This document shows, piece after piece, positions 1 through 64,000 of a stretch of 64,000 nt of DNA. Both the position numbers and the translations under genes were made by a program. The notes beneath the pieces were generated by a model. It ran no database searches. It had not been told where the DNA came from and saw only the letters and a list, made by a program, of their open reading frames with translations. The stretch spans positions 69,799-133,798 of the forward strand of contig JBAXAI010000008.1 in the NCBI GenBank assembly GCA_037142615.1. The letters run 5' to 3'. Position 1 is the stretch's first letter; every line of letters starts with the position of its first letter. This DNA comes from Spirochaetales bacterium (lineage in GTDB: Bacteria > Spirochaetota > Spirochaetia > JABEVK01).

Positions 1-1
1 A

Positions 2-685
2 ACAGGTAAGCCGGGGCTGAGGGTGCACGTGCCGTTCGCGGTGGGCAACTTCTTCGCATTTGCCGACCTTTCGCAGAGCCTCGACGCCAGCGGACTGCCG
101 CAGGACCTGCTCGAAAAAGGCAGCGCGGCAGCGAGGGTCGACACCACGCTCTTGGGGTTCAACGTTGGTGTGCAAGGTTCGTACGGCAAGACGGCCAAAC
201 CTCAGGCCGGAGCCACCTTCAGCGGGCGACTGTTGGGCATCGACCTTTGGGGCGAATACGGCGCCACCCTGCCCGTCAATGATTTCACGTACAGTTGGGC
301 GGCCAGCCTGGGCGGAGAAAAGACCTGGGAGGACTGGACCTTGCGGGGCGAGTACTTTGAAAACCCCGACGGGCACGTCGACGCCGAGTTGACCTTCCAA
401 CTGCTCAAGGACTTTACGCCGTTCCGTTGGGGCCAGCGCTACGCGTTTGCCTCGCTTTCCAAGGCGAAGTTGGTGGGGGACGCGATCGACGCCTCGGTGA
501 CCGGCATCGGCAATCTGACCGACGGCTCGTACACCGTGACCACGTCAGTGAGCACGCACTTTGCCAAAACCGTGCCGTTCAGCCTGAGCGCCCGCTACAA
601 CGGTGGCCCCGCCAAGCGTGAGTTCACGCTGCAGAATGGCACCGACGCGTGGACGTTCAGTCTCAAGAGTGTGCTGGAGTTTTAA
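2..685 (+). CDS. Hypothetical outer-membrane beta-barrel-like protein, 5'-truncated by the window edge
   Basis: Frame is open from position 2. Alternating beta-strand pattern rich in G/Y/W/F; C-terminal Phe (LKSVLEF). Confidence 0.55.
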   Translation, partial: TGKPGLRVHVPFAVGNFFAFADLSQSLDASGLPQDLLEKGSAAARVDTTLLGFNVGVQGSYGKTAKPQAGATFSGRLLGIDLWGEYGATLPVNDFTYSWAASLGGEKTWEDWTLRGEYFENPDGHVDAELTFQLLKDFTPFRWGQRYAFASLSKAKLVGDAIDASVTGIGNLTDGSYTVTTSVSTHFAKTVPFSLSARYNGGPAKREFTLQNGTDAWTFSLKSVLEF

Positions 686-1352
686 AGTCGAGGTAGTGGG
701 TCGTGGTCTTCGAGAGGTCCCAGTAGTACCCGCGCAACGCTGCCGGCATGAGGGCAGCGAGCTGGTACATCATCTCGTCGGCCATCGCCTGCCGGGCTTC
801 CGAGGTCCATTTGCCACCTTCTGGTCGTTTGACGATGAACGGGAGGCCGACGCGCAGACCAACCACAGGTTTTCGCAGGTGGGCGAGCTGCCCAAAAATG
901 CCCTGGCAGCCCCAGTTGGCAATCGGGTAGATCGGCACCTGCCGTTCACTGGCAAAGTACGTTGCGCCGGGCAGGGCACGCAACAGCACCCCGGTCTTGC
1001 TCCGCTTGCCTTCCGGGGCGATGCAAAGAAACTTTCGGTCGTCGAGTACCTTCCAGCTGCGGGCCATGGCCTGACGGTCGAGCCGTCCGCGATGCAACGG
1101 GATGGCCTTCCACGCCTGCATGAGCATCCGTGTGGCGAAGAACTTCCACAGCTCAGCTTTGGCCATGGCGATGGTGGGGCGCGGGCGCATCATCACGTAC
1201 AGCAAAGGCCCTTCCAGGTTCGACGTGTGGTTGGTGATGATGACGCCAGGGCCGACCGGCGGCAAGCGACGCATCCCCTGCACGTCGAGGCGGCAGAGCA
1301 AGCGGAACAAGTAAAAGATGACAAAATTGACGAGGGCTTCGCGGGGTTGCAT
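663..1352 (-). CDS. 1-acyl-sn-glycerol-3-phosphate / lysophospholipid acyltransferase (PlsC family)
   Basis: NHTSNLE (HxxxxD/E), APEGKRS and VPIYP acyltransferase motifs. Confidence 0.85.
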   Translation of the reverse strand: MQPREALVNFVIFYLFRLLCRLDVQGMRRLPPVGPGVIITNHTSNLEGPLLYVMMRPRPTIAMAKAELWKFFATRMLMQAWKAIPLHRGRLDRQAMARSWKVLDDRKFLCIAPEGKRSKTGVLLRALPGATYFASERQVPIYPIANWGCQGIFGQLAHLRKPVVGLRVGLPFIVKRPEGGKWTSEARQAMADEMMYQLAALMPAALRGYYWDLSKTTTHYLDFKTPAHS

Positions 1353-2020
1353 CAGAAGTAAATCTCCGTATGTATTCTAGCTTCCGCAACGCCTTTGTCT
1401 ACCAGAATCGGTAGTGCCTGCGCGATCATGCGTGCATTTCCGCACAGATAGGCCCGGTCGTAGGCGTTGGGCTCAAGTGCTTCCAACCAACCGGTGAGCC
1501 GGCCACTTCGCTGGGGGCCCCTGGGGGTCCATGGAGCAGACGGCGCCGACACGCACACCACCCGACGCTCGGCAGGGCAGAACTCGGCGGCAAAGTCATC
1601 CGCGAGGGTACGAACGCCGTGCACCAGAAAATAGTCCAATTCGGGGTTTGACCGCACAAAGGAACGGAAGGGCGCGACCCCGGTTCCGGTGGCCAAAAGA
1701 AGGAGCCGCTCGAGCGGGTGGGCCTTGGCGAGAGTAAAACGCCCTTTCGGCGCTTCGACGACCACCCGGTCGCCCGGCTCCAAGCGCGCCAGCCTCGGCG
1801 TAAGCTGCCCGCCTTCGACCCTCCGCACCAGAATCTCAAGCCAAGGATCGTCCTCACCGGAGTAGAGCGAATAGGCCCGGCTTTCGGTGCCCGGCAGGCT
1901 CACCTGAAGATGACGCCCCGCCTTCACCGGGTCATTCCGTCGTTCCAACCGAAGAACAAAGGCATCTTCCGAAAGCAGTTGCTTGCCAAGAACCCGGCGG
2001 GGCAGAACGAGATCAAACAT
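1352..2020 (-). CDS. FAD/NAD(P)-binding oxidoreductase (ferredoxin-NADP reductase-like)
   Basis: RAYSL, GGQLT, ATGTGVAPF and YLCGN motifs; aromatic C-terminus (EIYF). Confidence 0.88.
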   Translation of the reverse strand: MFDLVLPRRVLGKQLLSEDAFVLRLERRNDPVKAGRHLQVSLPGTESRAYSLYSGEDDPWLEILVRRVEGGQLTPRLARLEPGDRVVVEAPKGRFTLAKAHPLERLLLLATGTGVAPFRSFVRSNPELDYFLVHGVRTLADDFAAEFCPAERRVVCVSAPSAPWTPRGPQRSGRLTGWLEALEPNAYDRAYLCGNARMIAQALPILVDKGVAEARIHTEIYF

Positions 2021-2028
2021 GGATTCTG

Positions 2029-2092
2029 AATCTACCCTTCTGCCCGCCCTTGATCAAGGTTCATTGACAAATCCTGAGGGCAACTGTAGGCT
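2029..2092. promoter_or_regulatory. Divergent sigma70-type promoters for the oxidoreductase (-) and cimA (+)
   Basis: Minus strand: TTGATC(2057-2052)-17-TAGATT(2034-2029). Plus strand: TTGACA(2064-2069)-17-TAGGCT(2087-2092). Confidence 0.6.
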
Positions 2093-2106
2093 TTTTCGGC
2101 GGCATT

Positions 2107-3738
2107 GTGTCCGCGAAGGCGGTCAGCGTGGACAAGGTTTTTCTTTTCGACACGACCCTGAGGGACGGGATGCAGGGAACCGGCATCAACTACACCCTCA
2201 AGGACAAGCTCGAAATTGCCCGGCGCCTCGACGAGACCGGAATGGATTACATCGAAGGGGGCTTCCCGCTCGCCAACGAGAAAGAGGCCGAGTTCTTCCG
2301 CATCCTCAAAAGGGAGCCGCTGACCAAGGCGCGGCTGGCGGCCTTTGGCTCGACCCGCAAGCCAGGCAACAAGGCAGCCTCGGATCCCCACGTCCAGGCC
2401 CTGCTTGCCGCTGAAACGCCGGTGGTGGTGATTGTGGGAAAAGCGTGGATGCTGCACGTCGAGTCGGTGCTCGGCACCACGGCCGAAGAGAACTTGGCGA
2501 TGATCGACGATTCCATCCGCACGCTCAAGGCCGAAGGACGCGAAGTCATTTTCGATCTGGAGCACTTTTTCGACGGCTGGAAGGTTCACCCCGACTACAG
2601 CCGAACGGTGTTGCAAACGGCCCAGGACGCGGGCGCCGACTGGCTGGTGCCTTGCGATACCAACGGAGGCACGCTGGTGAGCGAAGTCGAGGCTATTTAC
2701 CGGTCGCTGGCGGCCATGGCCGGGGCAAAGGGAAGGGCCTTGCGTTTGGGAGCGCACTTTCATAACGACTTGGGTGTGGGGGTAGCCAATTCTCTCACCG
2801 CCGTCGAACACGGGGCCCGACAAGTACAAGGCACCATCAACGGCTGGGGCGAACGCTGCGGCAACGCCAACCTGTGTTCCATCGCGCCCAGCCTGAGCCT
2901 CAAAATGCCCTACACGATCGCGCTCGACCTGGGCCGACTGACCGAGCTTTCCCGTTACGTGAGCGAAAAGGCCAACATGATCCCCGACCGGCGCCAACCC
3001 TTTGTCGGCGAAGCGGCCTTCAGCCACAAGGCGGGCCAGCACGCCGATGTGCTCCAAAAGGCCCAAGACCTGCAGAAGGCAGGCTTCACCCACGGCGGGA
3101 TGATGGAGCACATGGACCCCAGCCTGGTGGGCAACACCCGCCGTATCCTGCTGTCGGAACTCGCCGGCAAGTCCACCGTCGCGATGAAACTCGGAAAGTT
3201 CGGCGCCTTCGACAAGAGCAGCAAGGAAGTGGCCGAACTCACGAAGCTTCTCAAGGACAAAGAGAGCGCTGGTTACGAGTACGAGGCTGCCGAGGCGAGT
3301 TTTGAGCTGCTGGTGCTGAAAGTGCTCGGCCGGTATCAACAACTGTTCGAGCTCGACAACTACCATCTGGAAAGCTACAAAACCTGGGACCGCGACAGCC
3401 AGACGGTCGGCCGGATTTTCCTGACCGCGCAGGGCAAGCGCTCCATGGGCGCCGCCGTGGGTGTTGGACCGGTAGGAGTGCTCGACAAAGCGCTGCGCAA
3501 CGCCCTCGAGGCGAGCTTCCCTTTTGTGCAGTCGCTGTCGCTGACCGACTTCTCAGTGCGGGTGCTCAACGCCGATCAGGAAGCCAGCGACAGCCGGGTG
3601 CGGGTGTTCATCAGTTGGTCCGACGGTGAGCGCACCTGGGATACCGTGGGCGTGCACGAGAACATCATCGAGGCATCGTGGCAGGCGCTGGTCGACAGCT
3701 TCGAGTATTATTGGTTGGCTTTCATCCAACCGAGTTAA
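2107..3738 (+). CDS. cimA: Citramalate synthase (DRE-TIM family, Geobacter-type)
   Basis: DTTLRDG, FDLEHFFDG, HFHND, GERCGNANL and SELAGKS motifs plus a LeuA-type regulatory C-domain. The start may instead be GTG 2128. Confidence 0.88.
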   Translation: MSAKAVSVDKVFLFDTTLRDGMQGTGINYTLKDKLEIARRLDETGMDYIEGGFPLANEKEAEFFRILKREPLTKARLAAFGSTRKPGNKAASDPHVQALLAAETPVVVIVGKAWMLHVESVLGTTAEENLAMIDDSIRTLKAEGREVIFDLEHFFDGWKVHPDYSRTVLQTAQDAGADWLVPCDTNGGTLVSEVEAIYRSLAAMAGAKGRALRLGAHFHNDLGVGVANSLTAVEHGARQVQGTINGWGERCGNANLCSIAPSLSLKMPYTIALDLGRLTELSRYVSEKANMIPDRRQPFVGEAAFSHKAGQHADVLQKAQDLQKAGFTHGGMMEHMDPSLVGNTRRILLSELAGKSTVAMKLGKFGAFDKSSKEVAELTKLLKDKESAGYEYEAAEASFELLVLKVLGRYQQLFELDNYHLESYKTWDRDSQTVGRIFLTAQGKRSMGAAVGVGPVGVLDKALRNALEASFPFVQSLSLTDFSVRVLNADQEASDSRVRVFISWSDGERTWDTVGVHENIIEASWQALVDSFEYYWLAFIQPS

Positions 3739-5053
3739 CCATGGTCACCGGCTGACGGGTGGCCTCGATCACGTCGCGCCACAGGCTCCCCTTGGGATTC
3801 ACGTAATTCCGGTTCTTCGTGGCCATTTTGATGGGCACGTGAACAAACTTGTTGCTCCACAACGAGACCAGCATTTTGGTGCGCCCGGTCATCGCCGCAT
3901 GAACGGCGTTGGCGCCCAGGCGCGCGCAGTAGAGCGAGTCGTTCGGGTCGGCAGGAGCCGAGCGGATGATGTAGCTGGGGTCGATGTAGCGAAGGTTGAC
4001 TTCCATCTTTTCGGCCTTGAAATACTCGCTGATCTTGTCGCGCAGGTAGACCCCGATGTCGGCCAGCTTCTTGTTGCCTGAGGCGTCCTTCTCGTCGGTC
4101 TCGGCCAGATACTTCTGACCGGCTCCTTCAGCGACAATGATGACCGCGTGCTTGCGGGCCAACAGTCGCTTCTTGAGCGCAGCCAGGAAGCCACTGGGCC
4201 CGTCGAGGTCAAAGTCGACCTCGGGAATCAGCACGAAATTGACCTCGGTGGAAGCCAGCGCGGTGTGGCTGGCGATGAAACCCGAGTCGCGGCCCATCAC
4301 TTTGACCAAGCCGATGCCGTGAATGGCGGCGTCGGCCTCGACGTGGGCGCCAGTGACGACCTGAACAGCTTTGCTGACCGCCGTCTCAAAACCGAAAGAC
4401 TTCTGGATGAAGCTGAGGTCGTTGTCGATGGTTTTGGGCACGCCGACAACGGCCACGCGCAGGTTGCGGCGCTCAATCTCTTCGGCCAGCGCGAGAGCGG
4501 CCTTCTGGGTGCCGTCGCCCCCGATGGTGAACAGCATGTTGAGGTTCATGCGCTCGATGGCATCAACCACGGCCGGGATGTCGCCGCCACCGCGGCTGGA
4601 GCCGAGCATGGTGCCGCCGATCTTGTGAATGTCGTCGACGATATCGGGATTCAGTTCCACCACCGGGAAATTGTACTCGGGCAAAAAGCCCTTGAGACCG
4701 TACTGAATGCCGGTGATCCGGCGTACGCCATACCCGTACCACAGATTGCGCACCAGCGAGCGGATCACGTCGTTGAGGCCCGGGCACAGGCCGCCGCAAG
4801 TGACAATCGCGGCGTGGACGTGGTTGGGGTTGAAGTAGATTTTTTGCCGCGGGCCGGCCTTTTCCATCATGGTGCCGACGCCCTGGGGTGGGTTTTCCCT
4901 GCCCTGAAAGGCATACACATCCCAAACGATGAACTCGCTGTCGGTGACGTAGTTGCTGTGCACCAGACCGGTGGAATTGGCGTACTGAAGCGGGTTGTTC
5001 AGCTTGCATTCGCCTAGCGCTTCGATGGAGAAATCCAGCTCGTGCTCAATCAT
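3722..5053 (-). CDS. pfkA: ATP-dependent 6-phosphofructokinase (group X / spirochete type)
   Basis: TCGGLCPGLN, GGDGT, PKTIDND, MGRDSG and IDPSYIIRS motifs. Start set to ATG 5053, after an AAGGGG SD. Confidence 0.9.
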   Translation of the reverse strand: MIEHELDFSIEALGECKLNNPLQYANSTGLVHSNYVTDSEFIVWDVYAFQGRENPPQGVGTMMEKAGPRQKIYFNPNHVHAAIVTCGGLCPGLNDVIRSLVRNLWYGYGVRRITGIQYGLKGFLPEYNFPVVELNPDIVDDIHKIGGTMLGSSRGGGDIPAVVDAIERMNLNMLFTIGGDGTQKAALALAEEIERRNLRVAVVGVPKTIDNDLSFIQKSFGFETAVSKAVQVVTGAHVEADAAIHGIGLVKVMGRDSGFIASHTALASTEVNFVLIPEVDFDLDGPSGFLAALKKRLLARKHAVIIVAEGAGQKYLAETDEKDASGNKKLADIGVYLRDKISEYFKAEKMEVNLRYIDPSYIIRSAPADPNDSLYCARLGANAVHAAMTGRTKMLVSLWSNKFVHVPIKMATKNRNYVNPKGSLWRDVIEATRQPVTMVNSVG

Positions 5054-5124
5054 CGGGGTCCCCTTGATCTCAGAGTTCACCCCCATTGTTCCCTGAAAGG
5101 GCACCCGCACGCAAGAGGGCTGGC

Positions 5125-5153
5125 TTGCGCTGGTTCTCGTGCTGGGCGATAAT
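5125..5153 (+). promoter_or_regulatory. sigma70 promoter of glgX, probably leaderless
   Basis: TTGCGC-17-GATAAT, then 6 nt, then ATG 5160. Confidence 0.55.
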
Positions 5154-5159
5154 GGGACG

Positions 5160-7262
5160 ATGATCCAGACTGAACCCGGAAGTCCTTACGTCCTTGGTGC
5201 GACTCCCGGCGACCGAGGGTGCAACTTTGCTCTGTTTTCCAAAAACGCCACCGCCGTGGAACTGCTGCTTTTTCCGAAGGCCGAGAGCTCTCTTCCCAGC
5301 GAACGCCTGATTTTCGACAGCGTGGTGAACAAAACGGGCGATATCTGGCATATGTTCGTGCCGACCGTCGCCCCGGGTCAGCTGTATGGGTATTCGCTCG
5401 AAGGCCCCTGGGAGCCCCTGACTTCGGGCCACCGCTTCAACGCCGAGAAACTGCTGCTCGACCCGTACGGCAAGGCCGTCGTTGGCGGCCACGATTGGAA
5501 TCGGCCAGAAGCCTACGCCTACGACTGGAACGATCCTCGCGGAGACCTGAGCCTGTCGCGCGTCAACAACTTCGCGGCGGCGGCGAAATCAGCCGTCGTT
5601 TCTTCCGACGCGTTTGACTGGGAGCGCGACAAACCCCTGAACATTCCGCTCAAGGACGCGGTGATCTACGAGACTCATGTGCGCTCGCTTACACGGGATG
5701 CCTCGGCCGGCTGCCAGGCTCCTGGCTCGTACCTGGCGTTGCGTGAGAAGATTCCCTACCTCAAGGACCTGGGCATCAACTGCGTGGAGCTTATGCCCAT
5801 TCACGAGTTCAACCCGAGCGAGAACACCAAGACCAACCCCGAGACCGGAGAACCCCTGGTGAACTTCTGGGGCTACTCGACGATGAACTTCTTCAGCCCG
5901 GCGTCGTGGTACGCTTCGGACGGCGACGGACGGACAGCCGTGAGCGAGTTCAAGGCTCTGGTGAAGGACTTCCATGAGTCCGGAATCGAAGTGATCCTCG
6001 ACGTCGTGTACAACCACACGGCCGAGGGCAACGAATACGGCCCAACTTTTTGCTTCCGGGGTCTCGACAACTCGATTTACTACATGCTCGAAGACAACCG
6101 TTTCTACAAGAACTACTCGGGCTGCGGCAACACCCTCAACTGCAACCATCCGGTGGTCCGACGGCTTATCCTCGATAGCCTGCGCTACTGGGTGGTCGAC
6201 ATGCACGTCGATGGCTTCCGCTTTGATCTTGCGGCGATTTTGGGCAGAGGCGAAGAAGGGGAATGGATTCCGAACTACTCGGTACTCAACGACATCGCCA
6301 ACGACCCCATTCTCAGCAACAGCAAGATCATCGCTGAAGGCTGGGACGCGGCGGGTCTGTTCAAGGTGGGGGCCTTTCCCCGTGGATGGGCAGAGTGGAA
6401 CTCGCACTACCGCGATGACATGCGCTCGTTGGTCAAGTCGGACTTCGGAGTGGTGCCCCGGGCCGCCACGCGCCTTTCGGGTTCTTCCGACCTGTTTCAT
6501 GTGGCCAGCCGCCGCCCTTGGCACAGCATCAACTTTATCACGGCGCACGACGGGTTCACTCTGGCCGACCTGGTGAGCTATAGCTCCAAGCACAACTGGG
6601 CCAACGCCGAACACAACCAAGACGGAAACTCGCACAACCTGAGTTGGAATTGCGGCGTGGAAGGCCTTTCCCGCGACCCCGGCATTCAAGAAACCCGTCG
6701 TCGCCAGCGCCGCAACCTGATGACCCTCTTGTTGGTTTCGCAAGGCACACCGATGCTACAGGGAGGCGACGAGCTCGGTGCCACCAAGTTCGGCAACAAC
6801 AATACCTACTGTCACGATAACCGCCTCAACTGGATGGACTGGAGCCTGCTCGAGACGCAGCCCGAGTTCCACGCCTTCACCCGCTTTCTCATCCACTTCC
6901 GCAAGAACCATCCGGCCCTTCGACGCGAAGCCTTCTTCCAGGGTGGCAGCGACATCGAGTGGCGAAACCCTGCCGGAGCCTCGCCAGACTGGAACGACGC
7001 AGGGCTCTGCCTTTCGGCTCTGTTGCACGGCCGACGCGAAGCCACCCTGGCGACCCACGATGACAACAACCTGTTTCTGGCGCTGAACTTCCACTGGGAG
7101 GCCCGCAGCTTTGTGTTGCCGGTACCTGCACAGGGAAGACGCTGGACCGAAGTCGTCAATACCGCCACCGAACCGGGATTTTCGGCCCCCGAGTCGGGCC
7201 CGACGGTCAGCGGCTCTGTTCGTCTGGATGGACGAAGTATCGTTGTCCTTGTGGAGGCCTAG
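5160..7262 (+). CDS. glgX: Glycogen debranching enzyme / isoamylase (CBM48 + GH13_11)
   Basis: NFWGY, DVVYNHT, DGFRFDLA, IAEGWD and FITAHDGFTL motifs. Confidence 0.93.
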   Translation: MIQTEPGSPYVLGATPGDRGCNFALFSKNATAVELLLFPKAESSLPSERLIFDSVVNKTGDIWHMFVPTVAPGQLYGYSLEGPWEPLTSGHRFNAEKLLLDPYGKAVVGGHDWNRPEAYAYDWNDPRGDLSLSRVNNFAAAAKSAVVSSDAFDWERDKPLNIPLKDAVIYETHVRSLTRDASAGCQAPGSYLALREKIPYLKDLGINCVELMPIHEFNPSENTKTNPETGEPLVNFWGYSTMNFFSPASWYASDGDGRTAVSEFKALVKDFHESGIEVILDVVYNHTAEGNEYGPTFCFRGLDNSIYYMLEDNRFYKNYSGCGNTLNCNHPVVRRLILDSLRYWVVDMHVDGFRFDLAAILGRGEEGEWIPNYSVLNDIANDPILSNSKIIAEGWDAAGLFKVGAFPRGWAEWNSHYRDDMRSLVKSDFGVVPRAATRLSGSSDLFHVASRRPWHSINFITAHDGFTLADLVSYSSKHNWANAEHNQDGNSHNLSWNCGVEGLSRDPGIQETRRRQRRNLMTLLLVSQGTPMLQGGDELGATKFGNNNTYCHDNRLNWMDWSLLETQPEFHAFTRFLIHFRKNHPALRREAFFQGGSDIEWRNPAGASPDWNDAGLCLSALLHGRREATLATHDDNNLFLALNFHWEARSFVLPVPAQGRRWTEVVNTATEPGFSAPESGPTVSGSVRLDGRSIVVLVEA

Positions 7263-7264
7263 TG

Positions 7265-7792
7265 ATGCGTTCGATTTTGGCACTTCTTATGACCCTTGGC
7301 GCGGCCGGGCTCTCGGCCCAGGCCCTTGTGGTGAATCTGGGCCCGACCCATCCGGTCTTCCACTGGAAGACGACTTCGGGGGTCAGCAGCGTGACGCTAC
7401 CCCCCGGCCAGGGGATGACTCTGGTCGGGGGCGAGCTGACCGTACCGGGTCTGGGCAACCTGCCGCTCGCCGACGGAGAGGTTCTGTACCAAGCCCGGAT
7501 CGGTGGCCGCGATGTGCTCTACCGTCTGGGACCGCTGCAAACCTTGGTGGTGAATCAAAGCGGCAGGCCCCTTACCGTCCGTTTGGCTGGGGACCCCAAG
7601 AGCCAAGCTCTTGCCGCCGAGGGATTGTTGGCCAGTGGAAGTTTCGCTCTGGCCGAGTGGCCCGACGGGCTGCTGCTGTCGCTCGACTGGTCCGACGGCG
7701 CGGCCGACACGGGAACGAGCCTGCTCGAAGCCGGCCATCTGTACCGGCTCTTGCCCAAGGCTCCCGAATCGGAAGTCAGCCGCTGGGAATAG
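7265..7792 (+). CDS. Hypothetical exported protein
   Basis: GGAGG SD within the glgX end. Signal peptide MRSILALLMTLGAAGLSA-Q. GTG 7262 is an alternative start. Confidence 0.6.
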   Translation: MRSILALLMTLGAAGLSAQALVVNLGPTHPVFHWKTTSGVSSVTLPPGQGMTLVGGELTVPGLGNLPLADGEVLYQARIGGRDVLYRLGPLQTLVVNQSGRPLTVRLAGDPKSQALAAEGLLASGSFALAEWPDGLLLSLDWSDGAADTGTSLLEAGHLYRLLPKAPESEVSRWE

Positions 7793-8345
7793 ACTCCTGG
7801 GCAAACAAACTCTGCTGCAGCGACAAAATGAGTTCCACCTCGCCTTGAGTGGCTCCCGTCAACGTGGCAATTTCGTTCGGACTTCGTCCAGCGGCGCGAT
7901 ATTCGAGGACCTTCTGCTTGAGGGACTTGGGCGGCGGTGGCACCTCGACGCGGGCGATCGGCTCAGGAACAGGAACGGGAACGGGTTCCGGCACCACAGC
8001 AACTTCGAGCGCGACAGCAGGGATTGACTCTGGCTCGGGCAAGGGACGGCGCATCTGGGCGTAGGTTTCGGTAGCCCGGTCGCGGCGGTCGAGCTCTCTC
8101 TGCAGGAGCATCACTTTTTGGTCGGCCTTGCCCAGCAGACCTTCCATTTCCGACAGGCGCTGTTCGAGCACACCGATGTTGCGCTCGGCCGAGAGATTGA
8201 GCTCGCGTACCATGGAATCAATCTCGGTCTGCACATTCTTCAGTAGGTCCGTGGCGTTCAGTTGCTGCTCGATGCGCCCACGCAGGTACAAAAACAACAG
8301 AAACTGGACCGCCGTTGCCAGCAAAAGGGAAATCAGAAGATCCAT
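7776..8345 (-). CDS. Conserved hypothetical membrane-anchored coiled-coil protein with C-terminal HTH-like motif (end of the flagellar cluster)
   Basis: N-terminal TM helix, coiled coil, Pro-rich linker, then SPNEIATLTGATQGEVELIL. Confidence 0.7.
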   Translation of the reverse strand: MDLLISLLLATAVQFLLFLYLRGRIEQQLNATDLLKNVQTEIDSMVRELNLSAERNIGVLEQRLSEMEGLLGKADQKVMLLQRELDRRDRATETYAQMRRPLPEPESIPAVALEVAVVPEPVPVPVPEPIARVEVPPPPKSLKQKVLEYRAAGRSPNEIATLTGATQGEVELILSLQQSLFAQESIPSG

Positions 8346-8347
8346 GG

Positions 8348-8683
8348 TCAGCCCTTCAGATCGATGTGACGGCCAAGTTCTGGGTCGGTGAAGCCTTCGG
8401 CCTTTTCGTCTTCGGTCTCTTCTTCCGTGCCGGTACCTTGGCCGGGGGCTTTTTTGCCACCCTTGCGGCCGCCGTCGCCGTGCACTTTGGTCGAATTGCC
8501 ATCCGAAGTCTCGGCTCCCGTTTCGGTGCGGTTCACGGTGTGGCGCATCGCCTCGTCTTCCTTGGTCAGTTTTTGGGCCTCGGCCAACTGCTGGTTGTGG
8601 ACCGCGTCGCGGGACTGAGCCGTTTCTTTGCCCACCTTGTCGAGGTTCATGTACAGCGTCTGGAGGTCAAGGGGCCGGATCAC
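8348..8683 (-). CDS. Conserved hypothetical protein downstream of fapA
   Basis: RPLDLQ N-terminus and DPELGRHIDLKG C-terminus, as seen in flagellar clusters; overlaps the fapA stop. Confidence 0.75.
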   Translation of the reverse strand: MIRPLDLQTLYMNLDKVGKETAQSRDAVHNQQLAEAQKLTKEDEAMRHTVNRTETGAETSDGNSTKVHGDGGRKGGKKAPGQGTGTEEETEDEKAEGFTDPELGRHIDLKG

Positions 8684-10617
8684 TGGAGGAACTCCTCTTC
8701 TTCGATCTCTTCGTACTTCACGGTGCGGATCAGGTTGCCGTCACGGACAAAGGTGACGCTGTTGTACTCGCGGATAATTTCGAGTTCGACATCGCGGATG
8801 ATGACGCGGGCACCGGGGTAGACCAACCCTGAGGAACAGATCTTTCCTTGGGTGGCCAATTCTTCCACTTCCTGACGGCGTTTCTCGAGCTGTTGGCTGA
8901 CTTTGGAAAGCTGGGCCCTCAGTTGGGCCGCTTTGGCGGTGAGGTCCTTTTTCATCGCGAGTTTGTCGGGAGGCAGGATTTTGATCACCCGTTCCTGCTT
9001 GAGCAGCGACTGCAGGTTGAGGTTGACCTGGCTGTAGGCCTTGTTGGCTTCTTCGGTCTGCTCGTTGAGCTTCTCCATTTCCTCTTTGACGCTTGGATCG
9101 ATGCCGACCTCGAGGACCGTTTCGCCCGAGCCGATGGCGCCGAGGCTGCTGGCATTGATTTCTTCGGTGGCCCGCAGGTACCCTCCGACGATCTTGGCAC
9201 GCTTTCCTTTGCAGAGAATCTTCTGGCCGGCGATGACGCGTGAGTGCAAAATACCGTCCGACACGATGACAAACATTCCCGCCTCGGCGGTGGCGTTTTG
9301 GATGAACTTGGAATAGATGTTTTGACCGGCGTCGACGCGCCCTTCCCCGCCGCCGTTGATGCCCTGGTGGACGATGATGTCGGCGTGGGTTTCGAGGACC
9401 GATTTGCCGACGTTGCCCAGCACCTCGATGTTGCCCACCGCCTTGACCGTAAACCCATCGGCCACGCTTCCCTTGACCAGGATGGAACCGAGGAAGTTGA
9501 TGTTTCCAACGGAGTTGTCGACGTCGCCGGGGATAATCATGACGGTCTCGACCGTGATTTTGCCCTGCAGGACCATGACCTGGCCATCGGCGCCGCTCAC
9601 CACGCGCAGGCCGTCCTTCGACAAACCGACGTTGTTGCCGAGTTCAAACACGACGTCACGGCCATCCTTGGCGGGTAGTGCCCGCCCGGTGACGGTGCGG
9701 CCGGGAACACCCTTCTGTGCGGGGTCCTTCTTGGCGAGTTCCTCGCCCTTGAGCACGTTGCGTATCGCGTTGAGTTCTTTGAAGTCGACCCGACCATCGA
9801 TCTCCTTGGGCCGCACTTTCATCTGCGTATCGAAGAAGTAGGTGATTCGGGCGTCATTGCCGTTCACGGCCCGCGTGCCCACGGCGACCACGATCTTCTG
9901 GTTGTAGACCGGCGAATCGACGAGAGCTTCCATTTCGGCGTCGAGCATGCCGTAGACCACGCCCTGGTTTTTGAGGTTGGCTTCGAGCTCTTCCACCGAC
10001 ATATCGGCCCCACCGGGCCCGCGCGGCCCGAGCGTCACAGTGGCCTGCATGTCGCCGTCCTGCAAGTCGATGTTCACCACGGTGTCGTTCATCGGGTTGT
10101 GGGCGTAGTCCGAAACCTTTCCGTAGGTCCCAGTTTGCAGTTTGACGGCGCCGCGCACCACCTGCCGGTTGATCTCCTTGACGCCATGGCTGTGTAGCTC
10201 CTGGAGCGCCATTTCCTCGCTGACCGGCTCGCCGGAACCAAGGGGAGCCGTCACCTTGAGGAAGACGCCCTCGGGCCACATCCGGACGAAGGCCCGTCCC
10301 GGTTCGATTTGCACCGCTGTGCCTTCCATACCGTCCAGGTCGGGCAGATAGCTCTCGTCGGTATCGCCCTTGAGTTTGCCCTTCTTTGCCGCCTCGTACG
10401 CCAGGATCGTCCAAGTCTTGCGACCCACGCCCAGCACCCCCGGGGCGCCTTTCTGCACGATGTCAAACTCGACCCTTTTGACGGGAACGGCCAATTCGAG
10501 GGCAGCCGAAGCCAGAGCATCCTCGAGGGAAGCTGCGCTCACCGACACCGACCTGATATTCCGGTCGTCCTCGGCCTTTTGGCGCATAAACTCCTTCAAC
10601 TGTTCCAGGGTGACCAT
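8680..10617 (-). CDS. fapA: FapA family (DUF342) protein with N-terminal Jag_N-like domain
   Basis: N-terminal LEDALASA..IVQKGAPGVLGVG; GRVDFKEL, GNINFLG and beta-helix repeats; C-terminal coiled coil. Confidence 0.82.
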   Translation of the reverse strand: MVTLEQLKEFMRQKAEDDRNIRSVSVSAASLEDALASAALELAVPVKRVEFDIVQKGAPGVLGVGRKTWTILAYEAAKKGKLKGDTDESYLPDLDGMEGTAVQIEPGRAFVRMWPEGVFLKVTAPLGSGEPVSEEMALQELHSHGVKEINRQVVRGAVKLQTGTYGKVSDYAHNPMNDTVVNIDLQDGDMQATVTLGPRGPGGADMSVEELEANLKNQGVVYGMLDAEMEALVDSPVYNQKIVVAVGTRAVNGNDARITYFFDTQMKVRPKEIDGRVDFKELNAIRNVLKGEELAKKDPAQKGVPGRTVTGRALPAKDGRDVVFELGNNVGLSKDGLRVVSGADGQVMVLQGKITVETVMIIPGDVDNSVGNINFLGSILVKGSVADGFTVKAVGNIEVLGNVGKSVLETHADIIVHQGINGGGEGRVDAGQNIYSKFIQNATAEAGMFVIVSDGILHSRVIAGQKILCKGKRAKIVGGYLRATEEINASSLGAIGSGETVLEVGIDPSVKEEMEKLNEQTEEANKAYSQVNLNLQSLLKQERVIKILPPDKLAMKKDLTAKAAQLRAQLSKVSQQLEKRRQEVEELATQGKICSSGLVYPGARVIIRDVELEIIREYNSVTFVRDGNLIRTVKYEEIEEEEFLQ

Positions 10618-10626
10618 TTCGGCTCC

Positions 10627-11415
10627 TTAGAAAATGCCCTTTCGGGCATTCATGAGGCGGGCCCGAAGGCGTGCTATGGCCTTGGTGTGCAACTGCGAAA
10701 CCCGTGACTCGGTGACTTCGAGCACCTTGCCGATTTCTTTCAAGGTCAGGTCTTCGTAATAGTAGAGGACGAGAACCTTCTTCTCTTTGTCGGGAAGCTC
10801 GGACATGGCTTCGATGATCACTTTTTTGATGGCCTCGCGCTCAACGAGGTTATCGGGGTTCATCGCCTGCGGCGACTCGATGCTTTCGACGATGCTGACC
10901 TTGTCGTTCTCGTCGCCGGTGTACCAGACATCGTTGAGACTGAGGACCGACGTTCCACTGATCTTGAGCATGGTGTCGTTGAAGTCGTCTTCGCTCATGC
11001 CCATTTCTCCGGCGATTTCCTTGTCGGAAACCTGACGGCCCAGTTTGCTCTCGAGGTGCACAATGGCTTCCTCGACCTCGCGCGACTTTTGGCGCACCGA
11101 GCGCGGTACCCAGTCGATGGCGCGAAGTTCGTCGAAAATCGCGCCACGGATGCGGGTCACGGCGTAGGTTTTGAACTTGACGTGCTTGGCCGGGTCGAAC
11201 TTGTCGATGGCGTCGATCAGGCCGAACACACCGAAGCCCACCAGGTCATCGTAGTCCACACTTTGGGGAAGACCCATGGCGACCTTGCCTGCGACGTAGC
11301 GAACCAGGGGAGCGTACTGCTTGATGAAGTTCTCGCGAAGTTTCGGGCTTCGCGTCTTTTTGTACTCCAGCCAAAGGTCGAGTTCCGACTTTTCATCCAC
11401 CACGTTATCTGCCAT
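10627..11415 (-). CDS. fliA: Flagellar sigma factor sigma28 (FliA/WhiG)
   Basis: FKTYAVTRIRGAIFDELRAIDWVPRSVR and LTLKEIGKVLEVTESRVSQLH motifs. Confidence 0.95.
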   Translation of the reverse strand: MADNVVDEKSELDLWLEYKKTRSPKLRENFIKQYAPLVRYVAGKVAMGLPQSVDYDDLVGFGVFGLIDAIDKFDPAKHVKFKTYAVTRIRGAIFDELRAIDWVPRSVRQKSREVEEAIVHLESKLGRQVSDKEIAGEMGMSEDDFNDTMLKISGTSVLSLNDVWYTGDENDKVSIVESIESPQAMNPDNLVEREAIKKVIIEAMSELPDKEKKVLVLYYYEDLTLKEIGKVLEVTESRVSQLHTKAIARLRARLMNARKGIF

Positions 11416-11427
11416 GTGCCTCGTTCC

Positions 11428-12078
11428 TCATGTTTTGTTCATCACGGACTTGACCGCTTTGGCGAGAATGGCAGGGTCCTGCTCCATCCCCTCCAAATCA
11501 GCGCCCCGGGAAGGCGCATAGACACTCGATGGTTCCGAAGGCCCCGATCCCCCGGATTCTGGCACATATTCCTCAATTCCCGGCGACTGGCCTCCAGCCG
11601 CAACCTCTTCACCACCCTCATCCCCTTCCGCCTGAGGGCGGAACGAGTTCAAGAACGAGCCGATCTCCTGCAGCGGTTCCTCGCCTGACGGTGCCGAGGC
11701 AGGGGCAGCTGCCGCCATTCCTGGCGTCGCCGGGATGAACGCCGGAGGCAACTCCTGGGGCGCATCATCGGCCGACTGCTCGTGAATTTCCTCCACGAAG
11801 GGTGCAGGCATGCTTTCGTCGTCGAGCACAATGTTCACCGACTCACCGAGCGAAGACGCCGCCTGCTGCTCCTCGGTCGCGGGGGCTGCCGGCTCAAACA
11901 AATCCGGAAGCTGACTGCGCAACAGGGCCTCGGCGCCGAGCGTCGCGCCTCCGAACACCACGCCCCACAAAAGGGCCCGAAGGAACACGTCCAAAAGAGG
12001 GATGCCCGAAACAAGGGCCACCAAAAAAGACAGCACGAAGCCAACGAGGGCGCCAATTCCGGCGGTCTGAAAGTTCAC
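11428..12078 (-). CDS. flgV: FlgV-like two-TM flagellar membrane protein
   Basis: Two N-terminal TM helices, acidic disordered linker, C-terminal DPAILAKAVKSVM; sits directly after flhG, like Borrelia FlgV. Homology recalled, not computed. Confidence 0.55.
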   Translation of the reverse strand: MNFQTAGIGALVGFVLSFLVALVSGIPLLDVFLRALLWGVVFGGATLGAEALLRSQLPDLFEPAAPATEEQQAASSLGESVNIVLDDESMPAPFVEEIHEQSADDAPQELPPAFIPATPGMAAAAPASAPSGEEPLQEIGSFLNSFRPQAEGDEGGEEVAAGGQSPGIEEYVPESGGSGPSEPSSVYAPSRGADLEGMEQDPAILAKAVKSVMNKT

Positions 12079-12103
12079 GTGCTGGTCCCCCCATTGTCCC
12101 TAT

Positions 12104-12132
12104 AGATTAGTCTCACCTCGATAGGGGGTCAA
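12104..12132 (-). promoter_or_regulatory. Internal sigma70 promoter for flgV-fliA-fapA
   Basis: TTGACC(12132-12127)-17-TAATCT(12109-12104); GGGGGG SD before GTG 12078. Confidence 0.55.
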
Positions 12133-13019
12133 CTCCCGAGCCGACCCAACAAACGGTTCAAGAACGTTCCTAGGCCGCTTCCTTCCTTGTATTCGACCTT
12201 TTCGAGACGACTGGCCAGGTTCATCAGGCTCTGAGCCGCCTTACCCTTGGGATCCACCGCCACAAAGGGTCGCTGCTTGAGCACCGAACTCTGCACCAAC
12301 GGGTCCTCGTAAATGAAGCCGAGGTAGTCGACTTTGATGTTCAGGAACTGGCTGGCGATGCTGATCACGCGCTCGGCGACTTTTTTTCCTTCGATGACAG
12401 AGTCGACGCGGTTAACCACCAGTTTAAGGCCCATGTTCGTGGTGTTGAACTCGGTGGCGATGATCTTGATGATCCCATAGGCGTCGGTGATGGCGGTTGG
12501 TTCGGGTGTGGTGATGATCAGGGTATCGTCGGCGGCGGCCACGAAATCGAGCACGTTGCGGCTCACCCCCGCCGAGGTGTCGATGATGAGGATGTCGGCG
12601 TCCTGCAACGTCATCAGTTCCTCGATGAAGGTCTTTCGTTCTTCGTCGTTCAGGTTGGCAATCTTGGTGAACCCCGAGGCACCGGCCACAAAACGGATGC
12701 CGTAGTCGGTCTCGGTGATGATTTCGCGCATCGTCTTCTGCTGGCGGATCATGTGGTAGAGCGTGTACTTGGGAATCACGCCCAGGATGACGTTGACGTT
12801 GGCCAAGCCGAGGTCAGCGTCGAGCAAGGTCACTTTCTTGCCCAGTTTGGCGAAGCTCAACGCGAGGTTGACCGCCATGTTGGTTTTTCCGACGCCACCC
12901 TTGCCGCTGGTGATGGTGATGATGCGGGTCTTCTTGGCTTCGCCGGAAACCGGAGCTTCGGTGGGTGTTCCCGGGTTGGACTTTACCAACTCGCGGAGTT
13001 TTTCTGCTTGATCAGCCAT
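12129..13019 (-). CDS. flhG: MinD-like flagellar number regulator FlhG/FleN
   Basis: MADQAEKLR, SGKGGVGKT, DADLGLANV and TTPEPTAITDAY motifs. Confidence 0.95.
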   Translation of the reverse strand: MADQAEKLRELVKSNPGTPTEAPVSGEAKKTRIITITSGKGGVGKTNMAVNLALSFAKLGKKVTLLDADLGLANVNVILGVIPKYTLYHMIRQQKTMREIITETDYGIRFVAGASGFTKIANLNDEERKTFIEELMTLQDADILIIDTSAGVSRNVLDFVAAADDTLIITTPEPTAITDAYGIIKIIATEFNTTNMGLKLVVNRVDSVIEGKKVAERVISIASQFLNIKVDYLGFIYEDPLVQSSVLKQRPFVAVDPKGKAAQSLMNLASRLEKVEYKEGSGLGTFLNRLLGRLGS

Positions 13020-14238
13020 GGTTTTCTTCCTTCAAGGCCTGTTTAAGATGTTCCGGCGAGAAGCCCACCAGAGGTTTAAGCAGCTTTTCCTTGCTGGCAC
13101 GGTGGATGTCCTGGGGGACCGACTGACCGTCGGTCAGAAACGAAACGGGTTTCTGTTTCTCCCACAACAACGAAAGGAGGTTTCCCACCACCGAGGTCTC
13201 GTCGAGTTTGGTCAGAACGACCGACTGATAGGCAAAGGGCTCAAACTGCTGGAAAATGTCGCGGATGTCCTTGGTCTTGGTGGTCGCGCTCACGGCCAGA
13301 TGCACCTCGCTCGAACGCCCGGTGCCTTCGAGCAGGCGTCGCATCTCGGCCAGCTTGACGAAGTCCTTCGGGCTCTTGCCGATGGTATCGATGAGGATCA
13401 TGTCTTTGTCACTGTCGAGTTCGATGCGTTGGCGCAGCGCATCGTAGCTTTCGATGCACGTTACCGGGATGCCCATGATCTCGCCGTAGCTTTCGATCTG
13501 CATTTTGGCTCCGATGCGATAGTTGTCGATGGTGATCAGGCTGAGCTTTTGGCGCTCGTTGCCCCCGAAGCCGAGCCCGTAAACCGCTGCCAGTTTGGCA
13601 ATCGTGGTTGTTTTTCCCACGCCGGTCGGGCCGACAAGAATGAACACGCGGGGCTTGCCGGCCTTTCGCTCCTGATGGATCTGAATGCCTTCGGCAATCC
13701 AGCCCAAGACCGTGGGTTCAACCAGCCCGGACTGCTCCAGTTGGTCCATGGTGAACTCTTTTTTGACCCGGTCGAGGATCATGCGCACGTAGGCAGGCGA
13801 GAACTCGTTGTCCTCGAGCAACGCCGTCAGGGCCACAATGGTGGGATGTTCCAGAAGTTTCGCTTGAGACTCGGCCGGGCTGATGCGGTCGGGAAGCTGT
13901 TCAATCTGGCTCTTGAGCGCCTTGAACTCCTCGAGCACGGCCTTCATCGAGTCGTCTTTCTTCTCGTCGGCCTGCGCCTGACTCTTGGCCTTGGCGGTGG
14001 CGAGGGCGAGGATTTTCTGCTTTTCGTCCTCGAGCCGAGCCTTGTCGGCCGCCGTAGGACCGGTTTCATGCTTGATGTAGCCCGACACTTCGATCTCTTC
14101 GCGTTGGAAGAATCCGAGAAACCCGCCCGTGGCGACGGTACGCTGACCGAGAATCTGGGCCTTGTCGCCGTAGCGGGCCTTTACCTTTTCGACGGTCTCC
14201 TGAAAGCTGTCACCGTTTTCCGTGAAGTACTGGTACAT
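13012..14238 (-). CDS. flhF: Flagellar SRP-family GTPase FlhF
   Basis: [29 protein letters not shown] and GQSVPQD motifs. Confidence 0.95.
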   Translation of the reverse strand: MYQYFTENGDSFQETVEKVKARYGDKAQILGQRTVATGGFLGFFQREEIEVSGYIKHETGPTAADKARLEDEKQKILALATAKAKSQAQADEKKDDSMKAVLEEFKALKSQIEQLPDRISPAESQAKLLEHPTIVALTALLEDNEFSPAYVRMILDRVKKEFTMDQLEQSGLVEPTVLGWIAEGIQIHQERKAGKPRVFILVGPTGVGKTTTIAKLAAVYGLGFGGNERQKLSLITIDNYRIGAKMQIESYGEIMGIPVTCIESYDALRQRIELDSDKDMILIDTIGKSPKDFVKLAEMRRLLEGTGRSSEVHLAVSATTKTKDIRDIFQQFEPFAYQSVVLTKLDETSVVGNLLSLLWEKQKPVSFLTDGQSVPQDIHRASKEKLLKPLVGFSPEHLKQALKEENHG

Positions 14239-16352
14239 TACTCAAGCCCCTCAATCCGCACGACGCCCACCGATTCGACCTGGATTCCCGGTGCGATTTC
14301 GGGGACCGAAAGCACCACCAGATCGGGGAGATCGCGCAAAGTACTGTTTTTGATCAGCGGACGGGCCGCTTCGCTGGCCAGGATCATGGGGTAGTACCCC
14401 AAGTTCTGAACGCCTCGGAAGGAGTTGCTCACGGCGTTGATCCACTTGCGCATGAGCTCGGGCTCGAGTGCCGCCACCGGGCCGGTCACCTGGTCGTGGC
14501 GGCTCTCGATGATCTTCTGTTCCAGGGTCGGGTCGAGGGTGAGTACGTGGAGTGTTTTGGTGTCATCGGCGTATTGCAGGCAAATTTGGCGTGAAAGCCC
14601 CTGCCGAACCTTTTCGATGAGGAAGGCCGCGTCTTTGGTCATGCCGCCGTAGTCGCCGAGGGTTTCGAGGATCACCACCATGTTGCGGATCGACACCTGT
14701 TCGAGCAACAGTCCCTGCAACACTTTCTGCAGTTCGCCGGTGCTGAACAGCTTGGTGACCTCGTCGACCACGGCCGGGTAGTCGGCCTTGACGCTTTCGA
14801 GCAGGCTCTGCACTTCCTGACGGCCGAGAATCTCACCGGAATGCTTCTTGATGACTTCAGTGAGGTGGGTGGCGATGATGCTGGGGCTGTCGACCACGGT
14901 ATAGCCCGCGCGCTCGGCCTTGTCGCGGTTCTCGTCGGTGATCCACAACGCCGGAAGTCCGAAGGCAGGGTCCTTGGTGGCCTCGCCGGGGATTTCCTCG
15001 CGCTCGCCCCCGGGGTTGATGGCCATGTAGTGGCCCATGCGGATGCTGCCCTTGCCGACTTCCATGCCCTTGATCTTGAGGCTGTATTCGGACGGTTCGA
15101 GGCGCATGTTGTCGATGATGCGGATGCGAGGCACCACCAAACCCAGTTCGAGCGCCGTTTCGCTGCGGATGCGGGTGACGCGCTCGAGCAACTCGGCGCC
15201 CTGTTCCTTATCGACCAAGGGAATCAAGCCGTAGCCCAGTTCGAGCGAAAGCGGATCCAGAGGCGCCACCGAAACCGGCCCCTTGCTGGCATCAGCCTTG
15301 GTGTCGGCCGACTTGCCGCTGGCGGCGGCTGTCGCATCGGCGGTGGCCTGCTGGTCCTTGCGGCTCAGGCTATAGCCGACGTAGGCCATCAGCGCGGCCA
15401 TGGGCAGCAAAATGTACCACGGAAACCCCGGGATGAGCCCCAGTACGACCAGAAAGCCGGCCGCGATCCAGTAGATTCGCCCTTGCGCCGTGAATTGCTT
15501 CAGCGCGTCGCTGCCGATGCTCTGTCCCGACGAACTGCGGGTAACCAGCAAGCCCGTGGCAAAACTGATCATCAGGCTGGGCAACTGGCTGACCAAGCCG
15601 TCGCCGATGGTCAGGCTGGTGTAGGTCGTGATGGCCGTGGCAAAGGGCTCCCCGTGGAACGTCATCCCCACAACCAAGCCGGCGATGATGTTCACAAAGG
15701 TGATCAAAAGGCCGATCTGCACGTTGCCCTGCACGAACTTCGAGGCACCGTCCATGGCACCGAAAAAGTCGACTTCCTGCTGCAGCTCGCTCTTGCGCTT
15801 GAGCGCCTCTTCCTCGGTGATCGAGCCGCTGGAAAAGCTGTTGTCGATGGTCATCTGCTTGGCAGGGAGGCCGTCGAGGGTGAAGCGCGCCGCGACTTCG
15901 GCGACACGGGTGGCGCCCTTGGTGATGACCAGGAACTGCACCGCCACGAGGATGATGAAAATGACGATACCGATGACCAGGTTGATCGGCGTCACCTTGT
16001 CGGCAGTCGCCCCCACCACAAAGGTGGCGAAGGCCTTGATCACGGCTCCGTCAAAATCACCGCCCTTGGCGAGGATAAGCCGCGTGGTGCTGATGTTGAG
16101 TGCCAGGCCAAACACTGTCGTCACAAGGAGTAACGTTGGGAACAGCGTGAAGTCGAGAACGCGCCGGGAGTAGATGACCACCAGCAAAATCAGGATCGAC
16201 AAGAGCAGGTTGAACGACAGGAGCACGTCGAGCAACAGCGTCGGCAACGGAATGAGCAGGGCCAGAATCACGCCGACCACACCGGCCGCGACAAAAGCGT
16301 CGGTTCGGTTGCCGGTGAAGGCCGTACGGAACACGCCGGTAAAATCACTCAT
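14238..16352 (-). CDS. flhA: Flagellar export gate protein FlhA
   Basis: FPTLLL, RVAEVAARFTLDG and FFGAMDGASKFV motifs. Confidence 0.97.
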   Translation of the reverse strand: MSDFTGVFRTAFTGNRTDAFVAAGVVGVILALLIPLPTLLLDVLLSFNLLLSILILLVVIYSRRVLDFTLFPTLLLVTTVFGLALNISTTRLILAKGGDFDGAVIKAFATFVVGATADKVTPINLVIGIVIFIILVAVQFLVITKGATRVAEVAARFTLDGLPAKQMTIDNSFSSGSITEEEALKRKSELQQEVDFFGAMDGASKFVQGNVQIGLLITFVNIIAGLVVGMTFHGEPFATAITTYTSLTIGDGLVSQLPSLMISFATGLLVTRSSSGQSIGSDALKQFTAQGRIYWIAAGFLVVLGLIPGFPWYILLPMAALMAYVGYSLSRKDQQATADATAAASGKSADTKADASKGPVSVAPLDPLSLELGYGLIPLVDKEQGAELLERVTRIRSETALELGLVVPRIRIIDNMRLEPSEYSLKIKGMEVGKGSIRMGHYMAINPGGEREEIPGEATKDPAFGLPALWITDENRDKAERAGYTVVDSPSIIATHLTEVIKKHSGEILGRQEVQSLLESVKADYPAVVDEVTKLFSTGELQKVLQGLLLEQVSIRNMVVILETLGDYGGMTKDAAFLIEKVRQGLSRQICLQYADDTKTLHVLTLDPTLEQKIIESRHDQVTGPVAALEPELMRKWINAVSNSFRGVQNLGYYPMILASEAARPLIKNSTLRDLPDLVVLSVPEIAPGIQVESVGVVRIEGLE

Positions 16353-17533
16353 GACACCACCGCCTTGGCTTTTCCGTTCACGCGGTAGATTTCCGCGAGG
16401 ATGCGACTGACCAATTCCCAGTACTCCTGGGGAATCTGGTCACCGATTTCAACGGCCGCGTACAGGGCCCGCGCCAGGGGCTTATTCTCGACAACAGGAA
16501 CCCCGGCTTCGGCCGCGACTTCCTTGATCCGCTGGGCGATCAGGTCCTGGCCCTTGGCAATGACGAGGGGGGCCGTCATGGTCGAGGAGTCCCATTGGAG
16601 TCCGATCGCGTAGTGGGTCGGGTTGGTGATGATCACGTCAGCCTTGGGCACGTTTTGCATCATGTTCCGCTTCAGGATTTCGCGCATCCGCTCGCGCAGG
16701 CGGCTGCGGATAAGGGGGTCACCTTCCTGCTGCTTGCGCTCTTCTTTGACTTCCTGAAGCGACATTTTGAGAGATTCGCGATGCTGATAACGCTGAAACA
16801 GATAGTCGGGAACCGCGAGAAGCAACATGACCACGGCACTCTGGATGATGATGTTGAGCGCGATCTTGAACAGCAGATCGACCGCGAGGGCGAAGGCAAC
16901 GTGAATGGTGTTGACCAGGTGCACCCACTCGCCCGAAATATTCACCCAAGCCACGGCAGCCAGGATGACCACCTTGACGATTTGCTTGAGGATGTTGAAC
17001 AGCGCCTCGGTCGAAAACAACGAACGCTTCAGCCACTGCCCGAACTTTGGCATGATGCGGGTGAAGTCCGGAATGATGGGCTTGAGGGTGAACAGAAGGC
17101 CTACCTGCAGCAGGTTGGCCGCCGCAGCCGCCACGAAGGCGACGCCCAGCACCGGCAGCAGCAGGCGAGCCATGTACTGGTAGAACGTACCCGCCAGCAC
17201 CTGACCGCCGGTAATGGGATCGAGCGTCATCGCTTGATTCAGGTAGTAGTGCATCATCTCGACCAGAGTCTGCCAGATGCTGGCCGCCAAAAATGCGACG
17301 GCAACGATCGGAACCAGCAACACCACGGCAGCCGTGATGTCCTGACTCTTGGCGACCTTGCCTTCCTCGCGGGCCTTGCGGATCTTGGCTTCGGTCGGAT
17401 CCTCGGTACGCCCTTCGTCTTCGGCAGCGAACCTCTGGAGGTCCCACGCGAAGCGCGTATCGGGCAGCGTCTGCCACGGGAACACCCTTTCGGGGAAGGG
17501 CACGGCAGCAAACAGGTCGGGCGTTCGCGTCAT
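16349..17533 (-). CDS. flhB: Flagellar export switch protein FlhB
   Basis: RTEDPT..KAREEG, EGDP and an intact NPTH autocleavage site. Confidence 0.96.
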   Translation of the reverse strand: MTRTPDLFAAVPFPERVFPWQTLPDTRFAWDLQRFAAEDEGRTEDPTEAKIRKAREEGKVAKSQDITAAVVLLVPIVAVAFLAASIWQTLVEMMHYYLNQAMTLDPITGGQVLAGTFYQYMARLLLPVLGVAFVAAAAANLLQVGLLFTLKPIIPDFTRIMPKFGQWLKRSLFSTEALFNILKQIVKVVILAAVAWVNISGEWVHLVNTIHVAFALAVDLLFKIALNIIIQSAVVMLLLAVPDYLFQRYQHRESLKMSLQEVKEERKQQEGDPLIRSRLRERMREILKRNMMQNVPKADVIITNPTHYAIGLQWDSSTMTAPLVIAKGQDLIAQRIKEVAAEAGVPVVENKPLARALYAAVEIGDQIPQEYWELVSRILAEIYRVNGKAKAVVS

Positions 17534-18339
17534 GGAAGTGCCCCTCTCAGGCCTGGGGGGGAAACGGCCTTGAAGAGGTCCTCGATGCTGTTGAAGCCGT
17601 TGTTGATCACCGACCCAAACGCCTCGATCAGGAAAGGCATGGCCAGCATCATCACCACGAAACCGAAACCGATGCTGATCGGGAAGCCCATCATCATCAG
17701 GTTCATCTGGGGTGCCGCTTTGCCGATAAGGCCGAGGGCCAGCGTGAGCAACAACAAGATGCCAAAAATCGGAAGGCTGAGCAGGAAAGAACGCTGGAAC
17801 ATCTCAGACAGGCCGTTGAGAAGTGTTGTGTTGACAAGTCCAGGCTGGGAAAGGAAATCGACCGCGCGAAGCGCCTTGAACGACTCCCAGACATTCACCA
17901 GGAACACCTGTTGGAAGCCCCCCGCTGAGATAAAAACCAGCATGGCCGAAAGGTTGAGGAACTGGCCCAGCACCGGCAATTCGATCTGCGCCAGCGGGTC
18001 GTACACTTCCGAGGCATTGAAGCCCATCTGCTGGGCGATGAACGTGCCTGACATCTGAAAGGCCGAATACACGAGCACGAGGAAGAAGCCTTGAAGCAGA
18101 CCCAGCAGCGCCTCGCCGATCAGAAGGCCCACGAAAGCCAGCCCGTTTTCGGGAATGGGATACCCGGACACTTGCATCCAGGGAAAAATCACCACCGACG
18201 TGAAGAACGCCAAACCGATGCGCACGGCGTCGGGCATGGCTTCGCTCGAAAACAACGGGGTCACTGCCAGCATGGCAAAAACCCGCACCAGAATGAGAAA
18301 GAAAAGATTCGCGTTCTGGGCAATGCTTTCGAGAAACAC
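17530..18339 (-). CDS. fliR: Flagellar export protein FliR
   Basis: Polytopic; QMGF..YDP and KAAPQMN motifs. Start reset to GTG 18339, after GGGAGG. Confidence 0.93.
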   Translation of the reverse strand: MFLESIAQNANLFFLILVRVFAMLAVTPLFSSEAMPDAVRIGLAFFTSVVIFPWMQVSGYPIPENGLAFVGLLIGEALLGLLQGFFLVLVYSAFQMSGTFIAQQMGFNASEVYDPLAQIELPVLGQFLNLSAMLVFISAGGFQQVFLVNVWESFKALRAVDFLSQPGLVNTTLLNGLSEMFQRSFLLSLPIFGILLLLTLALGLIGKAAPQMNLMMMGFPISIGFGFVVMMLAMPFLIEAFGSVINNGFNSIEDLFKAVSPPGLRGALP

Positions 18340-18352
18340 CCGACCTCCCGTT

Positions 18353-18622
18353 CTATTTGACCATGTTCGGAATCTGGTTGAAGATCCCGATGGTATAGGT
18401 TCGCAGCAGCGTGAACATCCAGGGCCCAAACACGACGAGGGCCCCGAAAATCGACAGGATCTTGGGAACAAACGACAACGTCTGGTCTTGAATTTGCGTC
18501 GTTGCCTGTAAAATCGAGATTATCAACCCAACGATGGTGCCCACGATCAGCACTGGCGCGACCAGCAGCAAGGTCTGGATGATGGCCCCGTTCATCAGCG
18601 ATACGGCTTCTCCGACACTCAT
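18353..18622 (-). CDS. fliQ: Flagellar export protein FliQ
   Basis: QATTQIQDQTLSFVPK motif. Confidence 0.96.
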   Translation of the reverse strand: MSVGEAVSLMNGAIIQTLLLVAPVLIVGTIVGLIISILQATTQIQDQTLSFVPKILSIFGALVVFGPWMFTLLRTYTIGIFNQIPNMVK

Positions 18623-19413
18623 AGATTGAAACTCCTCACAAGGCCGGAAGTCAGCAGGGTCCAGCCGTCGATCATGACAAAGAGGATGAGCTTGAAAGGC
18701 ATCGAGATCATTACCGGTGGCAACATGATCATCCCCATCGCCATCAGCACCGAGGCCACCACCATGTCGATGATGATAAACGGAATGAAGATGAGGATGC
18801 CGATTTTGAAGGCCACGGTCATTTCATGGAGAATGAACGCGGGAACCAGCACGTAGGTGGGCACATCGGCCAGGTTGTTGGGCTTGGGGAGCGAGGACAG
18901 CCGCATAAAAAGCTTGATGTCGTCGTGGTTGTTGCTCTGCATCTGCTTGTACATGAACAGCCTCAGCGGACTTTCTGCTTTTTGCAGGAACTCTGTGGTG
19001 TTCGCTTTTCCTTCTGAGTAAGGAACATACGCCTCGTTATAGATGCGCTGGAACACCGGCCACATGATGAACAACGTCATGAACAGGGCGATGCCGAGCA
19101 TCACCTGGTTGGGAGGCGCCTGCTGCAACCCCAGGGCACGCTTGACGAAGTCGAGCACGATGCTGATGCGCAGAAAGCTCGTCATCAGGATGAGCAACGA
19201 CGGCGCGAGGCTGAGGACGGTGAGCAAGACAAGAAGCTGAACGGAAAGGGCCGTTTCCTGCTGGTTCTGGGCCGGTCGAAGCGCGATGTCGACAAACGGC
19301 AGATTCAGGCCGTTGGTCGTTTGGACCACCCGCTGTTGCGCGGCCAGCTCAGGTACGGCGCCCCCCCCCAGGAGCAAGCCGACAGCCAGCACGACGAGTA
19401 ATTTCTTTTTCAT
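18619..19413 (-). CDS. fliP: Flagellar export protein FliP
   Basis: LSLAPS..MTSFLRI, PPNQV and MGMIMLPP motifs. Confidence 0.97.
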   Translation of the reverse strand: MKKKLLVVLAVGLLLGGGAVPELAAQQRVVQTTNGLNLPFVDIALRPAQNQQETALSVQLLVLLTVLSLAPSLLILMTSFLRISIVLDFVKRALGLQQAPPNQVMLGIALFMTLFIMWPVFQRIYNEAYVPYSEGKANTTEFLQKAESPLRLFMYKQMQSNNHDDIKLFMRLSSLPKPNNLADVPTYVLVPAFILHEMTVAFKIGILIFIPFIIIDMVVASVLMAMGMIMLPPVMISMPFKLILFVMIDGWTLLTSGLVRSFNL

Positions 19414-19439
19414 TCCCCCCCCAGGTATTGAAAAAAAAA
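19361..19439 (-). repeat. Clustered homopolymers at the fliP start: G9 (coding), G8 (SD), T9 (leader)
   Basis: Plus strand C9 at 19361-19369, C8 at 19415-19422, A9 at 19431-19439. Confidence 0.9.
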
Positions 19440-19497
19440 CTCACATCAATTGTTTCAATCGAAGTATGGTTCTCTGACGGGCATTGTAACCCGGAAA

Positions 19498-20157
19498 TTA
19501 GAGATTCTTCAACCGTTCCCTTTGCTTTTTGATGAAATCCGTCGAATTCTCGACCGGTTCGTCAATTTTCGGACGAATTTTCTCACGTTGACCCAACATT
19601 GTGCCGATAATGGCGGCGAAACTACCTTGCAGGGGGACAGCCTTCTTTTCGGAGGCGGCCAACCTCAACGCATCCACTGTCTCGGCGTCGGTGATTTGTT
19701 TCACCAGATTGACGCTGCCCTCGGCGCTTCCGACCAGCAGGATCTCGTTGCCAACCTCGATGAGCAACAGCGCTCGGTTGCCTGCCAAAGTGTGATTATG
19801 CAGAACTTTAATGGGGCTTTCGACCAGGCTTCCCTGCCCCGAAATCTTGCGCAGGAACCAGACCACACCGAGGATCATGCCGATCACCAGAACCAAAAGG
19901 AAGACCATCTTGACGTAGTCCCAGATGGTGACGTCGCCGGAAGGCTGGGCGGTATTGGCGGCCGCCGCGGGGGTGCCCGTATTGGCGGCGGGATCAGCGG
20001 CAGTGGTGTCGCCGCCGGTGATGCCCAAGGCCTTTTCGTCCGGGGCAACCACGGTCGCGGCGGTCGCCGGTGCCGGGGTGGCAGCGGGCTTTGGCGTCTG
20101 GGCCACCAAGGTGGCCGACGCGAGCAGTAGCACAGCGAACAGGGTGCGGATTTTCAC
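19498..20157 (-). CDS. fliZ: FliO/FliZ family flagellar protein
   Basis: Signal peptide, TM helix and LLIEVGNEILLVGSAEGSVNL; lies upstream of fliP. Confidence 0.85.
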   Translation of the reverse strand: MKIRTLFAVLLLASATLVAQTPKPAATPAPATAATVVAPDEKALGITGGDTTAADPAANTGTPAAAANTAQPSGDVTIWDYVKMVFLLVLVIGMILGVVWFLRKISGQGSLVESPIKVLHNHTLAGNRALLLIEVGNEILLVGSAEGSVNLVKQITDAETVDALRLAASEKKAVPLQGSFAAIIGTMLGQREKIRPKIDEPVENSTDFIKKQRERLKNL

Positions 20158-20230
20158 GGCGGCCCTCCCACCTACAACCTACCAAATTATCAGGCGGCGG
20201 AAAAGAGCCGAGGCGGTGACTTTCTGAGCC

Positions 20231-23200
20231 CTACTCTTGCCAGGTAAGGGCGTCGCCCACCCCGGCCCGCCCCGGCTCGCCCGTGGTCGTCGTGCTGCCC
20301 GAAGCCGCCAGCCGGTTGGAGGCAGGCTCCGGGCCCAGGCCAACTTGCGACGCGAAACTTGCGATCCTGGTCGAGCCTGGGTTGGAAGAAGTCGCGCTGG
20401 ACAGCCACGCGGCAGCCTCTTCGCGCTTCTGGGATTTGAGGCTGAGCGCCGCCAGATTCAGGTACGCGGTAACGTAGGTAGGATCCTTCTGAACGACGGC
20501 TTTCAGCGTCGCGACCGCCAAGGCGTTCTCGAGGAACTTGGACTGCCACTGGGCCAGCCGGTTCATCGTCTTGGACCACGCGGAACCAGTCTGGGTCCTG
20601 GCCTCGGCTTCCAGCGCCTTCAAGATCGGGGTGAATTGACTGTCGCGAAGGTCGCGCGCGCCGCGGGCCTGAACTTCAGTCTGGGTAAGGCTGTCGGCCT
20701 GGGGCGCGGGAAGCGTAGAGGGCGGGAGCGGAAGCGCGGGGTACGTGGCCCGTTGGTCAGCGACAACCACCATCTCGAAGTCCCGGGTCAGCTGGTACTT
20801 CGCCACCAAGGCCGAGGCCGCCTTCCACGAGGCGGTGAACCCATTCTGCAGGTCGGTGGACTCCAGGGGAATCCAAAGCGTGCCATGTGCCTTGAGGACG
20901 GCCAGACCGGGGGGGAACATCCAGCCGTTAGCTTCGGGTTCCTGCGAGTCGAAGGCCAGGAACACGTGACCCGGTGTGGTCAGAATCGCGGTCCCCAGGC
21001 CGGAAGCTTCGAGCAGCGAAGCCAAGAGCGCCGTCGTGTCATCGCAGTCACCCCCCTGGTAGGCCAGCGTCATGCGGGGGAACCTCACGGTGTCGACCAG
21101 GCCCGGGTCGGCTGACACCAGGCTGAACGACGACCGCGGATCCGGTACGTACCGTAGTGGCAACGCTCCCAACGCGGCGCATACTGCCGAAGCCCGGGCC
21201 ACCGCGCCCGAAAAAACCGGCTCACCGTCGGCGATGCGCAGCATCCGGAACGCTGCCTTGGCCACAGTGTCCTCATTGGGCGTCACAAAACTCGCCAACT
21301 TGGCGGTGTCGCTCCACGTGAGCGCGGTGCGTCGGTACAAGGTCAGAGGGCGCAGAAACTGGAACGATCGGGGCCCCTGCGAATCGGCGAACCTAACCGT
21401 GATCTGCACCTGCAGCGGCAAGTCCTCTTCGACGTTGAGGACCTGGTCGTTGAGCAGCACCTGGAGAGGCAAAGTAGCCTCGTGGCCCGGCTCCAACGTA
21501 GCGGTGGTGGCCCCGGCCGAGGGAAAGTCCATGAAGTGCGGCAGGTAGACCTCGACGCGCAAGTCTTTCAGGGCCTCGCCAAGGGTATTCTGAAGCACAA
21601 GCGTACCGGCGCGGCGGGTCCGGTAGGCCTGCAGCAGCGACGGGAACAAGGCTGCCAGGTCAAACTGGCGGACCTCAGGCAACGGAGCTTCGGTCGCGGG
21701 ACGGTCGTCAGCCTTGCCCCAATCGGTGCGCAGGGACAAGATTCGGCGGGTCACCTCCTGGTCCTGCGGGGCCAGCGAGCGCAACCGCTCCAGCACTTTC
21801 ATGGCCCGGCTGTAGGCCTCCCGGGCCGACTCAGGGCCGAGGCGCGCCAACAGGTCGCGAGTGGACTTTTCGGCGGCGGCGGCCCGAGTCTTGAGAAGTG
21901 AGGTTTGCAGGCTTGCCTTGCGGTCGCTCGCGGAAGCATCCATCGGACGCAGTTCCAGGTACCGGTCCAGCACCACCCGCTCGGCTTCGTCAGCCCCCTG
22001 GGAACGGTAGGCTTCGGCCAGGGCCTTGTGCGTTTCGGGCTTGCTCGGCTGCGCCAGAGTCTTTTGGTAGGCGCTGGCAATGGTTGCCAAGTCTACCGGG
22101 AGCTTGGAAGGGTCTTCGGAAAAGCGCAGGATGCGGTGCCCTGCGTAGTCGTTGACAAAATACACTCCGTCGGAGCCTCGCACCACATCGGTCAACGTTG
22201 AGAAGGTCAGCGTCAGGCCCTCAGACTTGCCGTTCCACAGCCATAGCAAGTTTCCCCGGGCGTCAAAGTGGCGGAGGTCTTGCAGGGTCACAGCCAGGTA
22301 AGAACCATCGGGGAGCAGCGTCATCTTGTAGAGCGCCTGACCGGCGTCCAGTTCCGGGTAGATGATGTCGCGCACATCCCCTTCGGGCGAAACGATGCGG
22401 ATGGAGCCCTTGCTCTGATCGAACAGACACAGGCTGTTGTCCGGGCCCGGACAAGCCGCAGAGTAATAAGCGTCGGGTGGCAGCGGAAGGTCCACCGGAC
22501 CACCAGGACGAAAGAGGCGGGCGGACTTCGGCTGGAGCGAGATGGCGAAAGGAACGCCCTCGCCCAGAAGACCGAAAAGCGATCCCGGAGACAGGTCGAC
22601 CCTTAGCTTCTGAAAGCTGAAGGAACCTTCGACGAAAGACCATAGCCCGGTACCATCGGAAGAGCGTACGTAGAGGGTTCCCGCCGGAGTGACGGCCAGG
22701 CCGAACGCGAAGTTCACCTGCCCTTCCTCGGTCAACGCCTGAGCCGGTAGACCGACGACCTGCCACCGCTGATCGAGTTCGAGAACCGTGTTGATGCAGG
22801 CCACCAGCAGGTGACCGCTACGGCTCTGCGCCAGACCATACGGCGACAAGTACGAGGTTCCGAGGGGAAGATCCAGTCCCTGCAGGTCCTGCAAAGAAAA
22901 CTGGTCGATCAACCGCGGCGTCACCCCCGAAACCTTCGCCTGAGCGGGCCGAAGGAGCGCCTCGAGGGCACGCGCAAGCTCCAGCGGCAGCGAGGGAGTG
23001 ACCGAGGCAAACTGCAGGTATTTCGTGCGCGGGTTCGGGGACTGGTCCCCTTCCAGCTTCAGGATGAGAGTGAAAGAACCTGCCGTGCCAACCAGCATCG
23101 AAGTCACTTTGACGCCCGACTCCGTGGCCATCAGGGGCATATCATCCTGGAGGCGATCGAGTGCCCGCGCCCAAACGGTCGCCATGGCCTTGGCGGTGGC

Positions 23201-23323
23201 CGCGTCGACAAGGTTCCAGGTCGGTGGTGGAGCCAACTCGGCCGCATCGACGGTTTGCGCTGAAGTGGCGGCAACCAAGCCCAAGGGGAGCAGCAGCAGT
23301 CCGAACAGCGCAAGACCTTTCAT
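20231..23323 (-). CDS. Large exported protein (1030 aa): beta-propeller-like region + TPR + Ig-like + transglutaminase-like Cys domain + TPR
   Basis: ATG 23323 follows GGGAGG and overlaps the upstream stop (ATGA). Signal peptide [21 protein letters not shown]-like repeats (PYGLA, FGLAVTPAGTLYV). GGDCDD..LASLLEASG..PGHVFLAF..WIPLES motif. Confidence 0.75.
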   Translation of the reverse strand: MKGLALFGLLLLPLGLVAATSAQTVDAAELAPPPTWNLVDAATAKAMATVWARALDRLQDDMPLMATESGVKVTSMLVGTAGSFTLILKLEGDQSPNPRTKYLQFASVTPSLPLELARALEALLRPAQAKVSGVTPRLIDQFSLQDLQGLDLPLGTSYLSPYGLAQSRSGHLLVACINTVLELDQRWQVVGLPAQALTEEGQVNFAFGLAVTPAGTLYVRSSDGTGLWSFVEGSFSFQKLRVDLSPGSLFGLLGEGVPFAISLQPKSARLFRPGGPVDLPLPPDAYYSAACPGPDNSLCLFDQSKGSIRIVSPEGDVRDIIYPELDAGQALYKMTLLPDGSYLAVTLQDLRHFDARGNLLWLWNGKSEGLTLTFSTLTDVVRGSDGVYFVNDYAGHRILRFSEDPSKLPVDLATIASAYQKTLAQPSKPETHKALAEAYRSQGADEAERVVLDRYLELRPMDASASDRKASLQTSLLKTRAAAAEKSTRDLLARLGPESAREAYSRAMKVLERLRSLAPQDQEVTRRILSLRTDWGKADDRPATEAPLPEVRQFDLAALFPSLLQAYRTRRAGTLVLQNTLGEALKDLRVEVYLPHFMDFPSAGATTATLEPGHEATLPLQVLLNDQVLNVEEDLPLQVQITVRFADSQGPRSFQFLRPLTLYRRTALTWSDTAKLASFVTPNEDTVAKAAFRMLRIADGEPVFSGAVARASAVCAALGALPLRYVPDPRSSFSLVSADPGLVDTVRFPRMTLAYQGGDCDDTTALLASLLEASGLGTAILTTPGHVFLAFDSQEPEANGWMFPPGLAVLKAHGTLWIPLESTDLQNGFTASWKAASALVAKYQLTRDFEMVVVADQRATYPALPLPPSTLPAPQADSLTQTEVQARGARDLRDSQFTPILKALEAEARTQTGSAWSKTMNRLAQWQSKFLENALAVATLKAVVQKDPTYVTAYLNLAALSLKSQKREEAAAWLSSATSSNPGSTRIASFASQVGLGPEPASNRLAASGSTTTTGEPGRAGVGDALTWQE

Positions 23324-24267
23324 TTCGCCTCCCAGGTTCTCGGGCGGGTGAACACCAGCACCTGGTTGCGCATTTCGCGCGGTAGGATACCCCGGGCCAG
23401 GTCGGGCCGTTCGGTGCGGACAAAGCCTTCCGGGTTCGCGTACAGTTCGGGGTCGCCGGTAGCACCAGGGACCAGACTCCCCAGCACGATGTACACCTGC
23501 GTCGAGGCCCGGGCAAGGATGGCTTTTTCCCAAGAGTTGCCCGGGTCGGGCCAGCAACTGATGACCACCGGTGGGGCGTACTTTTCCAGGGCTGCCTGCG
23601 CGTCGAGCGATTCCACTTCGGAAGGATAGTCGATCACCGACGACCAACTATGGTTGTCGGTAGCGTGAACGGAGCATCCAGCCTGGGTCAGCAAACGGCT
23701 CAAGGTACCGTCGCCTGCCCCCACTTCCACGCACGGCAAGCCGGCGATCAACCGCCGCAATCCTGTGATCAGCGACCGACCGTAGAAGCAGTAGAGGCCC
23801 TTCTTGTTCACCAGAGGCATCAGGAAGGCTTTCTGGGTGACCAGTGGCCACACCAGCGTGTGGTGCCAGCCGCTGACGGCCTTTCGCCGAAACCCGGGGC
23901 CCTCAAACAGGAGGTTTTGCAACAGGAAGGCGTTCCACCGGTTGAAGCGGACTGCGCCCGTGGTTTTTGTCTGGGCGGCCAAGGTGTAGTTCTTCAAGGC
24001 CAGCGTCATCATGCGCGAGCGTAGAAGCACCGGAAAAAACACCGCCAGAACCTGCGGGTTGTACCCGCTCTTGACGATGCGCTCGAGCGCGGCCCGTGAA
24101 TCCTTGGCGGCTTGAACCACCGCCGGAACACCACCGGAGGCTAACAGCAAGCGCAGTTCGCGGTCGCTGCGTTCCCAGTCGCCGGGGTAGCCCGCGATGA
24201 GGGCCTTCAGGGTCGACTGACCCTTCAGAAACTCATCGAGAGCCGCCCGGCTGTAGTCGGGGCTCAG
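23320..24267 (-). CDS. Class I SAM-dependent methyltransferase-like protein, probable CTG start
   Basis: Motif [18 protein letters not shown] and VISCWP. Frame is open to TAA at 24291-24289 with no ATG upstream of 24150. CTG 24267 overlaps the fliY stop (CTGA). Confidence 0.75.
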
Positions 24268-25472
24268 TTTTCGAGGGCCTTGTCGGGATTACTGACGATT
24301 TCGGTGACGCGCACGCCGAAGTTTTCATCGATGACCACGACTTCACCCTTGGCGATCAACTTGTGGTTGACCAGGATGTCGACCGCTTCGCCGGCGAGTT
24401 TGTCGAGCGCGATGATGGTGCCTTCGCCCATCGACAGGATCTCTTTGATCTGCTTCTTGGCGCGGCCGAGCTCGACCGTCACTTCCATGGTGACGTCCAT
24501 CAGCAGGCCAATATTTCCTTGCTCTCCCGAGGAATAGCCGGCATTCAGGTTGGGCAGTTGTACCCCCTGGACGTTGGGGTACATGCCGGGTGGCGGCGCG
24601 TAGCCCTGCGGCGGGTAACCGGGGGGAGGATAGCCACCCTGTTGCGGATACCCTTGCGGCGGGTAGCCGCCCTGCTGAGGGTAACCCTGCTGAGGGGGGT
24701 AACCACCCTGCTGGGGAAAGCCCTGCTGAGGGTAGCCTTGCTGGGGCGGGTAGCCACCCTGTTGAGGCTGGCCAAAGTTTTGCATGGGCATTCCCGCGTT
24801 GCCCTGCTGGGCGCCGCCACCCTGCGCGGGCGAGCCGCCGCCGGGGGTAGTCAGCGTGCGCAAGAAGTTCGCATCAAAGGCTTCGATGATCTTGTACGAA
24901 TCGGTGTCGGCCATCATCGTCCACGTCGCTGTGATGATCTGGTCGGTACTCGGCTGGATCATGGCCTTGACGGTTTTTTGGCCCTGCACCGGACCAGGAG
25001 AAAACTCCTGACTGGCTTTGCGGCTCAACGAGGTGACGAGCGAGCCCGACAGCATCGAGGCAAGTTCCTCGAGGGCGCCAATGCCGGTTTCGTTGAGTTC
25101 GACCTCGGCTTGCCCCATGATGGCGCCTGCCATCTGCGCGGCGTCTTCGGGGTCGATGTAAAACGCATGGTCGGCACTCAGGTCGCCCACGAAGTCGGCA
25201 CGGAGTTCCACCACTTCCTGGCTGAGGTTGTCCAGAAGGCCGTCTTTGTCGACCAGTTCGAAGGTTGGCGGGTTGAGGGTGATCTTCTTGCCGGTGATCA
25301 TGCCGCCGATGGAGTTCGTCAGCCCAGGGACGGCATCCTTGAACAGGGCCTTGAGCGCGGATTCTTCGGCAGCCGCGAGCGACTTCTTGGAGGACTTGGA
25401 CGAACCGCCGCCTCCTCCACCACCCATGAGCAGCGCGTCGATTTCGTCCTGGGACAGGGTCAGGTCACTCAT
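24264..25472 (-). CDS. fliY: Flagellar switch protein FliY/FliN (CheC-like domain + SpoA domain)
   Basis: [11 protein letters not shown]-terminus; C-terminal [24 protein letters not shown]. Confidence 0.93.
24577..24770 (-). repeat. Tandem QQG(G)YP(P) coding repeats in the FliY linker
   Basis: [63 protein letters not shown]; 15-21 nt degenerate units. Confidence 0.9.
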
Positions 25473-25475
25473 GGT

Positions 25476-26501
25476 TCAATCCTCTCCTTCATCGGTCAGT
25501 TCCTCAAAATCCATCTGCTGAAGATCCTCGAGCACCTTGGTGATCTGGACGGCCACACGGTTGCCCATGAGGCCAGGGCGGCAATGGAACTTTTTGCGGT
25601 TGCCGATGGTGAAAACCAGCGGGTCTTCGATGTTTGTATTCGAAAGCCTGATGATGTCGCCGGGCTTGAGGCTCGCGACATCGCGCATCGGCAGGTTGAT
25701 CTTGCCGATTTCGGCGACCATGTTGACGGTAATGCCCGCCAAACGGTCGCGGATGGTGTTGAGGTTTTCGGTGGTGCCGCCGCGGCGCACCGACGAATAC
25801 CAGTACTGCGCGCTCAGCTTGCTGATGATGGGTTCGATGGTCAGGTACGGGATACAGAAGTTCATCATGCCTTCGACATCGCCGAGCTTGGTTTCGAGGG
25901 TAACGAGCACCACCATTTCGGTGGGGGGAACGATCTGGGCGAACTGCGGATTCACCTCGATCTGGCCCAAGCGCGGCCGCAGGTCGATGACCGACGCCCA
26001 GGCTTCGCGCATGTTGCCCAAAATGCGCACGATGATGCCTTCCATGACCGACATTTCGATTTCAGTGAGGTCGCGGGTGACCTTGACGCCCTCGCCGGGG
26101 CCACCAAACAGGCGGTCGATGATGCTGAACGTGACCGCAGGGTCGATCTCGAGGATGGCCGACCCCTTGAGCGGGTCCATGTTGATGACGGCCAGCGTCG
26201 TCGGGTTGGGAATGGAGCGGATGAACTCTTCGTAGGTGAGCTGGTCGACCGAGGCAACGTGCACCTGGATCAGGGTTCGCAGCTGCGCCGACAGGCTCGT
26301 CGTCGTGAGGCGCGCGAACGACTCGTGCATCGAGCTCACCGTGCGGATCTGTTCCTTCGAGAACTTGTCGGGACGTTTGAAGTCATAGATCTTGATCTTT
26401 TTTTGATCGGTGACCTTGGTGACGTCCTCGCTCTCGATGTCCCCCGTGGAAATGGCCGTGAGAAGCTGGTCGATTTCGTCCTGGGACAGAACTTCCGTCA
26501 T
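25476..26501 (-). CDS. fliM: Flagellar motor switch protein FliM
   Basis: LSQDEIDQLL and YDFKRPDKFSKEQ motifs. Confidence 0.97.
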   Translation of the reverse strand: MTEVLSQDEIDQLLTAISTGDIESEDVTKVTDQKKIKIYDFKRPDKFSKEQIRTVSSMHESFARLTTTSLSAQLRTLIQVHVASVDQLTYEEFIRSIPNPTTLAVINMDPLKGSAILEIDPAVTFSIIDRLFGGPGEGVKVTRDLTEIEMSVMEGIIVRILGNMREAWASVIDLRPRLGQIEVNPQFAQIVPPTEMVVLVTLETKLGDVEGMMNFCIPYLTIEPIISKLSAQYWYSSVRRGGTTENLNTIRDRLAGITVNMVAEIGKINLPMRDVASLKPGDIIRLSNTNIEDPLVFTIGNRKKFHCRPGLMGNRVAVQITKVLEDLQQMDFEELTDEGED

Positions 26502-26516
26502 GGCGGAGAGTCTCCT

Positions 26517-27080
26517 TTAGATACTTTCGGCGATGATAAACTGGAGGATGGCCACATCGCGGACCCGACCATCCTGCAGGATGTCGTTGATCTTCATGCG
26601 GATCTCTTCCTTGAACTCGTCCTCGCGCTCCTTCATTTCTTTGCCCGTTTTGGTGCCGATCAAGCGTCGGATAAGGTCCTGAATCTGCGGAATTCGACCA
26701 GTAAGCTCGGTATAGATGCGCACATCGGCCTTGCTGTCGTAGGCCAACTCGACCTTGAGGATAACCGAACGCCCCGGGTCATCGGCAGTGGTGGCGCGGA
26801 TATCAGGAACCGAGGCGAACCATTCGTAGACGGCAGGCTTGAGATTATACACCGGCGAGGCCTCGACGGTCTGCTGTTGGGGTTTGTCGCCCTGCATCAG
26901 GCTGAACACGATGACCGAAACCGTGGCCGAAAGGAGAATGGCACCGATGGCGCCGGCGACGATTTTGAGAATGAGTATGACGAACTCAGGAAGCGGTCCG
27001 CCCTTTTTCTTGCCACCCTCTTCCGCCCCGACTTCTGCTGGTGCTGCGTCGAGGGCTTCTTCTTCTTTTTCTTTCGCCAT
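26517..27080 (-). CDS. fliL: Flagellar basal body protein FliL
   Basis: Single TM helix and EEIRMKINDILQDGRVRDV; lies upstream of fliM. Confidence 0.88.
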   Translation of the reverse strand: MAKEKEEEALDAAPAEVGAEEGGKKKGGPLPEFVILILKIVAGAIGAILLSATVSVIVFSLMQGDKPQQQTVEASPVYNLKPAVYEWFASVPDIRATTADDPGRSVILKVELAYDSKADVRIYTELTGRIPQIQDLIRRLIGTKTGKEMKEREDEFKEEIRMKINDILQDGRVRDVAILQFIIAESI

Positions 27081-27097
27081 AAGGCTCTCCCAGTTGA

Positions 27098-27358
27098 CTA
27101 GTTATCCAGTTTATCGGCGTTTTTGCGGGCATGTAAAGCCCCAATTGCGTCGGCGACCGCCTCGCGGACCAGACTGAGGTCGGTCAACTGCCTGCGGTAG
27201 GTAACAATGCGCTGTTGCAAAGTTTCCAGGGTGTCACGAAGTACGTAACGCTTGCCCGAAACGAGGGTGACCGACACGTCGGGACGGGCCTCAATGCTTT
27301 CGATCTCATGGGGATTCAGGTAGAACACACTGCCGTCGAGGCGGGTCACTTCGATCAT
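27098..27358 (-). CDS. flbD: Flagellar protein FlbD
   Basis: MIEVTRLDGSVFYLNPHEIESIEARPD motif. Confidence 0.92.
   Translation of the reverse strand: MIEVTRLDGSVFYLNPHEIESIEARPDVSVTLVSGKRYVLRDTLETLQQRIVTYRRQLTDLSLVREAVADAIGALHARKNADKLDN
27111..27137 (-). promoter_or_regulatory. Putative sigma28 promoter for fliL, inside the flbD 3' end
   Basis: TTTA-N15-GCCGATAA. The -10 (27118-27111) is a perfect match; the -35 is imperfect. Confidence 0.45.
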
Positions 27359-27387
27359 GAAAGCTCCTTGGTGATAACCGACCGGGC

Positions 27388-27421
27388 AAAAGAAAAGGCA
27401 GGATCATTATCCTGCCTTTTT
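27388..27421. terminator. Intrinsic terminator-like hairpin after flgE
   Basis: AAAAGGCAGGAT-CATT-ATCCTGCCTTTT, with T-tracts on both strands. Confidence 0.75.
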
Positions 27422-27447
27422 CATTATTGAGTCAAGACTTAGGACGA

Positions 27448-28839
27448 CTAGCGCTTCAGACCGATCAGTTCCTGGAGCATCTGGTCAGCCGTCTGGATGG
27501 TACGGCTGTTGGCCTGGAAACCGCGCTGGGTGACGATCATGTCGGTGAACGCGTCGGCGAGGTCCACGTTGGCCATTTCGAGAGCACCGGCGATGAGTTT
27601 GCCCTTGCCGGCCGTGCCCGAGGCGCCGATATTGGCGTCGCCCGAGTTGTTGGTCTTCTGATAGGTCGAGTCACCGGCCTTTTCGAGGCCGCCCGGGTTG
27701 GTGAAGCTGGCGAGCGCCACCTGGCCCAAGGTGCGGCTGGTTCCGTTGGAATAAACCCCGGTGATCTGGCCGCTGGAGTCGATGCCGAAGTTTTCCAGGT
27801 AGCCCAAGCCATAGCCGTCCTGTCGGTAGCTCTTGTTGCTGTTGGCAGCGGCCGACTGGGTGGTCGAATTGGTGTAGCTGCCCACTTCGCCGATGTTGAG
27901 CGCAAACGTCTGGGTCTCGCCCGGTTGACCGGCGTTCGCGCCATTGACGGTGTAGGTCAAGGGAATCGACAGTTTGCCGGTGTTGCGGGTCTGGCCTGCG
28001 CTGTCGGTCACCGAGGTCAACGCACCCGAGTTGTCAAACTTGACGGTGTAGGTGTTGCCGGTTGCCGGGGTGCCGAAGCCGAGGCCGAGCTTGTTGTCGA
28101 ACGTGGTGTTGGCAGGGTCGATCTTCACGGTGGCCAGCCACTGGTTGGGACCATCGGGAGCCGCAGGGTCGCGCTGGTAGGTGATGCGCAGCTTGTGGGT
28201 GTTGCCGAAGCTGTCGTAAATGTCCTTGTCGACGTCCCAGGTGTTGTCGGCGATGTCTTGCTTGCTCGAGGTCGCGGTCAGCACCGTGGTGTTCTTGTTG
28301 AGGTTACAGGCAAAGTCGACGTTGGTGGTGGCCTTGGCCGGGTCCTTGCTGCCGATGGGAATAGTCAACTGCGAGGTGTCACCGGACGGCTTGACGACAC
28401 TCACGCCGTCGATAGTCTGGGCCATCCAACCCTGCACTTTGAGGCCCGTGGCAGGGTTCACCAGAGTGCCGTTGCTGTCGAGGCCGAACGAGCCGGCGCG
28501 GGTGTAAAAGCTCTTGTCGCCATCCTTGAGGATGAAGAAGCCGTTGCCCTGAAGCGCCACGTCGGTGTTGACGCCGGTGGTCTGCAAGGCACCCTGGGTG
28601 AAGAGCGTGTCAATCGAGGCAATCGTCATGCCCAGGCCGACCTGCTTGGGGTTCACACCGCCGACCTCTTCGTTGGGCTTGGCTGCACCCTGCGTGGTCT
28701 GGCTGATCATGTCCTGGAAGTTCACGCGGCCCTTTTTGAAGCCGGTGGTGTTCACGTTGGAAATGTTGTTGCCGATCACGTCCATGCGCGTCTGGTGGTT
28801 CTGAAGGCCGGAAACACCGGAGTACAGCGATCGCATCAT
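27448..28839 (-). CDS. flgE: Flagellar hook protein FlgE
   Basis: [25 protein letters not shown] and [17 protein letters not shown] motifs; K165 and C178 present. Confidence 0.97.
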
Positions 28840-28840
28840 A

Positions 28841-29302
28841 TTATTTGCCCTCCACTTGGCTGATCTTCTGAACGGTTGAATAGTCGTAATATTTGTCGCC
28901 GACCAGCACCTGCGGGAACTGCCCGGGCGTCACTTCGGTCACCGTGCCCTTCACGAGTTCGCCGTTGGCGAGGATCTCGACGCTCTTGCCGAGCGTGCTG
29001 ACTGCCTGGCTGGCGTTGAGCACGCTTTGCACCTTGCCGAAGCTCGTGCTCATGTTGGTCATTTGCTCGAGCGACGAGAACTGGGCCATCTGGGCGATGA
29101 AGTCCTTGTCTTGCATGGGCGCGGTGGGGTCCTGCGTGGTGAGCTGGGTGATGAGAATCTTGAGAAAGTCGTCTTTTCCCAGATTCTGCGAGCCCTGGGC
29201 CTTCCCGCCGGCGATGATCTTGTTGAAAGTGTCGACCTGCTGGGCCACTTTGGCCTGGTCGATCGTGCTCATCTGGGGATTGATGCTGCTGATTGCGTCC
29301 AT
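28841..29302 (-). CDS. flgD: Hook capping protein FlgD
   Basis: [33 protein letters not shown] motif. Confidence 0.95.
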
Positions 29303-29315
29303 CGTTGTTTCCTTT

Positions 29316-30572
29316 TTACGCCGTCAAGTTCACTTGTCTGTCGGTCCAGGCGCTGATGCGGTTGGCCGCGGCAAACTCGCCCGAATCGACTGCCACGTTC
29401 TTGCCGTAGGTGGCCGCCTGGGCTGCCGAACGGCCTTGCCGGTCCTGGGTTTGCCCTTGCTGGCCGTTGCCTACCGACACCTGGATGTTCATGTCGCCGA
29501 AGCCACCCTCACGGAACGACTGGAGCAACTGCCCCATGTTGTCCTGCAGGATTTCCTTCACGGTTTGATTCTCGACAAAAATCTCGCCGGCTAAATGGGT
29601 GTCGTTCAGATTCAGCGCGACTTTGATTTTGCCCAAGGTTTCGGGGTAGAGCGTCATGTGAATCTCGCCTTGGTTGTCGTTCTTGAGGATGATGCGGGCC
29701 TGTTCGACCAGTTGACCGTAACCTTTTTCGACCAGGAACTTCTGGAAGGCGGCGGCATCCTGAGGAGCGACGGGCGTGTTCTTGGGCTGAACATCGTTGT
29801 TTCCCTGCCCTTTGCCTGTCACCGTTTGAAAGACAACCTGTACCCCGTCGACCGGTTTGGTCTCGGTAGTTTTCGCGGCAGAGACCGTAACCTGGGCTAT
29901 CGTCGGGCTGTTCGCCTCCCCTTCGGCGTCGGCTCTTTTGGCCTTGTCCTTGTCGGTGCGTTTGTCGACCACGGTGATCTTGGGCTTGGCGTCATCCTTT
30001 TCGGCTTTCTTGGCTTCGGCCTTCACCAGAGTGTCAAAGCGCAGTTCTGCGCCCGGGGCCTTGTCGGAGGTTGGTTTTTCGGCCGCAGGCTTGGTAGCCA
30101 CCTTCACTTTGGCTCTTTCGGCAGCCTCGTTGGGCGAGTCTTCCTTGGCGGCCTTGGCGCTCGACAGCCCTGGGGTTGCGGTGTTTGACGGGGCGGCCTG
30201 GGTCGGCTGCGCAGGGTGCGCCACCAGAAGCGCGAGCGCGGCCTCACTTTCTCCGACGGCCTTCTTTTCTTTGGGATCGGCTTTTTTTTCGGCCTTGGCG
30301 GGAACAGCCTCGGGTGCGGCGGTTTGTTTCGGTGCGACCTTCGCGGGAGCCGCCTGGGGAACCAGGGGCTTATCGGAAGGTTTGACCTCGGTCTTCGGCG
30401 TCTCGGTGACCGGCTTCTTCGCGGTCAGGGCCTTGAGTTTGGCCTCGAACGATTCACCTGCTTTGGGAGCGGCGCCTGCCGAAGGGGCAGGAACTCCGGA
30501 AAGGGCGTTTTTGCTCGGGGCGTTCTTGGTCAGGGCTTTCCCCGCATCGAAATGCGGGAGGGCTAACGACAT
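29316..30572 (-). CDS. fliK: Hook-length control protein FliK
   Basis: A/K/P-rich disordered N-terminus; C-terminal [13 protein letters not shown] domain. Confidence 0.88.
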
Positions 30573-30613
30573 GCAAACCTCCGTGGTGGCCTTGGCCTCC
30601 CGGAGGGGAAGCG

Positions 30614-31243
30614 TCAGCTACCGGTTTTGCGAGCCATTTTCCGCTGTATTGCGGCCGCCCGTTCCGGAGGGAACTTGGCAAGCCAAGCAGAAACGATGGA
30701 AGCGGTCCCGTTGGCCTTGGCCAGGTCTTCAGTCACCCGGAACAGGTCAATCAGGTCTTGGTCTTCCATCTTGAGCAGAATCTCGACGGCCGTTTTGGGC
30801 GGCATGTTCGTCAGATACTTCGAGTTCTGCACAAGGTTCGCCTTCTTATCGTCGGCGGCTTTCACGGCTTCGTTAAACGAATTCTGCTGGTCTTCGAGAG
30901 CCTTTTGCTGCTCGGCCAGGGCATTTTGCTTTTGCAGCACATCGTCGTTCTGTTTCTTGAGGTCAACCGTCGCCAGCCCGAGTTCTTCTTGCAGCAAGGT
31001 CAGCGACTGCTCACGCTTGATCAGCCGCTCGCGGTCGAGGAGCAGAGGATCCTCAGCGTTGATGGTGCGCTCGGTGCTCGTCATGCCGAACAACTTGAGG
31101 GCGGGCAAGGCCATGGTGCGCACATCGACCAGACCCAAAATATCCAGCCACAGGAGCCCCACGGCCGAGAGCACGAGGATGAGCAGCAGCAGGCCGAAAA
31201 TACGGCCGAGCACATTGGCACTTCTGCGAGGGGTCTTAGCCAA
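30614..31243 (-). CDS. flbB: Spirochete periplasmic flagellar collar protein FlbB
   Basis: TM helix, LLLDRERL coiled coil, MPPKTAVEIL and SIVSAWL..PERAAAIQRKM. Confidence 0.85.
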   Translation of the reverse strand: MAKTPRRSANVLGRIFGLLLLILVLSAVGLLWLDILGLVDVRTMALPALKLFGMTSTERTINAEDPLLLDRERLIKREQSLTLLQEELGLATVDLKKQNDDVLQKQNALAEQQKALEDQQNSFNEAVKAADDKKANLVQNSKYLTNMPPKTAVEILLKMEDQDLIDLFRVTEDLAKANGTASIVSAWLAKFPPERAAAIQRKMARKTGS

Positions 31244-31697
31244 GCGAGTCCTCCACCGGGGTCATTTTGCGGATAAACGCCGCCGTATTCAAGTCGTCCA
31301 GACGCAACACTTCGCGGTGTTCTTCCTCGTCCTGGAACTCTTCGAGCTTCTTTTCCGAGAGTTTCTCGAGCACCTTCATTTTTTTACGGGCCTCGACGTA
31401 GAGAGCGAGCTTGTCGTCACGCTCGATGAGCTTGGCGGCCAACAGTTTTTCCTGCTTTTCGATATCGAGACCCAAACGCTGACCGTACAGGTCGTAGCTG
31501 CGCAGTGCGCTCCAGTCGTTGCCAGCCAAGTCACGTTGGCGAAAAGAGTTCTGCCGTCGAACCATCAAGTCCGTGATCTTCAGTTCCAGAACACGCACTT
31601 GCCCGTTGACCACCGAAAGCGCCTGAGCGGCGGTTTTTTCCTGGGCGGCGCGCAGGTCGAGGATCTTCTGGAGGCGGAAGCGGAAGCGCCGGGCCAT
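31236..31697 (-). CDS. fliJ: Flagellar export chaperone FliJ
   Basis: RRFRFRLQKILDLR and KVLEKLSEK motifs. Confidence 0.9.
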   Translation of the reverse strand: MARRFRFRLQKILDLRAAQEKTAAQALSVVNGQVRVLELKITDLMVRRQNSFRQRDLAGNDWSALRSYDLYGQRLGLDIEKQEKLLAAKLIERDDKLALYVEARKKMKVLEKLSEKKLEEFQDEEEHREVLRLDDLNTAAFIRKMTPVEDSLG

Positions 31698-33052
31698 CAG
31701 GCGTCCTCGGTCGAGGCCTCGGGGGCAGCCAACCCCGCGATGGCGGCGGCGCGTTGCAGGGTTTGCAGGTAGGGGGCCTTTTCTTCGACCTTCTGCACGA
31801 GGAACTCGCGGATCTCCTTGTACTTTTTGATGGCGAGATCAATCTCTGGGTTGGAGCCGGCGGCGTAAGCCCCCGCATTGATGAGGTCTTCGGCCTCGGT
31901 GTAGACGGCCAAATGACGGCGGAGCACCTGGAAGGCCTCGCGGGCCAGCGGACTGGTGATTTTGCCGGCCAGGCGGCTGACCGACTTGAGCACATCGACG
32001 GCCGGGTAATGCGAGCGTTCGGCCAGTCGGCGCGAAAGCACGATGTGCCCGTCGAGGATGCCGCGCACGCTGTCGGCGATGGGGTCGTCCATGTCGTCGC
32101 CATCGACGAGAATCGTGTACAAGCCGGTGATGGTGCCCACTTTGGCGGTCCCTGCGCGCTCGAGCAATTTGGGCAACAGGCTGAACACGCTCGGGGTGTA
32201 GCCTTGCCGCGCCGGGGGTTCACCGACGGCCAGCCCGATCTCGCGCTGGGCGTACGCAAAGCGCGTCACCGAGTCGAACAGCAGCATCACGTCCTTCCCT
32301 TGGTCGCGGAAGTACTCTGCAACGGCAGTCGCCACGTAGGCACCCCGCAGGCGAGCCAAGGCGGGTGTGTTCGACGTGCTGACGATGATCACCGACCGCT
32401 TGAGGCCTTCCTCGCCGAGTTCGCTTTCGATGAACTCGTTGACTTCGCGGCCGCGTTCGCCGATCAGCGCGACCACGTTGATGTCGGCACTGGTGTTGCG
32501 GGCTATCATGCCCAAGAGCGTGCTCTTGCCCACGCCGGAGCCGGCGAAAATGCCCATGCGCTGCCCTCGGCCGAGCGGAATGAGCGCGTCGATGGAGCGC
32601 ACGCCGGTGGCCACTTTGCGGTGGATGCGCCCGCGGTCCAGGGCTTCGGGCGGGTTGTGGACGGCTGGGTAGCGGAGCGTAGAGCCGATTTCGCCCTTGC
32701 CGTCGATGGGGTGGCCCATGCCGTCGAGCACGCGGCCGAGAAGCTTGTCGGACACCGCCACGTGGAGCGATTCGCCCATGGCCTTGACCCGGCAACCGAT
32801 CTCGAGGCCGTCGACCTCTTGGTAGGGCATCAACTGCACCACTTTGCCGTGCAAACCCACCACCTCGGCCCACACCTCGCGGGCGTCCTGGCCGGGGCCG
32901 GTCGAGCCCAGTTCGATGCGGCACAGTTCGCCGACCACCGCCTGCGGGCCGAGAGCCTCGATCAGCAGACCCTGCACCCGGGTCACGCGGCCAACGAACT
33001 TCTGAGGGTCGGTGTTTTCAACCGTCGTAAGGTACTTGTCGAGCAGCGTCAT
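31697..33052 (-). CDS. fliI: Flagellum-specific ATPase FliI
   Basis: GSGVGKS, IGERGREV and DSVTRFA motifs. Start reset to ATG 33052. Confidence 0.96.
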   Translation of the reverse strand: MTLLDKYLTTVENTDPQKFVGRVTRVQGLLIEALGPQAVVGELCRIELGSTGPGQDAREVWAEVVGLHGKVVQLMPYQEVDGLEIGCRVKAMGESLHVAVSDKLLGRVLDGMGHPIDGKGEIGSTLRYPAVHNPPEALDRGRIHRKVATGVRSIDALIPLGRGQRMGIFAGSGVGKSTLLGMIARNTSADINVVALIGERGREVNEFIESELGEEGLKRSVIIVSTSNTPALARLRGAYVATAVAEYFRDQGKDVMLLFDSVTRFAYAQREIGLAVGEPPARQGYTPSVFSLLPKLLERAGTAKVGTITGLYTILVDGDDMDDPIADSVRGILDGHIVLSRRLAERSHYPAVDVLKSVSRLAGKITSPLAREAFQVLRRHLAVYTEAEDLINAGAYAAGSNPEIDLAIKKYKEIREFLVQKVEEKAPYLQTLQRAAAIAGLAAPEASTEDA

Positions 33053-33056
33053 AGAA

Positions 33057-33992
33057 CTACCCGTTCTGCCCGGTGGGCTTGGCGTCGGTCTTGGCCCGGA
33101 TCGGCGCCATTTCGAGGATCTTTTCTTCGATCTCGGCGAACTGGCTGGCGATCTTGGCGTCGATTTCGCCGAAGTCGGTCTCGATGACGGCACCGCCCTG
33201 GTCGACGCTGGTGTCTTCCATCACGGTGATCGATTTGACGTTTTCGACCATCGACAGGAACTCCTTGATGTGCTCGGTGGTTACCTTGAGGTCTTCCAGG
33301 TTCACCCGGACCACCACGTCGCCGCGCGTCTTGAGCTTGCGCAGGGCCTGGAGCACGTTGTTGATCACCACGTTGCGCTGGTTTTCGCTGATCACCTTCA
33401 CCACTTTCTTGGCAATGAGGATGACGAGGCTGACCAACTGCGTTTCGGTGCCCTCGATGATCTCCTGACGCTTTTCGATGAGCTTTTCGATGATAACGTG
33501 GATGCGCTCCACCAGGCGGGCGACCTCGGAAGCTCCTTCGGTGTAGCCTTGCTGATAGCCTTCGGCGGCGGCCTTTTTGCGGGCAGCCTCCTCAAGGTCG
33601 GCGATGCGGGCCCGGGCCTCGGCCTCGGACTGTTCGGCGATGCGCCTTCCATCGTCGATCAGCGACTGGGCGGTCTTTTCGGCCTCGATGCGTAGTTGCA
33701 GGGCGTCTTCTTTTTCCTTCTTGATGAGCTCAAACGCTGCCGTCTCCGCTTCCTTGAGGATTTCTAGCTTCTGCAGTTCGGCTTCCTGGATCATTCGACC
33801 ACGTTCGGAGGCCCATTGTTCCTTGAAGGCGTCGGCCTCGCGCCGCAGGTCGTCGGCGGTCGGCCCGTGATACTCGTCGGCTTCCTCGAGCACCTCGACC
33901 TCGGCGGGCGTGAATTGCGCAGGTGCCTTGATCGACACGATGTCGGCCAGAGTGTTCTTGAACTCGTAGGGTCGGAAAACGTTTTTAGCCAT
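33057..33992 (-). CDS. fliH: Flagellar assembly protein FliH
   Basis: GYQQGYTEG repeats and GGAVIETDFGEIDAKI motif. Confidence 0.94.
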   Translation of the reverse strand: MAKNVFRPYEFKNTLADIVSIKAPAQFTPAEVEVLEEADEYHGPTADDLRREADAFKEQWASERGRMIQEAELQKLEILKEAETAAFELIKKEKEDALQLRIEAEKTAQSLIDDGRRIAEQSEAEARARIADLEEAARKKAAAEGYQQGYTEGASEVARLVERIHVIIEKLIEKRQEIIEGTETQLVSLVILIAKKVVKVISENQRNVVINNVLQALRKLKTRGDVVVRVNLEDLKVTTEHIKEFLSMVENVKSITVMEDTSVDQGGAVIETDFGEIDAKIASQFAEIEEKILEMAPIRAKTDAKPTGQNG

Positions 33993-34022
33993 GGAGGACT
34001 ACCTTTTCACTAGATTCAAGGC

Positions 34023-34164
34023 GAAACGCTTTCGGCCCGTAGCGAGGAAGCCAGCGCGCAAGCCGACCCCGCACCGAGAGACGCAGCGTGTCTTTGACAC
34101 GTGAGGCTTCGAGGCAGGGCTCGGCGCCGTCGCGATGGCTCCGCAGTAGGGCCCAAAGCGTTTC
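34023..34164 (-). repeat. ERIC-like long imperfect palindrome, copy A (fliG-fliH intergenic)
   Basis: GAAACGCTTT/AAAGCGTTTC terminal arms; core CTCACGTGTC-AAA-GACACGCTGCG; shares motifs with 63772-63904. Confidence 0.8.
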
Positions 34165-35233
34165 ATACAAGGACATCTTCTTCTCCGCTGCGCGCAATGA
34201 CGACTTCGCCGGCTTCTTCGAGCTTGCGGATGACGGCCACGATCTTCTGCTGGGCTTCTTCGACGTCCTTTCGGCGGGTGGGGCCCATGAACTCCATGTC
34301 TTCCTTGAGCAGGCTGGCTGCACGCTTGGACATGTTGCGGAAGATCTTGTCTTGCACCTCGCTGTCGACGCTTTTGAGCGCCTTGGAGAGTTCCGCCGTA
34401 TCCACTTCGCGCAGAACTTTCTGGATGGCCTTGTCGTCGAGCATGACGATGTCTTCGAACACGAACATGCGCTTCTTGATCTCTTCGGCGAGTTCGGGAT
34501 CGTCCTCTTCGAGCGTTTCGATGATCTGGCGTTCGGTGGTGCGGTCGACCATGTTCAAAATGTCGACGATGGAGTCGACACCGCCGGCGGCCGTGTAGTC
34601 CTCACTCGACAGCGTCGAGAGCTTCTTTTCGAGCACGCGTTCCACTTCGCGCAGAACGTCGGGAGACGTGCGGTCCATCGTGGCGATGCGCTTGGCGACG
34701 TCGGACTGTATCTCACTGGGCAACTGGCCCAGAATCACCGAGGCCTTCGCTGGTTCCAGGTAAGCCAAAATCAACGCAATGGTCTGCGGGTGCTCCTGCT
34801 GGATGAAGTTCATCAGGTGGGCCGGGTCGGTGCGCCGGATGAAGTCAAACGGACGCGTCTGCAAACTGCTGGTGAGGCGGTTGATGATGTCGACGGCCTT
34901 TTGGTTGCCGAGGGACTTTTCGAGCAGTTCGCGGGCGTAGTCGATACCACCGGTGGTGATGAACTCCTGCGCCATCATCAGGTCGCGGAACTCCAGGAGA
35001 ACCGCGTCGCGCGATTCCGAGTCCACCGAGTCCAAACGGGCAATCTCGAAGGTCAGGGCTTCAATCTCATCTTCGCGCAGATGTTTGAAAATCTCGGCCG
35101 AGATTTCGGAGCCCAGGGTGACAAGGAAGACCGCCGCTTTCTGGCGGCCGGTCATGTCCATCTTTCCGCCCTTCTTGCCACCCTTCGCGGGCTTGTCTTC
35201 GCCCGCCGGTGCCGCACCTTTTGCTTTAGCCAT
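34163..35233 (-). CDS. fliG: Flagellar motor switch protein FliG
   Basis: GGIDYA, EHPQTIALIL and MFVFEDI motifs. Confidence 0.97.
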   Translation of the reverse strand: MAKAKGAAPAGEDKPAKGGKKGGKMDMTGRQKAAVFLVTLGSEISAEIFKHLREDEIEALTFEIARLDSVDSESRDAVLLEFRDLMMAQEFITTGGIDYARELLEKSLGNQKAVDIINRLTSSLQTRPFDFIRRTDPAHLMNFIQQEHPQTIALILAYLEPAKASVILGQLPSEIQSDVAKRIATMDRTSPDVLREVERVLEKKLSTLSSEDYTAAGGVDSIVDILNMVDRTTERQIIETLEEDDPELAEEIKKRMFVFEDIVMLDDKAIQKVLREVDTAELSKALKSVDSEVQDKIFRNMSKRAASLLKEDMEFMGPTRRKDVEEAQQKIVAVIRKLEEAGEVVIARSGEEDVLV

Positions 35234-35236
35234 GGG

Positions 35237-36943
35237 TTATTCCTCTGCCATCCAAGTTCTAATCAACTGCGCGACGTCCGCGGGATGCTCGCGCGCCATG
35301 TTGATCGCCGTTTCCTGAAGTTCGAGGCGGGCCCGTTCGGCCACCGACATTTCGACCTGAACGCCTTCTTCTTCCGCACTCCGCAAGGCCGCCTCGCGCA
35401 TCGCCTGGTGCTGCCGCGACAGCTCTTCTTCGCGCAGGCGCCGTCGGCGTTCCATCTCGCGGCTCACGATGCGGAACACGGCAAAGGCCACGAGCAACAC
35501 CACCAGACCGACGATGACGACGAGCATGGTGTTTTGCAGTTGCTGCTGCGACCGGTACTCGGCGTTTTCCTTCTCAAATTGGTCGGTGCGGTCGAAGGCG
35601 ATGTTCTCGACGGCAACTTGGTCGCCTCGGGCCGAATTGTAACCGATCGACGCCTGGAGGATGGACTTGGCCTGCTGGATGGCCTGCTGGGTCAGCGCCT
35701 CGTAGGTGCGCTTGATGTTGCCGTTGGCCTCGACATCGACGGTTCCGTCGGCCTTGTAGACCTTTTTCCAGGTGCCGTCGAGCGCCACGGCCAAGCTCAC
35801 CCCGTCGATGCGGATGGGGCTCTTTTCGATGGTCGACTTTTCGGTGTTGATGGCGTTGTTGACGATGTTGGCGTCTTTGCTGTAATTGCCCACCAGGTTG
35901 GCCAGATCCTTGTAGGCGGGAGGCGTTTGCCCTTCCTGGCCAGCGGGGCCCTCGGGGTTGAACCCGGTACCCGAGAAGTTTTCCTTGTTGCTCGACTGCG
36001 AGAGGACAATCGAGGGAACCACAACGGCCGGTTCGTTGGTAGCGGGGTTGGCGGCGGTCATCGTGATGGGAGTGTGCTCTTCCTTGGCCATGCTCTGCAC
36101 GTCGGTGTTGAGCTTGAGGTCAAGCTTGACGATGCGCACGCGGTCGCTCTTGTAAATGGTCTGCAACGCCGAAAGGATGGTGTCGGAGTACTGGGCCTCC
36201 ATCTTGCGCTTGAAGTCCATTTCGCGCTTGCCGAGTTCCAAGCGGTCCATGCCGGCCATGCCCGCAAAGTCATTGAGCACGATGCCGCTCTGGTCGGTGA
36301 CGGTGACGTTTTCGGCCTTGAGCCCGGGAATGGCAAAGGTGATGAGTTTGACGATGCCTTCGATCTTCTTGCGGTTGGTGGCAATGTCGCTGCCCGGGCG
36401 CGGTGTGATGCGCACGCTCGCGGTGGTGGCTTTTTGGTCTTCCTTGAACAGCGAGTCAGTGGGCATCACCAGCATGACGTTGACCGCATCGACGTCGTCG
36501 AGTGAGCCGATGTGCTGTTCCAGGGCTTGAGTCATCGCCCGCTGCTTGTTGATGTCGCGCTCAAAGTCGGTGATGGTCCAGCGTTCCACGTCAAAGATGG
36601 CAAAGGGATCCACGCTGGTCGGAATGAGTCCTTCGCGGAACAAGATGGCGTTGGCGCGGGTCTTGGTCTTGGCGTCGTTCACGTAGATGCGACCATCGTC
36701 TGGCAGGGTGTAGGCAATGCCTTCCTGGTCGAGGCGCGCGGTGATGGCGGCCACGGCGTTGGTATCCTTGATCACCTGCCCGATAAGCGCGACCCGACTG
36801 GGCTGGGCCGACATAGTGGTGACCAGCACGAGGCCGGCCAAGGCCGCGACCACGATGCCGATCAGCGTGAGCTTCTGGACCAGAGACCACTTTCCCCAAA
36901 GTGTCTTGATCTGTTCCGTCAGCCGTTTGATGAAATCGTTCAT
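35237..36943 (-). CDS. fliF: Flagellar MS-ring protein FliF
   Basis: Two TM helices; TDFER, TASVRI and RGDQVAVENIAF motifs. Confidence 0.95.
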   Translation of the reverse strand: MNDFIKRLTEQIKTLWGKWSLVQKLTLIGIVVAALAGLVLVTTMSAQPSRVALIGQVIKDTNAVAAITARLDQEGIAYTLPDDGRIYVNDAKTKTRANAILFREGLIPTSVDPFAIFDVERWTITDFERDINKQRAMTQALEQHIGSLDDVDAVNVMLVMPTDSLFKEDQKATTASVRITPRPGSDIATNRKKIEGIVKLITFAIPGLKAENVTVTDQSGIVLNDFAGMAGMDRLELGKREMDFKRKMEAQYSDTILSALQTIYKSDRVRIVKLDLKLNTDVQSMAKEEHTPITMTAANPATNEPAVVVPSIVLSQSSNKENFSGTGFNPEGPAGQEGQTPPAYKDLANLVGNYSKDANIVNNAINTEKSTIEKSPIRIDGVSLAVALDGTWKKVYKADGTVDVEANGNIKRTYEALTQQAIQQAKSILQASIGYNSARGDQVAVENIAFDRTDQFEKENAEYRSQQQLQNTMLVVIVGLVVLLVAFAVFRIVSREMERRRRLREEELSRQHQAMREAALRSAEEEGVQVEMSVAERARLELQETAINMAREHPADVAQLIRTWMAEE

Positions 36944-36974
36944 TTCCCCTCCCGAAGAAACGACTCTCGTCGTC

Positions 36975-37307
36975 TTATCTCATGTTGATGATGTCGCGGT
37001 AGGCCTGCACGGCGCGCTCCACGACGGTCTTGGCCAGGTTGAGGCTCATCGAGGCCTCGGCGGCGGCCAAAGTCACGTCATGCACGTCGACGCTGTTCGG
37101 ATCGGTGACCATCTTCTGGTACAGGTCCGTGGCCTTGATCTGGCTGTTGTTGACGCCCTCGATGGCGCTTACCATAGCGTCCTGAAAGGTTGCTTTGGTC
37201 GGGTCGTCGAGCGCGGAGTTCTTCCCGGCGAGGTCGAACTGGCGCACATCGGTGCGTAGCAGGTCTATTTTGTTGCCGGTGGCTTGCGAAATGTTCATGA
37301 GGTCCAT
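36975..37307 (-). CDS. fliE: Hook-basal body protein FliE
   Basis: VDVHDVTLAAAEASMSL..AYRDIINMR motif. Confidence 0.94.
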   Translation of the reverse strand: MDLMNISQATGNKIDLLRTDVRQFDLAGKNSALDDPTKATFQDAMVSAIEGVNNSQIKATDLYQKMVTDPNSVDVHDVTLAAAEASMSLNLAKTVVERAVQAYRDIINMR

Positions 37308-37312
37308 TTAGG

Positions 37313-37768
37313 CTATCTCCCTATCTCTAAAGCTTTTGAGAACATGGCTTTCGCCCCGTTGATGAGCGTGACGTTGGCTTCGTAAGCCCTTGAGGCGTCG
37401 ATCATATCGACCATTTCGTTCACCACGTTGACATTCGGCATTTGCACGTAGCCGGCCTGCGGCCCGGTCTTGATGGCGTCGGGGTGCGTCGGGTCGTACT
37501 TGAGCACCGGCGGCGAGTTGTCTTTTTCGATCTTGTTGACCCTCACGCCCTTGCCGATGCCGTTGTCGAGGCTGTCGGGCAAGAACGGCGTTCGCCAGTA
37601 CGGCTGGTTCACCACAGGCCGAAAGATGACCCGGCTGCGCTGGAACGGCCCACCCTCGGCGGTTCGGGTCGTGGTCGCGTTGGCGAGGTTGTCGGAAATC
37701 ACATCGAGGCGCAGGCGCTGGGCCGAGAGACCGCTCGAGGATGTCAGGATGCTTCCAAAGAGACTCAT
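37313..37768 (-). CDS. flgC: Basal-body rod protein FlgC
   Basis: YDPTHPDA and PNVNVVNEMVDMIDASRAYEAN motifs. Confidence 0.96.
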   Translation of the reverse strand: MSLFGSILTSSSGLSAQRLRLDVISDNLANATTTRTAEGGPFQRSRVIFRPVVNQPYWRTPFLPDSLDNGIGKGVRVNKIEKDNSPPVLKYDPTHPDAIKTGPQAGYVQMPNVNVVNEMVDMIDASRAYEANVTLINGAKAMFSKALEIGR

Positions 37769-37780
37769 GGGTTACCTTCC

Positions 37781-38203
37781 TTACCGTCTCAACACGATGT
37801 TGATCTGGTTGTATTCGTTGGCCGCGGCCTGGGCCATCAGGGTGTACATCATCTGATTCTGCTGGGCGCTCATCAGCTCTTCTTCGAGGTCGACGTTGTT
37901 GCCGTTGCTCTTGCTTTGCGTCAGGTAGTCGAGCACCCGGGTCGGCCCAACGCTCTTCCAGTCGGTCGGGGTGTCGAAACTCATGTGGCGAGGGTCGCTC
38001 ACTTCGGCCTGCAGGTCGGGCGAGACCTTTTCGGCGTCGAGGGCCTTTTTCAGGCTGGCCTCGAAGTTGACCGTGGTGCGCTTGAAGTTCGGCGTGTCGG
38101 CGTTGGCGATGTTGTTCGAGATGACTTCGCGGCGCAACGAAGAGACATCGAGGCTGCGCTGGAGGACGGCGACGGTCTTGCCAAAGCTGGTGTTTTCAAA
38201 CAT
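37781..38203 (-). CDS. flgB: Basal-body rod protein FlgB
   Basis: ISNNIANADTPNFK and NGNNVDLEEE motifs. Confidence 0.96.
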   Translation of the reverse strand: MFENTSFGKTVAVLQRSLDVSSLRREVISNNIANADTPNFKRTTVNFEASLKKALDAEKVSPDLQAEVSDPRHMSFDTPTDWKSVGPTRVLDYLTQSKSNGNNVDLEEELMSAQQNQMMYTLMAQAAANEYNQINIVLRR

Positions 38204-38398
38204 GAAGGGTCTCCCTGTTCCTGTTTATCGGCTGAGTCGACAAAATATTGACATCCGGTTGCCAGCGGGGCCGCACCGCGTCGAGCGAGAGCTGCCCGAG
38301 CACGGCTTCGAGCACCTCGTGGGCGTCGATGGGCGGCACCGGCGTGGGGAACTGCGATGCCACCGGGGAGGTTTTCCCCGTGGGGTCAAAGGAACTGT

Positions 38399-38402
<4 letters not shown>
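38196..38402 (-). CDS. Possible small protein (68 aa) between hslU and flgB
   Basis: ATG overlaps the hslU stop (ATGA); strongly GC3-biased codons over the first ~50 codons. Confidence 0.35.
38225..38251 (-). promoter_or_regulatory. sigma28 promoter of the flgB operon
   Basis: TCAA-N15-GCCGATAA (38251-38225), about 20 nt upstream of the flgB ATG. Confidence 0.8.
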
Positions 38403-39747
<1,345 letters not shown>

Positions 39748-39751
<4 letters not shown>

Positions 39752-40290
39752 TCGGTCACCTCCAGGGTGAGGTTGCCGTTGGTGTAGATGCAGATGTCAC
39801 CCGCGATGCGCAGCGACTTTTCGGCGATCTCGGGAGCACTGAGCTCGGTGGCCTGCAAGAAGGCCCTGGCTGCGGCGTAAGCGTAGCTTCCGCCTGAACC
39901 GATGGCGATGCAGTCTTCCTGTGGCTCGATGACGTCGCCGTTGCCCGACAGCAGATACAGGCCTTCCTTGTCGGCAACCAGCATCATGGCTTCGAGCTTG
40001 CGGAGGATCTTGTCGTTGCGCCAGTCCTTGGCCAGTTCGACAGCGGCTCGGCGCAGGTCGTTCGGGTACTGCCCCAGCTTGACCTCAAACCGCTCCAGGA
40101 GCGTGAAGGCGTCGGCCGTGGAACCGGCAAACCCGGCCAGAACCCGCCCGCCGGCGATGCGGCGCACTTTTTTGGCATTGCCCTTGAGGACAGTGGTGCC
40201 CAAAGTCACCTGGCCGTCGCCGCAGAGGGCGGTGACCCCATTTCGCCGCACGGCCAGAATCGTGGTTCCGTGCATCGTGATTTCGCTCAT
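39748..40290 (-). CDS. hslV: ATP-dependent protease peptidase subunit HslV
   Basis: [16 protein letters not shown] and IGSGGSYA motifs. Confidence 0.97.
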
Positions 40291-40321
40291 CGTAACTCCC
40301 TTAGCTGTGCGGGCGCATGGC

Positions 40322-41200
40322 TCATCCGTGCGGATGGGCGATTCGCACCACGTCTTTCAAACGGTCGAGACTCAGGTGCGTGTACACCTGCGTCGTTTCA
40401 AGGCGGCTGTGCCCCAACAGTTCCTGCACCACGCGCACGTCCATGCCTTCGCTCGACAGGTGGGTGGCAAACGTGTGGCGCAGCGTGTGCGGACTGGCAT
40501 GCTTGGTCAAACCCGAGCGCGCCACGGCGTGATTCACAATCTTTTGCACGCCTCGGACGCCCAACCCCTGCCCGCGGGCATTCAAGAACAGGAGGCTGGC
40601 GGCTTGGGCATCACAACGGTCGAGGCGGGTTTCGCGCTGCGGGAGGTATTCCTTCAGGGCAACCCGCGCCGAAGCCGTCAGGAACACGGTACGGGTCTTG
40701 TTTCCCTTGCCGGTCACCACGAGGCGATCCTGGCCTGCGCTGACCTGGTCAAAGCGGACGAACACAACTTCGGAGACCCGGCAACCGGTGCTGTACAACA
40801 GTTCCAACAGCAACCGGTCGCGGGTTCCTTGGAAACCGCCGCTGCTACCCGCCAGCAAGGTATGCATTTCTCCTTCAAACAAGAACACAGGAAGGTGGCG
40901 AGGTCGCTTGAGGCTCCGGATGCCGGCGAAAGGATGGCTGAAGGCCTGACCCGTGCGCAGCAGGTAGCGGTAGAAGCCCCGGAGGCAACTGAGCACGCGG
41001 TTGACGCTGGCCGCCGACAGTCCTTGCTTGCCCAGGTCGCGAAGAAACTCGCCGGCCAGGGCGGGCGAGGCCTCGGCCAAAAGGCTCTTGCGGGCAGCCA
41101 GAAACTCTTCCCAGGCATCGAGGTCGCGGCGGTAGGCCAGGCGTGTATGTTCCGAGAGTCCTCGCACGGCTTCGAGATAGTCCAGATACTCTTGTTTCAT
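40322..41200 (-). CDS. xerC: Tyrosine recombinase XerC-like
   Basis: [27 protein letters not shown] and LGH..TTQVY; full catalytic set present. Confidence 0.85.
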
Positions 41201-42105
41201 GCGAACCCCTCAAACCAGACTTGTTCCCCGGCCCGACCGGCCGTCTCGCTGTTCCAAACCTCTTCCAACCCCGCCGCATTCTCGAGGACCGGGGCGCCCT
41301 GCCGCGCCAGCTCGCGGGTACCTGCCCCGCGTTCGCCGTCGAGACCAGCCCGGTGCACCACCACGTCGCGCCCTTGGTCGAGCGCAAAGTCAGCCGTGAT
41401 CAGCGCCCCGGACTTCGCGGGCGCCTGCACCACCATCACCGACCGGCACAGCCCGCTGATCAGGCGGTTGCGGGCCACAAACCGGTAGGCCAGCGCCGGT
41501 TCGCCCGGGCCGTACTCGCTCACCAGGGCTCCCTCGGCCGCCAAGATCCGGCCGGCCAGCCGTCGGTTCGACTCCGGTGACACGGTGTCGATCCCAATTC
41601 CCAGCACCGCCACCGTCACACCACCGTCAAGGGCGCCCCAATGCGCGCAGGCATCGATTCCCCGCGCCAAGCCGCTCACCACCACCGCCCCCGTCTGCGC
41701 CAACTCGCGACCAAAGTCGGTCGCGGCTCTTTTGGCCGGTTCGCTGGGGCTCCGTGTCCCCACCACCGCCACCCGCAAACCCTCCTGCCAGCGCCCCCGA
41801 CCCCACAGCAGCCACGGCGGGTCGGGCAACTCGTCGAGCACGGCCGGGAACTCCGCGGTGCCCCGCTGCAGAATCCAGCTCCCGGGCCGGTCCAAGAACC
41901 GCAGGTCGCCGGCCACCCTTCGGGCCACTTCCTGCGGGTCCCAACGCCCCCGTACGACCCGCCCCAGCCAATGCTGCAGGTCCAGCGGTCCGATCTTCTT
42001 CCAGTCCCACGGGCCCTCGAGCCGCTCCAGAACCAGATCTTTTTCGTCGGCGTGGAGAAACTCCAGCCGGTTGATGAGGAGCCTGAGCTCCAATTGGTCA
42101 TCCAT
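41197..42105 (-). CDS. dprA: DNA-processing protein DprA/Smf
   Basis: VAVVGTR, VSGLARGIDA, RNRLISGL and SGALITA motifs. Confidence 0.94.
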   Translation of the reverse strand: MDDQLELRLLINRLEFLHADEKDLVLERLEGPWDWKKIGPLDLQHWLGRVVRGRWDPQEVARRVAGDLRFLDRPGSWILQRGTAEFPAVLDELPDPPWLLWGRGRWQEGLRVAVVGTRSPSEPAKRAATDFGRELAQTGAVVVSGLARGIDACAHWGALDGGVTVAVLGIGIDTVSPESNRRLAGRILAAEGALVSEYGPGEPALAYRFVARNRLISGLCRSVMVVQAPAKSGALITADFALDQGRDVVVHRAGLDGERGAGTRELARQGAPVLENAAGLEEVWNSETAGRAGEQVWFEGFA

Positions 42106-42131
42106 GACCGAACAAACACGGGTTTGTGCGG

Positions 42132-43031
42132 CTATGCTTGCGACAAACGCTCCCTCGGATGGAACTTCCGGTGCTGGCGGCTCAATTCCCCTTGATCGAC
42201 ATGGGTGTAGATCTGCGTCGTGTTGATGCTCACGTGGCCCAGCAGTTCCTGAACCGAGCGCAGGTCGGCGCCTCCGGCCAGCAAGTGCGTGGCGAAGGAG
42301 TGGCGCAACGTGTGCACCTTTCCTTCCAGCCCGGCCTTCACGGCGTACACCTTGAAGTTCTTCCAGATGCCCTTGCGTCCCAGCTCGTCGCCCCGAAAGT
42401 TCAGAAAGACCGCGACCAGCCGTTTGTCCTTGAGCAGCCGGGGACGGGCTTCCTCGAGGTAGCGCGCCAACCAGCGCAGAGCCTGCGAACCAAGGGGCAC
42501 AAAGCGGTCCTTGTCGCCTTTGCCCGTGACCCGCACCACACCCTCGGCGAGATACAAACGGTCGAGGGTGAGCCCGGTGGCCTCGCTGACCCGGAGCCCT
42601 GCCGAGTAGATCAGCTCAAACAAGGTGCGGTCGCGAAGTCCCTCGGGCGTGTCCAGAGGAATCGCAGCCAACAGTTGCTCCACCTCGCCCAGGCTGAACA
42701 CTTCCGGGGTAGAAGGGAGAAGTTTGGGCGATTCAACGAGGTCCATGGGGTTGTCGGCCCGGACCTGACGGAACTGCAAGAACTCGAACCAGTTTCGCAG
42801 GATGCTCAGAATGCGGGCGCTGGTCCGGGGACCTGCGCCACCGTCGCGACGCTCACCCAGGTAAACGATGACCTGAGGATGCCCGAGGGTCAGCCAGTCC
42901 CAGCCTTGCCGGCCGCGTACCGCCTCGAGGTTGGTCGTCTCGCGCAGGTATTCCTCGACGGTCCGGGCGGAAAGGCCCAACTGAAAGCGGAGGTAGGTCT
43001 CGTAAGCGGTGAGCAGCGCCGTTTGTTCCAC
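42132..43031 (-). CDS. xerD: Tyrosine recombinase XerD-like
   Basis: YSAGLRVSE, HTLRHSFATHLL and GADLRSVQELLGH..TTQIYTHV motifs. Confidence 0.88.
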   Translation of the reverse strand: MEQTALLTAYETYLRFQLGLSARTVEEYLRETTNLEAVRGRQGWDWLTLGHPQVIVYLGERRDGGAGPRTSARILSILRNWFEFLQFRQVRADNPMDLVESPKLLPSTPEVFSLGEVEQLLAAIPLDTPEGLRDRTLFELIYSAGLRVSEATGLTLDRLYLAEGVVRVTGKGDKDRFVPLGSQALRWLARYLEEARPRLLKDKRLVAVFLNFRGDELGRKGIWKNFKVYAVKAGLEGKVHTLRHSFATHLLAGGADLRSVQELLGHVSINTTQIYTHVDQGELSRQHRKFHPRERLSQA

Positions 43032-44249
43032 TCAGTTCCCCTGACTGTAGGCATGCCCCTGACGCAAAATGGTCGGGATATCCAGGTCGGATTGCTCCAT
43101 GCCGCCGGCCACCAACGAAGGGGAACGGGGCTGAGGGCGGACGGAAGCACGCAGGAAGTTATCGGTACGCGCTGAGGCAGCGGTTGCCTCGCTGCGCGCG
43201 GCCGAGCCAAAAAGGTCACCAGGTACTTCCCTCGCGCGGGGGGCGTAGTTGCTCGAGCTCGCCGCGGCCACCAGTTCTTCTTCCGCGTTCGGGAAGCCGG
43301 CGGCAATCACCGTGACGCAGATTTCGTCGCGGAAATTGTCGTTCAGGGAGTAACCGTACTTGATGATGGCGTCGGGGTGGGTGTTCTCGGTGACGATGTC
43401 CATGATCTCGCCGAGTTCGGTCATCGAGAAGTCGGGGCTGGCGATCACCGAAACCAGGATTCCCTGGGCGCCGTCGATCTTCACGTCTTCCAAGAGCGGA
43501 TTCTGGATCGACAGGGTGGCGGCATCGATGGCCCGGTTTTCGCCGGTGCCCCGACCAATGCCCATGAGCACCACGCCGCGTCCCTCCATCACCGTCTTCA
43601 CGTCGCCGAAGTCCACGTTGATGGCACCTTCCACGGTGATGATTTCCGAAATCCCCTGCACGCCCATGCGAAGCACGTCGTCGGCCTTCAGGAACGCTTC
43701 GTTGATCGGCGCGTGTGCCCCAGCCAAGTTCAGCAGTTTGTCGTTGGGAATGCTGATGATGGCATCGACCGACTTCATGAGCTTTTCGATGCCTTCGAGG
43801 GCCAGCTTCTTCTTTCGGCCGCCTTCGAACCCAAAAGGCCGGGTCACGACGGCCACCGTGAGCGCACCGAGTTCCTTGGCGACGCGGGCAACCACGGGAG
43901 CAGCACCGGTTCCCGTCCCGCCGCCCATACCAGCGGTCACGAACACCATGTCGGCGCCTAGAAGGCAGGCTTTGATCGACTCTTTGTCTTCCTCGGCCGC
44001 AGCAGCACCTACGTCGGGTTTACCCCCGGCGCCCAGGCCCTTGGTCACGTTGCGGCCGAGCGCGATCTTCACCGGAGCCAGGCACTTCCCCAAGGCCTGA
44101 CTGTCAGTATTGGCCGCCAGGAAGTCGACGTCCTTGATGCCGGACTCGATCATCCGGTTGACCGCGTTGCTGCCGCCACCACCCACGCCGATGACCTTGA
44201 TCACCGTACGTCGCTGCGGCTCTTCGTCCACTATCGTAAAATCGCTCAT
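43032..44249 (-). CDS. ftsZ: Cell division GTPase FtsZ
   Basis: GGGTGTG and C-terminal DLDIPTILR. Start reset to ATG 44249. Confidence 0.97.
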   Translation of the reverse strand: MSDFTIVDEEPQRRTVIKVIGVGGGGSNAVNRMIESGIKDVDFLAANTDSQALGKCLAPVKIALGRNVTKGLGAGGKPDVGAAAAEEDKESIKACLLGADMVFVTAGMGGGTGTGAAPVVARVAKELGALTVAVVTRPFGFEGGRKKKLALEGIEKLMKSVDAIISIPNDKLLNLAGAHAPINEAFLKADDVLRMGVQGISEIITVEGAINVDFGDVKTVMEGRGVVLMGIGRGTGENRAIDAATLSIQNPLLEDVKIDGAQGILVSVIASPDFSMTELGEIMDIVTENTHPDAIIKYGYSLNDNFRDEICVTVIAAGFPNAEEELVAAASSSNYAPRAREVPGDLFGSAARSEATAASARTDNFLRASVRPQPRSPSLVAGGMEQSDLDIPTILRQGHAYSQGN

Positions 44250-44277
44250 CTTCCCCTCCCCAGATGGAAAAATCACT

Positions 44278-45606
44278 CTAGATAAAGTTCTTCTTGATGA
44301 AGTCCCAGACTTTCGCCCAAACTCCGCTCGAGCCCGAAGGTTTGGGAACCGGTCGAGAAGCCTGCCTTGGCGCCGGACGGTCAGCCGAAGCCGACCGGGG
44401 CGCCGGTATCTCCGTTCCAGCGACATAGGGGCGCTGGTCTTCCGGGACCCGGTCGTAGGCCCACTTCACCAGACCCACGCACGCGGTGTACTCCGGGCGC
44501 TGCCACTGATCGCCCAACCCGGTGATCATCGAGGGGACTCCCATGCGTGCCGTCTTGCCGAACACCTCGCCGGCCAACTCGACCAGCCCTTCCAGATGAG
44601 CCCCGCCTCCGGTGACGACGATTCCCGCGCCCAGCTGATCAAGCAAGCCCGTGCGCTGCACATCACGCAGCACCTGCTCCAGGATTTCGCGGATCCGGGC
44701 CTGGATGATGCGGCCGAGTTCGCTGCGGCGCAGGGCAAAGGCCGGCCGCGCACCCACTTCACGCACCACCACCTCGTCGTCGCTGGTCAGGCCCTTGAGC
44801 CAGGTGTGGCCCGACTCGACCTTGAGGCGCTCGGCCTCGGTCTCGGGAATCTGCAGCACATGCGCGATGTCCTTGGTGACCCGCTCGCTCCCCAGGCTGT
44901 AGACCTTGCTGAAATGCGGCGCCCCCTCATGGAACAAGACCACATCGGTCGTTCCGGCCCCCAGGTCGATGAGCAGAACGCCGACCTGCTTTTCTTCTTC
45001 GTTGAGCACGGCCAGCGTCGAGGCCAAGGTGTCGAGCACGATCTCCTCGACTTCGAGCCCGGCGCCGTTGAGGCCCTGCACCAGATTACTGCTCACCGCA
45101 CGGCTGCTGGTGATGATGTGCACTTCTGCCTCAAGGCGGATGCCCATCATCTCCAGCGGATCGCGGAGCTTGCGCACATCGTCCACAATGTATTCCTGGG
45201 GAAGGACATGGATGATTTCCCGGTCCATGGGGATCAGCACGGCCTTCGCCGCGTCGATCACCCTCTCGACGTCGCGAGGACCGATTTCGGCCTGAGCAGA
45301 CACAGCCACTACCCCCCGGGAATTGAGCCCGTCGACGCTTCCTCCCGCCAAGCCGGCCGTTACCCGCCGAACGCGGAACTCCGGTTTGGGCGTCTCGCCG
45401 GAAGCCGAAGCCTCGGCCTGGGCCACCGCCGCCTGTATGCACTTGACCGCCGCCCGGATATTCACAATGTGCCCCGAACGGACGCCCTCGGAAGGGACTT
45501 CGCCAACCCCGAGGATGCGGAAGCCATTTTCATCGCGGCCGCCGAGCATGCAGACCGTCTTGGAGGTTCCCAGATCCAAACCCACCACCATGTTGTCCAC
45601 TTTCAA
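44278..45606 (-). CDS. ftsA: Cell division protein FtsA
   Basis: GLDLGTSK, IDLGAGTT and EAERLK motifs. Confidence 0.95.
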   Translation of the reverse strand: MKVDNMVVGLDLGTSKTVCMLGGRDENGFRILGVGEVPSEGVRSGHIVNIRAAVKCIQAAVAQAEASASGETPKPEFRVRRVTAGLAGGSVDGLNSRGVVAVSAQAEIGPRDVERVIDAAKAVLIPMDREIIHVLPQEYIVDDVRKLRDPLEMMGIRLEAEVHIITSSRAVSSNLVQGLNGAGLEVEEIVLDTLASTLAVLNEEEKQVGVLLIDLGAGTTDVVLFHEGAPHFSKVYSLGSERVTKDIAHVLQIPETEAERLKVESGHTWLKGLTSDDEVVVREVGARPAFALRRSELGRIIQARIREILEQVLRDVQRTGLLDQLGAGIVVTGGGAHLEGLVELAGEVFGKTARMGVPSMITGLGDQWQRPEYTACVGLVKWAYDRVPEDQRPYVAGTEIPAPRSASADRPAPRQASRPVPKPSGSSGVWAKVWDFIKKNFI

Positions 45607-46379
45607 CTCTCCCTCGGACGCAGGACAACGGGAGTCGCCCTGAAATCGATCTCTTTGGTCTTGGCCGTCCAGCCCTGCTTCCTGACCAGGTCAAGGAGCA
45701 CGAACATCTGCTGGAGCACCTGGGCATTCCACTGGTCCCCCAGCAAAATCCGCACAGGAGTGTGCTGCGGGTACACCACAACGTCGTAGGAACCCCGGTC
45801 ATTTTTCTTCACATCCAATTCGCTGATCAGCGAATAGAGGGCAGGAGAGTGCTCGCGCAGGTCTTCCAGTTGGGTCAAAAGGGGTACCAGCGCTGCTGGC
45901 AGCTTGACCCCCGGCTCTTGGCTGGCCCAGGAAACTCCCGACAGAAGCGGCAGATCCCACCCCTGAGCCGAAGGGCTGGAATCCAAGACCACGCCCTCTT
46001 CATCCAGAGCCAGCACCGCGTTTCCCGCAAGGGCCAGAATCAGTGCTTGACGGGGTACCAACCCAATCGCAAGCCGGTCGGGAAAGGACTTGCTCACGAC
46101 CGCAGACTTGACCCAGGGCAAAGCTTCCAGCCTTTCCCGCAGGTCGGACTCGGTGATCGAAAAGTAGTACTCACGGTCGCGGAGTCCCAGCAGTTTGAGA
46201 AGTTCGGCGTCGCCCACGGGCTTGGCTCCCGTGATCTCGATCTTCTGCAGGCGAAGGTTGGGTGCTACCGCGAGGTGAAACAGCACTTCGAGAGTGAGCA
46301 CCGAGCCCAGAACAACCAGCACAACCCCCATAGCGGCGCGGCCCCGTTCTTTTGCCAGGTAGCCGGTGGCGACGTTCAT
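45603..46379 (-). CDS. ftsQ: Cell division protein FtsQ/DivIB
   Basis: TM helix, POTRA region LPWVKSAVVSKSFPD and C-terminal IDFR. Start reset to ATG 46379. Confidence 0.88.
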   Translation of the reverse strand: MNVATGYLAKERGRAAMGVVLVVLGSVLTLEVLFHLAVAPNLRLQKIEITGAKPVGDAELLKLLGLRDREYYFSITESDLRERLEALPWVKSAVVSKSFPDRLAIGLVPRQALILALAGNAVLALDEEGVVLDSSPSAQGWDLPLLSGVSWASQEPGVKLPAALVPLLTQLEDLREHSPALYSLISELDVKKNDRGSYDVVVYPQHTPVRILLGDQWNAQVLQQMFVLLDLVRKQGWTAKTKEIDFRATPVVLRPRES

Positions 46380-47503
46380 GAACGGATCCTCCGCGACAGA
46401 TTGAGCAGCAACCCGCCCATGAGCAGGCTGATCACGATAGAGGTTCCGCCGTAGCTGAAGAACGGCAGCGTGACGCCGGTGGCCGGAACCGCCCCGGAGA
46501 CGACTGCGAGGTTGATCAGCATCTGATACACCAGAAAGGTTGTGATGCCGATTCCGGTCATGCGCCCAAAGGTATCTTTCTGCGCCAGCGAGACTTGCCA
46601 GCCCTTCCAGGCCAGAAGGGCGAAGAGGCCGAACACGAGTGCGACGCCCCACAGACCAGTTTCTTCGGCGAGGGCGGCAACGATAAAGTCGTTGTAAACC
46701 TCGGGAACCCCACCGAGTTTGTGCACGCCTGCCCCCAAACCGACGCCCCAGAAGCCCCCGGCCTCGAGCGCCGAGCGGGCCGCCTGGATCTGGTAGCTGG
46801 CGCCTGAGGGGTCCCGGTCGGGCGAAAGGAAGGTCAGGATGCGTTCCAGGCGGTAAGGTGCCGAGAGGACACCGAGCACGCCCAGTCCGGCGGCGACGGC
46901 GACCACGACGAGGAAGTACTTCATCGGTACCTCGGCGAGGAAGAACATCACCAGGATGACGAGCAGCAGGAACATCGCCGTTGAGTAGTCGTTCTGCAAC
47001 AGGGTGAGGACGACGAACAGGAAACTCATCGCGAAGGGTGGCAGCAACGACTCGACCACGTTGTCAAGGCGCCCTTCTTTTTTGGCGAACATCGACGCGA
47101 GGTACAGCACCACGGTCAGCTTGGCGAGCTCAGACGGCTGAAAGCTCTGGCCGAACTTGATCATCCAGCGCCGGGCGCCATAGATTTCCTGAACATCCCA
47201 GATGGGCAGGAACACCGAGACCATCATGAGTCCGGTGACCAGAAGCAGCCAAGGGACGGCACGGCGCACCCAGTCAAGCGGAATCCGCGACAAGTACCAC
47301 GCGCCGGCAACGCCGAAGCCCTCGAGAATCACCTGTTTCTGCACAAAAAACCAAGGCGAATTGGCCAGAATCTCGCCCTTGAAGGCCGAAGCTGAAAACA
47401 GGACCACGAGCCCTAGACCGACCAGGAGGACCAGCGAAAGCAAGAGAAGGGTATCAGTCTTTTCGCGTCTCACCCCCTCGGGGGCGAATCCTGTGGTCAT
47501 CAT
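46376..47503 (-). CDS. ftsW: SEDS peptidoglycan polymerase FtsW
   Basis: GARRW, FQPSELAK and GVTLPFFSYGGTS motifs. Confidence 0.95.
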   Translation of the reverse strand: MMTTGFAPEGVRREKTDTLLLLSLVLLVGLGLVVLFSASAFKGEILANSPWFFVQKQVILEGFGVAGAWYLSRIPLDWVRRAVPWLLLVTGLMMVSVFLPIWDVQEIYGARRWMIKFGQSFQPSELAKLTVVLYLASMFAKKEGRLDNVVESLLPPFAMSFLFVVLTLLQNDYSTAMFLLLVILVMFFLAEVPMKYFLVVVAVAAGLGVLGVLSAPYRLERILTFLSPDRDPSGASYQIQAARSALEAGGFWGVGLGAGVHKLGGVPEVYNDFIVAALAEETGLWGVALVFGLFALLAWKGWQVSLAQKDTFGRMTGIGITTFLVYQMLINLAVVSGAVPATGVTLPFFSYGGTSIVISLLMGGLLLNLSRRIRS

Positions 47504-47508
47504 GGCTC

Positions 47509-48585
47509 CTACTGCAACTTCAACGTCGAAAGTCCGAGAATCGCAAACATGCCGCCGAGAATCCAGAACCGGGTCACCACCTTGGTTTCGGCCCAGCCGG
47601 AAAGCTCAAAGTGGTGGTGCAGCGGAGCCATCCGGAAGAACCGCTTTTTGGTACGCTTGTAATGGAACACCTGGATGATCACCGAGACGGTTTCCATGAC
47701 GAACACGCCCCCGAGAATGACCAGAAGTAGCTCCTTCTTCAGCAGAACAGCCACCAGACCGAAGACGCCCCCCAGAGCGAGCGAACCCGTGTCGCCCATG
47801 AACACCTCGGCAGGGTGCCCGTTGAACCACAGAAAGCCCACCGAAGCCCCCACGAGAGCCAAGCAGAAAACCGCGATCTCACCGCCCCAAGGGTTATAAG
47901 GAATCTGCAGATAGCTTGCGTAGTCGACTCGGCCCGACACGTAGGCGATCACCGCGAGGGCCAGGCCCACAAAGATCACCAACCCCGTTGCAAGGCCGTC
48001 GAGGCCATCGGTCAGGTTCACGGCGTTGGACCACCCGATCATCCAGAAGATGCCCAGAGCGATCGCTGCAGGACCCAAGTCCATCACAGGGTTCTTGAGA
48101 AACGGGACATACAGGCCGGTCTGGAACCCGGGCAAGAAGTAGAGCCACAACATGCAGGCCAGCGCCACGATGAATTGCCCGGCAAGTTTGGCCGTGCTGT
48201 TGAGTCCCTTGGAGTTCCGGGCGAGTACTTTGAGCAGGTCATCGGCCAGACCGAGCCCTCCGAAGCCGAGCAGCGCCAGCATCAGAATCCACGTCACGGG
48301 CGAGGTCAGATCCATCCAAAGCAGAGCCGCGCCGGTTACGCCGATAAGCATGAGAAGTCCGCCCATGGTTGGCGTGCCAGACTTCACCAGGTGCGACTGC
48401 GGCCCATCCTGACGGATGGACTGACCCGCCTTGAGTTCCTTGAGTTTGCGGATAAGCCAGGGGCCCAGCAAAAAGGCCAGCAAGAGCGCGGTCACCGCCG
48501 CGTACGCCGAGCGAACCGTGATGTACTTCAGGATATTGAGCAGAGACAAGTGCCCCACCAGGGGGTAAAGCAGGTTATAGAACAC
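47509..48585 (-). CDS. mraY: Phospho-MurNAc-pentapeptide transferase MraY
   Basis: KSGTPTMGG, NAVNLTDGLDGL, FMGDTGS and MAPLHHHFE motifs. Start GTG 48585. Confidence 0.96.
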   Translation of the reverse strand: MFYNLLYPLVGHLSLLNILKYITVRSAYAAVTALLLAFLLGPWLIRKLKELKAGQSIRQDGPQSHLVKSGTPTMGGLLMLIGVTGAALLWMDLTSPVTWILMLALLGFGGLGLADDLLKVLARNSKGLNSTAKLAGQFIVALACMLWLYFLPGFQTGLYVPFLKNPVMDLGPAAIALGIFWMIGWSNAVNLTDGLDGLATGLVIFVGLALAVIAYVSGRVDYASYLQIPYNPWGGEIAVFCLALVGASVGFLWFNGHPAEVFMGDTGSLALGGVFGLVAVLLKKELLLVILGGVFVMETVSVIIQVFHYKRTKKRFFRMAPLHHHFELSGWAETKVVTRFWILGGMFAILGLSTLKLQ

Positions 48586-49984
48586 GGTTCCCAGCCTCCT
48601 TGGGGTTGAGCAGTCGGTCTTGCAGGCGTTCGAGCGCCACACCGCGTGATCCCTTGAGCACCACCAAATCACCCGGGAGAATAAAGTCCTCCAGGGCCTC
48701 TTGGAGTTGCTCAAAGTCCGAAGTCCAATACAGGTGGCCAGGAAACTCGCTGTCGGCAGCGGCTTGGAACGCGTCCTGGGCCTCTTCTCCGAAAAAGTAC
48801 AGCGCCTCGACCTCGAGCACCGAAGCGGCCTCGCCCAGCCGGCGATGGAAGTTCGCCGTCTGCGGACCAAGTTCTTTCATGGCACCCAGCACGACCACCT
48901 TGCGTTGCCCCGGGGGCAGAGCCTTCAACAGGTCGAGCAACCCCAGCATGGAATCGAGGTTGGCGTTGTAGCAATCGAGGTAGAGGTCAACCCGACCCTT
49001 GAAAAACTGACTTCGACCAAAAGACGGCTCGACGGCGGCCAGCGCGTCTCGGCTCTTTCGGGGATCCAGACCCAACGCCTCAAGAGCTGTCAACGCGGCG
49101 AGAACATTGTCGCGGTTGTGCTTGCCCGGCAGACGGGTGCTGTAGGTCGTGCCTTTCCATTCAAAAGTGGAACCAGCCAGGCCGCGATCTTCCAGCAGGT
49201 GGTACCCGGGCAGCGAGGTTCCAAACAGGTAAACTCGGCCTTCAAAACCCTCGCGAAGCACATCCAGACTGCTGTCAGCAGTCGGAAGAACCGCCAGCGC
49301 GACATTCCCGCTGCGGGAAAAGATTTTCTTTTTTTCTAAAGCTATCTCGTGCTGGCTGCCGATGATTCCGATATGGGCAGTCCCTACGTTCGTGATAACC
49401 GAAAGCAAAGGTTGAACAATGGTTGCCAGAGCGTCCATCTCCCCCTTGTGATTGATGCCCATCTCAAACACGGCAAACTGAAAGCCCTTGGTCAGCCTAA
49501 GAGCCATCAACGGCAACCCGATCTCAGAGTTGAAGTTCCCGGCGCTCGAGTAGGTCGAGCCGTGGGCCGAAAGCGCGGCCGCCAGAAGGTCTTTGGTGGT
49601 TGTCTTGCCGTTGCTGCCCGTCACGCCAATGCGCAGGGTCGACGGGAATCTTTCGAGGTGAGCGGCCGCGAACTCCGAGAGTGAACCGAGCACTGACTCG
49701 ACAACGACCACGACCAAGCCGGAGCGCGCTTCGAACGCGGGCCGAAGGGAATCCCACTGGCCCCGCGCGCAAAAGGTGGCCTTCAGCCCGCGATCCCAAA
49801 GGTCCACGATGAACTGGTGTCCGTCGACGCGCTCGCCCTTCAAGGGCACAAACATCGCGGCCGCCAAAGGCGTTCGGGAGTCCAGAAAGAAGTCGGTCAC
49901 GGTCTCGAGCAACGACAAATCGCCGAACAGTTCGGCGTCGGGGAGAACTTCTTTCCAGCGGTCAACGGGCCAGGGCGAGGTCAC
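48575..49984 (-). CDS. murF: UDP-MurNAc-tripeptide--D-Ala-D-Ala ligase MurF
   Basis: GVTGSNGKTTTK, NFNSEIGLP, DCYNAN and LKGSRG motifs. Confidence 0.94.
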   Translation of the reverse strand: MTSPWPVDRWKEVLPDAELFGDLSLLETVTDFFLDSRTPLAAAMFVPLKGERVDGHQFIVDLWDRGLKATFCARGQWDSLRPAFEARSGLVVVVVESVLGSLSEFAAAHLERFPSTLRIGVTGSNGKTTTKDLLAAALSAHGSTYSSAGNFNSEIGLPLMALRLTKGFQFAVFEMGINHKGEMDALATIVQPLLSVITNVGTAHIGIIGSQHEIALEKKKIFSRSGNVALAVLPTADSSLDVLREGFEGRVYLFGTSLPGYHLLEDRGLAGSTFEWKGTTYSTRLPGKHNRDNVLAALTALEALGLDPRKSRDALAAVEPSFGRSQFFKGRVDLYLDCYNANLDSMLGLLDLLKALPPGQRKVVVLGAMKELGPQTANFHRRLGEAASVLEVEALYFFGEEAQDAFQAAADSEFPGHLYWTSDFEQLQEALEDFILPGDLVVLKGSRGVALERLQDRLLNPKEAGNRVL

Positions 49985-50262
49985 GGAGTTCCTCCCTGAG
50001 CCCCAAAACGGATCTTCAGCGTGCCGGAAGCTCCCACGGAAGCGAGTCCCAGCGAATCCGCCAGAGTCTCAATCCGACCTGGGGCCTCAAGAACGGTCAC
50101 GCCGGCCAGCAGCTTCTTGTTCTTTTCGATCCACGCGTCCTGCTGCGCCATACGCTGCGACACCTGCCTGCTCGCGTCGTGAAAGGCCACCGACTGGGCC
50201 ACGACGGCAAAAAGAAAGAGGGGCAAGGTCAACGCGCAGACGAGCAAAAACTTTCGGGTCAT
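49981..50262 (-). CDS. ftsL: Cell division protein FtsL
   Basis: Small TM + coiled-coil protein, PGRIETLA..LGL; follows rsmH. Confidence 0.75.
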   Translation of the reverse strand: MTRKFLLVCALTLPLFLFAVVAQSVAFHDASRQVSQRMAQQDAWIEKNKKLLAGVTVLEAPGRIETLADSLGLASVGASGTLKIRFGAQGGTP

Positions 50263-51209
50263 TCTTCCTTCCTCGAACTCCGTAACTTCTTCACCGCGCG
50301 CAGTTTGGCACTGCGAGACGGTGGATTGAGCGCCACTTCTTCTTCCGTAGCCACGAGTGGCCTCCTGGTCAGGTCGTCAGCCAGGGCCCGACCGCCGCAT
50401 TGACAGCGCGCAATCTCGGGACCGCAAATACAGGCCTTGGCGTGCTCCCGGAAGAAGGTCTTCACAGCCCGATCTTCCAGCGAGTGGAAGCTGATCACCA
50501 CCAACCGACCGCCGGGAGCCAAGGCCGCAAAAGCCGCCGTCAGAACCCGGGACAGCCGGTCGAGCTCGCCGTTCACCGCGATACGCAAGGCCTGAAAGCT
50601 CTTGGTCGCCGGGTGAAGGCGTCCATACCGGGCCGAAACAGGAACGGCCTCCCAGATTTTATCGGCCAGTTGCTTGGCCGTCTCAATCCGTTCCTGCTTC
50701 CGCGCCTCGACAAGCGTGCGAGCAATTCGCCTCGACAAGGTCTCCTCACCGTACTCAAACAAGACCCGGGCCAACTCCACTTCCCCCAGCGAGTTCACCA
50801 GATCCGCCGCCGACTCGCCCTGGGACGGATCCAGGCGCATATCCAGCGGCTCGTCGCCGCGGAACGAAAAGCCGCGGCCACTTTCTTCGTAGTGGTACAC
50901 CGAGATCCCCAGATCCAGGAGCACCACGTTGGGGCAGGCAACCGCCCCCTGCTCGACAAACCACTCATCAAACCAAGCGTGTACAAAGCGCACGCGCTCA
51001 CCAAAACCAGCCAACCTCTCGCGGGCCTTGGCCTGAATGCCGAGGTCGGCATCAAGGCAAACTAAACGGCAGGCCGGAAAGCGTTGCAAAAACGCCTCGC
51101 TGTGCCCTCCTTCCCCCGTGGTTCCATCCACCACCAGTTCTCCTGGCTGGACGAGGGAGATCTTTAGGACCTCCTCCAGGAGAACTGGCCGGTGGCGGAT
51201 TTCCATCAC
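50259..51209 (-). CDS. rsmH: 16S rRNA m4C1402 methyltransferase RsmH
   Basis: HRPVLLEE, GEGGHS, PLDMR, SFHSLEDR and NPPSRSAKLR motifs. Confidence 0.96.
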   Translation of the reverse strand: MMEIRHRPVLLEEVLKISLVQPGELVVDGTTGEGGHSEAFLQRFPACRLVCLDADLGIQAKARERLAGFGERVRFVHAWFDEWFVEQGAVACPNVVLLDLGISVYHYEESGRGFSFRGDEPLDMRLDPSQGESAADLVNSLGEVELARVLFEYGEETLSRRIARTLVEARKQERIETAKQLADKIWEAVPVSARYGRLHPATKSFQALRIAVNGELDRLSRVLTAAFAALAPGGRLVVISFHSLEDRAVKTFFREHAKACICGPEIARCQCGGRALADDLTRRPLVATEEEVALNPPSRSAKLRAVKKLRSSRKEE

Positions 51210-51658
51210 GAACCCTGCGACCAGTCGGGAATCAGATTGAGCCCCTGAACCGCCTCGCCGAAGCTGGGCTGAGTCTGGGTCAGGTAGGCCTTGTACAGCA
51301 CCTCGTCCCAGATCTCCAGGTAGTTCTCCATCCCCATCACTACACAGTCCTTGCTCAGCCCGGCATGATCCCGCAACAGCGACGACACACCGATCCGTCC
51401 TGCCTTGTCCACGTCGAGCTCCATGGCACTCCCGATGATCCTTCGCTGGATCATCAGGTGCTGCGGGTTAAACATCCCGAGTGATTTCTGAACCGTCTTC
51501 GAAAAGATCTCCCACTTGGGAACCGAGAACAGCCAAAGGCATTGGTCAATGCCCTTGGTGAGGATCAGGGTGTCGCCCGAAAGCTCTCCCCGGAGCCGCG
51601 TGGGAATCAGGAGTCTGCTTTTTTCGTCCATGGTGACTGGATACTCGCCTGTCAGCAT
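51206..51658 (-). CDS. mraZ: Division/cell wall cluster transcription factor MraZ
   Basis: DEKSRLLIP, DKAGRI and YLEIW motifs. Confidence 0.95.
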   Translation of the reverse strand: MLTGEYPVTMDEKSRLLIPTRLRGELSGDTLILTKGIDQCLWLFSVPKWEIFSKTVQKSLGMFNPQHLMIQRRIIGSAMELDVDKAGRIGVSSLLRDHAGLSKDCVVMGMENYLEIWDEVLYKAYLTQTQPSFGEAVQGLNLIPDWSQGS

Positions 51659-51660
51659 TC

Positions 51661-51737
51661 TGATTTACCACATTCTCCTAAATTTCCCCACTTTTCCCCA
51701 CCCATTCCTACTATAGACGTTCTGAATTCCCTGTCAA
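51661..51737 (-). promoter_or_regulatory. dcw promoter with MraZ-box direct repeats
   Basis: TTGACA(51737-51732)-16-TATAGT, followed by five 10-nt-phased boxes GTAGG/GTGGG/GTGGG/TTAGG/GTGGT. Confidence 0.8.
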
Positions 51738-51779
51738 CCGATTCGAGTCGACCAAAATCTGCGATTTAGCCGTCAAGCG

Positions 51780-51810
51780 AAAAAAAAGACCGTACAGATG
51801 TACGGTCTTT
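51780..51810 (-). terminator. Intrinsic terminator after the GH57 gene
   Basis: AAAGACCGTAC-4nt-GTACGGTCTTT hairpin with a T8 tract on the minus strand. Confidence 0.88.
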
Positions 51811-51840
51811 CAGGGAATCCTAACTAGGGGACGGAAGGAA

Positions 51841-53433
51841 TCAGGCGAGGCGTCGGAAAATACGGTAATCCAGGTCTGGGAAGAGGTTGTCTTTCTTCTC
51901 GAGCGAAGTTAGCCATTCGGTGTCCATGGTGTTGGCCGAAAGCGCTTCGTAGATCTTGGTGAAGTTGGCGATGTGTTCCTTTACCCTGCGTTCGGCGTAT
52001 TGAACCGTGGTTCCCATCTTGAGGATCAGAGGCCAATCAGAGGCCTGGGCCAGCAACACCTCGCGCGCTGCTTGGTTGAGGGCTCGCTGTTTGCGTCCCT
52101 GAACATCGGGGAAGCGGTCCACCAGCTCAGCCATGCGTTCTACCAGCTGGAAGGTATGACGGCAGATCCAGTCGTTGCTTCCGTCGAGCCAGACCTCGGC
52201 GTAGCCGCCGGAGCCCCACGAGCTGAAGGAAAGCTCGGTACGCTGGAAGTCCGGGGCTTCGGGCATCACCTCGCCGGGGGTGACCAGCGACAGTTCTGGC
52301 CCGTCGGTGACAAGCGTGCGGAAGAAGGCCTCGATCCACGAACATCCTTCAAACCACCAGTGACCGAACAGCTCAGCGTCAAAGGGGCAGACGAACAGGG
52401 GGCTGGCGTCTAGACCCGCATCGATCAGCTGCTGGGCGTGCTGGAGCCGGTTGTACACGAAGTTGGCCGCATGCTCTTTCACACGGGCTTCGGCCCTTTC
52501 GGGATCGTAGAAAACCTTCTGGTCGGTTTTGCCGGTAATGGCGTGGTACTTGAAACCGGTCGAGAGCCGCCCGTCAACGCCCGCCATATACGGCTTGAGG
52601 TAGTCCATGGGAAGGTCAAACCCGATATCCCGATAGAAGTCGCGGTACGAGGCATCGGAAGGGTAGCCTTCGTCATGCGACCAGATCGCGTTGGTGGATC
52701 TCATGTCACGCGGAAAAGCCAGAACGCCATTTGGCAGACAAAGCGGAGCAAAAGCGCCCCTCTGGGGCACGTCACGAGCGTTGAGCACAGCGTGCGCCGA
52801 GGCGAAGAAGTAATCAATCTTGTTGCGCTTGAGCAGGTGCTCGAGTCCGGGGTAGTAGGCACACTCGGGCAGCCAGATTCCGCGGGGCACACGCCCGAAG
52901 GCCCGCTGGTGGCTCTCAAGCGCGGTCTGAATCTGGGCACTCACCGCTTCGGGGTAGCCTTGGTAAATCGGAAGGAAAGCGTGGGTGGCGGCGGTTGTAA
53001 TGAGTTCCAGGTGGCCCTTTTTCAAGAAGTACGAAAAACCCCGCAGCACGTTGCCCTGATACACCTCGTTGAAATCACCGTGATTGTGTTTGTAGAGCAG
53101 GCGGTACATCTTGGCCACCCGGTGAGCCTTGGGGTCGCCCGCCGTCCGCTCCATTTCTTTTTCTGCGAGCTCAAGCTGGAGCTCCAGATGCTGCCGGTAG
53201 CGGTCCTGCAACAAGGGGTCGGAAAGCATGGCGGTGAGCGTGGGCGAAAACGACATGGTCAGACGGAAAGGGATGTTGTCCTCTTCCAGCCGATGGAACA
53301 CCCGAAGCAAGGGAAGGTAGGTCTCAGAAAGAGCTTCGAACAACCAGCGTTCTTCCAGAAATACCTCGTACTCCGGATGACGCACAAAAGGCAGGTGGGC
53401 GTTAAGCAACAGAGCCATGCGCGCCCGACTCAC
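51841..53433 (-). CDS. GH57 1,4-alpha-glucan branching enzyme (DUF1957 type)
   Basis: NAHLPFV, GIWLPEC (nucleophile E), PFDAELFGHWWFEG (acid/base D) and AQASDW. Start GTG 53433 overlaps the upstream stop. Confidence 0.88.
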   Translation of the reverse strand: MSRARMALLLNAHLPFVRHPEYEVFLEERWLFEALSETYLPLLRVFHRLEEDNIPFRLTMSFSPTLTAMLSDPLLQDRYRQHLELQLELAEKEMERTAGDPKAHRVAKMYRLLYKHNHGDFNEVYQGNVLRGFSYFLKKGHLELITTAATHAFLPIYQGYPEAVSAQIQTALESHQRAFGRVPRGIWLPECAYYPGLEHLLKRNKIDYFFASAHAVLNARDVPQRGAFAPLCLPNGVLAFPRDMRSTNAIWSHDEGYPSDASYRDFYRDIGFDLPMDYLKPYMAGVDGRLSTGFKYHAITGKTDQKVFYDPERAEARVKEHAANFVYNRLQHAQQLIDAGLDASPLFVCPFDAELFGHWWFEGCSWIEAFFRTLVTDGPELSLVTPGEVMPEAPDFQRTELSFSSWGSGGYAEVWLDGSNDWICRHTFQLVERMAELVDRFPDVQGRKQRALNQAAREVLLAQASDWPLILKMGTTVQYAERRVKEHIANFTKIYEALSANTMDTEWLTSLEKKDNLFPDLDYRIFRRLA

Positions 53434-54197
53434 GAGAGAACTCCCTCGTCCCAATCGCCGACGCGCTGGGGAATCGCGCTGGAGGAGCCCGCACCGGCTC
53501 CGGGGACGGGACCAACATTCGTTTCGCAGATCCAAGCCCCCGAGAGTTCCAAGATGCGTTTCTCGGCTGCGGTGAGTCCTTTTCGGTCCAAAGGGTTCGC
53601 CGGCAGTTCCGGAGGAGTAAAAACCAAGGCGGAGCGACCGAGGAGCCGTGACTCCCTCTCGTACAAAGCGTGTAGTTCGAGCGAGTACCAGCGACCGGCG
53701 GTCGGAAGGTGGATGTAACGGGTGCCCTGGGCCTGCGGGACTGGAATCAGGAAAACCGGATGCGGTGCGGGATCACTCGGGGCCCGTGAAACCTGTTGAG
53801 GGTGCTCAAGAACCTTGAGGCCATAGCCTCGGAACGCGTAGTCCTGACCGAGGGTATCCTGATCCTTGCGGCGCACTTCCCAAAGCGCCAGGGCCCAAGT
53901 CGGATCTCGCAAGACCAAGCTGATCCGGTTCTCGTCGTAGGCTTCTGGAACCAGCGGGTCCCTGGGCGAGAGGGCCGACTCGCCGGTCCGTTCTCCGAGG
54001 CCTGAGAACTTGGCCTGTTCCATCTTGATGATGAGGTTGTTGAGCGTTTCTCGCTCACGACGGTCCTCTTCAAAAGCCTCGAAAAGCTCTTCGATCAGTT
54101 CATCCCTGCCGAGATCCGGATCCACTTCGAGGCTCTCTTTTCGGGACAGTTCCAGGAGAGCTTGCATTGGCAGACCGTCGAGCCGTTCTCTGGTCAT
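53430..54197 (-). CDS. DUF4912 domain protein
   Basis: PEAYDENRISLVLRDPTWALALWEV motif; usual partner of GH57 branching enzymes. Confidence 0.82.
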   Translation of the reverse strand: MTRERLDGLPMQALLELSRKESLEVDPDLGRDELIEELFEAFEEDRRERETLNNLIIKMEQAKFSGLGERTGESALSPRDPLVPEAYDENRISLVLRDPTWALALWEVRRKDQDTLGQDYAFRGYGLKVLEHPQQVSRAPSDPAPHPVFLIPVPQAQGTRYIHLPTAGRWYSLELHALYERESRLLGRSALVFTPPELPANPLDRKGLTAAEKRILELSGAWICETNVGPVPGAGAGSSSAIPQRVGDWDEGVLS

Positions 54198-54218
54198 TGA
54201 ACCCCCTTCCCTGTCCTT

Positions 54219-54317
54219 ACACTAGGAAAAGGGCTCCGGGGTGTCAAGGGCCGAGGATCAGACTCTGAGAGTCCCACAAGTGTGTCTCTTTACAAGGGTG
54301 TCATGCGGATTCATAGT
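54219..54317. promoter_or_regulatory. Divergent sigma70 promoters of the GH57 locus
   Basis: Minus strand: TTGACA(54247-54242)-17-TAGTGT. Plus strand: TTTACA(54289-54294)-17-CATAGT(54312-54317), 6 nt before ATG 54324. Confidence 0.6.
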
Positions 54318-54323
54318 GGAAGC

Positions 54324-56702
54324 ATGGCCAAATCGTTTGTACTTTCCGGGCACTTCACCTCCCCCGCAGAAGTTGACCCATGGACAGGACTGCGGCACGA
54401 CTATTCCAGCAGGGAAAACTTTCAGCAGAGGTTCCAGCAACTTTCTCGTACCTGCTACGGTGCCAATTCGGCCTCACGCATTCTTGGACCCGACGGAAAA
54501 ATCCGCAAGATCGTCAACAACTACGCCTCGATGGCGTTCAGCTTCTCACCGTCGCTGCTCGACGAACTCTCATCCCGCTCGCCGAACGTGTACCGCCGGG
54601 TGGTGGCGGCCGACGCCGAGAGTCTGGCGGCCCTCGGGCACGGCAATGCCCTCGCCCAAGTTTGGTCCGCTTCGGTGCTTCCCTTGTTGACTCCTCCCCA
54701 GGTGCACCGGCAGCTCAAATGGGGTATCGCCGCATTTGAGAAGCATTTCCATCGGCGTCCGGAGGGTTTCTGGCTGCCGCACCAAGGGTTCTCGGAGTCG
54801 GTTGCCGACCACTTGATTGCATTGGGTGTCCCTTGGGTGGTGCTTTCACCGTGGCAGGCCGAGGCCCACATGCCAGCCGACGACGGCAGCTGGCAGTCCT
54901 TGGGCGAAGCGCCGGCCCCCGCCGACAGAGTCTACAGGCTTGACCGTCCGGAAGGTTCGCTCGGGATCTTCTTCGATGACGCCGCGCTCCTGCAAGGAAT
55001 CCACAACAACCACCTGCTGCGCGATGCCTCAAGGTTCGCCCATGCGATCCGCGAACGGGTGATCGACCGTCCCTTTTCAACACTTTCGGCCGACGGATCG
55101 CTTTTTGGCCAGGAGGAACCCTTCGCCGACATGTGTTTGGCTGCCCTTTGGGACAAACTCGGAGTCGGAGACAAGGTCGAAGTAGTCAACTACGGAGTGC
55201 TCTGGGAGCGCCACCCTCCGACGTGGCAGATCCGCCTCAAGAAAGGTGCCAACGAGGAAGGCACCTCCCGGGACTGCCCCCACGGCGTGCAGCGATGGAA
55301 AGCCGACTGCGGCTGTTCCTCGGTGGAAGAACAGTTCTCGGCCGCTGCATCAGGTTCGTCCTGGCACCAGAGATGGCGGGCGCCGCTGTTCCAAACGATG
55401 ACCAGACTCCAAGAACGCCTTTTCGCGGCCGAGGCACAGGTGCTCGCGTCGATGGACGTCAGGCCCGAAGAGTGGGAGGCGACCTTGCCCTCGTTGTTAT
55501 TGAGGCAGTGTCCACCGGCTGAGTGGGTAGCCCATCTGGTTCCTGACGCCAGCGAGGTGGTCGCGTCGCGGCTTCTGCGCTGGGCCTGGGCCTCCCACCA
55601 TGCCACGGTCATGATGCAGGCTGCCCTTTGGCACGAGGCCGACCCGTTGTTCCCGACGGCCCGCGGGGGCCTCCTGGAAGCGCTGCGAGCCCTTGAGCTC
55701 GCGGGGCCGGAACTCGAAACCCCGCTTTTTCAGGAGTTTCTCGCGGGTCTGTCGATCGAAGGAAATCAGGGAGGAACACTGAGGTTGCAGTTGGAACGAG
55801 ACCTGCTCAAGCGACGCCACGGCGTCGAGTTCCCGGCCGCGTTGGTTCTCTTTGACCGCCTGCTTCGTCCCAGGTCCTGGTACCAGGAACAGTTGGGAAC
55901 CTATCAGGTAACCCAATTCACCAAGGACCGTCAGGAACTTGCCGATGGAGTTCGTTACTCCGGACGGCTCGATCTGCTGCATACTGATCTCGACCAAGTG
56001 CACAAACTGGACTACCTGCTTCTAGAGAATGAAGCTACAGGCGTCACGCTTACCCTCAAGCCCGTCGGCAGCACCGCGAAACCCTTGCCGTTTGACTTGG
56101 AGTGGCTCCCGATGGGAGAACGCGGCGAAATCGTTTTGTGGCTTGGCACCGATCTCGAAGCGACACTTGCCTCCGAAACGCAGGTGTTCTTTCCCCTTCT
56201 GCGCAAGTCTTTGGTCTACTCTCGTCTGCTTGCGGTGCCGCCGCTCCCGATGACCAAGTCACTCATGGAACTCGCGGTAACCCGGAAGATCCTCGAGCTG
56301 GCCGACAGTGCCGAAGTTCCCCAGGAAGAAGCCCTGGCCGAACTGGAGGCAGAGCTGGCCTTTGCCAAGGACTACGGTTTGGTGCTCGACCGGGAACGAC
56401 TGAACGCCCGCTTCTCGCGGTGGCTCTTCCAAGCGCTGTCGCGCCCGGACGACTTCACCCGCGAGTCGGTGGTCAAGGCTGTTGAAACCCTCCTGAGCAA
56501 GCTGTTCGCATGGAACTTCCAGCCCGACATCACGGTGGCCCAGTCGCTAGTCTTTGAGGCTCTGCAAGCCCGTGGTCCCGCCCTACTGCTGGCGCTCGAG
56601 CAAGGGCAGGTCGAAGCGCTGGGGGAACTGAAACGCCTGCTTCGTCTCGGCGGTTTGCTCCTCATTGACACGACGGAATTGCGCAACCGACTTCTGGACT
56701 AG
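54324..56702 (+). CDS. GH57-like DUF3536-type protein with a degenerate catalytic site
   Basis: SGHFTSP..DPWTG, MAFSFSPSLL, GHGNALAQ, PEGFWLPH, CPHGVQRWKADCGC and WHQRWRAPL motifs. Confidence 0.75.
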   Translation: MAKSFVLSGHFTSPAEVDPWTGLRHDYSSRENFQQRFQQLSRTCYGANSASRILGPDGKIRKIVNNYASMAFSFSPSLLDELSSRSPNVYRRVVAADAESLAALGHGNALAQVWSASVLPLLTPPQVHRQLKWGIAAFEKHFHRRPEGFWLPHQGFSESVADHLIALGVPWVVLSPWQAEAHMPADDGSWQSLGEAPAPADRVYRLDRPEGSLGIFFDDAALLQGIHNNHLLRDASRFAHAIRERVIDRPFSTLSADGSLFGQEEPFADMCLAALWDKLGVGDKVEVVNYGVLWERHPPTWQIRLKKGANEEGTSRDCPHGVQRWKADCGCSSVEEQFSAAASGSSWHQRWRAPLFQTMTRLQERLFAAEAQVLASMDVRPEEWEATLPSLLLRQCPPAEWVAHLVPDASEVVASRLLRWAWASHHATVMMQAALWHEADPLFPTARGGLLEALRALELAGPELETPLFQEFLAGLSIEGNQGGTLRLQLERDLLKRRHGVEFPAALVLFDRLLRPRSWYQEQLGTYQVTQFTKDRQELADGVRYSGRLDLLHTDLDQVHKLDYLLLENEATGVTLTLKPVGSTAKPLPFDLEWLPMGERGEIVLWLGTDLEATLASETQVFFPLLRKSLVYSRLLAVPPLPMTKSLMELAVTRKILELADSAEVPQEEALAELEAELAFAKDYGLVLDRERLNARFSRWLFQALSRPDDFTRESVVKAVETLLSKLFAWNFQPDITVAQSLVFEALQARGPALLLALEQGQVEALGELKRLLRLGGLLLIDTTELRNRLLD

Positions 56703-57592
56703 TTTCGCAAACCGCGGACCCGGAAGGTCTTGCCGGTCTCGTTGCCGGCAAAATCCTTGACCACGATCTCAAGAATGTTGTTGCCTTCGTTGAAGAAGAC
56801 TTGCCCCAGCATCCAACGTTTATCGTCGACGAGCACTTTGTCGAGCGGCTGACTCATTCCCTTGATGAACCAAACTCCCCCTTTCTCAAAGAGGGAGTCG
56901 AGGCTGGTGTTAAACAACTCGGTTCCATTGAGGTAGGCCTCAATGGCGTAGACGCCGCGCTGGATTTCGGAAGACTTTTCCTTGGACAGCCCGGTGAGCA
57001 GGGTTGAGGGGTCTGTGATGTCAATCGCCACTTGCCAGTAGCCAACCGGAAGCACCGACCGACCAAACAGGGACTGCGGATTGGGATCCGCCTCGCCGGT
57101 CACCTCGACATCCAAGAACAGAGGGGCCTTCTTGTCGACAAGGGGTGGGTACACCAGCAGGGGATTCACCATCTCCCCCAATTGCTGGTCAAACACGAAC
57201 AAGCGATGTCTCGACTCGGCCTGGCCGGGGTCCACCGTGACCTTGCCCAACGGTTCGCCGCGTTGGAACTGCCTTTGGGCCACCTCAGGGTCGAGACGGC
57301 TGACCACTGTCCTCAGGTTATCTTCGTGAGAAAGCATGATGAATCCGCCAAGCGCCGACGGAAGATTCTGTATCGACTGCGACCCGGGGCGTGAAACGAA
57401 CACCACATCGCCTTTCTCGGGAGCACGAAGCGCCGAATCCGTCGTCACAACTTCGATGCCGGAAAAAGAAGTTCCCACCGACCGCTGTCCGAAGGTGCGC
57501 GTGACCTGAACGTCGGTAGCTGGCCAGTCATAGGCTAACAACAAAGGACAAAGTCCGAACAGCAACAGCAACAGCGCCAGACGAGCTTTCAT
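56699..57592 (-). CDS. Exported M23-peptidase-like protein lacking zinc ligands
   Basis: Signal peptide; YDWP..TRTFGQ, FSGIEV, LGGFIML.H and MVNPLL; C-terminal Ig-like VKDFAGNE. Confidence 0.6.
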   Translation of the reverse strand: MKARLALLLLLFGLCPLLLAYDWPATDVQVTRTFGQRSVGTSFSGIEVVTTDSALRAPEKGDVVFVSRPGSQSIQNLPSALGGFIMLSHEDNLRTVVSRLDPEVAQRQFQRGEPLGKVTVDPGQAESRHRLFVFDQQLGEMVNPLLVYPPLVDKKAPLFLDVEVTGEADPNPQSLFGRSVLPVGYWQVAIDITDPSTLLTGLSKEKSSEIQRGVYAIEAYLNGTELFNTSLDSLFEKGGVWFIKGMSQPLDKVLVDDKRWMLGQVFFNEGNNILEIVVKDFAGNETGKTFRVRGLRN

Positions 57593-58671
57593 TGGTATTT
57601 CACCTGCAAGGTGAGCAGACTTTGATCCAACCCGAGGAGGAATTGTTTCGCTGTGGGGGCAAAGAGCACCTCTTTTGCCTGAAAGGTCAGTCGGAGCACG
57701 GCTTGCCCCTCCAGCGAGTCCACCTGAACCGTGTGTCTGTCGCCCGTTCCCGACATCAAGAGTACGAGCCGACGGTCGGTCAGGAAATGGACGTCACCGA
57801 GTACCCCGTCAAAAGGGAGAATTGTTTCACCGGACGAGTCGCCCACTTTGGACACTGCCACGGCACCTTCCGCCTCATGGTATCCGAGCGAGTCGTCGAG
57901 AAAGCCCAACCATGTCGGCCAAGGCTTGTTCTCACTCAGGGGCTTGTGGAAAATGGGTCGGAAATCGCTCCCTCCCTTTTCGAGCATGAGAAACCGTTTG
58001 GGGTCGACGCCCGCGAGCACCAGCATCCGCTTTCCGTCGTGCGACAAGGCGACATTGTACACAACCGGGACGCGACTGCCTCCCGGAACAAACGGACCGG
58101 GGGTAGCCCCTTTCGCATCAAAGGTTTGCACCCTGCCGTCCAGGGTTCCTACCGCGGTGAGTCCCGCCGCTGAGTCGACGGCCGAAATCAAGCTGGAGAA
58201 TTGTTTTGTCCAAAGGAGTTGGCCCTGAACATCGTACGCGGTGAGGCCCAGACGGTTCTCGTCCATGGCGTACAGTTGCCCACCCGACCAGAACGGGTAC
58301 TTCTGACCCTTGATCCGGAAGAGTACGCCTTGGGTTCCCTCGACGGTCACAGAATCCAGAGAGGCATCGTACCAGGCCATGCGATCACCGGAAGAAACCG
58401 ATTGGGGTCTCTGGGGCTGAGCACGAAGCAACCGGCCCTGACTATCCCAGTAACCTTCCCGCCCGGCGAGCTCAAAGAAACGACCACCCGGCTGGAGCGG
58501 GCTCGTGAGATCCTCCGAAAGCGAGGCTACGGAATCAGGGACAAGGAAAAGTTCGTGCCCCAAAGTTCGGGGAAAGGCCAAACTGTAGAGAATAACGAAG
58601 CCCACCGAGAGAACCACCGTAAGGACGGTGGCACTGTTTTCGCGCGCCGAAGTTTCCCGCAGTAAACCCAT
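57589..58671 (-). CDS. Membrane-anchored beta-propeller (PQQ/WD40-like) protein
   Basis: N-terminal TM helix; YDVQGQLLW, VGTLDGRV and PGGSRVPVVYNVALS. Start reset to ATG 58671, downstream of TTGACA-17-TATTCT. Confidence 0.65.
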   Translation of the reverse strand: MGLLRETSARENSATVLTVVLSVGFVILYSLAFPRTLGHELFLVPDSVASLSEDLTSPLQPGGRFFELAGREGYWDSQGRLLRAQPQRPQSVSSGDRMAWYDASLDSVTVEGTQGVLFRIKGQKYPFWSGGQLYAMDENRLGLTAYDVQGQLLWTKQFSSLISAVDSAAGLTAVGTLDGRVQTFDAKGATPGPFVPGGSRVPVVYNVALSHDGKRMLVLAGVDPKRFLMLEKGGSDFRPIFHKPLSENKPWPTWLGFLDDSLGYHEAEGAVAVSKVGDSSGETILPFDGVLGDVHFLTDRRLVLLMSGTGDRHTVQVDSLEGQAVLRLTFQAKEVLFAPTAKQFLLGLDQSLLTLQVKYQ

Positions 58672-58722
58672 GCGGGTGAGAATACCGGAGCCCCAACCTG
58701 CTGTCAATGACAGCCAAGTGAC

Positions 58723-59532
58723 CTATTGTTTGTCGGCGATGTCTTTTCGCTTGAGGTCGTTCTCGAGTTTTTGGGTCCAGATGTCCATCTTCTTCTTGAT
58801 CGCCTCGGCGTCTTGTGACCTGTTGATGGCGATGGATAGAAGTCGCAACGCCCCCAAGTACTTGATGGCAAGCCGAAAGTCATCGAAGCGGAGGGTAGAG
58901 AGCTCATATTTCTCGCGGTAGCGGTTGGCAGCTTGATCCAGCAGCTTGCGGGCCAACGCCAGGTGCGCCATTTTGACGGCATAGCTTTCGGCTCCGGGAT
59001 CCATGTCACGAAACAACGTCTTCAGGTTGAGGAGGTTCTTGACCACAGTGGCAAACCGGGCTTCTAGCTCGACAAAAGTCCACTTCCACTTGGTGTTGTC
59101 GCCATAGCCTTCCATGACGAGCTGAATGGAAAAACCCATTTTGTTGATCAGTTCCCACCGCTGGGTTGCATCAAAAGAGGAGATGAGAGCGATCTTTTCC
59201 TCGTAATCGCCGAACGGCACGTCAATCAGATTGCTGACTACCTGTTCAAGGTAGATGACAACCTTGTAGCAGAGCTTGCGGGCGTTGTTGAGGTAGGCCT
59301 CGTTCTTGACCCCGAGCAGATTCACCGAAAGGGTGTTCATCAGGACAAAGTACGACAGGAGATTGAGGTTTTCGTCGGCGAGGCGGAGCCGCTTGTATTC
59401 GGCACCGGTAGGGTCCTTTTCGAGAACTCCGAGAATCAAGCTTTCGCGGGTCTCGCTATCCTCGATCGTCTTCTTGTAGTCCTTGATAATTTCAAGGTAC
59501 TTCTTCCGGGCATCTTCGCTGACTTTCGACAT
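58723..59532 (-). CDS. Conserved spirochete hypothetical all-alpha protein
   Basis: 269-aa ORF with host codon bias, directly after recN. Confidence 0.75.
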   Translation of the reverse strand: MSKVSEDARKKYLEIIKDYKKTIEDSETRESLILGVLEKDPTGAEYKRLRLADENLNLLSYFVLMNTLSVNLLGVKNEAYLNNARKLCYKVVIYLEQVVSNLIDVPFGDYEEKIALISSFDATQRWELINKMGFSIQLVMEGYGDNTKWKWTFVELEARFATVVKNLLNLKTLFRDMDPGAESYAVKMAHLALARKLLDQAANRYREKYELSTLRFDDFRLAIKYLGALRLLSIAINRSQDAEAIKKKMDIWTQKLENDLKRKDIADKQ

Positions 59533-59534
59533 GG

Positions 59535-61229
59535 TTACCCCTTTGCGGAGTTCCTCCTGATCAATTCTTCGGCGTGTTGGAGGCCGGCTTCGGTCGCCAC
59601 ATTGCCCGAAAGCATGCGTGCAACCTCGCGAATGCGCTGTTCGCCCTCGATCGCACTCACCGTCGTCTGGGTCCGCCCACCCTCAACCGACTTCTCTACC
59701 CTCAACTGGCGGTCGGCGAACGAGGCAATCGAAGCAAGATGGGTAATACACAGAACCTGCTTGTGCTTCGACAAACGTTTCAGGTACTTCCCCAATGCCA
59801 GTCCAATTTCCCCGCCGATTCCCGTGTCAATCTCATCAAAGATAAGTATCGGTATATTATCAGCTTCGCTCAAGATGGTCTTCAGGGCCAGCATGACCCG
59901 CGAAAGCTCCCCACCGGAAGCAGTCTCTCGTAACAGACGGGGCGCTTCGCCCGCGTTGGCCGAAAGCAGGAACTCAATCTGGTCCAAACCTGACGGTGTA
60001 CAGACCGGCTTGCCATTCTCAGCCAGCTTGCGCTGAAAGCCGATCCGGAACACGGAATGGGGCATGCCGAGTTCGGCCAGAGCTGCCTGGACAGCCTGCT
60101 CGAGCAACCGGGCTGCCGCCTGGCGTTTTTCCGAGAGCAACATCGCGGCCTGGATCAGTTCCTTCTCGACGCGGTTCATTTCGGCCTCGGCTTTCTCGCG
60201 CTCCGAACTGAAGTTCTCCAGCAACGCCTTGCGAGTCTCTGCCTTTTCCCGGGCGATCTGAACCGCCTGCCAGCCGGGGCCATACTTGCGGTCGAGCCCA
60301 TGGAGCAGAGAGAGCCTGTCATTCACCGACTCCAGGCGATCGGGCTCGAAGCTCAGGCCTAGACGGTAACGGTGGAGCGTGTCGCCAATGTCTTGTACCT
60401 CGATCAACGAGTTCTCCAGGCGAGTCTCTTCGCCGGTCCAGCGCTCATCGATCGTGGTCACGACGCCCAGCGCCTGGCGGGCACTACGAAGTTGCGCGAT
60501 GGCGCTGTGCCGACCTTCGGAAAGGCTTTGTTCCAAGGCCAGAAGGGCCTCGGTTAGCTTCCCGTGCTGCTCAAGCCGCAACCTCTCAGCCTTCAGTTCG
60601 TCCTCCTCGCCTTCGCGCCACTGCGCTTTGAGGATTTCTGCAACAGTCTGTGTGAGTCTGAAAAGTTCCTGCTCACGGTCCTGCTCACCACTGACCAGCG
60701 ACTCAAAGTCTTTTTTGCTTCTGGTGAGGGTTTGAAACAACGCCTGAAACTCACCGAGATCACCCTCGAGCCCTGCATATTGGTCAAGCAGCTTTCGGTG
60801 TCGATCGGGCGAGAAGAGCGATTGATGTTCGTGCTGACCATGAAGGTCAACCAAGTAGCCGGTCATCTGCTCCAGCTGGGCCCGCGTAACCGGCTGCCCC
60901 ATTATCGTCGAGGCGGACTTCTTCTGGTGACGAATGGACCTTTGAAGTATCAACACTTCATCGGAAACCCATCTGAGCGCATTCGCCTCAAGCCAATCGC
61001 TGAGTTCGGGCGTCGGCTCGACATCAAGAGTCGCCGAAACCGAGGCCTCGTCGCTTCCCTGTCGAATTACCTCCGACTCGGCACGAGACCCGAGCAAGAG
61101 GCCCAAAGCACCGATCAGGATGGACTTGCCTGCGCCGGTTTCACCGGTCAAGACATTCAGCCCGGGAGCGAACTCCACGCGTACCCGTTCAATCAGGGCG
61201 AAGTTGGTGATGGTCAGGTCCTGAATCAC
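59535..61229 (-). CDS. recN: DNA repair protein RecN
   Basis: TGETGAGKS, HGQHEHQ, ASGGELSR and FDEIDTG motifs. Confidence 0.96.
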   Translation of the reverse strand: MIQDLTITNFALIERVRVEFAPGLNVLTGETGAGKSILIGALGLLLGSRAESEVIRQGSDEASVSATLDVEPTPELSDWLEANALRWVSDEVLILQRSIRHQKKSASTIMGQPVTRAQLEQMTGYLVDLHGQHEHQSLFSPDRHRKLLDQYAGLEGDLGEFQALFQTLTRSKKDFESLVSGEQDREQELFRLTQTVAEILKAQWREGEEDELKAERLRLEQHGKLTEALLALEQSLSEGRHSAIAQLRSARQALGVVTTIDERWTGEETRLENSLIEVQDIGDTLHRYRLGLSFEPDRLESVNDRLSLLHGLDRKYGPGWQAVQIAREKAETRKALLENFSSEREKAEAEMNRVEKELIQAAMLLSEKRQAAARLLEQAVQAALAELGMPHSVFRIGFQRKLAENGKPVCTPSGLDQIEFLLSANAGEAPRLLRETASGGELSRVMLALKTILSEADNIPILIFDEIDTGIGGEIGLALGKYLKRLSKHKQVLCITHLASIASFADRQLRVEKSVEGGRTQTTVSAIEGEQRIREVARMLSGNVATEAGLQHAEELIRRNSAKG

Positions 61230-61238
61230 ACCGGCTCC

Positions 61239-62081
61239 TTAGTTCAGTTTCGCGTGGACAATCTCGTAGAACGACCGCTTGTCCGATTTGACGAGCAAGG
61301 CCTTCTGCGGGTGACGGGTCACTTGGATCACGTCGCCTTCACGGGGCTGAAACACCCCTCTTCCGTCCACAGTGAGTGTAACGGGAATTCTTTGCTTTTG
61401 CTTCAACGTCAGGCTGATTTTCTCGTGCCCAGGAAGTACGAGAGGTCTATTTGACAAAGAATGCGGACAAATCGGTGTAAGAATCAGCGCATCGGTCTCA
61501 GGATGAAGGATGGGCCCACCTGCCGAAAGAGAGTAAGCGGTTGAACCGGTGGGAGTAGCAACAATGATTCCATCAGCACGATACTGGCCCAACTCAATGC
61601 CAGACAACTCGACGTCAATGTAGATCATGCGCGAACTGGCGCTCCCGCTCAAGACACAGTCATTAAGGCCGGTCTCGCTGATCATGACCTGCTCGCCCCG
61701 CAACACGGTGACATTCAGCATCAACCGCTCGGAAATGCCCAGTTCCCCCCGTGCATACTTCTCGTAGGCCGAAAGCCATTCCTCCCGTACGACCTCGGCC
61801 ATGAATCCCACGGTACCCAAGTTGACCCCCAGAATCGGAATCGGTCGGTGGGCCGATAGCCGACAACTAAAGAGCACGGTGCCGTCGCCGCCCAAAACAA
61901 TTGCCAATTGTGCCCGGTGCGGTAGATCTATCCGATCAAAATCAGCAGCCTCCGAACCGCGGTACGGCAAACCGTGAACCCGCACGCCCCGGCTTCGCAA
62001 GACACCTGTAATCAGGTCAAGAAACTCGCCAGAACCGGGTTTTTCGAGATTGGCGATCACGACAACATCGCTCAGGTCCAT
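61239..62081 (-). CDS. nadK: NAD(+) kinase
   Basis: GGDGT, LND and ATPTGSTAYSLSAGGP motifs. Confidence 0.94.
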   Translation of the reverse strand: MDLSDVVVIANLEKPGSGEFLDLITGVLRSRGVRVHGLPYRGSEAADFDRIDLPHRAQLAIVLGGDGTVLFSCRLSAHRPIPILGVNLGTVGFMAEVVREEWLSAYEKYARGELGISERLMLNVTVLRGEQVMISETGLNDCVLSGSASSRMIYIDVELSGIELGQYRADGIIVATPTGSTAYSLSAGGPILHPETDALILTPICPHSLSNRPLVLPGHEKISLTLKQKQRIPVTLTVDGRGVFQPREGDVIQVTRHPQKALLVKSDKRSFYEIVHAKLN

Positions 62082-62089
62082 CGCATTAC

Positions 62090-63091
62090 CTAGGGAAGCG
62101 AGGCCATGACGCGCCCGAGATTCTCGAGTTCCTTGGCCCCAAAGGTGGAATAGAGAGGGAAAGCAAGTGTGTGTTGCAGAAAGCGGCGCCCGTGGGGAAA
62201 CTCGTCCTCCCGCAAGGCAACCGCCTCTGCCGCAAAGTCCCTAAAGGCCCAATCCGCCTCCACGGCGTTGCGGCGTGCGAAGGCGAGAATCTCTTTGGCG
62301 CCTGAATCCGCAAGAACGCAGAAGTAGGGCCCAGCCGGCGATGCATTTCCTATCTGTTTGGGCTGCCGGAACGACCGAGCCAACCGTTGGAAAAGTATAC
62401 CAAAGTTGGCCTGCTTTCCTTCGGCGAGAGCGGAAACATCCGCCCACTGGGACAACAGCAATGAAGCAACCACGTCAGACATTCGATCCCAAGCAAGGCC
62501 TTCGGCCCGGTTCCCGTTTCGGAAAGCTACAGCACAACCTCCAGGCCCTGCCAACAGCGAATCACTGCCGAAACTGGCAAAGGTAATGTCGCCGAAGTGC
62601 CCGACCGGGATTTCCTGCCAGCACCCACCCAGGCCCTGACTGATATCGCAGACCAAAGGAAGCCCCAACTGTTTCAGTTGGACGAAATCAGGAATGTAAC
62701 CCAGCGTAGTGTCGGCGATGACGGCCCGACAGCCAGCAAGGACATCGCCAGCGGGCAAAGACGCAGCGGAAAGCACGGGGGAATCGGAATCGACATCGCT
62801 CCAGATGCACTCGACACCGACGTCCTGCAGTCCCACCGCCCAATAGGGGGGAGCCAATACCGAAAGGAGAACCCGATCACCAGCCTGCAGCCTCAGAGAG
62901 CGTACTACGGCGGAGACAGCGATTGACGGAGAAGCGAACAATTCCGTGCCTTGGGCGCGAAAGGACTGGGAAATCTCTCGCGAAAGTCTCTCGGAGAATA
63001 CCCCCGAGACAAGCCTATCCTGAAGTACAGACTCCAGCAGAAAATCAAGATCCTTTCGCCGGATCGAATGGCGGATCAAAGGAAGGGCCAC
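62090..63091 (-). CDS. DegT/DnrJ/EryC1/StrS aminotransferase-fold protein, apparently lacking the PLP lysine
   Basis: LQAGDRV, LVCDISQGLG, GHFGDITFASF and LAFPLY; no K in SFGSDSLLAGPGG. Confidence 0.7.
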   Translation of the reverse strand: MALPLIRHSIRRKDLDFLLESVLQDRLVSGVFSERLSREISQSFRAQGTELFASPSIAVSAVVRSLRLQAGDRVLLSVLAPPYWAVGLQDVGVECIWSDVDSDSPVLSAASLPAGDVLAGCRAVIADTTLGYIPDFVQLKQLGLPLVCDISQGLGGCWQEIPVGHFGDITFASFGSDSLLAGPGGCAVAFRNGNRAEGLAWDRMSDVVASLLLSQWADVSALAEGKQANFGILFQRLARSFRQPKQIGNASPAGPYFCVLADSGAKEILAFARRNAVEADWAFRDFAAEAVALREDEFPHGRRFLQHTLAFPLYSTFGAKELENLGRVMASLP

Positions 63092-63097
63092 GCTACC

Positions 63098-63574
63098 TCA
63101 ACGGCTGATACTGGAAATTTGCTGCAGTTCCTTGGAATCAAACAGTCGCTGTATATCCAGAATGATCAGATAGCCATCCTCTCCCTGAACTACACCCTGA
63201 ATATACTCAGCGCCAATACCTGAAATGATTTGGGGAGGTGGTTGCACCTGATCCAACTCAATGCTCACCACCCGAAGCACCTTGTCTATGATGATACCGA
63301 TCTTTGTGCCATTGATATTGATGATGATCGAGCCACTCAGGAGCTCATCGTCTTCGCTCAGCTGTATCCTCTTGATGTGGAATCTGCGGTGAAGGTTGAT
63401 GACAGGCACGATATCGCCGCGGAGATTAAAAATCCCTTCGACGTACGACGGGGCATTGGGGATAGGACGGATGGCTTCGACCTTCCAGATCTCATGGACA
63501 TCCATGATATCGATGCCGTACTGCTCGTTGCCGAGTTGAAACGTCACCAGTTGCTTCTGACCATCTTTTTCCAC
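63098..63574 (-). CDS. cheW: Chemotaxis coupling protein CheW
   Basis: QLVTFQLGNEQYGIDI and EGIFNLRGDIVPVINL motifs. Start GTG 63574. Confidence 0.95.
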   Translation of the reverse strand: MEKDGQKQLVTFQLGNEQYGIDIMDVHEIWKVEAIRPIPNAPSYVEGIFNLRGDIVPVINLHRRFHIKRIQLSEDDELLSGSIIININGTKIGIIIDKVLRVVSIELDQVQPPPQIISGIGAEYIQGVVQGEDGYLIILDIQRLFDSKELQQISSISR

Positions 63575-63644
63575 GGAAGACCCCCACGATTCGAGAATAA
63601 CGGACCAAAGGTCAAAAAGCAAGAATGGGAGGGAAATAAAAAAA

Positions 63645-63754
<110 letters not shown>

Positions 63755-63771
63755 GTTAATAACGTACTCAC

Positions 63772-63904
63772 TTCGTCGGGAGCTACTGCGGCGGTCTTGA
63801 GCTGCGTGCCTGCCGAGTTCGAATGCTCACGTGTCACAGACACGCTCCGCTTCTCACATCGTTCAGCGCTTGCTCAAGCCCGTCCTCGCTACGCTCCAGA
63901 CGAA
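63772..63904 (+). repeat. ERIC-like long imperfect palindrome, copy B (23S-5S spacer)
   Basis: TTCGTC/GACGAA arms; core CTCACGTGTC-ACA-GACACGCTCCG; same motif order as 34023-34164. Confidence 0.8.
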
Positions 63905-63960
63905 CTTCGAAATTAACTGGGGAACAAGTGTTCCCCGAACAGAAAATGGGTATTGATAAT

Positions 63961-64000
63961 ATGGTCAAGCCGCACGGCAAATTAGTACTGGTCAGCTGAA
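63961..64000 (-). rRNA. rrl: 23S rRNA, 3' end (partial)
   Basis: GGTCAAGCCGCACGGCAAATTAGTACTGGTCAGCT is the reverse complement of the 23S 3' terminus. Confidence 0.9.

Follow-up and report, generated by a model that had tools for sequence, protein, structure and literature searches.

A methyltransferase gene and a secreted transglutaminase-like gene between fliY and fliO of a freshwater spirochaete

The flagellar gene run of a freshwater spirochaete raises the question of why two genes, one for a methyltransferase (MT) and one for a large secreted protein (BIG), sit between two flagellar genes. In the window, the stretch of 64,000 nucleotides that was analysed, the minus-strand order is fliI, fliJ, a gene for a 209-aa protein without a Pfam match, fliK, flgD, flgE, flbD, fliL, fliM and fliY, and it continues from fliY with MT, BIG, fliO, fliP, fliQ, fliR, flhB, flhA and flhF. 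All features described below are on this strand. FliM (25476-26501) lies upstream of fliY (24264..25472), which encodes a C-ring protein of the FliN family whose N-terminal part is CheC/CheX-like (Pfam FliMN_C, E 3.8e-23; NCBIfam FliY model PRK08119, E 8.5e-49, under the model's cut-off). The gene downstream of the insert, fliO (19498..20157; Pfam FliO, E 1.1e-11, 45.1 bits, cut-off 22), is called fliZ in spirochaete annotation. A figure legend in bioRxiv 10.1101/303222 gives FliZ as another name for fliO in B. burgdorferi.

Joints of the insert and the MT start codon

MT (23320..24267) has 315 codons and BIG (20231..23323) has 1030, both taken from the translations. The fliY/MT joint reads CTGA: the fliY TGA (24266-24264) overlaps a CTG in the MT frame (24267-24265). 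The MT/BIG joint reads ATGA: the MT TGA (23322-23320) overlaps the BIG ATG (23323-21). Both joints and the gene order confirm the initial annotation, which had described two same-strand genes chained by stop/start overlaps between fliY and fliZ. A 73-bp spacer (20158..20230) separates the BIG stop from the fliO GTG. Compared by eye, its last ~35 bp (TTTGGTAGG...GCC preceding the start codon) are common to the fliY-fliO spacer of the congener G002, so that the insert follows the fliY stop and precedes the old fliO leader. Repeats flanking the insert were looked for and none were found. The GC3 of MT (0.785) and BIG (0.779) lies within the range of the flanking flagellar genes (0.74-0.83), so that the composition is that of the host. 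A scan gave two promoter-like sites, both within fliO, against 0.6 in shuffled sequences, and seven terminator-like sites against 6.4; no site falls at any joint and no internal signal stands out.

The start of MT is probably the non-canonical CTG, to judge from the sequence comparisons. It is the sole candidate in the neighbourhood of the homologous N-terminus. From the upstream stop (24291-24289) onwards, the MT frame has no ATG, GTG or TTG until a TTG at 24150, 39 codons past the CTG, which is the first canonical start. Homologues of full length, with 307-334 aa, begin with Met where MT has the CTG, and their alignment to MT runs from this position. In the closest metagenomic relative (P0005, 81% identity) 40 of 47 residues are identical in the N-terminal part and 208 of 263 in the remainder; the first 48 residues are thus as conserved as the rest, which argues for their translation. 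Ribosomes can re-initiate at codons other than AUG where a stop and a start overlap. The stored gene call for the MT protein (P0004) is N-terminally shortened to 266 aa.

The two encoded proteins

MT appears to be a cytoplasmic SAM-dependent methyltransferase of class I, from a stand-alone family that is widespread and has no name. Its AF2 model (pLDDT 85.6) consists of an N-terminal helical part (~1-155) followed by a seven-strand Rossmann part (~160-311), and the SAM motif I reported initially, VEVGAGDG, occupies residues 180-187. Foldseek and VIA matches are class I methyltransferases throughout (Z 11-12.3, residues ~120-311). The VIA scores are flat at 11-12 over rRNA, tRNA, protein and small-molecule methyltransferases and give no substrate class. 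MT shares with generic class I enzymes (KsgA/Erm, PrmA, Trm, plant O-methyltransferases) the seven-strand Rossmann fold, the motif I pattern E-x-G-A-G-D-G and an invariant acid, D204, after strand 2. It differs from them in the ~150-residue helical N-terminus, which the fold searches barely cover, in an invariant W-P-x-P-x-N loop after strand 4, and in belonging to no sequence model: neither Pfam nor NCBIfam models match it, and the nearest atlas clusters carry no Pfam family. In an alignment of 19 homologues of full-length range all 31 invariant columns are kept in MT.

CheR and FliB are flagellum-linked methyltransferases, and CheR has a helical N-terminal domain ahead of its Rossmann domain. 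MT resembles them in being a methyltransferase encoded amid motility genes. The CheR, CheR_N and flagellin-methylase models do not match it at E<=0.01, and CheR and FliB are missing among the Foldseek matches listed and the best 50 VIA rows.

BIG begins with a signal peptide (residues 1-23, 23255..23323), which is readable in the translation as MK, a hydrophobic core and a TSA/Q junction without a lipobox Cys. An NHL-type beta-propeller follows (~residues 135-425, 22049..22921). It was assigned from the A2 profile, with orthologue matches spanning it; profile positions 212-416 match designed, NHL-derived six-blade 'Pizza' propellers (E 1e-13 to 1e-11), and the Pfam NHL match is marginal (E 0.026). 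Next come a helical/TPR linker (~residues 429-544, 21692..22039; Pfam TPR_14 at 429-460, 23.8 bits, cut-off 23.5) and an Ig-like beta-sandwich (residues 545-667, 21323..21691). In the AF2 model of residues 545-900 (pLDDT 91.8) VIA finds the first 122 residues similar to sandwich folds, among them the barrel domains of transglutaminase 2 (Z ~9). The transglutaminase-like, papain-like core, found by VIA and Foldseek, comprises residues 669-854 (20762..21319). Its Cys760 in GDCDD (21044-21046), His786 in GHV (20966-20968) and Glu821 in WIPLE (20861-20863), whose codons were checked, are invariant across 35 aligned sequences. The C-terminal TPRs (~residues 923-993, 20345..20557) match Pfam TPR_19 at 935-993 (31.2 bits, cut-off 25), and PDB TPR chains match profile positions 935-1045. 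The initially proposed architecture of signal peptide, propeller, TPRs and Cys-His-acid core holds in all its parts.

The core of BIG is most similar to bacterial transglutaminase-like cysteine proteases and isopeptidases, with which it shares the papain-like fold (VIA Z 8.0-10.7) and the order of Cys at a helix N-terminus, then His, then an acid, all invariant. The best VIA match is the putative protease BDI_1141 (3kd4_B; Z 10.7, rmsd 3.0, 132 aligned), followed by PNGase (2f4o, Z 9.0), a putative cysteine protease of Cytophaga (3isr, Z 8.9), LapG (4fgo, Z 8.7) and the pseudomurein endoisopeptidases PeiW/PeiP (Z 8.0-8.1). Foldseek returned TG2/TG3, 3isr and the periplasmic domain of TgpA (6g49). 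Like LapG and TgpA, BIG would be extracytoplasmic, as its signal peptide indicates. It departs from these proteases in its Glu as third residue, with the spacing C-x25-H-x34-E, and in having the core inside a chain of 1030 aa that also carries an Ig-like sandwich, the NHL propeller and two blocks of TPRs. Pfam Transglut_core does not match BIG itself at E<=1, and transglutaminase-type models are reached only by a paralogue (E 3e-4) and a distant relative (DUF553, E 7e-4). The arrangement of an Ig-like sandwich before the core also occurs in the animal transglutaminases TG2/TG3 (best Foldseek match 9bc3, E 3.9e-5), but over the whole model the TM is ~0.2, the rmsd ~15 A and the identity 11-13%. 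This likeness would not favour cross-linking over hydrolysis.

Residues 575-931 of BIG align with positions 15-368 of the NCBIfam model 'anti-phage protein ProA' (NF058533, E 1.1e-17), which has the same sandwich-plus-core module; the match scores 62.9 bits against a cut-off of 1500 and covers 354 of 1903 model positions. PADLOC gave no match for BIG, and a full-text literature search found no paper on ProA. A search with BIG returned 64 proteins at E<=0.001, and those that are 42-53% identical have 739-1101 aa. Of 401 genomes of the class, 59 have BIG, each in one copy. Its C-terminal module belongs to a multi-copy family with three more ~700-aa copies in the host genome, none adjoining flagellar genes.

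Distribution and linkage in other genomes

Here 4851 bp separate the end of fliY from the start of fliP, whereas 20 of 24 other Spirochaetia genomes have 638-886 bp at this place, which leaves room for fliO alone. This bears out the initial statement that fliY normally stands directly before fliO/fliZ. FliY directly precedes fliO in the congeners G001 and G002 and in G026. The nearest congener is without the insert, and G001, G002 and G003 all keep the flanking flagellar genes and have no pair at the joint. MT is present in two of 41 related genomes, the host and G001, and in four of 401 genomes of a phylum sample; it was not found in three of four congeners. Among the related genomes, a full-length counterpart of BIG was found in the host and G026. 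Its N-terminal half matched only the host among 12 genomes of the order (E<=1e-55) and was not found in G001. MT and BIG thus occur together in the host only, and their placement is lineage-specific. The closest metagenomic relatives of BIG (P0027-P0031) are 49-53% identical.

Linkage was surveyed by six-frame tblastn around 80 MT loci (+-6 kb, 926 kb), out of at least 343, and 20 BIG loci (+-8 kb, 363 kb). Neither BIG nor any of fliM, fliY, fliO, fliP, fliQ, fliR, flhB and flhA was found at the 80 MT loci, and neither MT nor any of these eight proteins at the 20 BIG loci. Flagellar genes occur at one BIG orthologue locus (L152, flgE-like genes ~7 kb off); the neighbours are otherwise heterogeneous (ppk, class IV aminotransferase, histidine kinases, ClpB, FeoB, MsrAB, MFS and others). 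In G001 MT lies between a glycogen-debranching-type amylase gene and pfk, genes that directly adjoin each other, with MT absent, in the host, G002, G003 and G004. From such comparisons MT appears to wander between genomic sites, and clustering of its neighbourhoods gave no conserved neighbour.

In the neighbourhood survey, which had been proposed initially, the pair recurs at none of these loci. Five of the 80 MT loci have motA/motB or a rod gene at a distance of up to 6 kb, each in a different arrangement. In G001 (L027) motB-motA is convergent with MT at 1.4 kb. One Leptospirales MAG (L051) has motA-motB ~2 kb upstream on the same strand; a second (L028) has a Flg_bb_rod protein gene 1.1 kb upstream and a convergent OmpA-family gene. 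In two Geobacteraceae loci (L073, L080) flbD-motA-motB is convergent with MT, whose 3' end is 18-39 bp away according to ORF calls. Besides the host's, three of four spirochaete MT loci (G001, L051 and L028, not L090) are near flagellar genes.

Explanations of the insertion and the fliY-fliO slot

The initial annotation is partly supported: of its two readings, the fallback, simply a passenger insertion, fits best. The lineage restriction and the lack of linkage elsewhere favour such an insertion, and we consider it rather likely that two genes were inserted in this lineage at the exact boundary of the fliY stop and the former fliO leader and ride the flagellar operon. Most likely, neither MT nor BIG is a dedicated flagellar part, and the two are not a conserved pair. 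Transcripts that start at the promoter of the flagellar operon would most likely read through the insert. MT would probably be translated by coupling from the CTG that overlaps the fliY TGA, and BIG probably likewise from the ATG that overlaps the MT TGA. BIG would then be exported by Sec to the periplasm, where a protein or a part of the cell wall is probably the ligand of its NHL propeller and TPRs, and where the Cys760-His786-Glu821 core may act on an amide or isopeptide bond, by cleavage or by cross-linking. By sequence both genes look intact, with the 31 family-invariant columns of MT and the triad of BIG kept.

The inference preferred initially, a co-expressed module combining cytoplasmic methylation with periplasmic cleavage or cross-linking of flagellar or envelope proteins, is improbable, and its conceivable BIG targets (filament, hook, collar, or peptidoglycan around the motor) are just as doubtful. 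The location inside the fliM-fliY-fliO-fliP run with overlapping codons, the secretion and intact triad of BIG, and the lineage-specific periplasmic multiprotein collars of spirochaete motors described in PMC8609358 would suit it. Against it stand the pair's absence from all surveyed loci of either gene, the flagellar genes at only one of 20 BIG orthologue loci, the G001 genome, which has MT and no detected N-terminal half of BIG, and the congeners that keep the flanking genes without the pair. This is the unlinked distribution that the initial annotation had named, on the comparative side, as counting against a module. Somewhat less unlikely, though still doubtful, is that MT alone is linked to motility, methylating a motor- or stator-associated protein, that capture by the operon made the link operonic, and that BIG is an unrelated fellow traveller. 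The five loci with flagellar genes, and the three of four in spirochaetes, can be cited for it, with an expectation of ~5% per locus (a rough estimate with no computed control). But the counts are small, the pattern was noticed post hoc, and five of 80 is not clearly over a 3-5% background. At these loci MT is never in one transcription unit with a flagellar gene, being convergent or separated by pfk, cation-efflux or other genes. The other 75 loci (Paenibacillus, Deefgea, Nitrospirota, Acidobacteriota, actinobacteria and others) have no flagellar gene by the queries used, and neither a conserved neighbour nor a substrate class emerged.

It is also quite unlikely that MT is a decaying gene, whose ATG was swapped for CTG by insertion against the fliY stop, which is barely translated and which leaves BIG as the only functional cargo. 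The missing canonical start where homologues have Met, the shortened stored call and the absence of MT from three of four congeners, so that it is dispensable in the genus, agree with decay; the 315 codons without stop or frameshift, the full set of invariant columns, the conserved 48 residues ahead of any canonical start and the possibility of non-AUG re-initiation speak against it. That the arrangement is an assembly chimera is hardly credible. The metagenome-assembled genome is in 76 contigs, but in each of three studies (X1 records 1 and 4; X2 records 8, 11 and 12; X3 records 16, 20 and 21) freshwater metagenome contigs span the fliO-BIG, BIG-MT and MT-fliY joints with 0-1 differences; one of the sequencing runs may be the assembly's own source, and the joints are in-frame codon overlaps.

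Several observations count against the passenger insertion that we favour. Overlapping stop and start codons on both sides suggest that co-expression with the switch and export genes has been selected for. BIG is predicted to be periplasmic, as spirochaete flagella are, and MT lies near motA-motB or a rod-protein-like gene at most of the other spirochaete loci. In the sister genus g2 the same slot holds, in all three genomes whose fliP locus was fetched, a same-strand gene for an FlgO-like TPR lipoprotein, a finding that also suits the module. Its start abuts the fliY stop and its stop overlaps the fliO start. The product is secreted like BIG, has C-terminal TPRs, is 309 aa long and belongs to an FlgO/CsgG-like family with a flagellar name (Pfam FlgO, E 7.6e-11); it bears no relation to MT or BIG, and the host encodes no homologue of it. 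Genuine flagellar accessories can therefore land in this slot. Together with the MT loci near motility genes, the variability of the fliY-fliO slot in this family makes a link to motility conceivable.

Gene order and joints at fliY-fliO

The minus-strand flagellar run comprises fliI, fliJ, an unnamed 209-aa gene, fliK, flgD, flgE, flbD, fliL, fliM (25476-26501) and fliY (24264-25472). After fliY it continues with a gene of the methyltransferase fold (MT, 315 codons, 23320-24267) and a large gene for a secreted transglutaminase-like protein (BIG, 1030 codons, 20231-23323), followed by fliO (19498-20157), fliP, fliQ, fliR, flhB, flhA and flhF. The stop of fliY (TGA) overlaps a CTG that is in frame with MT (24265-24267), the TGA of MT overlaps the ATG of BIG, and 73 bp separate the BIG stop from the GTG of fliO. 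The last ~35 bp of this spacer match, in a by-eye comparison, the fliY-fliO spacer of the nearest congener, G002, so the insert has the fliY stop on one side and the former fliO leader on the other. Freshwater metagenome runs from three studies yielded contigs that bridge all three joints with 0-1 differences; one of these runs is possibly the window's own source. These contigs rule out an assembly error as the cause of the arrangement. The initial annotation had described two extra genes between fliY and fliO, and both the gene order and the bridging contigs bear it out; the CTGA and ATGA overlaps that it had reported are likewise present in the sequence. In the metatranscriptome run X20, two 165-nt contigs lie on fliY (24251-24415 and 24784-24948), the first of which extends 13 nt beyond the fliY stop and is too short to count as bridging. 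The insert is not covered in this run, which says nothing about its transcription.

No ATG, GTG or TTG occurs from the upstream stop to a TTG 39 codons into MT. The CTG of the window aligns exactly with the Met start of MT homologues, and the first 48 residues are conserved like the remainder of the protein (40/47 vs 208/263 positions identical to P0005, an 81% relative). Translation of MT is inferred to begin at this CTG or close to it, probably coupled to the termination of fliY. The stored gene call for MT is a shortened, 266-aa form (P0004), which would be without the conserved N-terminal helices. The insert as a whole probably shares a transcript with the export-apparatus genes and is probably coupled to them in translation as well.

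The GC3 of MT and BIG is that of the host's flagellar genes, and no convincing direct or inverted repeats, as signs of a mobile element, were found flanking the insert. Rfam gave no match at gathering scores over window positions 18000-27000. A scan for promoters and terminators gave two promoter-like sites, both of them within fliO, and terminator-like sites at a frequency no higher than that in shuffled sequence.

Several other features of the region were recorded. The sole MT difference among the three DNA runs is a T for G at 23462 (second position of codon 269, non-synonymous) in run X2. A 238-nt contig of run X1 (record 5) matches the 3' end of fliY with 5 differences in 73 nt (window 24269) and leaves the match exactly at the last fliY codons, continuing into unrelated sequence; a co-occurring relative thus has something else after fliY. 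FliY itself has a long linker rich in Gln, Gly, Pro and Tyr (24545-24870). Degenerate direct repeats, spaced 66 nt apart, code for this linker, and its length and sequence vary among congeners. In spirochaete operons motA-motB usually lie between flbD and fliL. Here flbD is followed directly by fliL (26517-27358), and the motB homologue of the genome is on another contig (C17); in the congener G001 motB-motA adjoin pfk. Plus-strand ORFs of up to 912 codons opposite real flagellar genes (for example 24363-27101) are spurious, a result of the 60% GC content.

Fold and family of the two proteins

MT matches no Pfam or NCBIfam family at E<=0.01, and its profile finds nothing better than E 0.2-0.6 among PDB sequences. 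It is nevertheless a member of a real, widespread methyltransferase-fold family that is without a Pfam or NCBIfam model. A protein search returned 23 relatives at E<=0.001, of which 19, 278-334 aa long, were aligned, and the species-genome collection holds at least 343; the hosts include Paenibacillus, Deefgea, Nitrospirota, Acidobacteriota, delta- and beta-proteobacteria and actinobacteria. The window protein keeps all 31 invariant columns of the alignment. Residues invariant in 20 sequences include E181, A184, G185, D186 and G187, within motif I (VEVGAGDG, residues 180-187), and D204, the acidic residue at the end of strand 2; the W239-P240...N244 loop after strand 4 is also among the invariant columns.

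In the AF2 model of MT (pLDDT 85.6), an N-terminal stretch of helices precedes a Rossmann part of seven strands (strands at 179-182, 200-204, 218-220, 234-238, 258-264, 283-286 and 301-307). Foldseek gave 144 matches at E<=0.001, and all of the matches listed are class I methyltransferases. The same holds for the matches listed by VIA, which align over residues ~120-311 with a Z of 11-12.3 that is flat across rRNA, tRNA, protein and small-molecule methyltransferases. The modelled fold is therefore certainly that of a class I SAM-dependent methyltransferase, and no substrate class is indicated. MT also falls in Pfam-less Atlas clusters titled 'SAM-dependent methyltransferase family protein'.

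Unlike CheR, MT lacks the Pfam CheR and CheR_N signature at E<=0.01. CheR is absent from the Foldseek and VIA matches listed, an absence that, with Z flat at these values, does not exclude it. MT also differs from FliB, the flagellin lysine N-methylase, in having no NCBIfam or Pfam match; NCBIfam presumably includes a flagellin-methylase model. A PADLOC assignment of MT as a Type I specificity subunit (E 0.005) was judged to be noise. No fused forms of MT were found among proteins of 553-2000 aa, which is weak evidence, and a metagenome scan for close relatives returned only the contig of G001 itself. The closest relatives by identity are P0005 (81%) and P0006 (64%).

BIG begins, by eye, with a typical Sec signal peptide lacking a lipobox. 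In the N-terminal half, the profile of 35 BIG relatives matches the NHL-derived six-blade 'Pizza' propellers (E ~1e-13 over ~200 positions); the Pfam NHL match to this part is below cut-off (E 0.026). The profile also matches TPR proteins at the C-terminus, and Pfam recognizes TPR_19 at residues 935-993 (31.2 bits vs a gathering score of 25) and TPR_14 at 429-460 (23.8 bits vs 23.5). Residues 545-900, folded with an alignment of relatives (pLDDT 91.8), are modelled as an Ig-like sandwich (545-667) followed by a transglutaminase-like core (669-854). The closest structures found by VIA for the core were the putative protease 3kd4 (chain B; Z 10.7, rmsd 3.0, 132 residues aligned), PNGase 2f4o (Z 9.0), 3isr (Z 8.9) and PeiW/PeiP (Z ~8). 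With residues 545-900 Foldseek found TG2/TG3 (E 4e-5 to 1e-3) and TgpA. One Atlas cluster, 58% of whose members carry Transglut_core, scored 0.94.

By its modelled core fold, BIG belongs to the transglutaminase-like/papain-like superfamily, and C760, H786 and E821, invariant in 35 aligned sequences, match by sequence the conserved Cys-His-Asp/Glu triad of that superfamily. Residues 541-930 matched no Pfam family at E<=1, Transglut_core and its kin included. A paralogue on contig 7 of the same genome matches Transglut_core below cut-off (E 3.1e-4), and a distant relative (P0089) matches DUF553 (E 7.4e-4). The likeness to LapG (4fgo, Z 8.7) is one of fold only. The module aligns to positions 15-368 of the 1903 of the NCBIfam model for 'anti-phage protein ProA' (NF058533), but it scores 62.9 bits where the cut-off is 1500, and the identification of BIG as ProA was rejected; PADLOC gave no match for BIG. 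In their essentials, then, the domains first proposed for both proteins (a methyltransferase; a signal peptide, propeller, TPRs and a transglutaminase-like Cys-His-acid site) agree with the alignments, profiles and models.

The sandwich/core module recurs in three ~700-aa proteins elsewhere in the genome; one of the three genes directly adjoins an NHL-propeller gene, and a second has such a gene in its vicinity. On contig 14 (L158:4241-8865), the gene of a 684-aa paralogue of the sandwich/transglutaminase-like/TPR module overlaps by 10 bp the downstream gene of an 859-aa NHL-propeller protein; genes for a homocysteine S-methyltransferase and an ABC transporter lie upstream of this pair. Propeller and core share one chain in BIG, whereas here they are encoded by neighbouring genes.

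Linkage and distribution of the two genes

The initial annotation had called for a survey of gene neighbourhoods, for co-occurrence of the pair and its recurrence in flagellar operons. Six-frame tblastn and phmmer were applied to 80 MT loci (±6 kb), the best 80 of at least 343, and to 20 BIG loci (±8 kb). BIG was found in 0/80 MT loci and MT in 0/20 BIG loci, and fliM, fliY, fliO, fliP, fliQ, fliR, flhB and flhA were found in none of either set. BIG orthologues are surrounded by unrelated housekeeping genes (ppk, an aminotransferase, histidine kinases, ClpB, FeoB, MsrAB and others). In one of the 20 BIG loci flgE-like genes lie ~7 kb away. A 75-aa blastp match resembling the FlhB C-terminus in locus L153 was not reproduced by tblastn at E<=1e-4. 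Neither MT nor BIG, in these surveys, has the neighbourhood of a conserved flagellar accessory gene.

The placement of MT and BIG is not conserved. FliO directly follows fliY in the congeners G001 and G002 (FliP of the latter is 92% identical to that of the window) and in G026, a further relative with a full-length BIG counterpart. The distance from the end of fliY to the start of fliP, 4851 bp in the window, is 638-886 bp in 20 of 24 other Spirochaetia genomes, 1611-1665 bp in three and 2441 bp in one. The N-terminal half of BIG occurs in single-copy proteins, mostly of 1000-1200 aa and 22-32% identity, in 59/401 genomes of the class; within its own order, 12 genomes in all, it was found at E<=1e-55 in the window's genome only. 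The closest relatives of BIG, P0027-P0031, are 49-53% identical to it. MT is present in 2/41 relatives and in 4/401 genomes of the phylum sample. In G001 its homologue stands between an amylase-family gene and pfk, a pair that is directly adjacent without MT in G002, G003, G004 and the window's genome: MT moves about. In the window the pair is divergent, with pfk on the minus strand and an amylase/CBM48 gene on the plus strand, ~130 bp apart (3731-7256), with a FapA gene ~1.5 kb beyond.

The fliY-fliO joint itself is a variable slot in this spirochaete family, with three different inserts among 12 genomes: MT with BIG, the gene of a FlgO-like lipoprotein with TPRs, and an HDOD gene on the opposite strand. 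In the sister genus (G005, G008 and G010) the gap holds a same-strand gene (L162:6348-7277, L163:6356-7285 and L161:1476-2369, respectively) for a 309-aa FlgO-like lipoprotein with C-terminal TPRs and the lipobox LVGC (Pfam FlgO E 7.6e-11; CsgG E 6e-9). Its start abuts the fliY stop and its own stop overlaps the fliO start; it has no homologue in the window's genome. The congener G003 carries a 497-aa HDOD gene (L024:4826-6319; Pfam HDOD E 1.3e-38) on the strand opposite to fliY and fliO, so the operon must be split there. The window's genome has a 49% identical homologue of the HDOD protein on another contig (C3).

Passenger insertion or part of the motor

The insert is predicted to encode a methyltransferase of the cytoplasm and a transglutaminase-like enzyme of the periplasm, and the initial annotation had favoured a module that could modify flagellar or envelope proteins. 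Co-expression with the motor, if the overlapping joints are read that way, would suit such a module; the comparative evidence, with 0/80 and 0/20 linked loci and a placement confined to one lineage, does not support it. The alternative offered at the same time, a lineage-specific passenger insertion, is the reading best supported by the gene orders compared. A weaker possibility, separate from the module, is a role for the MT family in connection with the stator. With a wider flagellar query set, which also covered motA/motB, rod and other genes, a motA/motB or rod-like gene was found within 6 kb of MT in 5/80 loci. In four of these it is motA-motB: 1.4 kb away and convergent with pfk between in G001, ~2 kb upstream in a Leptospirales MAG (L051), and convergent and directly adjacent, together with flbD, in two Geobacteraceae (L073 and L080); the fifth, a second Leptospirales MAG (L028), has a rod-protein-like gene at 1.1 kb. 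A flagellar gene thus lies near MT in 3/4 spirochaete loci other than the window's own, but these are small numbers and a post hoc observation, set against a roughly estimated background of ~5% per locus, and in none of the five loci do MT and the flagellar gene share a transcription unit. The proximity is a lead, not a finding.

The variable slot and the stator neighbourhood may be joined in one reading, which is judged unlikely: the fliY-fliO joint would serve as a site for lineage-specific accessory genes, and MT and BIG would have been captured there, be produced along with the motor, and act on the motor or envelope. MT, from a family that stands beside motA/motB in several phyla, would be translated by re-initiation at the CTG and would methylate a component of the motor or the stator. 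BIG, in the periplasm, would process flagellar, collar or cell-wall material by trimming or cross-linking. A literature search found no paper on the MT or BIG family, on ProA, or on transglutaminase-like proteins with spirochaete flagella.

As a passenger insertion, the pair is an example of a core flagellar operon tolerating foreign cargo at one joint, and a useful caution for reading function from operon membership. Two by-products are possibly weightier than the insertion: the MT family, without a Pfam or NCBIfam model and present in at least 343 genome stretches, with its weak but testable tendency toward proximity to stator genes, and the BIG family, a large set of secreted spirochaete proteins with an intact transglutaminase-like triad. 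The known lineage-specific parts of the spirochaete motor are structural; if MT or BIG did act on the periplasmic flagella, an enzymatic modifier would be added to that motor.
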